Part shown: positions 1-64,000 of the stretch, piece by piece
How positions within the stretch are numbered: position 1 is the stretch's first letter
Layout of the letters: every line of letters starts with the position of its first letter
Origin: Ylistrum balloti
Lineage: Eukaryota
NCBI RefSeq assembly: GCF_031769215.1
Contig: NW_026782720.1
Location: 248,001-312,000 of the forward strand
DNA length: 64,000 bases
Direction of reading: 5' to 3'
Program-made: the position numbers and the translations under genes
The notes under the pieces: model-generated
Database searches by the model: none
What the model saw: only the letters and a program-made list of their open reading frames with translations
Told to the model about the DNA's origin: nothing

Positions 1-729
1 AGATATGCAGTGGTTATGTTAATATTAATTTCACTTATTTATTTTGGTTTTTAATGGGAAAACAAAGCACATTATGTTCTGGTTTAATGTTTATGATTGC
101 TTAAGATGAAATCATCAAGGTATGGTTTCGAATTTCACACCATTTCTGCCACATGAATTAAAAATGGATTCTCATTTGAAAACTATCTGTCTCGAGCCAA
201 TGCGAAAAAAAGAAAAGGGAGGCCAACTGCAGAGAAAAAATTGTGCCTCGAGTAAAGAGTTCTGGACACTAGTTACTAATTGAAGGAGTATGGTGCTTCA
301 CTCAAGTATATTTTTGTCTTTAGATATCAGTAACTGTAGTGTAGTGTAGTGCATCGACAGAATGTTGTTCAGTAATAAACATTTAGTTATGAAGTAAACA
401 TACTGACCCGATACTCTAGCCTAAGTAAGGATCATTAAATGAAAAAGTTGAATACTTACAAAGTTATAAGCATTCACTGGCAAAATCTTACCTGCTTTTG
501 GTGAAAGGTCAGATAAATATAAAAGTCTGCTGACTGTTTTCATTTCATTGAAAACAAATCTTACCTGAGACATTATCTGCTCCAAGCTTAAGGCCATGCT
601 TATACCTCTACCCAGCTTATTAAGGAAAATCTCAAAGATTCCTTCAAAAGGCGTTAAAAAACAGGATTATTACTTAACCTTTTTCTTAAAGAACCCTTAC
701 CTTTTGAAAAAGAGAAAATTTATTCTCAC

Positions 730-2300
730 CCGTTTCAATACGAGCTTCTTGACGATCCAAAATGAAAAGACAGTAATTATGCCAGACATGAGAGGGGAGA
801 CAAACCAGGATCCCACTGAAAAATAAGATAATTTGATGACTTTATGAAACCAGCAATATTTACAGTTATTTCAACTAATTAAGGGAATACCGACAATTTT
901 TTCTCTTCATCAGCAATATACTTGATATGTTAATAATATGTGAAATATTACCGAATGTACTCGTTAATTAGGTCAGGTCAAGTTGACTTAGAGCTGATAT
1001 CTAGAGACACCTACCAATGAGGCCTTTAGAGCTGATATCTAGAGACACCTACCAATGAGGCCTTTAGAGCCGATATCTAGAGACACCTACCAATGAGGCC
1101 TTTAGAGCCGATATCTAGAGACACCTACCAATGAGGCCTATCTTTTTCCAGTTTATACCCTGGATACCGTGGGCAACAAGGGAGAATCCAACCGTGGCCC
1201 CAACAATACTATGGGTTGTGGATACAGGCAGTTTTAGCAATGTTGCCACAAACAACCACACACATGATCCTTAAAAGATAAAAAGAAAAACCTCCATTTC
1301 AGTTTTTGAATAAAACCCTGAATTCATTTAAGTTAGAGTATCATTTTTATGCATTTTACTGCTTAAATTTCAAAAGAAAAATCTTAGTTTAACAGAATAT
1401 TTTTACTCCATAACAACTACATACAAGAGTTTAATAGTATGATATTTTCTTTTTTTAATTTTCAAATCTCTATAAATTTTACATCACTTGAACAGGACAA
1501 AAACTATCCCTTAATAAAGAACCTACCTGACAATGCAGCAACATTGCCTGCAAGAAGCAGCGTCTCTGACCCATTGTTGTAGAGAGAAACATCTATTATA
1601 CCCTTTCGTATGGTATCCGACACTCGATAACCTAAACACAAAAAATTCCTATAATTCACTTTTAATTCAAATATGTATATCAGCAAAAATAATTTATTTG
1701 TTCACTTTTATTCTGAATTTGACATAAATATTCATATGCATAAATTGCAATGTTCAGATGACAATTTTGAAAATTCGAAAATGATCCAAAAGATTACCAT
1801 ATTTATCCTACAATATGCCTGGAAACTATATTGTTACTTCAGACTTGAAGTATAAAATGGGACGGTCTTATTACTATAAAATGATATAGTATTTGTTGCT
1901 GTTTCAACTAAAAACTTAAGTACATGTGTGTTTGCTTATTACCCAACATGGGCTTATAGTAAAAGAAAATTATTTGTATATTACTAAATGTAAGAGTTTA
2001 AAAGGAAAAAAAAATTACTTTGGAAGGTTTGTTGTAGCAATGTTAAAAGGATTGATACTGAAAATCTTAAAGCATGACTGAACCTGTTTAACACATGTTC
2101 AATAAATTACCTATTAGGATGGCACCAGCTATTTCAAAGATTGTTCCTAGGATGCATGCTTGTCGAAGGGTAAGTACTTTAGCACCCACAGATGTCCCAA
2201 ATGAATTGGCAACATCATTTGCTCCGATTCCAAATGCCAAAATAAAGGCAATGATAAACCCCACTATCACATACACCAATGCATCCTCACTGACGAGCAT
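730..2300 (-). CDS. SLC20A1: SLC20/PiT sodium-dependent phosphate transporter, N-terminal part (partial; continues beyond window start); likely co-orthologue of SLC20A1/A2
   Basis: Four frame-consistent GT-AG coding exons: 2300-2111 (MLVSEDAL...[41 protein letters not shown], with the PiT GANDVAN signature), 1631-1527 ([14 protein letters not shown]...[11 protein letters not shown]), 1269-1129 ([34 protein letters not shown]...), 815-730 ([12 protein letters not shown]...LVLKR). The first coding exon has an acceptor at 2342-2343, so a 5'UTR exon lies further right. Confidence 0.95.
991..1140. repeat. 38-bp tandem repeat x4 spanning the SLC20 exon/intron junction
   Basis: Unit gagc(t/c)gatatctagagacacctaccaatgaggccttta starts at 991, 1029, 1067, 1105. 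On the minus strand each unit contains ggcctcattg|gtaggt. Confidence 0.95.
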
Positions 2301-3014
2301 TCTCCAAGAACAAGAAGGCTCAAGTCTGACGATGAAAATTCCTGAAAAAAAAATCAAAATTTCAATCTCATCAAAAATATTTTAACCAAAAAGATATAAT
2401 GAAATTGATGGAAAGCTGTAATTTAACATAAACAGTTTGAATTATAATTTGAGAAAATATGGAATGAAACTTGAAAAGAAAAGGAGAATGATTTCAACGA
2501 GAGAAACTTCTAATAAAAGTGAAATATTTTCCTGATAAAAATTATGAGTTTTCATAATCAACAGCACATCATATGAAATGACTTGTTTTTAAGGCGGACA
2601 ACAGTATTTTTGAAAGAAAATTAATCAATTGTGTAGTAACCATTCATAACCATTTGTTGAGAATAGTTTTGGAAACTATAACTATCTTACTCAGCTTGTA
2701 GATCACCGGCCGTAGGTGTGCTAGTGTTAACTCCCTTCTAACATCCGACTTTATACAGACTAGGTGATGTGACTTCACATAATTTGTGACATTATACAAT
2801 ACATCTATTGACTTATCACAAATTAATATCAGGCCATGCATGTGATATATTATTCATAAAATATATAGGCCAAAATACATGTCCCTAATCTTTGACCTCT
2901 ATGACCTATCTTTCTATGGTACCACTAATGGACTAACAGGTCAGAACAGCAATTTCTTTGCAATTTGATAAAAGCATTACCTAGTAAAACTTCAGCTATC
3001 ATGTAAACAGATTT

Positions 3015-3181
3015 CAGGGCTCTCACACCCCATTTTGGGAATGGGGCCTGGGGCCCTTAGAATTGGGGAAAAATAGCGGCGTTTTCCTAAGAATTGGGAA
3101 AACTTGGGGTCTTAATTGGGAAAAAAGATACTATTTTGCGTTGGGGAATTCGGCCCCAAATCTGGCAGATTGAGAGCCCTG
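3015..3181. mobile_element. 167-bp MITE, hAT-like termini, apparent 5-bp TSD
   Basis: Perfect 11-bp TIR CAGGGCTCTCA/TGAGAGCCCTG; GATTT directly flanks both ends (3010-3014, 3182-3186). Confidence 0.75.
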
Positions 3182-3562
3182 GATTTTGAAAAGTACACGA
3201 AGGGCAATATAAAGGTATTGGGATGGTACCACTTTCAGTATCTGATTTATAGCAAAGTGATATAGAAATTAAATACGCAGTACGTGTGTCTTATTACCCA
3301 CCTTTAAATATCTGATCTCAAACCTGGTGTTTACTTTCTTCAACAGTTCCTTGAAACTGTTAGCTTTCCAAACCTGCAAAGACACAAGAAAAAGAAATTG
3401 ATTTGACTTATTACAATATTAGTGCTAAAGTTAAATACTGCTGTTTGTCACTTCAATGTGGAAGAATGTGAAATGAATACAGGATTTCAAAACATAAACT
3501 GCAGGTGTCTGTTATTTGTTACTTTGTCAGAATTGTAATGTCAGAATATTCAGGTCAGATTA

Positions 3563-4521
3563 CCGTAAAAACCCATGTAATGTCCGCACTTTTTTTCACC
3601 GAAAATCAATCCAAAAAAGGGGGTGCGGACATTACAGAGATATAGAGGAAATGAGGACAATTCATATCATATCTCCTTGAATTGTGTTCTTAAAAGTCAA
3701 GCATACCTGATATTATCGTTCTATGGTTTTTCTATGATGTTTCCTCAACCAAACATGATTATTTATGATTATTTATTATAGTTTCCATGGTTAATTCCTT
3801 CCATTTTCTCGTTACAGGTTCGTATTGTGTCTTCGTAATAGGAAGCCATTTTGTTTGACTTTGTCACATGAATAAAGTTAGAGTTATTCCCCTTTCCCCA
3901 TTGAAAAAGCATACCCATGAGCATATACCAAATAACACAACATTTTCATTCTACATTTTACAAAATAACAATAAATAACATGTACAAGAATATTACATAA
4001 AATAAATTCAGACGTTTTATTGATTATGGATCGTTTATCAGAAAGTCTTAATACACAGCAGGCCGGTTTAATAGCGGCCAGAAATGTAGGATGCTCGGAG
4101 TTGGCTGATGGTTGGACGTGGGCGGGTCGTGTTACTGTATAGTTATCGTTAATTGGCTAATCACACGCTCTCACTCACTCACACTCGAGGTGAGGAGACG
4201 ACCCAAGCTGTTTATAACACTGCTGGGCTAACCCTTATCAAAACACCAATTATCGAAATGAGGACTTGTCATACCGGTAAGCTTACTGTACCATTATGGA
4301 GAATAACTGTTATAAACAATTAAGTGAATTCTTGAATGGTACCTGTACGTTATACACAATGCGACATGCTCTCGGCCATTACGACATTAGCTTACGTGAA
4401 ATGAAATCGGCAGCTTCAATTTGCATTTTTTACATGGAAGGTGGGTTTTTTCCCCAGATTTTTGTGTCAAAAAAGCGGTGCGGACATTACACAGATGCGG
4501 ACATTACGTGGGTTTTTACGG
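3563..4521. mobile_element. Non-autonomous Tc1/mariner-superfamily (pogo-like) DNA transposon, about 960 bp
   Basis: TIR CCGTAAAAACCCA(T/C)GTAATGTCCGCA with one mismatch; TA on both flanks (3561-62, 4522-23); no transposase ORF. Confidence 0.85.
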
Positions 4522-4573
4522 TATATATGCGTTTCATGATAATGGGTTTTCTAATTTGATGATTATTTTGCAG

Positions 4574-7500
4574 CTCTCCTTGCCCTGCTGGCAATGTTGG
4601 ACCTATATTTCATCAATGATGCCTATTATAGCACACTCACTAAGGGTGCCTCAGTGCAACTTGTTTTTGGGTTTGAGGTATGTACAGTGTATTTTGATTT
4701 TTTATTCTATTCCCTTTGGGAATGACAAAGCAGTGTTCATGAATTTTAGATATTTCAGATCACAGTAAAAGATCTTTTTTGGTCTGTTATTGTTTAATGC
4801 CTTTAACTTGTGATATGAAATTATAATAAAAAATTTCATTCAATACGTAATCTTTCCTTTAAAAAACTATTGTATTCACATTAGAATTAAAACCCAAAAT
4901 TAAACAAAAACATGCTTTTATCCAATTTAAAGTTTGGGATTATGCATACTGAATTTGTTTTGATTTTGTGAGATTTTCTTTTCAGTATGCTGTGTTATTG
5001 ACAGTGGTGTGGATGACCTTGATGAAATACTTACTCCATTCCATTGATCTTCAGAATGAGAATCCATGGGAAAACAAAGCTGTGTACCTTTTATACACTG
5101 AACTTATTATAGGTACAGTACTGACAGACACCTAACCCTGTAGCTTTGCAAAGTGTTTTCTCGTTTTGCATTATTGAGTTTTTAGCCAGAGAAGTTCAAG
5201 GATTTATCATGCCTGATTAGACAGTTTAGTGTTGGATGCTGTTACAATAAAGGAAATTATCTTAATTTAAATTTTATCCTGAAATTTTATTTTGAGGCCC
5301 ATGTCCTATTGTTTGATAAAGGAAACATTAGTATTGTCATTAAATTAAATATATTCTTGTAATTCAGAATACCATGTACCAGTTATAAAAGTGTAATTTG
5401 TTGTAATATTTTGTGTTGTAGGTTTTATAAAGGTTGTGTTGTACATCGTGTTTATGGCCATTATGATAAAGGTGCACACATTCCCATTGTTTGCTATCCG
5501 TCCTATGTACTTGTCTTTGAGGTGAGTATAGTTTGCTTATCTTTGAAATACATTTATTATGCTTTTTTTAGTCCCTACCAGGGAAAGCAGAAAGAACTAT
5601 AGCATTTCTCACTGTCTGTTCATCTGTCTGGTTCATCTTTTAAAGGGTTTGTTTGTTAAATCTGCACATCCAGAGCAGATAATAAAATTGATATATATCT
5701 ATGTTTTCTATATATATATATCCAAATCAACAAGCAAACAGTCTAATATTACTGTCACGATAGTAAATAGATGTGAAATAATTTGTTCAGAAAAGGAAGT
5801 GGTTTTTCTATATCAGTTATGGTAATCACATATTACTTACACACATACTTTTATAATTTAATGTATTAATTCATTCATTTCATTCATGTAAAGACTTGTG
5901 CATCCGAATATTTCTTTGAGAATTGCTTTAAGTCGATGACAAATGAATGGTTTTTTTATATTCTTTCAGAGGATTTAAGAAAGCTCTTCATGATGTGATT
6001 ATGTCGCGACGTGCTATACAGAACATGAACACATTATACCCAGATGCTACTGCTGAGGAACTGCAGGCAGGGGATAATGTTTGTATCATTTGTCGTGAGG
6101 ATATGTTAGCCAACTGTAAGAAGCTCCCCTGTAACCACATCTTTCATACAAGTTGTCTGCGTTCCTGGTTCCAGCGTCAACAGACATGCCCCACTTGTAG
6201 AATGGATGTATTAAGAATGAATCGTACAGAAACAGCCACACCCCAACAACAGCAGCCACAACCACAACAACAGCCACAGCCTCAACAGCCACAAGTACCT
6301 CAGATGCCTCAAATGCCACAAAATTGTTAGTCATCAATTTTCATTCATGTCAGAATTTTTCTCGAGCTTTAATGACAATTATCTAGAGCCAAGAAATACA
6401 TTTCATTGCGGCAGTATTACATTATGTGAATTTCAGTTGTTGCTTTACTTTAATACTGTTCTTACTGTTCATATTTTTACCTGACAGTATTCCAAGGATT
6501 CCCAGGTATGCCTCCAATGTGGCCAAATATGCCTCAGCAGCCACAAGGTAAACTATTCTCTTATAAACTTAAACTAGCTACCTTTCCATACAATACTGCT
6601 GGTAACTTTCACACAGAAACAGCACACCCCATCCATACATGTATTTACCTTTCCATGGAGTACCTGTCTTCCCTCACATTGCTGGTAGTTATAGTAATGT
6701 TTATACAAGTGTAAGGTAATTTGAACACAGTGTCAACAGAATAAGATATTTCAACAGATTTCTGAATACATGTATTGAAATATTACACCTACATATTTTA
6801 GCCTAGTTTATTTTTATCGAATATGTGATGTCTCTAATAAAACTACTTCCATATCATTTCATTCCATGTGACACATGATACAATTTTTTCAAAAAGAATA
6901 TACATGTTTTATATTTCCTGTTACCAGCTGCTCCAGGGACTTCTACTGCTAGTTCTACATCAGGAACACCACCAGTCTCCAGTACTGCAAGCACATACAC
7001 TGTGGGGTCAACCTCCACACAGCCTACACCCACAACCACTGGTACCACCACAGTCCCACCAATAGTGCCACCAATGCTGCCATTCATGATGCCATATGGA
7101 AACTATGGTAAGAAGATGTTATGTATTCACTGTCCTTCAATACTTGTTAGAGGTCAAAACATTTGAGAATCTGTGTAATTGAGCTATTTTGTTTTATGTG
7201 GGAATCAAGCTTTGAAACTGTATTTGGTAGAAAAGCTCTTTTGATGAGCTATGCTGAAATCATCTACTAATGACAAAAGGATCTAGGTTTAAAATGTTTC
7301 AGTATTTTATGAGTGTTTATGAGAAGGGATGTGTTATAATAGTCATCAATGTATTGTATTGTATACACTGTTTGTAGCCATGCCAAGACCACCCAGAAAC
7401 TTGACTGGTGCGTCTTTGGAGGAACTGAGGGCAATGGAGGGGCAGCAACGAGAGAATGTAGAGGCAAGGCTTCAATGGTTACAGGATATACAGGCTCTGT

Positions 7501-8780
7501 TGGATGGGGCGATGGTGCTTATACATCAGTACAATACTGTTGCTGCACAAACAGGGTAAGAGTTATCTTCCTTTACCAACAAATTTGGGATTTGATAATG
7601 AAATGTATCAGGTCAATTTTCAACTTCAATGTTGAGCAACTTTCAGCATACAAATTAATTTTCTATTTGCTGTTGCTGATTTATTTGCTAATTGTTTTCC
7701 TCAAATCTTTTGTAATATAGGAGAAAATTTATTATATAACCTTAGAAGCTTGTCTAAAGTGCTTTTTACAGGTATATGCCACTCAAATGGAAATATTTGA
7801 TAATGCTTTAATCCGTTTAGTTGATATACCAGTATCTTTTTAAGGAAAGATCCTTTAAATACTTATTACTTGAGTAACCTGCTCAGATTGAAAGTGTATG
7901 CCCATTTGAAATTAAGGCTGCTCCTATTTTAACTTGGTGATTGTTTTTTTGTTTGTGAAGCATTATTCTTGTATTCAAGTCCCCCAGTCATGCATCAGGC
8001 CCTTGCTGACTTTTCAGACATGCTAAATCTTCAAAATCACTTTGTTAGCATTTCCTTGATGTTGATAGGAAGTCTCAATTGATTTTGTCAACACCATAAA
8101 TAATTTTGGTTTGCCTGAATGACTGTGTTGATCCCTTTTCAGGATAGCAGGAATCAGTGCAGCTAGTTTTCCATTATCACAAAAACAGTCTGATAAGAAA
8201 ACAGATATGGAAGTTAATTCAAGCCAAAATTCTGCACAAAATACTGAGACACAAGGTGTAAGCCAACATTCCACAGAAAAAACAGAAGATCAAAACCTTG
8301 GTAAGTTCATGTCCATTTAGATATGTAGAATGTTAATATTGATTTCAATCTTACTTTTACCTATGTTTCTTCTGGTAAGTATATAATCATTATTGATATT
8401 GATTTAATTAGTCAGAAGGGAAATTTATTTCTTAGGTAAAACATAAGCCACATCAGTATGAAATATTTGATTCCGTTGAGTTGAATGTTTCTCTATAGAA
8501 GCATATGTTCCTTGGTGAAACAGTGCCTTTTTAACATGTTGTTTTTAAGATTTTTTCCATTTAACAGTACATATTAATTACTTTTTGACCATTAGATTTT
8601 TCAGGTTTAGAAGGAGCAACAGGTTTCACTCCAGCAAAAGAGGAGACAATTCCTTCATGGGATGACCCCCATGAAGAGGAACATAATGATGAGATGCATG
8701 AGGTACGAAAACGCAGACTACAAAAATTTACAAAGGAGAATCAGTCTGCTGTTAAAGTGGAACACAAATCACAGGACTAA
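4574..8780 (+). CDS. SYVN1: E3 ubiquitin ligase synoviolin/HRD1 (ERAD), 5'-partial in this window
   Basis: Exons 4574-4677 (...TKGASVQLVFGFE), 4986-5112 (YAVLL...HSIDLQNENPWENKAVYLLYTELIIG), 5422-5521 (FIKVVLY...KVHTFPLFAIRPMYLSLR), 5970-6325 (RING-H2 CIICREDM...LPCNHIFHTSCLRSWFQRQQTCPTCR), 6488-6547, 6928-7107, 7378-7555 (EELRAMEGQQRENVEARLQWL...), 8143-8300, 8605-8780 (EVRKRRLQKF...TAA). All GT-AG and frame-consistent. The 104/127/100-nt exon sizes match the human gene as I recall it. Confidence 0.97.
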
Positions 8781-11700
8781 GCCAGCCTGTTACAGACTTA
8801 TAGCAACAATGTGTCTTTGGCTCCTAGTCGACAGAGTGCAGCATTCCTTGGGATAGATGTTTCGTGTGTGTGTGTAGATGTGTGTGTATACAGCTACATA
8901 ATGTATCTGAGAAAGTGTTTGGTATCTGAGATATCGGAAAGAATGTTGTTTGCATGTGATTTATCAGTGACAGTTATAAGGTGTATCTGAGAAAGAGTTA
9001 GCTTCCTGAGGAATTGGCAAGAATAATAGCTACCCGAGGTTTCAGCACTAGTGCAATAGCTAGAATAATTCCAAGTATCATGTACTTGTTAGGGGCGTAT
9101 TTATTTTGGTATCATTAGAACGACATATAAAATGTTTACTCCAAATCACAAATATTATCAATCCTTTGTGTCAGACCTGGAAATTGAACTTGTAATCGAC
9201 ACAGTTTGATATTAAACCAGCAGGTCATTTGAATCTCTTATATTTCAGTAGTAAACTTCTGTGTTACTTCTCAGAAATACCATATCCTAGATTGTACGTA
9301 CAATTTCCTATTACAAATACGATACTTTTACCATATTATACCATAATTTACATCACTCAGTGAACCAGGGAGATTGTTGCTCAAATAAGACATTTAGTTT
9401 GGGTGGACAGGTTTCAAAGCAAAGTGTTGGGATATTTTAAGCTCAGATAGAAATAAATATATGGCTTTTTAATTCATTTTATATTAACTTGTCGTCACAT
9501 GCCAGTACAAGTTCTGATTAATAATTTTTTCTTCTCCAGCTATGTAACGATTTATTTCCTCCTACATTGTATGATATATCAATTCCATTGTAAATCAAAT
9601 TTAGATATGGACATAGAGGCATTGTTTTGCCTGCGTCCATTATTAACTTAAATTAACTTTATTGCATTGTTTGATAACTCAAATATGTATGGTAGTTTGC
9701 TACAGTTTTCCGAAAATCATAAACATGATAAGCTTCTCTTAAATCATGTTTATAATTGTAATTAAGTCCATTAATATCTGTTTATTTCATTGTGCTGTAA
9801 TTAACTCCAACTTCAATATCGTATGTTATCACTCAGAGATTTTATTTTACAATATTAATGCACATATATCGGAAATTAAGTATTTATTAGACCAGTGTTT
9901 TTAAGCTAAAACATAGATATTGGTCGATTTTGATAGAATAAAATCTTATGTCAGGGAATGCTATGCTTTATTTGATGTGATCATGTGGTTAAAATGTATT
10001 GTCATCTTATGCACAAGTGAATGCAAATTGATTTCAAATTTAATTGTTTAATTTATACATTTATATCTCTGTTTATTGACTTAACTCTTTAAAAAATAGA
10101 AACGAAACTCTAGGATTGTGTCCTACTCTTTTTCTCTATCTAAACTTGTTAAGGTATGGAAGGAAATGTTAAAATTCAGTACTTCAACCATTAGATTTTG
10201 TACTAGATTGTTAATAAGTGGTTGGTGATGAAGGTAACATAGAGGGTCATAAATATACCTGGTATTGATGCAGTGCAGAAAGAAATTTCAATATTTTAAT
10301 AGTTGAGACTGACCTCCTGTAGTTAGAATTTACAAACATTTTTTTTTTTATATTCTTTAAATAAGCAATTTATGCTGTTCAAATTCATTCTCATGATCTA
10401 AAGCAACAAATATTTGTTGTAAAAATTACAAATGTATTATATAAAAAACATTTTCATTTTTGCCCGTGAAATCCAGGAATTTATCAATGTGATAAGAATT
10501 CTTATCACGTGATAATATCAGTTCCTTAATGTTATGACCAGTGAGCCGCACTTTTTCGTCACCGCATTGAAATTTGCCAAATGAAGTAAAGGTTGAATAA
10601 GTTGCATTTCCATAAAATCTTTTCCATTTTGATTTCATATTTTCTCAAATGTATTATTTAAAAACAAAATTTTTAATTGATTCTTAGCAGATAACAGCAT
10701 AAATTTGCAGAATGCCACTTACAGTGGCACATAGTACGTAAGTTCAAAATGGCATCTTGTTAATCATAAAACCATAATAATGAGCAAGGAAAGTACATGC
10801 TAGTATTTTTGGAAATACTTATGACTTCGGTTTTTCAAAAATGTAATAAATTCTTAATGGTCGCCTGTTAAAATCTGTACAGCAGAACATATCTATACAT
10901 GCATTATCCTGGGTGAAAAATAAAGATATTCTGCCAAATTTGTGAAATTTATATGATATTAAATGAGACACTATTATAGATATCCTCTATATAGCTGATA
11001 CACATGAAGCTTGATTTGCATTTTGCATACTACAAAGGCTTGCATGGGATGTATGACTTGAAAAAACTTATGGGTCTTATGTGTATGTACACATATGTCT
11101 ATATACATGTGGTGGTATGTGTGGCTTATGCAGGTTTGAGTGTCATAGTATATTAAATACTGCATGTGTTCTTATTTTAATGCCATTCTAATATTAGCTC
11201 CTTTCACCCTCATGTCATTGCACTTATTCAAGTCCAGTACCAAAATTTTTCCAGTTTGTCATTGGGTTTACTACCTGAATTTTAATCGCAAATTGAAATA
11301 GATTGAAGACTAATTTTATTTTGCTTTTTATTTACCTGAAGTGCAGTTTTCCTGAATCTGTGACATGTTTTCTGCTACATAGAATATACATGGTTAGGCA
11401 TAGTAAATCCTTACACCCTTGAGCTTATGGTTATGAAGAATGTAGATCGCTTGTGTGTTTGAATCTTATTGCTGAGTCATCAGAAATACAAAATCATACA
11501 ATAAATTTAAAATAATTTTGATTGACATTCACTTAGCTAAGATAACAAAACCATGGATCTGGAACTTAACTTGGCTGATAATTAATCAGGGCAATATACA
11601 ACAGTCGCTGTTAGTAAGCTGCCAAATGTTGTTACGGTCTATGAACGGGTCAGTACAGATCCACATCCCCTGAACACCTCACAGCAAGCTAACTTTGCCT

Positions 11701-12994
11701 ATCATGACCAAGTTAGCAACTGAGCGTGGGGTTCCAATTGGAGCTAACATCCCTCAAAGTTCTGAAATAAGAATTACACTTAATCAAATACACATAATGT
11801 AGCATTTGTATGTGAGAAGTGTAGCTGAGAAGTCAAGCAGTATACATTTTAGTCTCTTTAAAGATGTAATAATCAAATTAAGAGTTTAAAAGCTGGCAGT
11901 TCATATCAGCAGCATTTGGTTGATTAAAAGTCCAAGACACTGAATTTGTGTTTAGGAGTAAATATGAGGGATCTGGTGTTTGGTTCAGGAATCAAATATA
12001 ACATATTTGATTGTAACTGAATGCGATCTAAATCTGGTTCTTTTGCCCCAATTTTTAGATGAGTTTACATGTTATACAACCAGATGAAATCAATAAAATC
12101 ACACAGATGAAAGAAGAATGGGTTACACAATGTCCTATAATTAAAGAGAAAAACATGTCACAAGTTCAGGAAAGTTTTCTTTGCAAATTATTTCTGTTGA
12201 ACTCCAAAAATGTTTGATTCTTTAAGGAAAAATTGAACCAAGATATCTATTCAGAATGACAGATTTACAGCTGCACAAGTAACACATATCCTTAAAATCT
12301 TATCGGTTCATTGGTGCAAATTTAGACTTTATGGTTGTGGCCAAAGGTTTTTTCAAAGTTATTCATGCTATTAACAGTTCTGCAATTCAAGTTTATGCCC
12401 ATTACCATCCTGTCACTACTTTCTACCTAAGTGTAGATAGGATTATAGTACATCTGAACATAAAGTCTGGTGATTATAATACCATCTTGCACACTCTGTA
12501 CATTGGTGCAAATATGCTTCACAGTGATCATTTGTCTGGTGAAAGTGACAAAGCATTTAACAATGTTGCACATGAATTTTCTAATTGGTTGTGATATAAG
12601 TACATTTATGCAATATTATATTACCAACCTGAAGAAAATCTTTCGAAATATTCATGTGATTACCTAAGAGTAGAATTGATGCAAAATTGTTTGATTTTAC
12701 ATGTGTTTTAACCAGCAAGACATGTAACGAAACAGCTAATGGACTTGGTGCGAAATTAGGATAAGAGACACATTATTACTCAGCATTACATTTACTGGAT
12801 ACACAAAAAGGTAAATGTGTAAAATATGTCCAGTATGCAATAAATTTTGGTATTAACTAGAATAAAGGTTCTTATAACACAACCATTAGAAGATTATTTT
12901 ATTATCTTCTACTGGTTTTGTTCTTTGAAAAAGTTTGATTTTATTACTGCTACAACCTGAAGAAAATGTTCCGAAACATGTTGTGGTTGTAACA

Positions 12995-13648
12995 TTTTTA
13001 GCCTACAATCATCAGATGATTTAATTTTGGTACTGATCAGAAAAAGAAAATGGTTTACAGGCAGCCATCTTGGTTTTTGAGAGTAATAAGCTTATCGCTA
13101 TTTCTTGAGAGGCAGTGGATGGATCATTCTCAAATGTGGAGATTCTTCTTGGTTCCTAGTTAGGCGTCCGATTTTGAGACTAATTTGAAAACTAATATGG
13201 CCAAGAGGCGGCCATCTTGGACTTTAACAGTAATAGTTTGTTATTGCTATTTCTTGAGAAGTACCAGATCAATCACTCTCAAATTTCATATATATGTGTT
13301 CCTCTTGGTTTTAAGCTGTGCTTTTTTGATTCCAGGACTGATCAGAAAAAAAACAAAATGGCTGTCAGGCCTTCATCTTTGACAATGAAAGTTTGTAATT
13401 GCTATTTCAGGATGGATTGTTCACAAATTATATACATTAGTTTCCTTGACTCATTAGATGTGCTCGTCTGGTTTGACACTTATCAGAAAGCCCAAAAATT
13501 AAGTTTAGAGACAGCTATCTTGGATTTGACAATTGAAGATTATAATTATTGGGTTTTTAATAGAAAAGAAGGGAAATAATCAAACTTTTAAAGAACAAAT
13601 AAAGATCAAATAATGGTGGGCACCAAGATCCCTCATGGGTATCTTGTC
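12995..13648 (+). mobile_element. Degenerate Helentron-associated non-autonomous element (HINE, TTTTTAGCCCACCATC-type)
   Basis: 5' end tttttagcctacaatcatcagatg; decayed copies of the ~155-bp internal unit seen at 41.4-43.4 kb; 3' end atggtgggcaccaagatccctcatgggtatcttg. Confidence 0.7.
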
Positions 13649-14234
13649 TAACAATTGTCTTGATTTTCTGCCAAACATTACAATTCATTATAAAAATCAC
13701 TGAATCAAAATGAAGTGAACTAGCTTAACAGTGCATACAGCTTGATTAGTGTGTATTTCATCTATTCAAACAAATTTTCACATTTTATTATGAAAAAACA
13801 AATCCAACCAGGTGATGTATTCTAGTTAATTTATCATATATTACAGTCAAAATTTGGAACTGCCAAACATTTACTCTGAATCAGATGGATTCATTTTGTT
13901 TTCTTATCCTCGAGAAGCGATTCCAGTGTTGAATGGAAAGTTTAGTTGATTTGATACTAAAAAGAGTATGACATCAGCTAGTATGTACACACATCAGCAT
14001 ATGTAATAATGATGTTTTAAGCAATTGAAACTAGGATGTCAAATGTGAAATGATTTACAAAATTTTGTGTACCAATAAATCCTGAAATAAAGAACTTAAT
14101 TTTTTTTAGAAATTGTGTCTTATGTTTTTATATGGATGCTTTAAGTAGGGGTATCCATAACTGTGGACAGAGAATCCACCAGTCTTCAAGTCAATGTAGA
14201 TATACAATACTAACATTCCAAACACAATTCATAT

Positions 14235-16485
14235 TTACAACAAAAAACCATTTATTTCGTTATGAAAGTGTGAAGATACAAAGCAATCTTCAAAAATGAC
14301 ATAACTCTTCTGTTTGATGTAAGCATTCCCAAGAAGTAAAGAACGCGTGAATTTCTGTGGTTTTGGCAATTCCTTGTAATCTAGTAAACCAAAATGTAGC
14401 TGCTTTGTGAAGAAGAGTCGGTCTGGCATGATTGCCAAATACTGAGAGTTGAGACCATGACTGCTTCTTTCTTTGTATATTCGATACGGACTTCTACGAA
14501 ACCTATAGAAGCATGTCAAACAAAACAAATTAATAAATACTAGACCAATCAATGATTGATATTTCGGATGCATTTCACTTGGTTTGCTAAGTTTTACATT
14601 CTTTTTCTCGGAGTCCATATATACAGAGTAGCATAACCAAGGCAGTATTATCAATGACATCAACATCACAAAGTCTCCTGCACGTTTATAAGCCAAAAAC
14701 GAATCACTCACATAGATGAGTTCATACTTCTTCATGCACAAACCATCTTTTTCAGGCTTTGATTTAAGAAGGGGTTTCAATTCAGGGTCCATCTTGAGAA
14801 AGTTTCTTCGTGGCACTATGTGAATCCTCAAAGTGTTTATTCCCAGTAATGTTGTTTTGTCTCTGATACATCTGGACTCTGCAATGCATCGGGTAGGTAA
14901 CTGAAAATAAAAAAAGAACACATAAATATCAAGTATCTTCTACAACACATCAGGAAACTTCAGAAAAATGTCTTCATTTTATCTATATTGGCTTTATTGC
15001 AGAAATGTCTAGATATTTTTCCTATTTATTGATATCACTGCCAACAGTAAATAAATGAAGAGTGACTAAAAAATATTCCTGTTTCAAAGTGTGCTTTAAA
15101 ACTGTCTCTGAAACACAACTTTTGCCCTCAATCATATTTACAAGTAAAAGGCATAAGCAAGGAAAGGTTAACACTAATGTAAAAAATGAGTGCTGAAAAT
15201 ATTAAGTCTTACAATCAAAGACAACCAATCATATTTACATGTATAAGGTATAAGCAAGGAAAGGTAAACACGAACGTGAAAAATGAGTCCTTTGTCAACA
15301 TTTCTCTCAAATAACCTTTTCACAAGAGCTACCAATCAGATTTCAACCAGAATAAAAGTTCTTACAACACAATCGGTAGAAAATTTGGGTGTGATATTTC
15401 GATAACTGCATGGTCACCTTCTTCAGACAAATGATCAGTGTGAAGCATACCAGCACAAACATATGAGATGGTAAGGAATTTACCATCTTTTCAGCTGTAT
15501 AATCCTATAAATTACACCAGATGGTAACCATGTACCATAGCTGATTTGGCTATGCGTTGTTTAATACTTGGTAATAGACGTGCAAGAGTCTATGGCCCCT
15601 CCTTGTCCTTGTTTATTATTGGTCCACTGTGGTGTGTGATGGTATCCTTGACCAGCCGTCTGAACAGGTTGTTTTCCCTGTCAACTATTTAGGAATTTTC
15701 CCAGCCAATATCAAGATTTTGCTGTGTGGAATGACCTCTTAGTGTCGTTTTATTGATATGGGACTCGGAATGCTTTTGCTTTGATCTCGCCAATTTTTGC
15801 CGTCATAGGATTCTGCGTCATTCTGATGTTCATCAAGTTGGACCCTGAAACTCCTGCCAGTTTATCCAATATATGATTCGTAGCCTAATTTGAAGAGAGA
15901 CTTTTTTTCATTATATTACTTTATCAGGTAAGGCACAACCAGAGTTCTCTGGTACAACTTACTCTGACAACGTTAGGAGTTTAACACTGTAAGAAACTTA
16001 CACAGGCGCCTTGTGACATCCCTAAATGCAATCAGGTGGATTATGACCTCTTACACGTATAGGAATTAGGCACAACCCAGAATTTGGGCAATACTTGATA
16101 CCTCTGCATTTGAGTGATAGTTACTTCTTTGAAATTGAGTTTTCAACTAGTTACTCAAATGCCCGTCATTTGACATTTGCATCGAAAAAGGTGTAATCTT
16201 GATCTCGGCTGTTAACTGCGTGTTATCCCCAGCAAAATTTAACCAATAATTTCTGTCTCTACAATGATGATTTGATGTCAATATTCACATTTATTGTGAT
16301 TTTATTGACATTTATTTTCATATGCTTATTTCAGAGTTTCGGTCAATGGCAAAATAAATCATTGGCTTTACCGTATGAAATCTAAGTGAAGTGTCTTGAA
16401 ATCGATATGACATCGCTCTTCCAATCTTAATCAACGTGTGCTTGTTACGAAACAAGCACGATGAAATGCATGTCAGTACGTTCAT
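14235..16485 (-). CDS. 259-aa predicted mitochondrial inner-membrane protein with two TM helices, possibly TMEM70/TMEM186/TMEM223 family
   Basis: Exon 1 16485-16372 (MNVLTCISSCLFRNKHTLIKIGRAMSYRFQDTSLRFHT, basic/hydroxylated presequence-like, donor GTAAAG) joins in phase 0 to exon 2 14900-14235 (acceptor tttcag, ends TAA). Two hydrophobic segments are followed by RIYKE...YLAI...F...D...K-S...F...GF, spaced like the TMEM70 C-terminal domain. Family assignment is by eye only. Confidence 0.7.
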
Positions 16486-16535
16486 GTTTCTGACCGGTGT
16501 CTACCAGGCTACCGTTGTCCTTGTTGGTTTACAGA

Positions 16536-16543
16536 ACTTCCGG
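16536..16543 (-). promoter_or_regulatory. ETS/GABP-type motif CCGGAAGT about 50 bp upstream of the TMEM70-like start codon
   Basis: Exact consensus match. Such sites are common in promoters of nuclear-encoded mitochondrial genes; function here is unproven. Confidence 0.45.
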
Positions 16544-16791
16544 TTAAACCGAACGAAATGAACACACTCCTAGCTGGAGTTGTCGTTCCTTAACCACCTA
16601 TGCATAAAACTCGACAATCACGGGAATAATTCTTTTAAATATCGATGAAACAGTTAAGGCCAAAATAAAAAGAGGCTAACGAGGAAAGTTCCGAAAGTGT
16701 TACTGAAAAAATCTAAAATTCATGGACAACATCCGCATTTTAAATCTGGGTAAATTCAAGCCATTTATGAGGTCGATCCACATATCCAAAT

Positions 16792-18260
16792 TACGAAAGC
16801 CTATTAGTGTCACTTTGAAAAACAAAAAAAAAAACAACCTTTTTTCTCGTTAAAACGCGTTAATTATCTCGTTATAACGCGTTAGTTATCTCGTTAAAAC
16901 GCGTTAGTTATCTCGTTAAAACGTGATAATTATCTCGTTAAAACGCGTTAGTTATCTCGTTATAACACGTTAGTTATCTCGTTAAAACGCGTTAGTTATC
17001 TCGTTAAAACGCGATAATTATCTCGTTAAAACGCGTTAGTTATCTCGTTATAACACGTTAGTTATCTCGTTTAAACGCGTTAGTTATCTCGTTAAAACGC
17101 GATAATTATCTCGTTAAAACGCGTTAGTTATCTCGTTAAAACGAGATAAAATGCGTTATTTATACAGTTATCTATATCTAAGAGATGTGACGTTTACGGT
17201 CAGGCTTCGGAATGAATTCGCTTATTTCTTTCGTGAAGAAGCTATCGGATGAAGTACGAAGGCCTATTAGTGTCACTTTGAAAAGCGAAAAAAAACCTTT
17301 TTTCTCATTAAAAAACGTTAATTATCTGGTTATAACGCGTTAGTTAAACGCGTTAATTATCTCGTTAAAACGCGCTAGTTATTTCGTTAAAACGCGATAG
17401 TTATCTCGTTAAAACGCGTTAGTTATCTCGTTAAAACGCGATAATTATCTCGTTAAAACGCGTTAGTTATCTCGTTAAAACGCGATAATTATCTCGTTAA
17501 AACACGTTAATTATTTTTTGGTCATGTCTTTAGGCTAGAAACTAGCTATTACATTTGAGAAGCAAACATATCAATTAACAAGTTAATTTCTCCATCTTCT
17601 GACTCCCTTCATCCGATAGCTTCTTCACGAAAGAAATAAGCGAATTCATTCCGAAGCCTGACCGTAAACGTCACATCTCTCAGATATAGATAACTGTATA
17701 AATAACGCATTTTATCTCGTTTTAACGAGATAACTAACGCGTTATAACGAGATAACTAACGCGTTTTAACGAGATAATTATCGCGTTTTAACGAGATAAC
17801 TAACGCGCTATAACGAGATAATTAACGCGTTTTAACAAGAAAAAAAGTTTTTTTTTTTGTTTTTCAAAGTGACACTAATAGGCTTTCGTAGATGAAGGGA
17901 GTCAGAAGATGGAGAAATTAACTTGTTAATTGATATGTTTGCTTCTCAAATGTAATAGCTAGTTTCTAGCCTAAAGACAGGACCAAAAAATAATTAATGC
18001 GTTTTAACGAGATAATTATCGCGTTTTAACGAGATAACTAACGCGTTTTAACGAGATAATTATCGCGTTTTAACGAGCTAACTAATGCGTTTGAACGAGA
18101 TAACTATCGCGTTTTAACGAGATAATTAACGCGTTTTAACGAGATAACTATCGCGTTTTAACGAGGTCACTAACGCGTTATAACCAGATAATTAACGTTT
18201 TTTAATGAGAAAAAAAGGGTTTTTTTTCGCTTTTCAAAGTGACACTAATAGGCCTTCGTA
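16792..18260. mobile_element. Foldback-type non-autonomous DNA transposon (outer copy) with long TIRs containing 21-bp tandem repeats
   Basis: Termini TACGAA(A/G)GCCTATTAGTGTCACTTTGAAAA and its reverse complement; arms of (gttatctcgttaaaacgcgtt(a))n; CCAAAT flanks both ends (16786-91, 18261-66). Confidence 0.85.
17255..17890. mobile_element. Second copy of the same foldback element, inserted in opposite orientation in the centre of the outer copy
   Basis: Same termini; GATGAAG duplicated at 17248-54 and 17891-97; the central spacer is the reverse complement of the interrupted spacer of the outer copy. Confidence 0.85.
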
Positions 18261-20417
18261 CCAAATAGATTATTTTTTAAAAAAAAAGGGGGGGGGAGGC
18301 GTAGACTCATCTCCACCGTTTAGTCTACTGAAACTGCTTCGTCTAAACTCAGGAAAAAAAAGGTAAGCATTTAAAATCCTTATATCCCCCTTTGTCTCAA
18401 AGGAAATTAAGGGAATGGGGGATCACATACACCATCATACAAAAGAAAAGTGTTCCCGCCACCAAAATTTAGATAAAATTCGATCATTCGTACAGAAAAA
18501 GAAGGATTTTAATTTGGGCCCCGCTCGATTTCATTTACAGCATCTACTACGCGTATCCCCAAGGACTGGATATCAACATCATACATGTGTTTTGGGTTTG
18601 GCGGCGATACAATCCAAGAAGTTGTTTCCAGAATGGATAAAGTTGGTTCCTACAAGCATTCAGAGGAACTCGACGTTTAGGAAATTGTATGTATGCCAAG
18701 GAAGTCAAAAGGTCGTCAAAGTTTCATTTTATGTTAATATTCTAAGGAGCCGTCCTGTGTATTTCTGCCATGTCACTATGACAACGTTTATCAACTTATT
18801 TTTTATATCAACAAGTAGGCTTGTGCATTAGCTGACGAAAATCAGTGAAACTTTGTGTCACAAGGAGGGTTTAGCGCCTTCTGCTTCTTAGCCGAATCCA
18901 AGCGATGTCATGTCCTCCCCAAATAGGATGCTAGAAAATAACGACACTTTCAGGTATATAGCACCAAACACATGTAATTTTATATCAAACAATGATTTAC
19001 ATGTAATATTCAGAACACACGGGGACTAAAAATACTACAGCCAAGATCTCGATGTGTCCGGGACAACTTAAGTGCAGTGCACAGTTGTATCTGGTAAAAA
19101 GAAAGAGGAACCCAGGAGACACTTCTACCACAATGCTAGAAGTCTCCTAGTCATCTCCCATAGAGAATATTTTATGGTCGAATTGGAGTGATCTGGAGGA
19201 TATCTAAACATATCTCTGTTATTATCTTATAGTTTTCATGTAGCACCCTGTTAAATTTGTGTGTATTTAAATTCAACGTATTATGTTTATATATGGGCTA
19301 TTTGCATTATTAGATAAATAGTTTGTGCCAGTTTTACCGATGTTATATGTGCGGGTTCCTGAATGCCGTACCGCGTCCGGTTCATTACTTTCGTTTTTGT
19401 ATTTGTATAAAGCAGACTTACGGTAGGCCCTGAACATGTATACGGGGACGGTACATGTATTGTCCGCAATTGACCATTGGCGACTTTACTCCGACCTGTG
19501 ACTTGCGCAATGCGTTCTTTGTTTCCTTTCCCCGCGCTACTCTTTCTCTCTATCTTCTCTACACTTAAACGCTGGTATTCTAGGGAACAAGATGTCCATT
19601 CTCCTCTGACCGCTCCAGGACTTTTTGAGAATATTATATACATATTTCCATGTCCCCAACACCATATGCAGGGTAAGCAGAATCATTTGATGTTCGTTTA
19701 AACTTGCTTATAAGAAGATCTCAGAATATATTTTCCTTCTATTTATTCCTTTAAAGTATCTTTATTGTACGTAAGATGCCGCCAGGGTCATTTGGTATTG
19801 GTAATAATAATGTTAGTAAGTCTATTTATATACATGTAGCTGTAAATATATGTAACTGGAATGGTATTTTACCGATTCCTATTTCTCAAGATTGTATGTA
19901 ATTGTTTGAACCAGTATAAGGAATATCCAAATTGTAATCACACTTCAGTCCAAGTGATTAGCATTCCCGCTATTTTGGGTTCGTTCGATCAGGGCTTTAT
20001 TGATAGTATTTTATTATTTGTATTTTAAGGACGAACTTCAAACTTCTGAATTATAGATTTTTACCAAGAATAAAACATAGAAATGTAACGCTGACTTCGA
20101 CTCGTCTGTCCGCACCGCAAAGAACGACCCTAGGAACAACACACACTTTAACGTTCATATAATGCAAAACATTACACTAACTTTCCTTATCAGAAAAAGT
20201 TATATTAAAACCGTTTGAAAGTACACACGGAAGAAAACCCACATACCTACAAAAAGTATGATAATTACGAAAGTGGCCAAGGAAGTTATAACTATGAGTA
20301 AGACTTGTTAAAAAGAATGATGGGATTGGGAGAGAGTCCTATTACTTAGAAGGGGTAAGACTCGCCTTGTTTATGTTACCTAGAGAAGATAAGAACGAGT
20401 ACGGGAGGGGCGCCATG

Positions 20418-20630
20418 ATCCTATTACCCGTCCTGACGTAAAGTGTTGCTTGTTAGCGAGGATAAGACGGGGCACCATGTTCCAGTTACCCGTCCTGTCG
20501 TACAAAAATGTATGTAAGTGAGGATAAGACGGGGGCGTCATGTTCCTGTTACCCGTCCTGACGTGAAGTTCTGCTTGTAAGTGAGGATAAGACGTGGACG
20601 CCATGTTCCTGTTACCCGTTCTGACGTAAA
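20418..20630. repeat. ~62-bp degenerate tandem repeat, about 4 copies
   Basis: Recurrent gataagacggggcgccatgttcctgttacccgtcctgacgt. Confidence 0.8.
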
Positions 20631-20807
20631 GTACCAGTCCCTATCAGAGTTGTTTAAGAGATTGGTTGAGTACTGTTAGCAATCTCCATTGAAGAACATT
20701 ATTAACATTTAACTCTATCTATTTTACACCCGTTACGAAACTAGTTTTTTTCTCTAATTTATGTAAATCACTCTTGTTGGCCCGGGTGGAAGCGTTCGAG
20801 TGGTCTT

Positions 20808-21830
20808 ACTGTATTGTATATCCGTAATATCATGACAGGGCCCTTTATTTTATATCTGTGACACCATGACAGCGTCCTGTTTAGAATTTCTGTGTCCTTT
20901 GTTGTATATCAGTGATATGATAATAATAATCTCTATTTTCTGAGGATTACATATTTAGCCAACGACTAATCTTCCATATGGTCCTCTTGTTAGTAAAATA
21001 CAGTATATATGTGTTGGTTAAAAGTTACATATTGTATATACATAGTAAACCTGTAGTAACAAAGCAAGACATCACAGATAACAATTCGGATTGGAATTGG
21101 ATAATATTAAATCAATTTAAACAGCTCCAGTCTTATACACATATATAATAGTGTAGCAAAGAAAAAGAAAAATGACATAAGAAAATACCAATGATATAAA
21201 AATGTGTGTTGACAATGTTGACACACGATATACACTGGAGGATAGACAGTTAATTATGGGTTAAAAGTTTTATAGGTAAGACAATAGGATAATAATCTGC
21301 TAAAATAATGAATAGACTTAATACAGTTCTTTAGAGAATTTTAATATGAAATCTGATCATCAATGCTCCAGGAGGTGATTGCTGAGGGCACGTTTAAAGG
21401 AGGCAAAACGTGTTGCCGTCCTTATCTCATTCGGCAAATTGTTCCAGAGTTGGCTTCCTGCAACTACAAAATTATTGCCATGAAACTTGGTACAATGTTT
21501 AGGAATATTTAGAATATTGCTACGGCCTGATCCTGTGCATCTGGTATGGATATCAGATCTTAAGTTAAACAAACTACATAGATATTCTGACAACATCCTG
21601 TATTGTATATCCGTGTCACCATGACAACACCCTGTATTGTATACTCTTGATATAATGACAACGCCATGTATTGTATATCTGTGTCACCATGGCAACTTCC
21701 TAAATTGGATATCTGTCACCATGACAACTGCTGTATTGTATATCCGTTATATCATGGCAACGTGTTGTTATAACTTGTACTGCTACCCTGCTATCGTGAC
21801 AACGTCCTCTATGTTCCGGCCATGTCACAA
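20808..21830. repeat. ~34-bp degenerate minisatellite interrupted by a LINE fragment
   Basis: tgtattgtatatccgtgtcaccatgacaacaccc-like units at 20808-20920 and 21593-21830. Confidence 0.7.
20921..21592 (-). mobile_element. 5'-truncated L2/CR1-clade LINE (ORF2 C-terminus plus 3'UTR)
   Basis: Translation ...F-VAGSQLWNNLPNEIRTATRFASFKRALSNHL is the typical post-RT tail of L2/CR1 ORF2. The minus strand ends in (ATT)n after a 3' motif ctaacaagaggaccatatggaagattag. Confidence 0.8.
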
Positions 21831-22367
21831 TGACAAAGTACTACTTTCGTTGTATACCCAACATGACTTTTATGGTGTATTAACCGACAATGTTTTGTTA
21901 ATTTAGTATAAAGCTGAAAAGTCTTTCCTCTTTCACGTACCAGCTAGCTTTATGCACCAGAAGCCAACAGGTGTTTTTTTCTGACCTGTTGTAGGTGACT
22001 CATTAGCCTGACAGAAACCAAAAGAAATCTAATTAACTAAAATTTAAAAAATTCTGAAGACACAGATATGGTAGAATCAAATATTACTCATTCGACATTA
22101 ATGGAAGGTTTTTTTTCACCACAGTGCCCCGAAACTCCCCCTCGGGTTTGGAAAAGTTTACTCTAATTTATACAGGAAAATGACCTTGTTGAGAAAATAT
22201 TGTTTAATTACCATTGGAAACAGTTCATTGTTCGTTAGATTGGCGTGTCAGGTAATGCTATGCATTACACGTGTAATGTAGTTCAGGTGATCTCACTTTG
22301 TTAACGGGATGATTTCTATGACATGTATTGAGATCAGGTGACCGATAATGCTCCTCTGCCTCTTTTT

Positions 22368-22800
22368 ATTATTTGGTATTTACGTAAATTATACTGGTTA
22401 AAACAGTATTCATTATTTGATATTTACGTAAATTATACTGGTAAAAACAGTATTTATTATTTGGTATTCACGTAAATTATACTGGTAAAACAGTATTTAT
22501 TATTTGGTATTCACGTAAATTATACTGGTAAAAACTGTATTTATTATTTGGTATTCATGTAAATTATACTGGTAAAAACAGTATTTATTATTTGGTATTC
22601 ACGTAAATTATACTGGTAAAACAGTATTCATTATTTGATATTTACGTAAATTATACTGGTAAAAACTGTATTTATTATTTGGTATTCACGTAAATTATAC
22701 TGGTAAAAACAGTTTTTATTATTTGATATTTACGTAAATTATACTGGTAAAAACAGTATTCATTATTTGGTATTTACGTAAATTATACTGGTAAAACAGT
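22368..22800. repeat. 43-44-bp minisatellite, about 10 copies
   Basis: Unit attatttggtatt(t/c)acgtaaattatactggtaaaaacagtatt(c/t). Confidence 0.9.
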
Positions 22801-23578
22801 GAATTTCGCCTGTATCACAACGGGAACACGTGGAAGGAGGCATTAATTCCACGCGCCATTGTAGGCCCATGTATTAAAGAGTGATGATCAGAAACATTTC
22901 ATTCTTGGTAGTTTGACTCGCAGAGTTATCTGTGATGTCTTATATTACTAATTGCCTTCTTGAAATATAAGCGGAGCTCCATTGCTGGCCATTTTATCAT
23001 ATCTAACCATAATGAAATACTATTTAAGAAGTTGAAGATTCGTCTGGTTTCCATCACCGATTTGCTCTGGTGTTAACATATATATACAATGACCAGGAGT
23101 CCAGCTCATCTAACAAGGTCTGTAACATTTCGGATCGGACACATTCTTCACTTATCATCAGTCTGTACACCAGTTTATTATATACATATATCTTATATTT
23201 ATAAAGATGAGATAAACATTTTCCCAGCCATTCCGCTTCTTTTAAACACTAAGCCTGCTTGATTTCCCTAGCCTGTATGTGTCTGTCGAGATCCTCAATA
23301 CTTAGTGGGATTTGTGTACAAACAACAGCAACGGTGTATATGAAGTATGTCTAAGCGACGTTTGTAACATCAGGAAACAGGGCGACCCACGTTGGTAGGG
23401 TTATGTCCGGATATTGATGTGTATAGTCGACCGTACAGCTGCGGAAACGATGTCTCATTACACACTGTGTAGCTAGTTGACTGCTGCACTGGTTCGCACG
23501 TCCAAACGACACTATTTAACAATCTGTGGTTATTGTACGGCACGATCAGAGGGGTGAAACGTGTGCCACACTGCCAAG

Positions 23579-26500
23579 ATGGCAGACGACAGTGTAGAGG
23601 AAGAGAGGAAGATAAAGGTGACGGCGGTGGGAGACTGTGGGGTGGGGAAAACTTGTCTCCTCATGACTTATGCCACTAACAAATTCCCCGATAGTGACGT
23701 CCCCGGACTTTACGAATGCAGTCAAACTGTAAAAGGTAGGCGCGCGCTTATATTCCTTTTGAAATGAGTGTATTTTTAATATTTGTATTACAGATAAGGA
23801 ACGCAAATAAGTATCAATCATATGTATGCACGCCCAGTGAATAAACAAAAGGTTTCTTTAGAAAATGAATGATACGATGAGTTTTGTGAAACGAATAACG
23901 ACAACAATGCAGAAATCAAAACTTACCAATGAAGGAATGGCACGCTGTGATATCATACTACATGTATAATCACACCCTGTCTACTTCGTTCTAGCCTACA
24001 TGAGAACTGAACACCATACTCTTTTGATTATCATCGTAATGGTTTGTTCTTTAAATCAATTTCTTGAATTGCAGTTTCTTTAGAGGTACAAGGGAAAGTT
24101 ACGTCTTTACAGTTGTTGCAGTGATCAAATCGTGCTCTTCCTGTTTTCATCGCCAATGTTAGGTCTAAGTGTTTTGGGTTTTTTTAACCATTGCCATGTC
24201 CTGTTATTATGTAAAGGCGCGAGGTCATATATTGTCCCCGTAATCAAGGTCACATCTTATTTTCCGTCGTAATCATCAAGGTCACATCTTATTTTCCGTC
24301 GTAATCATCAAGTTCCCATCTTATTTTCTGTCGTAATCATCAAGGTCAAGGTCACATTTTATTTGTTGTTCTGATCTTTAAGGTCATATATATCATTTCC
24401 TTACTTTGTGCATGAAATTTAATTACTATTTCGAACCGGGCATTTCTTTTCTTCATTCAATAAGCCGTCCTGATTTAACCTGTCAAGGTCATGATAAAGG
24501 TCTTGATGGCAATTCTTGTGACCAGGCGGTGCCTTTTTTCGTCGTTTCTAGGATCCTGTTCACGCCAAGCTGTTGCTGTACAAATGACACATGTGGTCTA
24601 TATAAAGCTTTAATTACCGATGAAAATCGTCGTTGCCATGGCAGGGTTGATATGCTTAAACGTAGTTTTCAAGTGCAAAAGCACTTTATTTTGATGGTCA
24701 ATTAGATATGCATGCTACGCACGACACCATTGCTGAGCACACCAGGTCAAACTGCACTCAAATTCCAAATAATGTATTCCGCGGGATAGAAATTATATCA
24801 CAGTAGTCAATGCTAAATATATGTGTGTTTTCCATGTCAAGCGATTTAAAAAAGATGTATTTCCATTCTAGAATAAATGCGTTTTTCTATACTCGAGTGT
24901 CACTAAAATTCACAACTTGATGACCGACTTCCTGTGTTTGACTTCCTGTAATGTACACACAGACCTTCGCCGATCACGCGTACCGTGTGTGCAACGTTAG
25001 TTTCTTAAAATCCATTAACAGTATAGTTGAAGACATATTCATCTAGACTCGGCCCACTTCGTGTCGTATTAGCACTTTAGTTGCCTAAGCAAATCGGTTT
25101 TTAAACATTTTTTTGTTCAATGATATAACACACATACACACTATGTTATTATACAATATGGGGAAATAAGTTTTACACTCGTTATGCTGTCAGTAATATT
25201 TTAGTCTCCTACACAAACTTAATTCGTATAACTTAATAGTAAAAGTTGAGTATCCTACACAACCTCAGTTTATATAAAATAAATAGTAACATTTTAACCC
25301 CCTACACAACCTGTCTGTAAAATTGAATTGTAAAATTTTAACCCCCTACACAACCTGTCTGTAAAATTGAATTGTAAAGTTTTAACCCCCTACACAAACC
25401 CAGTCTGTATAATTACATAGTATCATTTTAGTCCCGTAACCAACCTCAGTCTGTATAATTACATAGTATCATTTTAGTCCCGTAACCAACCTCATTTTGT
25501 ATGATTAAATAGCAGTCAATCAATAGACAACCCCGGTTTTTAATTTTTAGTAATAAATTAAGTTGCCTGGACAATCCATTGTTTGTGTTGTCAGTATCAC
25601 ACTAGTTATCAATACAATCAACTGCGAATTGCAGCATATAGTTTAGAGTTGCCCAGACAACCCAGTTTGTTTTGTTAGAAGTATTTTAGTTATTCAGTTT
25701 CAGTTTTATATAGTTTAACATTATAGTTGCCTTGACAACGCAGTTTGTTTTGTTAGAAGCTTTTTAGTTATTCAGACAGTTGCAGTATTATATAGTTTAA
25801 CATTATAGTTGCCATGACAACTCCAGTATGTATTGTTAGAAGTATTTTTATAACCCAGACAGTTCCAGATTTATATAGTGTAACATTATAGTTGCCTTGA
25901 CAACGCAGTTTGTTTTGTTAGAAGTATTTTAATAATACAGTTCCTGTATTATATATTGTTACATTACAGTTGCCCTGTATGGTTAGAAGCATTTAATTTG
26001 TCGTTAATGTACCTCCCCACCTAGATTTTGACACGTCTATCTTTGTATTTACCTCAGTCACATCCCTGGTTACAAATTGTTGGCATTTAACAGTCGCATG
26101 ATGCGGGTTGATTAAGGTTTTAGCTCTGTTGTATCTAATTCTAAATTTGTATTGAAAGGTGCTATCCGACGGGGTATATGTGTATAATTTATTGTACAGA
26201 CACCAATTAGTCAAACGTTTGTATTGTTGTATCGCTTATAGTTGACTGTTTTATGTCACACTTTGAAGATAGCTCCACAGGACAAAACATAAATCGGATT
26301 AAATGAACATAATGAACGTTGTATAAATCTCTCTCTAATAAAGTTATCTGTCACACTGTACGAGATGATGGTTCGGTCACGTGATTTCCTGTACATATGA
26401 AATCCACATTCTACGACACACACATACACACACATGTACGTACTGATGTACAACGCCTTACCCAGGAAGAAACGTTCATCGATTTTCAGTCATTCAACAT

Positions 26501-29500
26501 ATGATGAACCTATCGTTATTTATCTGTAGTGGACACTGATATATCACGTCCATTAACCTAGCATTCATCATTGCCTGCAGTGGAGAACTTCCTTAAATAT
26601 CACCTCGATACACCTCTTTTGTGACCACGGTAATGGCCACCACCATAAAACTCTTTTGTGATCACGGTAATGGCCACCACCATTAAACTCTTTTGTGATC
26701 ACGGTAATGCCACCACCATTAAACTCTTTTGTGATCACGGTAATGGCCACCACCATTAAACTCTTTGGTGATCACGGTAATGGCCACCACCATTAAACTC
26801 TTTTGTGATCACGGTAATGGCCACCACCATTAAACTCTTTGGTGATCACGGTAATGGCCACCATCATTAAACTCTTTTGTGATCACGGTAATGGCCACCA
26901 CCATTAAACTCTTTTGTGATCACGGTAATGGCCACCATCATAAAACTCTTTTGGTGATCACGGTAATGGCCACCATCATAAAACTCTTTTGGTGATCACG
27001 GTAATGCCACCACCATAAAACTCTTTGGTGATCACGGTAATGGCCACCACCATTAAACTCTTTTGTGATCACGGTAATGGCCACCATCATAAAACTCTTT
27101 TGTGATCACGGTAATGGCCACCACCATTAAACTCTTTTGGTGATCACGGTAATGCCACCACCATAAAACTCTTTGGTGATCACGGTAATGGCCACCACCA
27201 TTAAACTCTTTTGTGATCACGGTAATGGCCACCACCATTAAACTCTTTGGTGATCACGGTAATGGCCACCATCATTAAACTCTTTTGTGATCACGGTAAT
27301 GGCCACCACCATTAAACTCTTTTGTGATCACGGTAATGGCCACCATCATAAAACTCTTTTGGTGATCACGGTAATGGCCACCATCATAAAACTCTTTTGG
27401 TGATCACGGTAATGCCACCACCATAAAACTCTTTGGTGATCACGGTAATGGCCACCACCATTAAACTCTTTTGTGATCACGGTAATGGCCACCATCATAA
27501 AACTCTTTTGTGATCACGGTAATGGCCACCACCATTAAACTCTTTTGGTGATCACGGTAATGCCACCACCATAAAACTCTTTGGTGATCACGGTAATGGC
27601 CACCACCATTAAACTCTTTTGTGATCACGGTAATGGCCACCACCATTAAACTCTTTGGTGATCACGGTAATGGCCACCATCATTAAACTCTTTTGTGATC
27701 ACGGTAATGGCCACCACCATTAAACTCTTTTGTGATCACGGTAATGGCCACCATCATAAAACTCTTTTGGTGATCACGGTAATGGCCACCATCATAAAAC
27801 TCTTTTGGTGATCACGGTAATGCCACCACCATAAAACTCTTTGGTGATCACGGTAATGGCCACCACCATTAAACTCTTTTGTGATCACGGTAATGCCACC
27901 ACCATTAAACTCTTTTGTGATCACGGTAATGGCCACCACCATTAAACTCTTTGGTGATCACGGTAATGGCCACCACCATTAAACTCTTTTGTGATCACGG
28001 TAATGGCCACCACCATTAAACTCTTTGGTGATCACGGTAATGGCCACCACCATTAAACTCTTTTGTGATCACGGTAATGGCCACCACCATTAAACTCTTT
28101 TGTGATCACGGTAATGGCCACCATCATAAAACTCTTTTGGTGATCACGGTAATGGCCACCATCATAAAACTCTTTTGGTGATCACGGTAATGCCACCACC
28201 ATAAAACTCTTTGGTGATCACGGTAATGGCCACCACCATTAAACTCTTTTGTGATCACGGTAATGGCCACCACCATTAAACTCTTTTGGTGATCACGGTA
28301 ATGCCACCACCATAAAACTCTTTGGTGATCACGGTAATGGCCACCACCATAAAACTCTTTTGTGATCACGGTAATGGCCACCACCATTAAACTCTTTTGT
28401 GATCACGGTAATGCCACCACCATTAAACTCTTTTGTGATCACGGTAATGGCCACCACCATTAAACTCTTTGGTGATCACGGTAATGGCCACCGCCATTAA
28501 ACTCTTTGGTGATCACGGTAATGGCCACCACCATTAAACTCTTTGGTGATCACGGTAATGGCCACCACCATTAAACTCTTTTGTGATCACGGTAATGGCC
28601 ACCACCATTAAACTCTTTTGTGATCACGGTAATGGCCACCATCATAAAACTCTTTTGGTGATCACGGTAATGGCCACCATCAAAAAACTCTTTTGGTGAT
28701 CACGGTAATGCCACCACCATAAAACTCTTTCGTGATCACGGTAATGGCCACCACCATTAAACTCTTTTGATCACGGTAATGGCCACCATCATTAAACTCT
28801 TTTGGTGATCACGGTAATGCCACCACCATAAAACTCTTTGGTGATCACGGTAATGGCCACCACCATTAAACTCTTTTGTGATCACGGTAATGGCCACCAT
28901 CATAAAACTCTTTTGTGATCACGGTAATGGCCACCACCATAAAACTCTTTTGTGATCACGGTAATGGCCACCACCATTAAACTCTTTGGTGATCACGGTA
29001 ATGGCCACCACCATTAAACTCTTTTGTGATCACGGTAATGGCCACCATCATAAAACTCTTTTGGTGATCACGGTAATGCCACCACCATAAAACTCTTTGG
29101 TGATCACGGTAATGGCCACCACCATTAAACTCTTTTGTGATCACGGTAATGGCCACCACCATAAAACTCTTTGGTGATCACGGTAATGGCCACCACCATA
29201 AAACTCTTTTGTGATCACGGTAATGAGTATGACTACTTTCCGACGTCTTTTGAGATGGCGGTAATGTTAATGACTACTTTCCGACGTCTTTTGAGATGGC
29301 GGTAATGTTAATGACTACTTTCCGACGTCTTTTGAGATGGCGGTAATGTTAATGACTACTTTCCGACGTCTTTTTAGATGGCGGTAATGTTAATGACTAC
29401 TTTCCGACGTCTTTTGAGATGGCGGTAATGTTAATGACTACTTTCAGACGTCTTTTGAGATGGCGGTAATGAGTATGACTACTTTCCGTCGTGTTTTGAG

Positions 29501-32500
29501 ATGGCGGTAATGTTAATGACTACTTTCCGGCGTCTTTTGAGATGGCGGTAATGTTAATGACTACTTTCCGACGTCTTTTGAGATGGCGGTAATGTTAATG
29601 ACTACTTTCCGACGTCTTTTGAGATGGCGGTAATGTTAATGACTACTTTCCGACGTCTTTTGTGATGGCGGTAATGTTAATGACTACTTTCCGACGTCTT
29701 TTGAGATGGCGGTAATGTTAATGACTACTTTCCGACGTCTTTTGAGATGGCGGTAATGTTAATGACTACTTTCCGACGTCTTTTGAGATGGCGGTAATGT
29801 TAATGACTACTTTCCGACGTCTTTTGAGATGGCGGTAATGTTAATGACTACTTTCCGGCGTCTTTTGAGATGGCGGTAATGTTAATGACTACTTTCCGAC
29901 GTCTTTTGAGATGGCGGTAATGAGTATGACTACTTTCCGTCGTGTTTTGAGATGGCGGTAATGTTAATGACTACTTTCCGACGTCTTTTGAGATGGCGGT
30001 AATGTTAATGACTACTTTCCGACGTCTTTTGAGATGGCGGTAATGTTAATGACTACTTTCCGACGTCTTTTGAGATGGCGGTAATGTTAATGACTACTTT
30101 CCGGCGTCTTTTGAGATGGCGGTAATGTTAATGACTACTTTCCGACGTCTTTTGAGATGGCGGTAATGAGTATGACTACTTTCCGACGTCTTTTGAGATG
30201 GCGGTAATGTTAATGACTACTTTCCGACGTCTTTTGAGATGGCGGTAATGAGTATGACTACTTTCCGACGTCTTTTGAGATGGCGGTAATGTTAATGACT
30301 ACTTTCCGACGTCTTTTGAGATGGCGGTAATGTTAATGACTACTTTCAGACGTCTTTTGAGATGGCGGTAATGAGTTTGACTACTTTCCGACGTCTTTTG
30401 AGATGGCGGTAATGTTAATGACTACTTTCCGACGTCTTTTGAGATGGCGGTAATGTTAATGACTACTTTCCGACGTCTTTTTAGATGGCGGTAATGTTAA
30501 TGACTACTTTCCGACGTCTTTTGAGATGGCGGTAATGTTAATGACTACTTTCCGACGTCTTTTGAGATGGCGGTAATGATTATGACTACTTTCCGACGTG
30601 TTTTGAGATGGCGGTAATGTTAATGACTACTTTCCGACGTCTTTTGAGATGGCGGTAATGAGTATGACTACTTTCCGACGTCTTTTGAGATGGCGGTAAT
30701 GTTAATGACTACTTTCCGACGTCTTTTGAGATGGCGGTAATGCTATTGACTATTTCTTAATATCTTTCGAGGTCATGACGAATGAGCTGGGGAACATTAC
30801 TTTAAGAGAAGACTTTTGTCACCAGCCCTGGTTGCAAAGGGTTCCCCGTATTTTCGTTTTGAGTTATTTTTAGTCAGGCATTACCTATGTCTGACTTTTG
30901 ACATATAGAAGTTTCAGAGCGCTGACTTTTGCTTCACTAAGCAAATCATTTTCCATATTTCAAAGCGGAGGGATAGTGATGGAAAAAGTGTTTTGATTTA
31001 AAGGTAATTGTCATAAATATGCCAAATACTGCATTGAAATCGATTATAGGTAATTTATAAGGTATTTGATCTTGACCTCTTATGATCTATTTATCTACTT
31101 TTGACGCAACTTTACAGTGTTATCCGATGTGCGAATGAACAGTATACTTCATGCCATTCTTGATACTCCAGGGGTTACATTCACTATCGATACTCCAGGG
31201 GTTACGTTCACTATCGATACTCCAGGGGTTACGTTCACTATCGATACTCCAGGGGTTACGTTCACTATCGATACTCCAGGAGTTACGTTCACTATCGATA
31301 CTCCAGGGGTTACGTTCACTATCGATACTCCAGGAGTTACGTTCACTATTGATACTCCAGGAGTTACGTTCACTATCGATACTCCAGGAGTTACGTTCAC
31401 TATCTACACTCCAGGAGTTACGTTCACTATCGATACTCCAGGGGTTACGTTCACTATCGATACTCCAGGGGTTACGTTCACTATCGATACTCCAAGAGTT
31501 ACATTCATTATCGGTACTCCAGGAGTTACGTTCATTATTGATACTCCAGGAGTTACGTTCACTATCGATACTCCAGGAGTTACGTTCACTATCGATACTC
31601 CAGGAGTTACGTTCACTATCGATACTCCAGGAGTTACGTTCACTATCGATACTCCAGGAGTTACGTTCACTATCGATACTCCAGGGGTTACGTTCACTAT
31701 CGATACTCCAGGGGTTACGTTCACTATCGATACTCCAGGGGTTACGTTCACTATCGATACTCCAGGAGTTACGTTCACTATCGATACTCCAGGAGTTACG
31801 TTCACTATTGATACTCCAGGAGTTACGTTCACTATCGATACTCCAGGAGTTACGTTCACTACCGATACTCCAGGAGTTACGTTCATTATCGATACTCCAG
31901 GAGTTACGTTCACTATTGATACTCCAGGAGTTACGTTCACTATCGATACTCCAGGAGTTACGTTCACTATCGATACTCCAGGAGTTACGTTCACTATCGA
32001 TACTCCAGGAGTTACGTTCACTACCGATACTCCAGGAGTTACGTTCACTACCGATACTCCAGGAGTTACGTTCACTATCGATACTTCAGGGGTTACGTTC
32101 ACTATCGATAATCAAGGGGTTACGTTCACTATCGATACTCCAGGGGTTACGTTAACTATCGATATTCCAGGAGTTACGTTCACTATCGATACTCCAGGAG
32201 TTACGTTCACTATTGATACTCCAGGAGTTACGTTCACTACCGATACTCCAGGAGTTACGTTCACTATCTACACTCCAGGAGTTACGTTCACTATCGATAC
32301 TTCAGGGGTTACGTTCACTATCGATAATCAAGGGGTTACGTTCACTATCGATACTCCAGGGGTTACGTTCACTATCGATACTCCAGGAGTTACGTTCACT
32401 ATCGATACTCCAGGAGTTACGTTCACTACCGATACTCCAGGAGTTACGTTCATTATCGATACTCCAGGAGTTACGTTCACTATTGATACTCCAGGAGTTA

Positions 32501-35500
32501 CGTTCACTATCGATACTCCAGGAGTTACGTTCACTATCGATACTCCAGGAGTTACGTTCACTACCGATAATCAAGGGGTTACGTTCACTATCGTATATCT
32601 TGTATAGAATATTCGCAAAACATTCAATAAAAAAACACAAACGATTAAAGAGATGGATGTATTTGTTGTGATTCATTGATCAAACAGCGATGTCCTTTTA
32701 CTATAATTGTTTCCTGTCAGATCAAACTATTCAATGATAATTCCTGACATTTTACTTGAAAATTACATAAAATACCGAGATATCCACTTGAGTTAGGATA
32801 GGATGAGAAAAAAGATGTAAATGAAACAGCTGGTGTGATTTGTGGTGGGCTTGATGTCGTACTACATGGACACTTACTTCCTTCATTGTTCTCACTAAAA
32901 CACTCCCGCACACTCTACTTCTGCCACTTAAACAGTTTCTTCCTCGTTTTTGTCCTATCCTGAATGAAATATTTGTATGTTTCATCATCATCATCATCAA
33001 TGTTAAAACAGCGTCGTCATTTTTCAACACCTGACATTGACATTGACTATTATCATGCCAAACACACCTAATGATGTCAAACACGCCTGTTGACTAATGA
33101 TGTCAAACACGCCTGTTGACTAATGATGTCAAACACGCCTGTTGACAAATGATGCCAAACACGCCTGTTGACAAATGATGTCAAACACGCCTGTTGACTA
33201 ATGATGTCAAACACGCCTGTTGACTAATGATGTCAAACACGCCTGTTGACAAATGATGTCAAACACAGCTGTTGACAAATGATGCCAAACCCGCCTGTTG
33301 ACAAATGATGTCAAACACGCCTGTTGACTAATGATGTCAAACACGCCTGTTGACTAATGATGTCAAACACGCCTGTTGACAAATGATGTCAAACACCCGC
33401 CTGTTGACAAATGATGTCAAACACGCCTGTTGACTAATGATGTCAAACACGCCTGTTGACAAATGATGTCAAACACAGCTGTTGACTAATGATGTCAAAC
33501 ACGCCTGTTGACTAATGATGTCAAACACGCCTGTTGACAAATGATGTCAAACACGCCTGTTGACTAATGATGTCAAACACGCCTGTTGACTAATGATGTC
33601 AAACACGCCTGTTGACAAATGATGTCAAACACGCCTGTTGACAAATGATGTCAAACACACCTGTTGACAAATGATGCCAAACCCGCCTGTTGACAAATGA
33701 TGTCAAACACGCCTGTTGACTAATGATGTCAAACACGCCTGTTGACAAATGATGTCAAACACGCCTGTTGACAAATGATGTCAAACACGCCTGTTAACTA
33801 ATGATGTCAAACACGCCTGTTGACAAATGATGTCAAACACGCCTGTTGACTAATGATGTCAAACACGCCTGTTGACAAATGATGTCAAACACACCTGTTG
33901 ACAAATGATGCCAAACCCGCCTGTTGACAAATGATGTCAAACACGCCTGTTGACTAATGATGTCAAACACGCCTGTTGACTAATGATGCCAAACACACCT
34001 AATGATGTCAAACACGCCTGTTGACAAATGGTGCCAAACACACCTGTGCACAAATGGTGCCAAACACACCTGTTGACAAATGATGCCAAACACACCTGTT
34101 GACTAATGATGCCAAACACACCTAATGATGTCAAACACGTCTGTTGACAAATGGTGCCAAACACACCTGTTGACAAATGGTGCCAAACACACCTGTTGAC
34201 AAATGATGTCAAACACACGCGTTGACTAATGATACCAAACACACCTGTTGACTAATGATGCTAAACACACCTGTTAACTAATTATGCTAAACACGCCTGT
34301 TGACTAAAGATGTTAAACACACCTGTTGACTTAAGATGCCAAACACACCTGTTGACTAAAGATGCCAAACACACCTTTTGACTAATGATGTTAAACACAC
34401 CTGTTGACTAAAGATGCCAAACACACCTGTTGACTAAAGATGCCAAACACACCTTTTGACTAATGTGTCTTCAGTAACACTAAAGGAAGTTGGTATATAT
34501 GAGCCCAAACACTTTTTATCTTCATGACAAAAAGATTAAATATACAGCGCGATCGGTCCAACCTGCCGATAGCCTCTTTGTATATTAAAACGGTTCCTCC
34601 CCCCCCCCAATCGGCCCCCCTCCCCCACCTCCTTGATTGATTGTAGCAATTTACTGTATCATACCAGTTCCAAAACCAACACCATGTAAACAGCCTTCCA
34701 ACTATACTCCAAGAAATAAGACGCTCTGTAAGTCGTATACAAAACTCGGTCTTACTGCGTAAAATGGTTTGATTAACACGTTAAAATGTTTTTGATAAAT
34801 CGATATTCATATTTTATGTTTTCAAACACTTCCTTGTTTATTGATTATTGATAGCGTTAAAAAGATAATGTCACAACAATTCATTGAGATGTTATTTCCC
34901 TGTCTCTATCACTAAATACTCTATCATGAGAGTTACAAACATCCGCCCCTCCTCCCATCAGTTGATAAAACACGTGTAGCGGTGCTGATCATTCAATGAA
35001 ACACAATAATATCTCCTCAATCGCCATTCCTCTCCGGAATATGATATTGCGTGAATTGTTAAGGATCCATACACCGAAATTGGACGAGTATTGTTCAGGA
35101 ATTATTAATGAAATACGGCGAGTGGGCGAGTATTGTAGAGGTACGATTCCTGGAATACGATAAGTGGGCAAATATTGTAAAGGTACGATTCAGGGAAAAC
35201 GGTTAGTGGGCGAGTATTTTAGAGGTACGATTCAGGGAAAACGGTTAGTGGGCGAGTATTGTAGAGGTGCGATTCAGGGAATACGGTTAGTGGGCAAGTA
35301 TTGTAGAGGTGCGATTCAGGGAATACGGTTAGTGGGCGAGTATTGTGGAGGAACGATTCAGGGAATACGGTTAGTGGGCGAGTATTGTGGAGGAACGATT
35401 CGGGGAATACGGTTAGTGGGCGAGTATTGTAAAGGTACGATTCAGGGAATACGGTTAGTGGGCGAGTATTGTAAAGGTACGATTCAGGGAATACGGTTAG

Positions 35501-38500
35501 TAGGCGAGTATTGTGGAGGAACGATTCGGGGAATACGATTACAATTAGTGGGCAAGTATTGTAGAGGTGCGATTCAGGGAATACGGTTAGTGGGCGAGTA
35601 TTGTAGAGGTGCGATTCAGGGAATACGGTTAGTGGGCGAGTATTATAGAGGTACGATTCAGGGAATACGGTTAGTGGGCGAGTATTGTGGAGGTACGATT
35701 CAGGTCGATTGAAACAATGTGTATCACAGATGATCGATTGAAGCAATGAACAATTACGTGCATATAATTTTGATTACTTCCGGACAAAAATAGTTTTTTG
35801 AACTAGAAAAAGTTAAAATGATGTTTTTAATATGGGTGATTGTAATCTTGATTACGTTGACACAACAGATAGCGTTTCGATTAAGAAAGCTGAATTGATG
35901 TGTATGATATGACTTGCTGTCGTAGAATTTCGAGTGTTGTTATGAATACACCCAGTGATTCATTTGTATACATAACGGTGCTGTGTATCGGAAGCAAGCT
36001 TACTCATGTAATCTCTGTACCGGCGGGGAAGAGGTGAAACAATCATTGGCGATGTCGTGTATATCTACAACTCATAACTTTACTATAATAAACCTATGAA
36101 AATTCATCGTACGACAGATTTTAGGAATTTGAACTTTAAATTTTTTTCTGACGAACTAGTCTCCTTGGCGAATTAGCTCATTGTTATGTATAGGTAAAAT
36201 GTGTAATTTCAGTCAGAAATGAATGCGTTTTGAAATTCTAAATGTCGTTTTGAACAAGTTTAACGACTTGCGACTCTGCGCACGATTTCCATGTTTTCTT
36301 GTCTCCTAGTTGACTGGTATAAATGTAGTTGTAAAAGCCACATGTGTAGTATTAGTAAGCCATCACACTTCTCTGTTTTAGATAGTACAATGCTCGACTT
36401 TACATTGGGTTGATAGAAGGGATTATCAACACAATAAAATAAGATATTAAACAAGGCGAAAGTAATTACTGATAAATCCTTGTAACAGAACTTGGACGGT
36501 TGTGTAATTGTACTTTTGTGACCATCCTGGAAAGTATTTTGTGAAAAGTATGTCTAAAGCCAAAATGAAATGATTGAATTTCTCGATGACGATGTAATCG
36601 TTGTGTTTTGTGGTAAGATCTCCTAACAGATTATTTACAATTCCAATCGTAGTTAAAAACAATGTTTCTATTTTGAATTTGCCATTTCTATAAGTAACAA
36701 CAGTGTTTGTCCAGTCCACGGTGTTTTCTTGTCGCCGTTGCTTCTACATTCTAGAGGCTTTTCTTGTGTAATGTAATGTGAATTATGCTCGTTGTTCGTT
36801 CACATACCTGGTTAATTCGTGAACGTGACATCCTTTAGCAACTTGGAATATTCTTTATGCGAGATGTCGCTCACTCTTTTAGAACATGCAAAGGTGTTCC
36901 TGGCAATAGTTTCATCTATACTGGGTGTTTATTCTCTCATTTTTAGCTTACCTGTCCGAAGGGCCAAGTGAGCGGTGTCCGGCATCTGTCAACTTTTACT
37001 AGTCATGAACGACTGAGCGGATTTTAAACAAATTTGGGGAAAGTAAAATCAGATTAATGTAAATGGTAGGCAGGGCCCAACAAGAAAAAAGTTAACCACC
37101 AGATACATTTAGCTCATGTTCACAGCATTGCTTTGCACCATCAACAATCCATCTGGACCTTTGAAACAGTTGCCATCCCCACTGAATGAATATAGCATTG
37201 CCATGCCTGACAAACGGAATTTGAAGCTGTATCTGTGGAGTGAAGATCATCAGGGAAATATTTTCCTACTAAAGAATTTAAAGTTTTGCATTATTGACTT
37301 AAATATCTAGGTGAGCGATACAGACCTTTTGGGTCTCTTGTTCAATGCAAGCATTGGAAAATAAAATTTGTTTTCTTTTTCAGCTGGGCGATCGACCTCA
37401 TTTGAAGTCCCTGTTGAGATGCAATTCAACGGGTGCAAATACAGCATCGGTCTAACGGACACCATCGGATCAGTAAGTATCGTTGAGACACCTGTAAGTA
37501 CCGGAGGCATATCAGTAAATACATTTCCGTGAGACATCAGTAAGTATCGTTGAGACACCTGTAAGTTCCGGAGGTATATCAGTAAATACATTTCCGTGAG
37601 ACATCAGTAAGTATCGTTGAGACACCTGTAAGTTCCGGAGGTATATCAGTAAATACATTTCCGTGAGACATCAGTAAGTATCGTTGAGACACCTGTAAGT
37701 TCCGGAGGTATATCAGTAAATACATTTCTGTGAGACATCAGTAAGTATCGTTGAGACAGCTGTAAGTTCCGGAGGTATATCAGTAGATAAATTTCTGTGA
37801 GACATCAGTAAGTATCGTCGATTTATCAATAAGTAACGTTGAGCTATCAGTAATAAAATTTCCGTGAGACATCAGTAAGTATCGTTGAGACACCTGTAAT
37901 TTCCGGAGGTATATCAGTAGATAAGTTTCTGTGAGACATCAGTAACTTTCGTTGAGACACCTGTAAGTACCGGAGGTATATCAGTAAATACATTCCCGGG
38001 AGACATCAGTAAGTATCGTTGAGACACCTGTAAGTAACGTTGAGTTATCAGTATATATTGGTAAGTATGCACTAAATGCAGCTCTCACATACGTTTGTGT
38101 TGCGAGAAAATGACGTTCAGTTACCCAATTAATTGGAGTCGTCCATTTTTGACACAACGCACACAGTATAGCTAATGGTTTGTTCTTTTCGAAGGATGAG
38201 TACCGGCGGATCCGTGAGCTGTTTACCGTGGGAACAGACATATTCCTAGTGTGTTTTAGTGTGACGGAACCAGACACGCTGAACAATGTCAAACAAAACT
38301 GGCTATCGGAAATCAAAATCCTTGCCCCAAAGGCCACCTTCGTATTAGTCGGTACAAAAACAGACCTTCGAGAGGACGAAAATGTGAAGCAAAAATTAAA
38401 GGAAAAAGACCAAAAAGTAATATCTATTCAAGAAGGAATCAAATGTGCAAAAACCTTCGGAGCAAAAACCTACGTGGAATGTTCAGCATTGAACCAAATT

Positions 38501-38602
38501 GGACTTAAAGAAGTGTTTGAGACCGTTGTGATGGTTACCAGTCCAGAAACCAGCACCCCTCGGAAATCTGGCTCAAATGGTGGACCATGTGTCGTGTCGT
38601 AA
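23579..38602 (+). CDS. Atypical Rho-family small GTPase, 217 aa, RhoU/V-like exon structure, CAAX (CVVS)
   Basis: Exon 1 23579-23735 (G1 GDCGVGKT; donor G|GTAGG), exon 2 37384-37472 (AGRSTSFEVPVEMQFNGCKYSIGLTDTIGS; ttttcag acceptor, GTAAGT donor), exon 3 38195-38602 (DEYRRIR...TDIFLVCFSV...G4 GTKTD, Rho insert, G5 ECSAL, CVVS-stop). Phases 1 and 0 are consistent; total 654 nt. Confidence 0.9.
24240..24366. repeat. ~32-bp tandem repeat x4
   Basis: gtaatcatcaaggtcacatcttattttccgtc units. Confidence 0.8.
25195..25980. repeat. Two old degenerate tandem arrays (~43-bp unit to ~25510, then ~75-bp unit)
   Basis: Recurrent ttttaaccccctacacaacc...tgtaaaattgaat, then agttgcc--gacaac...tgttagaagtattt. 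Confidence 0.6.
26614..29225. repeat. 36-38-bp minisatellite, about 70 copies
   Basis: Unit ctctttt(g)gtgatcacggtaatggccacca(c/t)cat(t/a)aaa. Confidence 0.98.
29226..30742. repeat. 41-bp minisatellite, about 37 copies
   Basis: Unit ggcggtaatgttaatgactactttccgacgtcttttgagat; period 41 (29231 to 29272). Confidence 0.98.
31162..32593. repeat. 27-bp quasi-palindromic minisatellite, about 53 copies
   Basis: Unit gatactccagg(a/g)gttacgttcactatc; no indels, so long ORFs (TPGVTFTID)n and (VTPGVSIVN)n are open on both strands. Confidence 0.98.
33055..34465. repeat. 26-bp minisatellite, about 54 copies, decaying toward the right end
   Basis: Unit aaacacgcctgttgac(t/a)aatgatgtc. Confidence 0.97.
35113..35703. 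repeat. 42-bp minisatellite, about 14 copies
   Basis: Unit gttagtgggcgagtattgtagaggtacgattcagggaatacg. Confidence 0.95.
36940..37342 (+). mobile_element. Short HINE (TTTTAGCTCACCTG-type) just upstream of Rho exon 2
   Basis: 5' ttttagcttacctgtccgaagggccaagtgagc; 3' aggtgagcgatacagaccttttgggtctcttgtt (subterminal inverted repeat plus hairpin plus CTTGTT). Confidence 0.7.
37468..38040. repeat. 67-bp tandem repeat x9 beginning at the Rho exon 2 donor
   Basis: atca|gtaag at 37473, 37540, 37607, 37674, 37741, 37808, 37875, 37942 (gtaact), 38009: an exact +67 period. Confidence 0.93.
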
Positions 38603-38660
38603 CTATGCCAGAATGGTGGGTCATGTGTCGTGTCGTAACTCTGCTGGAATGGCGATCATG
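38576..38660. repeat. 36-bp tandem duplication of the CAAX-stop end of the Rho gene
   Basis: aatggtggaccatgtgtcgtgtcgtaactatgccag / aatggtgggtcatgtgtcgtgtcgtaactctgctgg / aatggcgatcatg. Confidence 0.85.
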
Positions 38661-39559
38661 AGGTAAAAATTTGCCTCGGATTTTAGCACAAACTGGTCTG
38701 GTGCAAAATAAACATAGTTCTTAAATCAATGCATGGCTTTAAAGGAATTCCATGATCTTCAAGAATATGAGAAACACATTTACAGACCACATACACTGGT
38801 GACTTCGGTCATAACGATTTCGTTATGTGGTAGGCCTACTAATGGTCATAATCGCCTAAAAGCGGTTTTTATCGATTAGACATTAAATCCTTACCTATGC
38901 ATCATACGTATTAGGCGGTCTCGAAACAAAACATGGATTCTAGAGAAGGAACCGAGATGAGATCCTGATGTAACAGATATTTGTGTCAGCAGTTTTATCT
39001 ATTTATATATTGGTTTTTGATTATGATTGTAACACTTAGTGAATTTCGAAATATTTTAATATTATGTTTTAGTCAGCGGCTGGTCTGCTGACCTCGTAAT
39101 GTCAATAAATGCCGGACATTCTTCACACTTATTGACCTACCCTATACACATTAACGTGACTAACCGCTGTACTGATGAGAGTAATAGCATTTCTATCAAC
39201 CACTCCCGTGTGTTCATAATTACGAGTGACAATCTTCGTCATTCTCCATTTGAAATTACATTTTTGACAGACATATAAGTTACTGCAGACATTTCTTGAC
39301 AGGTCAAAAAAGAAACAGTCCATGTGAAAATAGGTCTTTATAAAACAGCATTCAACTGTTTGACAATCGGTGATGAAATATGTCTGAGGAGTAAGAAAAA
39401 AGGGTTTTTACTTTTATCTTTTTACCAATAATCTATGATGGCGAACATGGCGCAATTAGTTGAATTTTCTTTCTACTTTATCCCATAAAAGTATCACCGA
39501 CTGAATTAGTATCGTACATCAACCAACCTTTACAAGACCATAGGATCCGAGAATTATTT

Positions 39560-39700
39560 AGTCTAGACGAATATGGACTTACCCTTGCCTATTTATAAAG
39601 GATTATTAGGAGAAGTGTAATTTTACCTAATATCGATCCCTCCAAAAACCTGCTAAAACCTTAAAACCAGACAAGGGTAAGTCCTTATCCACTTAGACCT
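39560..39700. mobile_element. Possible ~140-bp MITE with ~30-bp imperfect TIRs
   Basis: gtcta...ggacttacccttg versus caagggtaagtcc...tagac; no clear TSD. Confidence 0.45.
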
Positions 39701-40539
39701 CGAGCACTTTCATCTGGAATGTATACCACCTAAGTAAGCACGGTGAAATGGAATTTCTTGCCATTTCTGATACAAGTGCATACTGTTTAGATTGTGACAA
39801 AGTCCCGAGTCCCTGTCTGTTTTACTTTTTTTCCTGGACAATTCATTTCTCCTTGTACACGGAATCCAAAGAGTGTTTCATATACATAAATGATTTACTC
39901 TAAGTTTGGTCTGCTCTGATTAAAGACGTTTCAGTAATTTATATCATCCACGACTTATTTTGTATAATAATGTTTAAATAAAATCCAAACAATTGAAGAC
40001 TTTGTTCTTACTACAAAACATCCGTTTAGAATTCGGTTTGTATGTTCTAGATTACTATTGTCAAACGTCTCGTGCAACGCTGTATTTGTTGGCACTGCGA
40101 TAAGGGTACGAATCACCACGCTCACATTTGTTTACCTCACGTGGTAGGAATAGTACAGTCGGCAGATAACTGGATATTGCAACGTCTGGTCGAAATCTGC
40201 CGTAGCTGGTGCGATCTGTGACCGCTTGTAGTTCTCGGGAAAGATGACAAAACCACCCTTTCTTGTGTTGTTTGGTAAACCTCTTTACCAAAATTGCTTT
40301 AAGAAGTAAGCGGCAGGCCTCCGCATGACGTTCAGATAGTCTCTGCAGCTACTACCAGGAAACTCCTCCTCAGAACGCCTTTGGCTTTACAATGGAATAT
40401 ATACCCCCTCCCCATACCTCGAAAGATTGATGGTTCCTTCATTTTAGTAAAAGGAAAAAAACAAAAGATCCTATAGGGATTTTGACGTCCATCAGCGTTT
40501 ATTATAAATTTGATCTTCTTATTCCATGTTTTTCTCTCT

Positions 40540-40950
40540 GAAAAACCTGAAAATGAAAGTTGTTAACGGCCAAACCCAAGAGATGTTCTCCTATCCGCCA
40601 TTTTGTTTTTCTGATCAATTCCAAAATCAATTGGGTACAACTAAGGACCAAGGGAACCTACATATGAAATTTGAGAAAGATCCATCCAGTACTTTTCAAG
40701 AAAAAATGATAACCTTTCATTGCAAAATTCCTGGAAGGTTACTGGCCCACCATTTTGTCTTTCCTATCAGAACCAAAATGGAATATGCACAACTACAAAC
40801 TAAAGTAAAGATTCATCTGAAATTTATGAATAGTCTATCCAACACTTCTACAGAAATAGCAATAACCAACTATAAGTCATAAACCAGCATTTCCAATCAA
40901 CCCTAAAACGAAATTTGAGAATGATCAATCCAGTGCCTCTTCAGAAATAA
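40540..40950 (-). mobile_element. Decayed HINE internal-repeat remnants
   Basis: Reverse complement of the ~155-bp HINE unit (ggaccaagggaacctacatatgaaatttgagaaagatccatccagtactt). Confidence 0.6.
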
Positions 40951-41290
40951 CAATCACAATCTGTTTCTGTCAAAATCCAAGTTTGTCGCTTGTTGTCTAT
41001 CTATAATCAAGTGCTTCTTCAAAAATAACAATCTGTTTCTGTCAAAATCCAAGTTTGTCGCTTGTTGTCTATCTATAATCAAGTGCTTCTTCAAAAATAA
41101 CAATTTGTGACTGTCAAAATCCAAGTTTGTCGCTTGTTGTCTATCTATAATCAAGTGCTTCTTCAAAAATAACAATTTGTGACTGTCAAAATCCAAGTTT
41201 GTCGCTTGTTGTCTATCTATAATCAAGTGCTTCTTCAAAAATAACAATTTGTGACTGTCAAAATCCAAGTTTGTCGCTTGTTGTCTTATC
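40950..41290. repeat. 72-bp tandem repeat, about 4.6 near-identical copies
   Basis: Period 72 (40956 to 41028); unit acaat(c/t)tgt(tt/ga)ctgtcaaaatccaagtttgtcgcttgttgtctatctataatcaagtgcttcttcaaaaata. Confidence 0.92.
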
Positions 41291-41293
41291 TTG

Positions 41294-43667
41294 TTTTTTA
41301 GCCCACCATCTATTCAAATAGATGGTGGGTTATTCAAATCGCCCTGTGTCCGTGGCCCGTGGTCATGCCGTCCGTCCGTCCGTAAACAATTCTTGTTACC
41401 GCTATTTCTGGAAAAGTACTGGATGGATCTTTCTCAAATTTCATATGCAGGTTCCCCTTGGTCCCTAGTTGTGCATTGTACCTTTTTTGAACTGATTCGC
41501 ATTCAAGATGGCCGACAGGTGGCCATCTTGAATTTTGGAAGTAAAAGTTTGTTACCGCTATTTCTGGAAAAAGTCAAATTTCATATGCAGGTTCCCCTTG
41601 GTCCCTAGTTGTGCATTGTACCTTTTTTGAACTGATCTTCAAGATGGCCGACAGGTGGCCAAATTTCATATGCAGTTTCTCAAATTTCATATGCAGTTTC
41701 CCCTTGGTCCCTAGTTGTGCATTGTACCTTTTTTGGACTGATTCGAATTCAACATGGCTGACAGGTGGCCATCTTGGATTTTGGATGTAAAAGTTTGTTA
41801 CCGCTATTTCTGAGAAAGTACTGGATGGATCTTTCTCAAATTTCATATGCAGTTTCCCCTTGGTCCCTAGTTGTGCATTGTACCTTTTTTGGACTGATTC
41901 GAATTCAACATGGCCGACAGGTGGCCATCTTGGATTTTGGATGTAAAAGTTTGTTACCGCTATTTCTGGAAAAAGTACTGGATGGATCTTTCTCAAATTT
42001 CATATGCAGTTTCCCCTTGGTCCCTAGTTGTGCATTGTACCCTTTTTCAAGATGGCCGACAGGCAGCCATCTTGGATTTTGGAAGTAAAAGTTTGTTACT
42101 GCTATTTCTTGGAAAGTACATGGCTCAAATTTCATATGCAGACAGGTGGCCATCTTGGATTTTGGATGTAAAAGTTTGTTACTGCTATTTCTTGGAAAGT
42201 ACTGGATGGATCTTTCTCAAATTTCATATGCAGTTTCCCCTTGGTCCCTAGTTGTGCATTGTACCTTTTTTGGACTGATTCGAATTCAACATGGCCGACA
42301 GGTGGCCATCTTGGATTTTGGATGTAAAAGTTTGTTACCGCTATTTCTGGAAAAAGTACTGGATGGATCTTTCTCAAATTTCATATGCAGTTTCCCCTTG
42401 GTCCCTAGTTGTGCATTGTACCTTTTTTGGACTGATTCGAATTCAAGATGGCCGACAGGCAGCCATCTTGGATTTTGGAAGTAAAAGTTTGTTACTGCTA
42501 TTTCTTGGAAAGTACTGGATGGATCTTTCTCAAATTTCATATGCAGTTTCCCCTTAGTCCCTAGTTGTTCATTGTACCTTTTTTGGACTGATTCGAATTC
42601 AAGATGGCCGACAGTCAGCCATCTTGGATTTTGGATGTAAAACTTTGTTACTGCTATTTCTTGGAAAGTACTGGATGGATCTTTCTCAAATTTCATATGC
42701 AGTTTCCCCTTGGTCCCTAGTTGTGCATTGTACCTTTTTTGGACTGATTCGAATTCAAGATGGCCGACAGTCAGCCATCTTGGATTTTGGAAGTAAAAGT
42801 TTGTTACTGCTATTTCTTGGAAAGTACTGGATGGATCTTTCTCAAAATTCCATATGCAGTTTCCCCTTGGTCCCTAGTTGTGCATTGTACCTTTTTGGAC
42901 TGATTCGAATTCAAGATGGCCGACAGGTGGCCATCTTGGATTTTGGATGTAAAACTTTGTTACCGCTATTTCTTGGAAAGTACTGGATGGATCTTTCTCA
43001 AATTTCATATGCAGGTTCCCCTTGGTCCCTAGTTGTGCATTGTACCTTTTTTGACTGATTCGAATTCAAGATGGCAGACAGGTGGCCATCTTGGATTTTG
43101 AATGTAAAAGTTTGTTACTGCTATTTCTTGGAAAGTACCGGATGGATCTTTCTCAAATTTCATATGCAGGTTCCCTTTGGTTCCAAGTTGTGCATTACAC
43201 CTGTTTGGACTGATCCGAAATCAAGATGGCTGACAGGCAGCCATCTTGGATTTTGAGAGTAAAATCTTGTTACTGCTATATCTGAGGAAGTCCAGGATGG
43301 ATCCTTCTGATATTTCATAGATATTGGTTTCCCTTGGTCCCTAGTTGTGCATTGTACCTTTTTTGGACTGATTTGAAATCAAGGTGGCCCACAGGCAGCC
43401 ATCTTGGATATCGACAGTAATACAGCACAAGCATATTGTCCATTATCCACCTGTAACTGACGGCTATCTAATAATACTTTGGGATCTTTTTCAAATGATA
43501 TTTGCTAATAGGTGCTTAATAAAAATATCTTGTGCCATCATTGAGTACATTCAATGAAGACCAGTTCATGAACATTTACAACACCTGTAACAAACAAAAA
43601 AAATCTTCAAGAACTGAAAACAGATCCTCAAATGATGGACGCCAAGATCCCTCTGGGATCTCTTGTT
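41294..43667 (+). mobile_element. Long HINE carrying about 12-13 tandem ~155-bp internal units
   Basis: 5' tttttagcccaccatc...gatggtgggttattc hairpin, (gtcc)n microsatellite, tandem units, then 3' gatggacgccaagatccctctgggatctcttgtt. This is the DINE-1/HINE architecture. Confidence 0.85.
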
Positions 43668-44077
43668 TTTATAATCATTTTCAAAATAGACTATGCACAT
43701 CTATTGACTAAGGTGAACCTACACATGAAGTTTGAGAATGATCCATCCAATGCTTCTCCAGAAATTGTGATAACAAACTACCATAGTCACCAGGAAGGCT
43801 GCCTGTCGGCCATCGCCCCTTGTGTGATGTACTTGATTGTACAAGAACCAAAGCAAAGCTACAAAAAATTGAGAATGATACATCCAGTGCTTCATCAGAA
43901 ATAGTGATAACAAGACCTATTTAAGTGTAAGGACAGCGGACAGACATGGACGAAGGGTGAATGGATTAGCCGATCGTCTATTGAAAAAAAAAAAAAAACC
44001 AAATCCACCATTATAGTTTTTGTTTACATTTTATTTTGGTACACATCAGTATAATAAAATTTCAAAAACAAAATAAG

Positions 44078-44731
44078 TAGAGCTGTTATCATATATCAGC
44101 ATCACGATGTATCGATGTATCGTGATTACAACAGCAGGACGACAATATTGCGGAAAATTTTCAGATCGGCGATATCGTCGTCGTCAAAAAGTAAGAAGGA
44201 ACCGTTAAATTTTCAGATGAAAACACATGATTTCCCGACAAATAAAGCACAAAAAGTTGTTGTCGACAGCATTTCATTCAAAGTCGGTAAACATAGTGAA
44301 ACGCTGTTAGGAAGTATATCAGCTTTTTGAAAATATGTAACAAAACGCGTGCCATGTGTCATTTGATCTCCACACCCTATCAGATTATCAGACTATTCCA
44401 TCTGCTGATACTGCAGAAAATTTACTCAATTTCTGGTCATGAAATACATCCAACAATTGGAAATATTTTGTTTTTGAGAAGAATGCTGATAGAGGATATA
44501 AGGACAAAAAAAATCTGCTGTAGATGTCGTGTTTGTAAAGCTTTGTAAAGCTGTCGTTAAATACAGTGGTAATACGATAAATTAAGACACAGAATTTGTG
44601 ATAAGTTTTCATTTATTTGCTGATAGAAATAACTAACTTGGAACACAGTATTAACATTCAGATTTTATTTGATAAATATCGTGCTATCAGCAAAAATTGA
44701 TGATATCGCGATGCAGTTTTCCCCAGCTCTA
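44078..44731. mobile_element. Non-autonomous hAT transposon, 654 bp
   Basis: TIR TAGAGCTG/CAGCTCTA; perfect 8-bp TSD AAAATAAG (44070-77, 44732-39); subterminal atatcg/cgat repeats. Confidence 0.9.
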
Positions 44732-45896
44732 AAAATAAGTATGATGTCTTTTTAAAAGTAATCATAATTTCATTGATGAACTGATGATTTTCAGCCCAAT
44801 AATATTTTAGAAAATTTCCCAAGATTTAAAAAATCACATAATTAGTTGCTTATGAATATTCTGTAAAAACGGTTAAGTCATACACACCTTTAACCATATT
44901 AAGACATCAAAATACAAGCCATTTATTTATCTATATATCACACAACTATGTACACAAGTCTCCAAAGCATGCTATATACAAAGTAATCAGCTGTACTAGG
45001 TCACAAGGTCACGATGGTGATAGGTATGGAGCGATATAAATCATTATATACTGACACATAACGCATGCCATTAAGTACAAAAGTTCCTAAATGTAAGTGC
45101 AAGATAATTTTTAGTAAAAATAGTTACCAAAGATCATGTGTGGGATCAACTCTCTCCATTTTACCTTAGGTTGATCAATTGTTTACCATTACCAATAGGT
45201 ATTGTAGCAAAATAATTGTTTAAACATCGCTTAAATCATCCTTTGTTGCACCAAGAAACTTCCACCAATGGCTTTGAAATATGTCCTCCTATTGATATGG
45301 GTAGCAGTAAAAAACATCAATATTGAAAATGAGAAATAATAATGAATCATATATCTATATGACAGTACTTCATGCAATAAAGCTTTTACTATACAATAGT
45401 AAAAATATCAATATTATTTACACTTTAGTACATTGTACATACAAAGTAAATTTCAAACTTGAATGGACTTTAAACTACATTGTAGATTTATTATGTATCT
45501 AGAATTAAAAGTCTATAAAAATGTCTGAATCAAATAAAATGATAATGCTCACGACTAGATGTCTGAACTATAAAGCAATACTTGCATGTTTGATATTCTA
45601 AGAAAAATGTGCGATAATAAACATGTTAACTTAATGAAATCAGATGAAGGAGTTTCACATTTCAATGCTTTCACTGTTCTGTTTTTTTGTAAGATTCCAT
45701 GACTTTACCTCTACAACTTTGAATTGTTTTTTTTCCAAAACTAACTTGCGCAAGCCAGCCAATTTACATGGATTTTGTTCTGTGGATTTTAAGACAGTTA
45801 TCATCTGTAGAAAATTTAAATGTAAAGGTCACCAACTTCATTCATGAACCTTAATTCAGATCTAGCAAGATTTTGTATATTAATAAAAAGAACAGG

Positions 45897-47475
45897 TATG
45901 TACAACATATCCACAAAGACAGAAATCCATCAAGTACTGATATGTACAACATACCCAGACAGAAATCCATCAAGTACTGATGCGTACAACACACCCAGTC
46001 AGAAATCCATCAGGTACTGATACGTACAACATACCCAGACAGAAATCCATCAAGTACTGATATGTACAACATACCCAGACAGAAATCTGTCAAGTACTGA
46101 TACATACAACATACCCAGACAGAAATCTGTCAAGTACTGATATGTACAACATACCCAGACAGAAATCCATCAAGTACTGATACGTACAACATATCCACAA
46201 AGACAGAAATCCATCAAGTACTGATACGTACAACATATCCACAAAGACAGAAATCCATCAAGTACTGATACGTACAACATATCCACAAAGACAGAAATCC
46301 ATCAAGTACTGATACGTACAACATACCCACAAAGACAGAAATCCATCAAGTACTGATACGTACAACATATCCACAAAGACAGAAATCCATCAAGTACTGA
46401 TACGTACAACATACCCACAAAGACAGAAATCCATCAAGTACTGATACGTACAACATACCCAGACAGAAATCCGTTAAGTACTGATACGTACAACACACCC
46501 AGACAGAAATCCATCAGGTACTGATACGTACAACATACCCAGACAGAAATCCATCAAGTACTGATATGTACAACACACCCAAAAGAAATCCATCAGGTAC
46601 TGATACATACAACATACCCAGACAGAAATCTGTCAAGTACTGATATGTACAACATACCCACAAAGACAGAAATCCGTCAAGTACTGATATGTACAACATA
46701 CCCAGACAGAAATCCATCAAGTACTGATACGTACAACATATCCACAAAGACAGAAATCCATCAAGTACTGATACGTACAACATATCCACAAAGACAGAAA
46801 TCCATCAAGTACTGATACGTACAACATATCCACAAAGACAGAAATCCATCAAGTACTGATATGAACAACATATCCACAAAGACAGAAATCCATCAAGTAC
46901 TGATACATACAACATATCCAGACAGAAATCTGTCAAGTACTGATATGTACAACATATCCAGACAGAAATCTGTCAAGTACTGATATGTACAACATACCCA
47001 CAAAGACAGAAATCCATCAAGTACTGATACGTACAACATACCCATACAGAAATCCGTCAAGTACTGATATGTACAACATACCCAGACAGAAATCCATCAA
47101 GTACAGATACGTACAACATATCCACAAAGACTGAAATCAATCAGGTACTGATACATACAACATACCCACAAAAACAGAAATCCATCAAGTACTGATATGT
47201 TCAACATACCCAGACAGAAATCCGTCAAGTACTGATACGTACAACATATCCACAAAGACTGAAATCCATCAGGTACTGATACATACAACATACCCACAAA
47301 GACAGAAATCCATCAAGTACTGATACGTTCAACATACCCACAAAGACAGAAATCCATCAAGTACTGATACGTACAACATATCCACAAAGACAGAAATCTA
47401 TCAAGTACTGATACATACAACATATCCACAAAGACAGAAATCCATCAAGTACTGATACGTACGACATATCTAGAA
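45897..47475. repeat. 40/44-bp minisatellite, about 37 copies
   Basis: Unit gacagaaatccatcaagtactgata(c/t)gtacaacata(c/t)cca with or without caaa. Confidence 0.97.
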
Positions 47476-48020
47476 ATCCACAGAGGCAAACATTTCTAAA
47501 CATCAGGACCAGAAAACATGATTACAATTTCTAGGTACCAGGTAGGAGTTTTGATGTACCTAATAATTAACAGCATCCTTACTGTTGATGAAGGAGTATA
47601 AACCTACAAACCATCACCTGTATTACCTGGTAAATGGAAAACGTTTGATTCCTTGTGAACCACAAAATAAATTTAACTTACAGTGTGAGGTTTCCTCTCC
47701 CCACTCCCTCAATTTTTTTTATAAAGAGAACAAAGGAAGTCAAAGTTATAACAGGATGTCATTCATGTGATGATCACTTTAAACTTCAATCAGAGGTATG
47801 GATAAGCCAACATACTATATGACATGGTTTCCCTCAATCATACCTGAAGGAATTCTAATTAAGGAATTAGTCAAGATCTATTACATATCCTCAACAAATA
47901 TCAGCCATACATGCAACCACTTTATTCCGGGTCACAATGATAAATGTATACACAAGTACATGTTGAACAGGCAATATGTAATAGCACTGCACTAACACTT
48001 AAGAACTATGAAGCATGAAA

Positions 48021-51000
48021 TCAAACACTTGGTACTGATATACTAAGTTGCTGGAAACCATGGTTACCTCCAAATGACTGTATAATGTAGGTACTAGTGA
48101 AGGAGTCTTCTGCACCAGTACTGTCTATCTCGACTACGTCCATCGTCTGATCTGATATGTCAGACAGAGCAATACAAGAGGAGTCATGGCCCTGACTTTG
48201 GTCATGCGTTTTCTCCTCTTCTCCCAAGTCAACCAAGAGACACTGGTAGGTATCCCCTTCAGGTCCACATTTCATTGATGTGTTATCTGCCTCCTCTTCC
48301 TCCACATCACTCTCAAAATACAGCAATTTAAGGTCAGAGGAGGTTGATAACGATGTGTCAGATGAGGTCGATGGTGATGAATCAAAACAAGTTTCCTTCA
48401 CTTCATCAGCCTCTGAATTGCCACCAAAATTGTCCTGAAATTTTGTGTTTAAGGAGCACCTTACACTTCTACGTGGGGTTCCATACACAAAATTATCAGA
48501 CAAATCAGATGAATCACTTGTGTCCACTATTTTTTTAGATTTTTTGCGAGGAAAGGTTTTGGGTGTATACACTCTCTTCTTCCTTCTTTCCACACTCTCC
48601 TGTCTCCTCTCTGTGAGAGCTTGTCGTGTACTGAGAGCAGGGCTTGAACCTACAGGCCTACTACTACGTGTAACCAAATGAACTAGGGCATCTGCTTCTT
48701 CATTTAGAGCCTGTCTCGTACTCTGAGCTGGACTAGTGCCAATACTTTGGTTGTTTAACACTGAACACAAAACTTTGTCAGATTTAGACCAATGGCACTC
48801 TGATTCGGTTCTTTCTGACTTGCCATGATTACTTTTCTTTAACATGAATTTCTTGCCTTTGTACTTGATGACCAGGCTTTTCTCATCATTATCGTTCTCC
48901 GTCTCTGACTTATTAAGGAAATTTATGTTATTTTCCACATTTCCTTTCTCTGTTCCAATAACTGTTTGTAATCCTTCTCCTTTAGGACCATTCATTCCTG
49001 TCAACCAATTTGTGATTGACATCTGGCCGGGAGAAATGTTGGACTTTTGGGATTTTTTGCTTTTTGTCTTTTTGGATGTTTTCGGAATATGTTCACTTGG
49101 CTGTCTTTTAACTTGAGCATTTTGAGGTTTTGAGCTTGAGCTCTTGTTTCCACTTTTGTCACATTCTGATTCTGTCCCGCTTGTCAATAAAGCCCGGAGA
49201 AGTCCCTTGCTTTTCACTGCTGTGTTGACTCTGACTGGACTATCATCATCAGACATTTCACTATCTTCAATACAACTACTTGTGCTAGATATGTTCAAGA
49301 TATCATTTTTAGCTACACACTGTTTGTTTGATGAGCCAGACCTGCTTCTGCAAAACTGTCCTTTACTATTTTTAGATCGCATGAAATGCTTAAAAGGAGA
49401 CTTTACATCACTGCTTTCACTTGAGGCCTTTAACTCCATGATAGATTTCTTCTTTGCTGCCCTAGATTTTTTTTTAGAAAAGCAGCCTTTACAATAATTC
49501 CATGGGTTTTGTTTATAGCTCTTTTTCTTAGGAGATATTACCACGCATTTGGATATGGATTTTTTCATTTTTATCTTAGAGTCTGTCCCAATCTTTTCCA
49601 GTCTGAGGGCATCAGCTGTAGTTAGTCCTACAGATCTTGTTCTCTTAAACCCAGTGCGGGCTCTCTTCAATTGTATATCAAGGGCTGACTGCCTGACATT
49701 ACTTTTAACGGGAGAAACTTGGGTTGGTTTAGGGTTGGGAATGGTAGCTGAAGGTTGCAGCCTGCGAGGTGACCTACTTTCTACAGTCTCACCAACAACA
49801 GACAACACATCCTCAGATATCTTTTGTCGTTTCGATGTGGTATTTTTTATACTCTTCTTACGCTTTTTTTGCTGGGACTTTGATGGTTCACCTGTGTCGT
49901 ATTCGTTGGAAGTTGAAGGCTGACAGTCTATTGAATCCACTACATTTAATTCATCATCTGTCTCCTCGTATGACAGACGCAGCACAGTACCTGGTGATAA
50001 AGCACTGGAGGCAGGTGGGGAAGAAAGTGTTGAAGATCTTGCGGGAAGGCTTTTCTTAATCAGTTTATCAGACTTGCCAGGGTATTCACTTTTACATTTA
50101 CTATCCAAATCTACTTTCACATTTTTATTTGATGCATCAGGAGACTGCTCTTTTGTCACAGTTTTCTTCTTTCCTTTAGAAACTGCAAGAATGAAACAAT
50201 AAACTAATTAAGACAAAATAAGAAGTCCTTATTGGACCCTGGCATCCAACCAACATATCCAAAATAACAATAGCCCATATCCTGCATTGCTCATCTGAAT
50301 CTTAAATCCCACCTATGCTTTACATGCCTATAGGTTGGGTATTTTAAATATTTCCAAATTAAAGCTCAGTCACTTAACCCCATTGGTGGGGAAAGACCAA
50401 TAGGTTAATTCTTATATCATTACTGTCTTTCTCTTTTGATTCCCAGTAAGAGTTTTTTATGGTAATCAGGTTAGTATCTCAAATATATCAAATATATAAC
50501 CAAGAAATAATGTCCTTTTGGGCCAGGTGAGCTAAAAAGAAATCATATCAAAGGATAAATTTTGTCTCTTCAAAATACCATTTTCTATCTCACATCCTAG
50601 TATTTAGTCGTTTACATTAAGATACAATCAAAGTCTTTTCTTGGGGAATAAATCTTAAATATTGAACTTTTGTAGTGCTGGTCCAAGTGAGGGAGTTCCA
50701 TGTTACTATTTCAGTCGAACTGTGGGTAGTGTGCAAATCACACACACACATATATATATGCTGAAGAACTTACTTTTCATTTCAACAGTCTTACAATCTT
50801 GGCAGACATTGTCCCTGCCAACCTTGGACAGACTGTGACAACCTACATGTGATCCCTGTGATCCACACCAGCTACATACGATGATCTCCCACTTCCTATA
50901 AACAAAAAATTAGCAGAAAATGAATAATTGATTCACAAGAAATTCACTTAGTTCTTAAGTCAAGGCAACATTCAGAAAATTAAGTCAGATAGCACCTATG

Positions 51001-54000
51001 TCTATTAATATCAGCATCCTTTCCCCCTCTCCTTTAAAAAAAATAAAAAATAAAGAAAAATATTCCCTAGTTCTTACACAGTAAAACAGGGTCCGTCTGT
51101 CAAGGTTATCTGTAAAACAAGGTACTCACTGCCCATCCTGATTGTAGTCCCTGCCCTTAGGACAATGACAATGTTTGGCATCACAGTGAAGGTATCGCTC
51201 TAGTAAGTCACGAAACGCATCAGGTTCTGTCTCCCAAGCAGCATCCCTGTTGGTGACAAGGCATAAATTTTAGTTTTTCCCCCCTTTATTTCTGTAAAGT
51301 AAATCATGTGATGAACCAATATAAAGCAAAATACATTTATATATCACCAAAACCATGGACCTGATGTGAAGTATAACTAAAAACAAGAGATCCTGCAAGG
51401 GTCTTAGTACCCACCACTATTCAATCTTTTTAAGTCAAATATTTTCCTTTCTATCCTATGTTCTTACTCTTAATTTTATGAAATTTAAATACTTCCCTAA
51501 GATGATCAGTCACAAAAATCAAAAGGGCACAACCTGGCTTCAAACAGACCCTGTACAGTATAGTGCAATTTCCTCAAACTGATCCTTCTCAAAACAGAAT
51601 GAAATGGCAATGTATGGAATGATATCCTTTTTATTATAAAAATCCCATGGGCGAGAATGGTGGTCATGTGGCACAGTGTTAGCACACTTGCCTTTCACTG
51701 GGCTTCAATTCCTGAAATGGATGCGAAAAGGTAGGGGGTCACCTGTCTGCACATATGAGTTTTCCCTGAGTACTCCGGTTTCCTCCCACAGCAAGACCCC
51801 TTGCACTTACATCCAAGCCAACAAGAGTGATTAACATAAGTTGAAATAACTTGATTTGCAATTGTTGTAAAATAAATAAAGTTTATCTTTATTTCTTATT
51901 GGTAACCTGAGTAAGGATGGTGTTTTTGTTCATTTAACATATCATAGAATTAATAAAGTAAGATAACTACATTGTACATACAATGCAAATATTAAATGTG
52001 TATAACATTAACTGACACCTCATGTCAAGGCTCCTAACCACATTTTAATTAAAAGAAATTACCCTAAAAATATTATTTCTCTATTGAAACTCTTCCACCA
52101 ACTTTCTAATAAGTTTCAAAATCAAAAGAGCACAACTATGGACAAAGGGTAACCTACATATGAAATTTGAGAAAGACCCATTCTGTACTTTTCAAGAAAT
52201 AGAAATAACAAATTTTCATTGTTGAAATCTAAGATGGCTGTCTGTCAGCTGTTTTATTATCATAGTCAGCCCAAAAATCAAAATCTGAAGATGGTGGGCT
52301 AAAAAAGAGATGATGTTGTGATGTTAACAATGTTCAATGAACAAGTGATCCCAAAGGGATCTTGGCATTCACCATCGACTGATCTTTATTCATTCTATGA
52401 AAGACTGATCTATTCTCCACTATTCCCTCCTTTCCCATTTTCCTCCTGATCACCTGATAACAAGGGAATCCAATATATAAAATCTAGAAAATATCTAACA
52501 AGAACTTTCAATACTGATAACAAACTTAAGCCATCAAATCCAAGATTATCTTCTGTCAATTATCTTGAGCACATATGAATAGACCAAGGGCAATCAAGCT
52601 TTAGAAAAATCTTTCCAGTACTTCTCCAGACACAGTGAAATGAAGGCCAAAATCTAAGAAAGCCATCTCTTGATCATTTTGTACCAGAGAACAAACTCAA
52701 AATTAAATGGCCACAACTAGGGGCAGTGGGAAACCTACTTAGTAAGATAGAGAAACATCAAAAAGAAGTGATAGCAAGGATAGTTTATGGATGGAATGAT
52801 GGATGGATGGATGGATCATAAATGAAAAGTGATGATTGTAAATAGATCATCATCAGATGGTTGGCTATTCACATATTGTTATACTACAGAGCAACTTCCC
52901 TAAACTCTCTCAAATCTGATCACTTCTTCACATCAAACAAAATCTACAGAATTGTTTCTTCTATAGACTGAAAAATGTCATTATACTGATCTATCTAAAT
53001 TCTGAACATCATCATACATGCTAGTAGAATTTGTTTAATAATTAAGCATTTAAATAGATGAAGGAATAAAACTCTGCTTGATATCTATTTGAAACACGAT
53101 CAAAACATGGACAGAAAACAACATCTTGCTCTTCTGATTATCTATATAAAATCCCATTCTTGAAAAAAAGGCCAACAAGGCCTGGCGGTACTGATTATAG
53201 ACTGACAATGAACTCACTGGTCTGGAAGGTAGATACCAAACTTGAGCATCTCTTCCTGGAATATCTCTTTGTTGTTACACAGCGGACACTTAAAGAAGTA
53301 CAGACCTGCTGTCATTGCATGTTTCTGTAACAAAGTTTGTATTTTATAGAGAAAACAAACAGACCCCAATGGACAATTTGTCATGCTTTAAAACTGGTTG
53401 TATTTATTTCATTTACAACTAACTTTATTATCATCATGGCCCATATTGACATCATTACAAGGAACCTATTACATCAGGTAATGGTACAGGCCATATCGTA
53501 TACTTCCAGAGCTGTACAGTGGAGTGTACAATAGGGCATCAAGCCGATTTGTCTTGCAAAAGATGTATTACATCAATGTATTAACAAGAATAACGCAGGG
53601 CAGGACAATATACGCCCATCCCATGTCAAAGAAATAAATGGATATGGTTACAATGGGTAAAATTTTTTAGAGGGTAAACAGTGCTATAAGGATAAAACAT
53701 ACCAAGTGTTAAACAAGAGGCCCAAGGGGCCTTAACGGTCACCTGAGGAATATATGTCAATAATCTGGGGATTTTAAAATGTTGCAAAAATGTAACAACA
53801 CTTGTGCAGGACCATGTGTAAAACATCTGTACCAAGTTTGAACATGACCCACCCAATGGTTCTTGAGGGCAAGTCCATAATGTCTTAGCCAAACAGAGGC
53901 CAGGGTGGCCATCTTTGATTTTGAATGGCCCCAAAAAGTTAAAACACTTGCCAGGACCTTGTGTAGAACATTCGTATCAAGTTTCCCTTATTGGAGCCAT

Positions 54001-57000
54001 GCCCTTTTTGTTCGAAAACTTGAAGTGGCTTCCCATGGAGATGCTTTGTGCCAACTTTGGTCAAAATCCATCCAATGGTTCTTGAGAAGAAGTCATTTAA
54101 GGAAGGTTTTTACATATGGCCCCTTTTACACCCCTTATGGACCCCAAAGGGGACATAATCACTTTTTTCAACATAATTTCATATGTCCTTCACTAAGGGA
54201 TGCTGTCTACCAAATTTGGTTGAAATCGGTCAAAGTTGAATTTTTTACCCTTTTGAGCGCCCCCCTAGTGGGGCCGTTTTTGACCCAATTTTTTTTTCAT
54301 TCGCAAACTTTGTAGACCTTGCCATAAGGACTCTAAATATCAAGTATGAACTTAATCTGACTGTTGGTTCATGAGAAGAAGATTTTTAAAGATTTACCTA
54401 GTTTTACCCCCTTTTCCCCCCTCCTGGGGCCCCTATTGGGGTCATGCCCTTTTTCTTCGCAAACTTGAAGCGGCTTGCCATGGGGATGCTTTGTGCCAAG
54501 TTTGGTCAAAATCCATTCTGTGGTTCTTGAGAAGAAGTCGAATACGTGAAAAGTTAACGACGCATGACGACAGACAAATCATGATGGCAATAGGTCACCA
54601 TGAGCCTTCGGCTCAGGTGACCTAAAAACTGAAGCTGAAGGAGGAGATATATGGAGAACATAGAACAGTTAAAAAACAAAGACCCATAACTCTTGCAAAA
54701 ACACAATGCTATTAATAAAACACCATTTCACGGTTAAAAAGTTTACGGAGTTTCAGATAAATTGCTGAGAAACTGAGGAAAAAGATTACCATACAAAAAT
54801 GAAATATTTTATCATTTAACAAATTAAAAATTTTCCATCACTTAAGTTGATGTTTGTGAATACCAACCGAAATACAGGATCTGTGGAACCAGGAATTATG
54901 ACAGCAAGGAGCTCGCAGAGTTTCATTGGATGCTCTTGTCTCTACAGATGTCATGCAGATAGCACAGGTTGTGTTGGCAGTACCATAGAATGCTAGGCGG
55001 TCACTGACAGACACCATCTGTCGAGGCCTATGATCCTCACAAAACGATCTGTTACATAAAGTATTATGCTATATCAATTTCTTATCCATAAGTCTGAGAT
55101 ATTTATCACAATCGAGAATACACAAGAATTATGTTACTGTTACGTTTTACTCTTCATACTTTATCATCAATTCATTTAAAGCTACATGCGATGTCAAAAG
55201 AAAAATATACATGCATATCATTTTTACCTGAAAGAGTCATAGTACTGGTGCATTGTACCACTAGTTTTTCCACATCCAAAGTGGAAGACACGTCGACAAG
55301 CTCCAACTACGCAGCCGATAGTTGCACCCTTTTGTTTACAGTATGTACAGCGCTGAACAGAAACAAATACGAAAATGATGACTATAGTATGGAAATCATC
55401 AATGTATTTAGTATATTTGTTTTCTGAACCAGAAGATAATTGTAATGAAATGAAGTCCTCTACAAGTTTTCAGATGTATGCTGTCTACTCATATTTCTTT
55501 TGTCAGCAGATTTCTTATGTTGACCGTCAAGGATTTCCTCCCATAAATCTTACAATGCTTAATTTTGCATTACACGTTCCTCTAGAAAGGTAGAATCAAC
55601 TATACTACTCATAATTTGATAGGGATCACACCTAATAATTAGCAAAATTTTCTTTTAAAATAAAATAATATGTATTCCTTATATTTGTTGGTTTATATCT
55701 GTACCGAGGTCTATGTGTATCGGGTGTTTATGTGGTCAGTCACCTGTAACGCCTACACTTCACGTGTACACGCACGAGCCTCCTACGTGCAGATTGTCAT
55801 CAATACGTTTGTGGCAGAATATTTCGCTTCTTGCTTTACATTTTGAATTTTAATGGTTTGAAAATGCCCCAACAGCAGGCAAGAAGACGTCTAAGCACTT
55901 CAGATATGGACAGGGGCATTGGTATGATCCAGTCTGGTAGGTCACAAAGGGAGGTGGCCAATGACCTTGGTGTGTCCCAGAATGTTGTGTCTCATATGTG
56001 GAATCGTTACCAAAATTATGGAACTGTCTCCAAAAGACATGGTGGGGGTAGGGAATGACTTACCTCGCAGCATCAAGACCGCTACCTTGTTATTGCAGCT
56101 CGACGTCAAAGGTTCATCAACGCTACATCACTACGTAATGACTTCTAGAATGCCACGGGAACTCGTATCTCCACACAAACTGTGAGAAATAGACTTCATG
56201 ATGCTGGTTTAAGGTCGCGCAGACCTGCTGTGAGAATTCCTTTGCATTACGACATGTTCAAGCTAGACTTGCTTGGGTTTGTGATCATGTGAATTGGAAC
56301 CTCCATGACTGGTCCCCCGTACTTTTTTACAGACGAGTCTAGATTTTGCTTAGATTTCACTGACCGACGTGCCAGGGTGTGGCGACTACCAAATGAGAGG
56401 TTCCGTGCCGCTAACGTTTCCCAACATGACCGATACCGTGGTGGATCTGTTATGGTTTGGGGTGGCATTAGCATGCAAGGCAAGACCGACTTTCATGTGT
56501 TCCTTAATGGCAGTTTGACTGCACAGAGGTACTGTGACGAAGTCCTGGACGTGTACGTCAGGCCTTATGCTGGTGCTATAGGTCCGGAATTCATTCTTAT
56601 GGATGATAATGCGCGACCACACAGAGCTCGTGTGACTGAACAGTATCTGGAAAGGGAAACAATTGAGAGGATGGACTGGCCAACCCGATCTCCAGATATC
56701 AATCCTATAGAACATGTGTGGGACATGCTTCAGAACGCTGTTTCGGCGAGAAACATCCAACCTAGAACGCTTCAGGAACTTCAAGCAGCTCTCGTCCCTG
56801 AATGGACAAGTATTCCCCAAAACCAGATATGAGACTTAATCAGAAGCATGCGCCGCCGCTGCCACAGCGTAATTGATGTTCGAGGACGTTATACTCGATA
56901 CTAACACTGTATTTTTCGCTGAACGAAACTGTTTCATAGGACTTAATTGTTCGCCCCTCTTGTCGTAATTTGTGATTTTCGGGGTATCTGTGTACAATGA

Positions 57001-60000
57001 GCATTGAAGCAAATTAATACTGTTATTCTTCGCTTGGTGTTGTTAAATCTTCATCTTATAATGCCGAAATTTGTATAAATTGAACTGTAGAATATATTCT
57101 TAAAATACATACCGTTACACATTAAATAAAAAAGTGATCCCTATCAAATTGTGAGTTTTATACTTTCAAAGATATACACTGAATCGAATTGCTCTTGTTA
57201 AGAATTATACCGGATTCTGAATGTAGTGGAGACCTAAGCTTACAAAACTTTGAGCATTTTCTTCTGATGCTTCATTTTGTTTGGTGTTCCTTACCAATCT
57301 TGCTCCTCGGCGCACTTCCTTCATTATGTCTTCAGGCATGAAGCCAAAGATTCCCTCCTTTTCTGACTTGCCCCCTTGGCTCAAACCACTGGAAAACAGC
57401 TGAACAAAGAGTACCAGTTATACATTACTGTCGATGTTAAACTTTGCCTATCTGAACTCCAAACTGGTCAAAGTTAAACCCAATCTTCACCAATCTGAAC
57501 TCTAAATTGGTCAATGTTAAAGAGTAAAAGCTAAAAGTATTGTTGATATTACAATATAGACAACATGTAAGTATTTGATATTACAATATATACAACATGT
57601 AGATAATTGATATTACAATAAGTAATTAATATAACAATATATACAACATGTAAGTAATTGATATTACAATATATACAACATGTAGATAATTGATATTACA
57701 ATAAGTAATTAATATTACAATATATACAACATGCAAGTATTTGATATTACAATATATACAACATGTAAATAATTGATATTACAATATATATGACATGTAG
57801 GTAATTGATAATACAATAAATGCAACATCAAATAAATTGATATTACAGTGAAACCTGCTTAATATCATGTTCCATTTGTCTGGGGGAAATATGATAATAA
57901 GCGGAACATGACATTAACAGTTGACACATTTTTCCGGATGTCCAAACTCAGAAGTTAATTTTCAGATATGCTAAACTGACGTGATTCTAACAGAAATTGT
58001 TTGAAGACAATAAATTTGAAATTTGATTTGTTTTTTCCCATAAGAACAGTGATTTTCCTTAAATTTTGTTCGTTTATTCCTTGAAATATCTAAACGGCAA
58101 TTATGAGTTATCGTGAACGATCATGACAACTCGTGTCATATTCAGTTTACACCTGGTCAGATTGGTACATGACGCTACCGTGTCATCAGCTGATGTTTTG
58201 CCATAAAATTTATTCATCCATTACTGTATAGGCTTCATAATGGTGTATTTGTTGCAAAGTTGGTATATACAGAGTGTATCTCTGCAACTTCAATAAAATG
58301 TGTTTTGAAAATTACAACTCAGAAATTAGCCAACAGAGTGTTAACTATTCACCTTTGAAACATAACATTTCATTGGCTGTTAAATGAATGGTTATTTTTC
58401 ATGGCCAATCAGATGTCATGAAACACAACATAGAGAAAACCCAGTTTCAGAACATTTTACTGTCACCTTACCAATGCTCACGATAATTTAAGTGATAAAT
58501 GATTTAAAGAAATTTTAAAACCTTGACATTAACATCATGACCAATTGGGTTTTCAATCCTCATTCCTTCAATACTCCCCCCCCCCCCCATTGAACGAATC
58601 ATCAAAGAAAATTATTATGATAGCCTTAAGCCACCCAGTGAAGCTTTTCTGGGCAGGTGTGATAATTTTCTATAATAAATTATGCTTAATCCTAATTTCA
58701 TTTCGCAAAACCTGAAGTTCAAATTGGTTATTTTAGCACTTTAAGCTTTGTATCGGAAACAAATTCTTATGAATTTTAAAGATGGCAACATTGTAATAAT
58801 ACATAATGATTCCATCTTGCTTTCATTATTTGTTGTATTTGGTACTTTCAGCAAAAAATCTACATCAAGTCTCAGGTCCTTGACCAATTAAAACTATTTC
58901 CTGCTAAATCATGACAAAATGGTTGAACCTTTTTTTTTTAATGTTATGAATAACAATTCTGACTCACCACAAGTGAAGTTAGAGAAAACAAACATCTGTT
59001 TTAGTCAAGCTACACATAAAGACTTCTGTATATATATTTCTTACCATGCAGAAGTAATGGACAGTGAGGTTGCACTTTTTAATCATTTTGCCAAATGTTT
59101 CTTCATTGTCCTCAGAAAGATTGCAGAAAGCACAGGCATTGGGATCTATCACAGCTGGAACAACAAATTAAAGAAATCAGTTTCAGTTATAATACAATTC
59201 ACATTTAACAATAGCATTGGGCACAATAAATGATGTTATAATTTAAACTTAAGTGACAAGTATTACACAGAAGTCACCTTGTTAACAAAGACAACATTAA
59301 CTACATTGTACATAAAAGCAAATATTTTGTATACAAAACAGGAAATTTTTTAACTGCACTTATGGATTTATTTTGATTAGAATTTTATGAAAAAATTAAA
59401 GTTTCTTAAAAAAACTATCGTAAACAATGCCTTCTCCCTAAAGGGAAAATACAAGAACCTGCGCCATGTTCCAGGGGTGCAGAGAGCAAAAGTGATGGGA
59501 ACCCCTGTAATATCGAGGATGTTGTCCTCTTTACTTTAATATTCTGTCATTTATTCAGATATCACCTGACATCACAGACAAAGCACAACATGGGGATTCC
59601 CTACCATAAAATCATGTGTGTTATGTAAAGCTGAAATACAGTAAAAAAATTGAGCTTAAATCATGGTAAAGACACATTTACATAATGCTGTTATATAAGG
59701 GGAAGAGTAAAAATGTGTTCATGTCTCTGCTTGGTAGCCAGTAACATCTTTACATATCGCTGTCTAATTAAGCAGGACCAATTTCTGTTATTCATCTGAT
59801 GTGATTTGGCTCTGTTTGCCGTCTTATATTTCAACAAAATTGACTTTTTGTATTGTTCTTTTGTTTATTGTTCCTAACTGAGCCCGACTTCAGCAATCTT
59901 ATGGATAATCTCTTTCAGTGAATTGCCAAGGTCAGTCACTTGATTTGACTACAACAAGTTGACTGTGCATGTTCATATCTAAAATCACTGGTGGGATTAA

Positions 60001-60327
60001 TCTTCAAACTTCTGGTCAAGTTAACACTTCCAACTTTTTGTGATTTAAGAACTCTTGAGCTACCTTTGAACTTAGCCTGTTGTATCAGTGTAAAGTTAAC
60101 AACTTACACCAATTAAGAAAAGTCAGGATTTTCATTTCGTTTTTTTTCTATAACTTAAAATTGCTTCAACAACATAAGGTCCTTTTAGGACCAACAAGAA
60201 ACTACAGTATATCTTTGAAATGAAAATATAAGTTAGTGTGTTTTTTCAGACATAGTCATAAGGTTAGAGAGAGCGTTAGTAATAACTTACTTGAGACACT
60301 CTCCCTTTTTTTCTTGCAGCCAGGCAT
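48021..60327 (-). CDS. G2E3: G2E3/PHF7-family PHD/RING zinc-finger protein (pineapple eye-like), about 1021 aa, no HECT domain
   Basis: Nine frame-consistent exons: 60327-60291 (MPGCKKKRESVS), 59154-59045 (CAFC...VHYFCM), 57399-57295 (LFSSGLSQ...GIFGFMPEDIMKEVRRGARL), 55352-55228 (CTYCKQKGATIGC...FHFGCG), 55048-54868 (SFCEDHRP...CAIC...PCCHNSWFHRSCI), 53324-53218 (AGLYFFKCPLCNNKEIFQEEMLKFGIYLPD), 51246-51130 (RDAAWE...CDAKHCHCPKGRD), 50895-50774 (WEIIVCSWCGSQGSHVGC), 50182-48021 (Lys/Ser-rich tail). The symbol denotes the family; G2E3 versus PHF7 orthology is not resolved. Confidence 0.92.
51382..52305 (-). mobile_element. Degenerate HINE (CCCACCATC-type) in a G2E3 intron
   Basis: aacaagagatcc...ggtcttagtacccaccac (3' end, reverse complement) to gatggtgggctaaaaa (5' end, reverse complement). 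Confidence 0.6.
51648..51884 (+). mobile_element. tRNA-derived SINE with a conserved central domain (V/Meta-type)
   Basis: Degenerate A box (gtggcacagtgttagc) and B box (ggcttcaattcc), central gagtactccggtttcctcccac, A-rich tail aaataaataaa. Confidence 0.7.
52340..52868 (-). mobile_element. Degenerate HINE (CCCACCATC-type)
   Basis: aacaagtgatcccaaagggatcttggcattcaccatc terminus; (ggat)n microsatellite and catcagatggttggcta at the other end. Confidence 0.6.
53711..54628 (-). mobile_element. HINE of the TTTTTAGGTCACCTGAG type
   Basis: aacaagaggcccaaggggccttaacggtcacctgag (hairpin plus subterminal IR) to gacgacagac...ggtcaccatgagccttcggctcaggtgacctaaaaa. Confidence 0.8.
55603..57160 (+). mobile_element. 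Full-length Tc1 (DD34E) transposon in a G2E3 intron, inactive
   Basis: 27-bp TIR ta(ct/aa)actca(t/c)aatttgatagggatcac; TA flanks (55601-02, 57161-62); contains a transposase pseudogene. Confidence 0.93.
55864..56904 (+). pseudogene. Tc1 transposase pseudogene
   Basis: Paired-like HTH N-terminus, GR motif, FTDESRF, VWGGI, DDNARPH...SPDINPIE with 34 residues between D and E. Premature stops at 56056, 56146 and 56830, and a frameshift near 56245. Confidence 0.93.
57541..57845. repeat. ~32-bp AT-rich tandem repeat, about 8 copies
   Basis: attgatattacaatatatacaacatgtaagta units. Confidence 0.85.
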
Positions 60328-60385
60328 CTTGGTCACAGAATCTGAAAAATTCATTGAATTAGTCGCCCTGCATGTAGCTAGTATC

Positions 60386-60914
60386 AACAAGAGATCCCAG
60401 AGAGATCATGGCGCCCACCATTGTTTGATCTTCATTTTATTTGCTGTATGGAAGTTCGATCTTTTCCCTTTTTTGAACATTCCTTTGCAGATATAGTGAT
60501 GATAATTGTTGCCTATAAGTCATTTTGTTTCTTCTGGTCAGTCCAAAAATCATACTGGCACACTTCTTAAGAAGTAGGGATATCAACCTTTCCTAGGCAA
60601 AATCCAAAATGGCTGCCTGTTGGCCATTTTTATTTCTGATCAGTCCCAACTACAGTCCAAGAGGAACCTATACATGAAATTTGTAGATTTCAAGAAAAAG
60701 CAATAACAAACATTCAAAGTCAAAATCCAGGATGGCTACCTGTTGGCTATTTCATATGCTGATCAGTCCCAAAATCAAATAGGCACAACTACTGGCCAAC
60801 AGGAACCTACCTATAAAATTTGCAAAAGATCCATCCAATACTTCAAGAAATAGTGATAACAAAAATAGTTAGAGCAACTTCAATAGCCCACCATCTGAGG
60901 ATGATGGGCTTATT
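60386..60914 (-). mobile_element. HINE (CCCACCATC-type)
   Basis: aacaagagatcccagagagatcatggcgcccacca to tagcccaccatctgaggatgatgggcttatt. Confidence 0.7.
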
Positions 60915-60935
60915 ACCTGTAATTTGGCAGCAAAA

Positions 60936-61201
60936 GCACCTCATGCACGATCAGATTGCAAGCTTCAATTTAACAAGAGGAGCACCTCATGCACGATCAG
61001 ATTGCAAGCTTCAATTTAACAAGAGGAGCACCTCATGCACGATCAGATTGCAAGCTTCAATTTAACAAGAGGAGCACCTCATGCACGATCAGATTGCAAG
61101 CTTCAATTTAACAAGAGGAGCACCTCATGCACGATCAGATTGCAAGCTTCAATTTAACAAGAGGAGCACCTCATGCACGATCAGATTGCAAGCTTCAATT
61201 T
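60936..61201. repeat. 46-bp perfect tandem repeat, about 6 copies
   Basis: gcacctcatgcacgatcagattgcaagcttcaatttaacaagagga at 60936, 60982, 61028, 61074, 61120, 61166. Confidence 0.95.
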
Positions 61202-62230
61202 AGAGGCTCATAGACCTTAATGGTCATTTAAATATTGCTATAACAACAAGTATCTTACGGTATTGAATCTGTGTAAATTCAAAGTAGTTAAAATGTGGTT
61301 TAAAACACATGTTACTAAAAAACAGATGAAAAAAAAGCAAAATTAACCATTCACAGTAACAGTACATCTGATTTCCTGTTTACCTGATCTAAGGTTTAAA
61401 ATATGTAAGGATCAGGAACCTCTGTCATTTTCCGTAAACGAGAAATATGTTTGTGGATAAATTCTTTTACTCTTAGACATGGAGGAGAGTGACATCATAA
61501 ATTGTGTAACGAATGAGCATTACCTAGTGTGTCTTGCATTCAATCTGTCATCAAATTGACGAATATTGACTCATTGACAGACCTAAACAGCTAATTTGCA
61601 TCTCATAATATTGATCATACTGCGCCTGCTTTTATGCAAATAAATATGTGTCAAAATATTGAAATAACTGATCTTGTTGAAGGAGGAAAAACTTCACAAA
61701 GATAAGATATTTTTGTTATGATTAATTATGTATGTTATTGCAGCTAACACTGAATGATGTTGCAAAGAACACATTTATCATTGAATTGCATGAAACAAAA
61801 ACAAAAAGTTTTGAATGTATTAAGACCACTACCGTAGGGAGTTCTAAAAGTAAGAAAACCAAATCCAAATTCAGGTCAACGACATCTTGAGTGCAAACTG
61901 TGTTAACCCAGAACGTTTTATATGGTGCTTCTGGAAAACAGGAAGAAAAACATCCCCTTTAGGCTTTACAGAAATGAATCTTATTCGATGCAGAACTCCA
62001 AACGGTATTATATCATAAAACAACATTGTCGTCATGAGCTACGTTTTTTCATCAAATATTGAATGTTGTTTTGGGGAACATAAGCTATAACTGAATTTGT
62101 AAAGGAAGCTTCGCCGTAGTAAACTCTGCAAAGCCAAGTGTGACGACCCCCTGAGTTGAAAGGCAGGGTCGGTCCACATGAGAAATCTTAGGAAAGCAGA
62201 ATTCATGTCAACGATCTTCACAGTACTAAC

Positions 62231-62615
62231 CAGAAACTAAGAATCACTATGTATTCAGTAAGTAGACCTACATGCAATTACGACCACATGTTCTCAACTA
62301 ATGCCGGATGTTCGAGTAGCACCTATTGTTTTGCTATTTAGTGTACAAGCACGTCACATCTTCGACATATTCTATATAATTCGAACAAGACGACACGTGG
62401 CATACTCATAAATCATCTGCTGCAATCATTGTAAATCATTTAAGTTTATATACCTTAAATGGCAAACCCTTGCTTATAATCGCCTGTCTTTCGTTAGCTA
62501 AGACATCTCTTTACAGTTCATAACACCCATTCCTTCGCCGTTTTCAAACCTTGCGGCGGGTGACATAGTCACGTGACAAAACCTGGAGCTCATATATTGA
62601 TGACGATTTTCCAAG
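62231..62615. promoter_or_regulatory. Probable bidirectional promoter between the G2E3-like gene (minus) and an unknown gene (plus)
   Basis: CpG-richer segment; palindromic GTCACGTGAC E-box (62568-77); TGACGT CRE-like half site; candidate minus-strand 5'UTR donor G|GTTAGT near 62230. Confidence 0.5.
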
Positions 62616-62633
62616 ATGTCGGCTTCCACGGTG
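62616..62633 (+). CDS. Candidate first coding exon (MSASTV) of an unidentified gene
   Basis: caagATGTCGGCTTCCACGGTG|gtgagt: good start context and strong donor downstream of the promoter motifs; no further exon identified in the window. Confidence 0.45.
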
Positions 62634-64000
62634 GTGAGTGTCATATGACAAACTAATTCCTCTGATTTACATCAACTTTAAGAAGGGACATGTCATTATT
62701 CACTTTCCAGTGGAAACTACCCTTTTTATGTCACGATTTTTGTGGAACGACATTTATGCAAATTGGGCCAAAAATTGAAAACGCCTCTTACGTTGCGATG
62801 ATTCTCCATGGGAAGTAACTCATTTAAAATGAAATGAACTGATTGCATGCATGTATGGTTATCGAAACAGAGGAATCAGACTGAGACGAAGTTTAGATAA
62901 AGCGTATCTATAATAACAAGCGAAAGGGATGATCTATGTCATACTGTGAAAGATTGAAATGGAATTCAAATATTAATTAATTGGCGTTCTTTATATCATA
63001 TTTTCGTCTGCATGAGTGTGGTAATTACGTTGTCATTTCGCAGACTATTGTTGGTTGGCTAGTTACACGTTCTGTATCGCCACGACTCTTCCTATTTCTA
63101 GGCATTGTCTCATCAACGATTGTCAGTGTTCCGTCGATATTGTTGACGTGTAATTATATCATAAATCAGAGACATATATACGTCTCGGCATAAATGTAGA
63201 ATTTTTTGTAATGTCTGATGTGTATCTATTCTTTATCATAGTGTGTGTGCAGTTACCTGTGACGTGAGCAGGGCAGGTTGCAGCAGCATCACAAAATCAC
63301 AAGAGCCTCCCTTTACGAAGGGAGACAAAAATTATGGTAGTAATCCTAGCATTACACTGTCTTCTGTCCCACAGCCAATTCCCCCTATGTTATTGTGCCT
63401 GAGAAGTAGTGTATGACACAGGAGACACCGACTAGGGATGTAACCATTTAGTGCACTCTTATCTGTGTCTGACTTTTAGTTTGTCGCCAGTGATGGAAGT
63501 TCGAGATAACAAAAACACAAGTAGTGAACAGCGAAACAAAAGTGGAAAAAAAAACAAAGCGATATGCATCATGGACCAACACTGATGGCAGCAATGATGA
63601 CAATGACGGCAAGAATAATACAATGTGAAAAAAGAAACTTTGGTTGTGAAAAGTGGGTATCAGGAACATTTTGTTATTGTCAGGACGACAACCTACAAGG
63701 AGGAGATAATGAAGTAAAATTGTAATGACTAATATTTATCTATTTGTTATAGTAGTGTGTGTGCAGTTACCTGAAATGAATGAGATGTGTATGTGCTGTT
63801 TTCCTTTCAATATGATCATGGGCGGTTATTCAGTTAGCGTAATTGGTATAGAAGCATGTAAATTACAGGTAGCAAGTTTTTTTCCCCTCGTGATGGAAAC
63901 AGCTGTTTCACCTGAAAAAGGACTGCGGTAGTTTACTGTGTGCTGGGTGTGGGGATGATAGTGGTTGTTATGTTCAGGATGTGGATTTGGCGCAGGAGCG

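Follow-up and report, generated by a model that had tools for sequence, protein, structure and literature searches.

A mollusc Rho GTPase, probably of the Cdc42/TC10 group, with replaced catalytic residues and a loop inserted at a conserved intron

Most of what is known of hydrolysis-dead atypical Rho proteins (Rnd, RhoH, RhoBTB) comes from vertebrates, and they have been treated as a few special cases. A gene in the window analysed here (64,000 nucleotides of Ylistrum balloti contig NW_026782720.1, positions 248,001 to 312,000) raises the question of whether molluscs have such a protein of their own and, if so, from which Rho lineage it came and what happened to its effector-binding face. An earlier note on this DNA, made from its letters, had read the gene as an independent, lineage-specific and constitutively active Rho with a remodelled switch I and a resemblance to RhoU/V.

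Three exons on the + strand, separated by GT/AG introns, encode the GTPase and when joined form a 654-nt open reading frame of 217 codons (Table 1). The splice junctions used were AG/GTAGGC...TTTCAG/ for intron 1 (phase 1) and TCA/GTAAGT...CGAAG/ for intron 2 (phase 0, directly before DEY). The spliced 217-residue product predicted in the earlier note was borne out, being 100% identical to RefSeq XP_060082871.1, the Ylistrum balloti "cdc42 homolog". Support for splicing came from the transcripts of relatives, which use the same junctions and whose match stops exactly at the end of exon 1 (23735). The only Ylistrum run matching the locus, a second data set, was judged to be genomic DNA because its contigs run through intron 2, and it showed no differences inside the coding sequence of this gene. 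Both introns are rich in repeats: minisatellite arrays fill about 60% of intron 1, and a tandem array of 8.5 copies of 67 bp, which starts 4 nt before the donor, makes up 78% of intron 2.

Table 1. Features of the Rho GTPase gene, in positions of the window
Feature	Positions	Strand	Details
5' UTR, minimum extent	23461-23578	+	Contiguous with coding exon 1; Argopecten-like transcript contigs L001-L004 collinear from 23461-23524 to the exon 1 donor
Coding exon 1	23579-23735	+	Met1-Lys52 and first base of codon 53; P-loop GDCGVGKT (23630-23653); effector loop FPDSDVPGLYE (FPDSD, 23684-23698); donor AAAAG/GTAGGC, phase 1
Intron 1	23736-37383	+	13,648 nt, phase 1
Coding exon 2	37384-37472	+	89 nt; Ala53-Ser82; strands beta2-beta3; G3 DTIGS (37458-37472); donor ATCA/GTAAGT, phase 0
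Family-specific extension, 5' end of exon 2	37384-37413	+	30 nt encoding AGRSTSFEVP (GRSTSFE, 37386-37406), central part of the loop that separates switch I from strand beta2
Intron 2	37473-38194	+	722 nt, phase 0
Coding exon 3	38195-38602	+	Asp83-Ser217 and stop; switch II DEYRRIRELF; G4 TKTD (38354-38365); Rho insert; G5 CSAL (38480-38491); CAAX box CVVS (38588-38599)
3' UTR, minimum extent	38603-39120	+	Transcripts of relatives align to 38618 and again at 39030-39120

The product belongs to the Rho family. Its Ras-like G domain carries G1 (GDCGVGKT), G3 (DTIGS), G4 (TKTD) and G5 (CSAL), and Pfam PF00071 (Ras) matched exon 1 (E = 3.5e-6) and exon 3 (E = 1.2e-21); a Pfam scan of exon 2 alone gave no match. 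The Rho insert between G4 and G5, which aligns without gaps to Cdc42, Rac and RhoG, was modelled as a helix (residues 144-152), and the protein ends in a CAAX box whose Cys214 and Ser217 are invariant in 25/25 bivalve members of the family described below. All motifs quoted in the earlier note were thus found in their places on the + strand and in the alignment, with G4, G5, Rho insert and CAAX intact. The AF2 model (mean pLDDT 83, strand beta2 at residues 61-67) was placed by Foldseek at a TM of about 0.9 to Cdc42, TC10 and Rac.

Within this fold, the canonical Cdc42/TC10 catalytic residues G12, A59 and Q61 are replaced by Cys20, Ile80 and Ser82, and the effector-loop residues Y32, T35 and Y40 by Asp40, Gly43 and Ser48. 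The last assignments depend on VPGLYE being aligned with VPTVFD, on which HMMER, MAFFT and the exon structure agree; the T35 equivalent is therefore Gly43 and not the Thr of RSTSFE. Across 25 aligned family members, position 12 is S (20) or C (5) and never Gly, position 59 is I (22) or V (3) and never Ala, and position 61 is T12/S5/L3/E3/G2 and never Q, so that the replacement of all three residues, the core of the earlier note's claim, is true of every member. None of the 25 has an aromatic residue at the Y32 position, the T35 position is occupied by S15/G5/E3/Q2, and F56 has become T in 25/25; Y40 is also replaced across the family, and several switch II residues are lost too. What the family has kept is the nucleotide-binding core (GxxxxGKT, F28, DTxG, TKxD, CSA), the Rho insert and the CxxS box, with G10, D11, G15, K16, T17, D57, T58, G60, K116, D118 and S158 invariant.

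The free variation at position 61, which never includes Q, argues that this residue no longer catalyses. Substitutions at the equivalents of RhoA Gly14, Ala61 and Gln63 are the accepted cause of the inability of Rnd to hydrolyse GTP (PMC6696182), and substitutions at these same equivalents are present in the family, a resemblance to Rnd that is functional and not one of orthology. GTPase deficiency is, in our analysis, a well-founded prediction drawn by analogy.

Orthologues were found in eight bivalve orders (Pectinida, Arcida, Mytilida, Pteriida, Ostreida, Unionida, Venerida and Myida), together with a divergent one in the abalone Haliotis, a spread for which "lineage-specific" is too narrow a term. 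The family HMM, run exhaustively against 1.84 billion representatives, separated the members (314-378 bits) from any canonical Rho (at most 197 bits), and a search of the ESM Atlas returned generic Rho clusters only. Purifying selection on the family is very strong throughout the bivalves: dN/dS was 0.020-0.029 at a dS of at least 1.2, which is non-neutral, as a functional gene of the kind envisaged in the earlier note would require. The gene is missing from the catalogue of bivalve Rho proteins published by Li et al. (2015), and no mention of the scallop protein accessions was found in the searchable literature. As a guide to function, the RefSeq label "cdc42 homolog" misleads.

In comparison with Cdc42, TC10 and the Tc10-like gene of its own genome, the Ylistrum protein is longer by 13 residues. 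The earlier note had located the extra residues within switch I; their presence and the change of Y32 to Asp hold, but they sit beyond the effector loop, between the equivalents of Cdc42 residues 41 and 42, where they interrupt the junction of switch I and beta2. At the DNA level, the extra codons flank the conserved phase-1 intron on both sides. The exon structure shows homology: the position of intron 1 is common to the Tc10-like and RhoU paralogues and to the Haliotis, Pinctada and Mercenaria orthologues. Exon 2 measures 89 nt in all four species mapped (these three and Ylistrum), compared with 59 nt in the RhoU and Tc10-like paralogues of the Ylistrum genome, the latter without the loop. 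The loop itself is conserved, with the bivalve consensus AG-x-x-x-S-F-E-V-P, and between Ylistrum and Argopecten the region of switch I and the insert differs by 10 synonymous and 0 non-synonymous changes. Judged by its low confidence in the AF2 model (pLDDT <50 over residues 46-57), it is probably flexible or disordered. A tandem duplication of the FDNYAVTV segment was considered as the source of the loop and rejected: the likeness of LYE...TV and of SFEVPV to that segment is too faint to test, and the intron falls at neither predicted copy boundary.

In maximum likelihood (ML) trees the family was monophyletic at 100/100 on a stem of length 1.42, formed a clade with Haliotis at 99/94 and fell inside the Cdc42/Tc10 clade with support of 81-89, which is moderate and concerns a long branch. 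TC10 was also the best PDB match, whether the entire protein or only exon 3 was compared. The TC10 type (RhoQ-RhoJ and the invertebrate Tc10-like proteins, PyTc10 and CfTc10 in Li et al. 2015) shares with the family three coding exons, divided by a phase-1 intron where switch I meets beta2 and a phase-0 intron immediately downstream of G3, and also the LM(S/T)YATNKFP stretch, the Rho insert and a CAAX box. Tc10-like differs in retaining G12, A59, Q61, Y32, T35, Y40 and F56, none of which the family has, and in ending, after a polybasic run, with CVIL (geranylgeranyl type) where the family ends with CxxS. Three long-branch atypical Rho sequences (P0290, P0214 and P0286) were placed beside the family when added to the trees; the insert is absent from them, which makes long-branch attraction the probable cause, and they were left out of the final tree, in which P0222 was retained as a Tc10-like row. 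On these sequence comparisons, the family appears to belong, with moderate support, to the Cdc42/TC10 group and not to RhoU or Rnd.

Two other ancestries were weighed against this placement. An independent offshoot of RhoU/V (Wrch-1/Chp) affinity, confined to a narrow lineage as the earlier note had it, would fit the Ylistrum RhoU gene, which has the same two intron positions and phases, and RhoU/V are likewise classed as atypical; moreover, forcing the family with RhoU cost 10.2 lnL and was rejected only marginally (AU p = 0.0499). However, Tc10-like has the same introns, and the phase-0 intron, which had been taken as RhoU/V-like, occurs in further paralogues as well. The supposed likeness of the C-terminal half to RhoU/V did not hold either, since TC10 scored best, followed by Cdc42 and Rac1, the 60 best chains did not include RhoU, and RhoU stood apart in the ML trees as a separate 100/100 clade. 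RhoU retains G12, A59 and Q61, being thought to be GTP-bound via fast exchange (PMC6696182); its N terminus carries a long extension, and its long basic tail is followed by a CCFx ending (CCFM in Ylistrum, CCFL in Pecten). The Ylistrum member, in contrast, has only 10 residues before strand beta1, none of them proline, without a proline-rich extension, and ends with CVVS and not with a CCFV-type tail. With the family spread over Bivalvia and Haliotis in addition, we consider a RhoU/V origin distinctly improbable. Still more doubtful, to the point of being hardly credible, is a mollusc Rnd orthologue or close derivative, even though Rnd1-3 (RhoE) share with the family the substituted Ras 12/59/61 equivalents, a farnesyl-type CAAX box and a constitutive GTP-bound state (PMC6696182), in the family's case a predicted one, scallop Rnd (PyRnd) likewise carries Cys12 (GDCGCGKT), and forcing the family, Haliotis and Rnd into one clade was not significantly worse (AU p = 0.123). 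Rnd proteins are RhoA-related, with N- and C-terminal extensions and without the switch I/beta2 insert; no Rnd chain was among the 60 best PDB matches, and PyRnd is a different sequence from this protein. Ylistrum has a separate Rnd gene on contig C85; its coding sequence is split into five exons by introns at different positions, and its product groups with RhoA across a 100/97 branch from the family. This gene was found with a P-loop pattern; the Rnd motif pattern W-D-T-S-G-D-S-G-Y-D had no match because an intron splits the motif. That the protein is not a described Rnd, as the earlier note maintained, agrees with these sequence, intron and tree comparisons. RhoH, which has non-Gly at 12 and non-Gln at 61 and is regarded as always GTP-bound (PMC11569159), is reported to be vertebrate-specific (Li et al. 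2015). Its resemblance to the family lies in these residues.

Two further alternatives concern not the ancestry but the activity of the protein. Rap has Thr at position 61 and is inactivated through a GAP providing the catalytic residue, and the present protein could likewise be a slow but genuine switch that lacks the catalytic Gln and cycles with the help of a dedicated GAP acting in trans. Thr, the Rap state, is found at position 61 in 12/25 members (about half), free variation at this position suits catalysis in trans as well as no catalysis, and Y64 and R68 of switch II are under strong purifying selection. Against it, Ser/Cys12 and the bulky Ile/Val59 co-occur with the loss of T35 and Y32, the same triple substitution renders Rnd hydrolysis-dead, and no candidate GAP was identified. 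Rap1 itself, a member of the Ras family, keeps G12, T35 and Y32 and lacks the Rho insert, and its likeness to the family serves only as a pointer to a dedicated GAP; we regard such a switch as unlikely. A pseudo-GTPase, that is, a constitutive scaffold with no need of nucleotide, would accord with the loss of Y32 and, in scallops, of the Mg2+/gamma-phosphate sensor T35 (Gly43), and with a probably flexible, low-confidence loop adjoining the nucleotide site. The divergence spanned by the family is taken as more than 500 million years, and the invariance or near invariance of GKT, F28, DTxG, TKxD and CSA over it would be difficult to account for if no nucleotide were bound, which leaves the scaffold a very improbable reading.

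The explanation we favour, and hold to be probable though by no means secure, is that the gene is the Ylistrum orthologue of an undescribed, mollusc-restricted atypical Rho subfamily which came from the Cdc42/TC10 group and is predicted to be GTP-bound without hydrolysis. Its origin would lie in a Rho gene with the same three-exon build as Tc10-like and RhoU; in sequence the subfamily would fall within the Cdc42/TC10 group, and it would have arisen before the bivalve-vetigastropod split. As the founding change, exon 2 would have been lengthened by 30 nt at the conserved phase-1 intron; bivalves may then have added a further 3-6 codons at the end of exon 1, the result being a loop of 13-16 residues that separates the effector loop from strand beta2. 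Such a protein would bind GTP but be incapable of hydrolysing it, whether on its own or assisted by an arginine-finger RhoGAP, and would stay constitutively GTP-loaded on membranes via a putative farnesyl anchor. In Cdc42-CRIB complexes, the Y32, T35 and Y40 residues and beta2 make up the CRIB-binding surface. The predicted output, set by abundance or modification, may accordingly run through partners other than CRIB effectors. A more specific version, which we offer tentatively and would not quite call an even call, is that of a Rho subfamily of Cambrian origin, permanently GTP-loaded and farnesylated, with an effector face rebuilt by the 30-nt extension of exon 2 and with mollusc-specific partners not of the CRIB/PAK type.

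The family adds an independently derived example, with predicted loss of hydrolysis and a recognisable abalone orthologue, to the atypical Rho proteins, and raises the published count of nine small Rho types in scallops and oysters to ten. It illustrates clearly how a protein loop can arise at an intron boundary and offers a natural test of which switch residues are dispensable while nucleotide binding, as predicted, is kept. For the animals themselves, the protein is a candidate regulator of mollusc-specific cell biology and, if our reading is true, it would represent a branch of Rho signalling peculiar to the clade and overlooked in the published catalogue of bivalve Rho proteins.

The three coding exons assembled by hand in the earlier note coincide with the NCBI model, and all motifs quoted there were located on the + strand where it had placed them. 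The joined exons give a 654-nt ORF of 217 codons. Its translation matches RefSeq XP_060082871.1 ("cdc42 homolog [Ylistrum balloti]") at every residue; Pfam assigns exons 1 and 3 to the Ras family. A search for Ylistrum RNA runs found none, the sole run that contains the sequence being genomic DNA. This run differed from the window at 12 positions, all in intron 2 or 3' of the stop, and at none of the 497 coding bases covered. Four runs from relatives yielded 1.8-2.1 kb contigs encoding P0001, a representative protein whose cluster takes in the 217-aa Argopecten irradians RefSeq protein. On the window these transcripts fall into three aligned segments, whose edges lie exactly at 23735/37384 and 37472/38195, so the splice form that creates the loop described below is a real mRNA in relatives. 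One additional pectinid transcript was found, and orthologues of many other bivalves are encoded on intronless contigs of ~1-2 kb. The gene is intact and conserved, and its orthologues are transcribed in related species.

Coordinates of the gene, of neighbouring features in the window and of other Rho loci in the genome
Feature	Position	Strand	Details
Coding exon 1	23579-23735	+	consensus GT/AG joins
Intron 1			13,648 nt; phase 1
Minisatellite arrays, intron 1	26614-35704		~60% of the 13.6 kb intron; five largest follow
Array	26614-29225		37 bp x 70.6
Array	29205-30756		41 bp x 37.9
Array	31162-32593		27 bp x 53
Array	33068-34469		26 bp x 54.4
Array	35112-35704		42 bp x 14
Coding exon 2	37384-37472	+	consensus GT/AG joins
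Intron 2			722 nt; phase 0; stops directly 5' of Asp-Glu-Tyr
Tandem array, intron 2	37469-38035		67 bp x 8.5; begins 4 nt 5' of exon 2 donor
Coding exon 3	38195-38602	+	consensus GT/AG joins
Tandem duplication	38576-38647		36 nt, 31/36 identical; copies last eight codons and stop
Unbroken ORF	48021-50159	-	712 codons, Ser/Lys-rich, low-complexity; no Pfam match; possibly one large exon from an adjacent gene that encodes a disordered nuclear protein
ORF with DDE_3 transposase domain	56305-56832	+	E = 2.5e-16; probably a DNA-transposon remnant
RhoA-like last exons (L006-L008)	C247:1423425-1432514		three in tandem inside 9 kb; all are intact ORFs with a terminal CAAX box
Rho-like matches on the RhoU contig	C101:1097207-1194795		at least six, divergent, within ~100 kb

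The minisatellites account for long spurious ORFs in intron 1, such as 31117-32607. Because the 67-bp array starts before the donor of exon 2, the donor-like ATCAGTAAGT recurs in every unit; in related scallops, the five transcript contigs show the canonical junction only. The terminal duplication reads NGGPCVVS-stop and then NGGSCVVS-stop within the 3' UTR, where the same-frame copy is silent, being downstream of the stop.

The extra residues had been placed inside switch I, with TSFE equated to TVFD of Rac1. Alignments by HMMER (against TC10 and Cdc42) and MAFFT instead pair VPGLYE with VPTVFD and put the gap 3' of it, and the question is settled by gene structure. In the Tc10-like paralogue of the same genome (contig C328), exon 1 ends ...VPTVFDNYA plus one base at a phase-1 intron, and exon 2 has 59 nt (20 residues, the last DTAGQ) before a phase-0 intron. 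In the window gene, exon 1 ends ...VPGLYECSQTVK plus one base and exon 2 has 89 nt (30 residues, the last DTIGS), with the same two phases. The 13 extra residues thus flank a conserved intron, with ~3 codons 5' of intron 1 and exactly 10 (AGRSTSFEVP) 3' of it, a signature expected if the splice sites shifted into the intron or if a short stretch was inserted at the boundary. With the gap after VPGLYE, the scallop equivalent of T35 (Cdc42 numbering) is Gly43. The AlphaFold2 model (mean pLDDT 83) agrees with an insert after the effector loop: residues 46-57 (pLDDT <50) are looped out, strand beta2 spans residues 61-67, and the remainder is a standard Rho fold, with TM ~0.9 to Cdc42, TC10 and Rac structures.

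The resemblance of the C-terminal half to RhoU/V was not borne out. TC10 led the PDB ranking both for the whole protein (148.5 bits; Cdc42 ~145, Rac1 ~136) and for the C-terminal exon alone (103; Cdc42 100-102, Rac1 96-98), and no RhoU or Rnd chain was among the best 60 PDB matches to that exon. In maximum-likelihood trees (LG+C20+F+G4), the gene and its bivalve orthologues (the family) formed a monophyletic group (100/100), with a stem as long as 1.42 substitutions per site, and fell inside the Cdc42/TC10/Tc10-like clade (support 81-89), with RhoU in its own clade (100/100); forcing the family together with RhoU was 10.2 lnL worse, a borderline result (AU p = 0.0499). The phase-0 intron before DE(Y/F), also considered RhoU-like, does occur in RhoU, as do the phase-1 intron and a 59-nt exon 2, but it is found in Tc10-like, Mig-like and another paralogue as well. 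Cdc42 proper and RhoA-like genes have different exon boundaries at both sites. Since Tc10-like and RhoU share these introns, gene structure points to a three-exon gene of Tc10-like/RhoU type as the source, and within this type sequence comparison favours Tc10-like.

Orthology with Rnd was considered and is disfavoured. The Ylistrum Rnd, rebuilt from contig C85, is a separate gene of five coding exons with introns at other sites, and it is placed with RhoA, across a 100/97 branch. Forcing the family, Haliotis and Rnd into one clade was 11.2 lnL worse, but the AU test does not reject this grouping (p = 0.123; both branches are long).

Other unusual Rho sequences were seen along the way. P0222, from the representative library, is a second atypical protein that derives from the Tc10-like lineage (GDACVGKT, DTSGL, CVIL tail, without insert) and joins scallop and snail Tc10-like proteins at 99/95. 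RhoA-like last exons lie in tandem on contig C247; Li et al. 2015 (PMC4669188) give a single Rho gene in scallops. The cluster on contig C101, with 28-44% identity to the Tc10-like query, may be a lineage-specific small GTPase expansion.

The gene itself is not confined to one lineage, contrary to the earlier proposal. Orthologues were recovered by word-index search, with exon 3 and the whole protein as queries, from Pectinida (Mizuhopecten, Pecten, Argopecten), Arcida (Tegillarca), Mytilida (Mytilus), Pteriida (Pinctada), Ostreida (Saccostrea), Unionida (Sinanodonta), Venerida (Mercenaria, Mactra) and Myida (Dreissena, Mya), and the family extends to Haliotis. A profile from 25 members was searched against 1.84 billion representative proteins, with matches rescored per domain. 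Full-length members (n=29) scored 314-378 bits and the best canonical Rho, a Cdc42, 197 bits, with only last-exon fragments of family members in between. The family tree roughly matches bivalve systematics (pteriomorphs versus unionids and heterodonts), consistent with vertical descent. The gene almost certainly does belong to a separate and conserved family of atypical Rho proteins.

The abalone relatives, XP_067680623.1 (Haliotis asinina) and its orthologues (four Haliotis species, 221-222 aa), were among the weaker profile matches. Their position 12 is S (GDSQVGKT), position 56 is T and positions 59 and 61 are L (FTDTLGL); a 9-residue insert, starting Ala-Gly, occupies the same site as in bivalves. 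Their three coding exons also follow the window gene: exon 1 covers residues 1-52, the codon for Ala53 is interrupted by a phase-1 intron, exon 2 has 89 nt (exactly 30 residues), as in the Pinctada and Mercenaria orthologues, and after a phase-0 intron exon 3 begins at Asp83. Identity is only ~37% and the tail is CVIL, not CxxS; the abalone proteins and the bivalve family form a clade at 99/94. No other protein among more than 400 retrieved carried the insert. The abalone exon structure, residues and clade lead us to conclude that the exon had gained its 30 nt, and that G12 and Q61 had been lost, before bivalves and gastropods split.

In a residue table of 25 members (Cdc42 numbering), the nucleotide-binding core is preserved: G10, D11, G15, K16, T17, P29, D57, T58, G60, Y64, R68, K116, D118 and S158 are invariant, and F28 (F or Y), T115 and A159 nearly so. 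All residues for intrinsic and arginine-finger-assisted hydrolysis are absent, with G12 replaced by S (20/25) or, in scallops, C (5/25), A59 by I (22/25) or V (3/25), and Q61 by T (12), S (5), L (3), E (3) or G (2), Q occurring in none. The effector loop, beta2 border and switch II are rebuilt: Y32 has become D/E/G/N/S, T35 S (15), G (5), E (3) or Q (2), Y40 S and others, D65 R, F56 T and S71 F (both 25/25), and Y72 and P73 are lost. All 25 proteins end in a farnesyl-type C-x-x-S box, by standard rules a signal for farnesylation.

Neutral evolution, which the earlier note had named as evidence against its reading, is excluded. By Nei-Gojobori estimates, Ylistrum and the Argopecten transcript have a dN of 0.024 and a dS of 1.20 over the whole CDS (ratio 0.020), and two other pectinid pairs give 0.024-0.029, ratios that are rough because dS is near saturation. 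The 27 codons of effector loop and insert show 10 synonymous and no non-synonymous differences in the former pair.

Substitutions equivalent to those at RhoA Gly14, Ala61 and Gln63 are the accepted cause of the failure of Rnd to hydrolyse GTP (PMC6696182), and by this analogy the protein is probably hydrolysis-deficient. It would be GTP-loaded and stay loaded, with the farnesyl anchoring it at a membrane; since the scallop tail is barely polybasic and lacks a second Cys, this is as likely to be an endomembrane as the plasma membrane. Partners would bind through the conserved loop and altered switch II, replacing the CRIB-binding face, and, as with Rnd and RhoH, output would be governed by how abundant the protein is or how it is modified. 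Position 61 drifts freely in an otherwise near-frozen protein, the strongest internal argument that it has ceased to be catalytic; Thr61 in half of the family suggests the main rival, a Rap-like arrangement in which a dedicated GAP works in trans. The frozen G1, G4 and G5 motifs make a nucleotide-independent pseudo-GTPase unlikely.

The bivalve survey of Li et al. 2015 (PMC4669188) gives nine Rho types for scallops, and a 2020 review (PMC7600811) lists identical gene types for the oyster Crassostrea gigas. The family signature strings are absent from the sequence tables of the survey, whose PyRnd and CfTc10 clearly differ from the family, and our literature search found no published description. 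RefSeq already has the sequence, but the name given there is uninformative and misleads about function; the family appears undescribed so far, as do its hallmark exon and range. Non-canonical residues at 12 or 61 occur in 49 of the 146 best representative matches and so are not rare. This kind of protein is therefore already known, and what distinguishes the family is how old and how conserved it is, together with the loop that flanks the intron.
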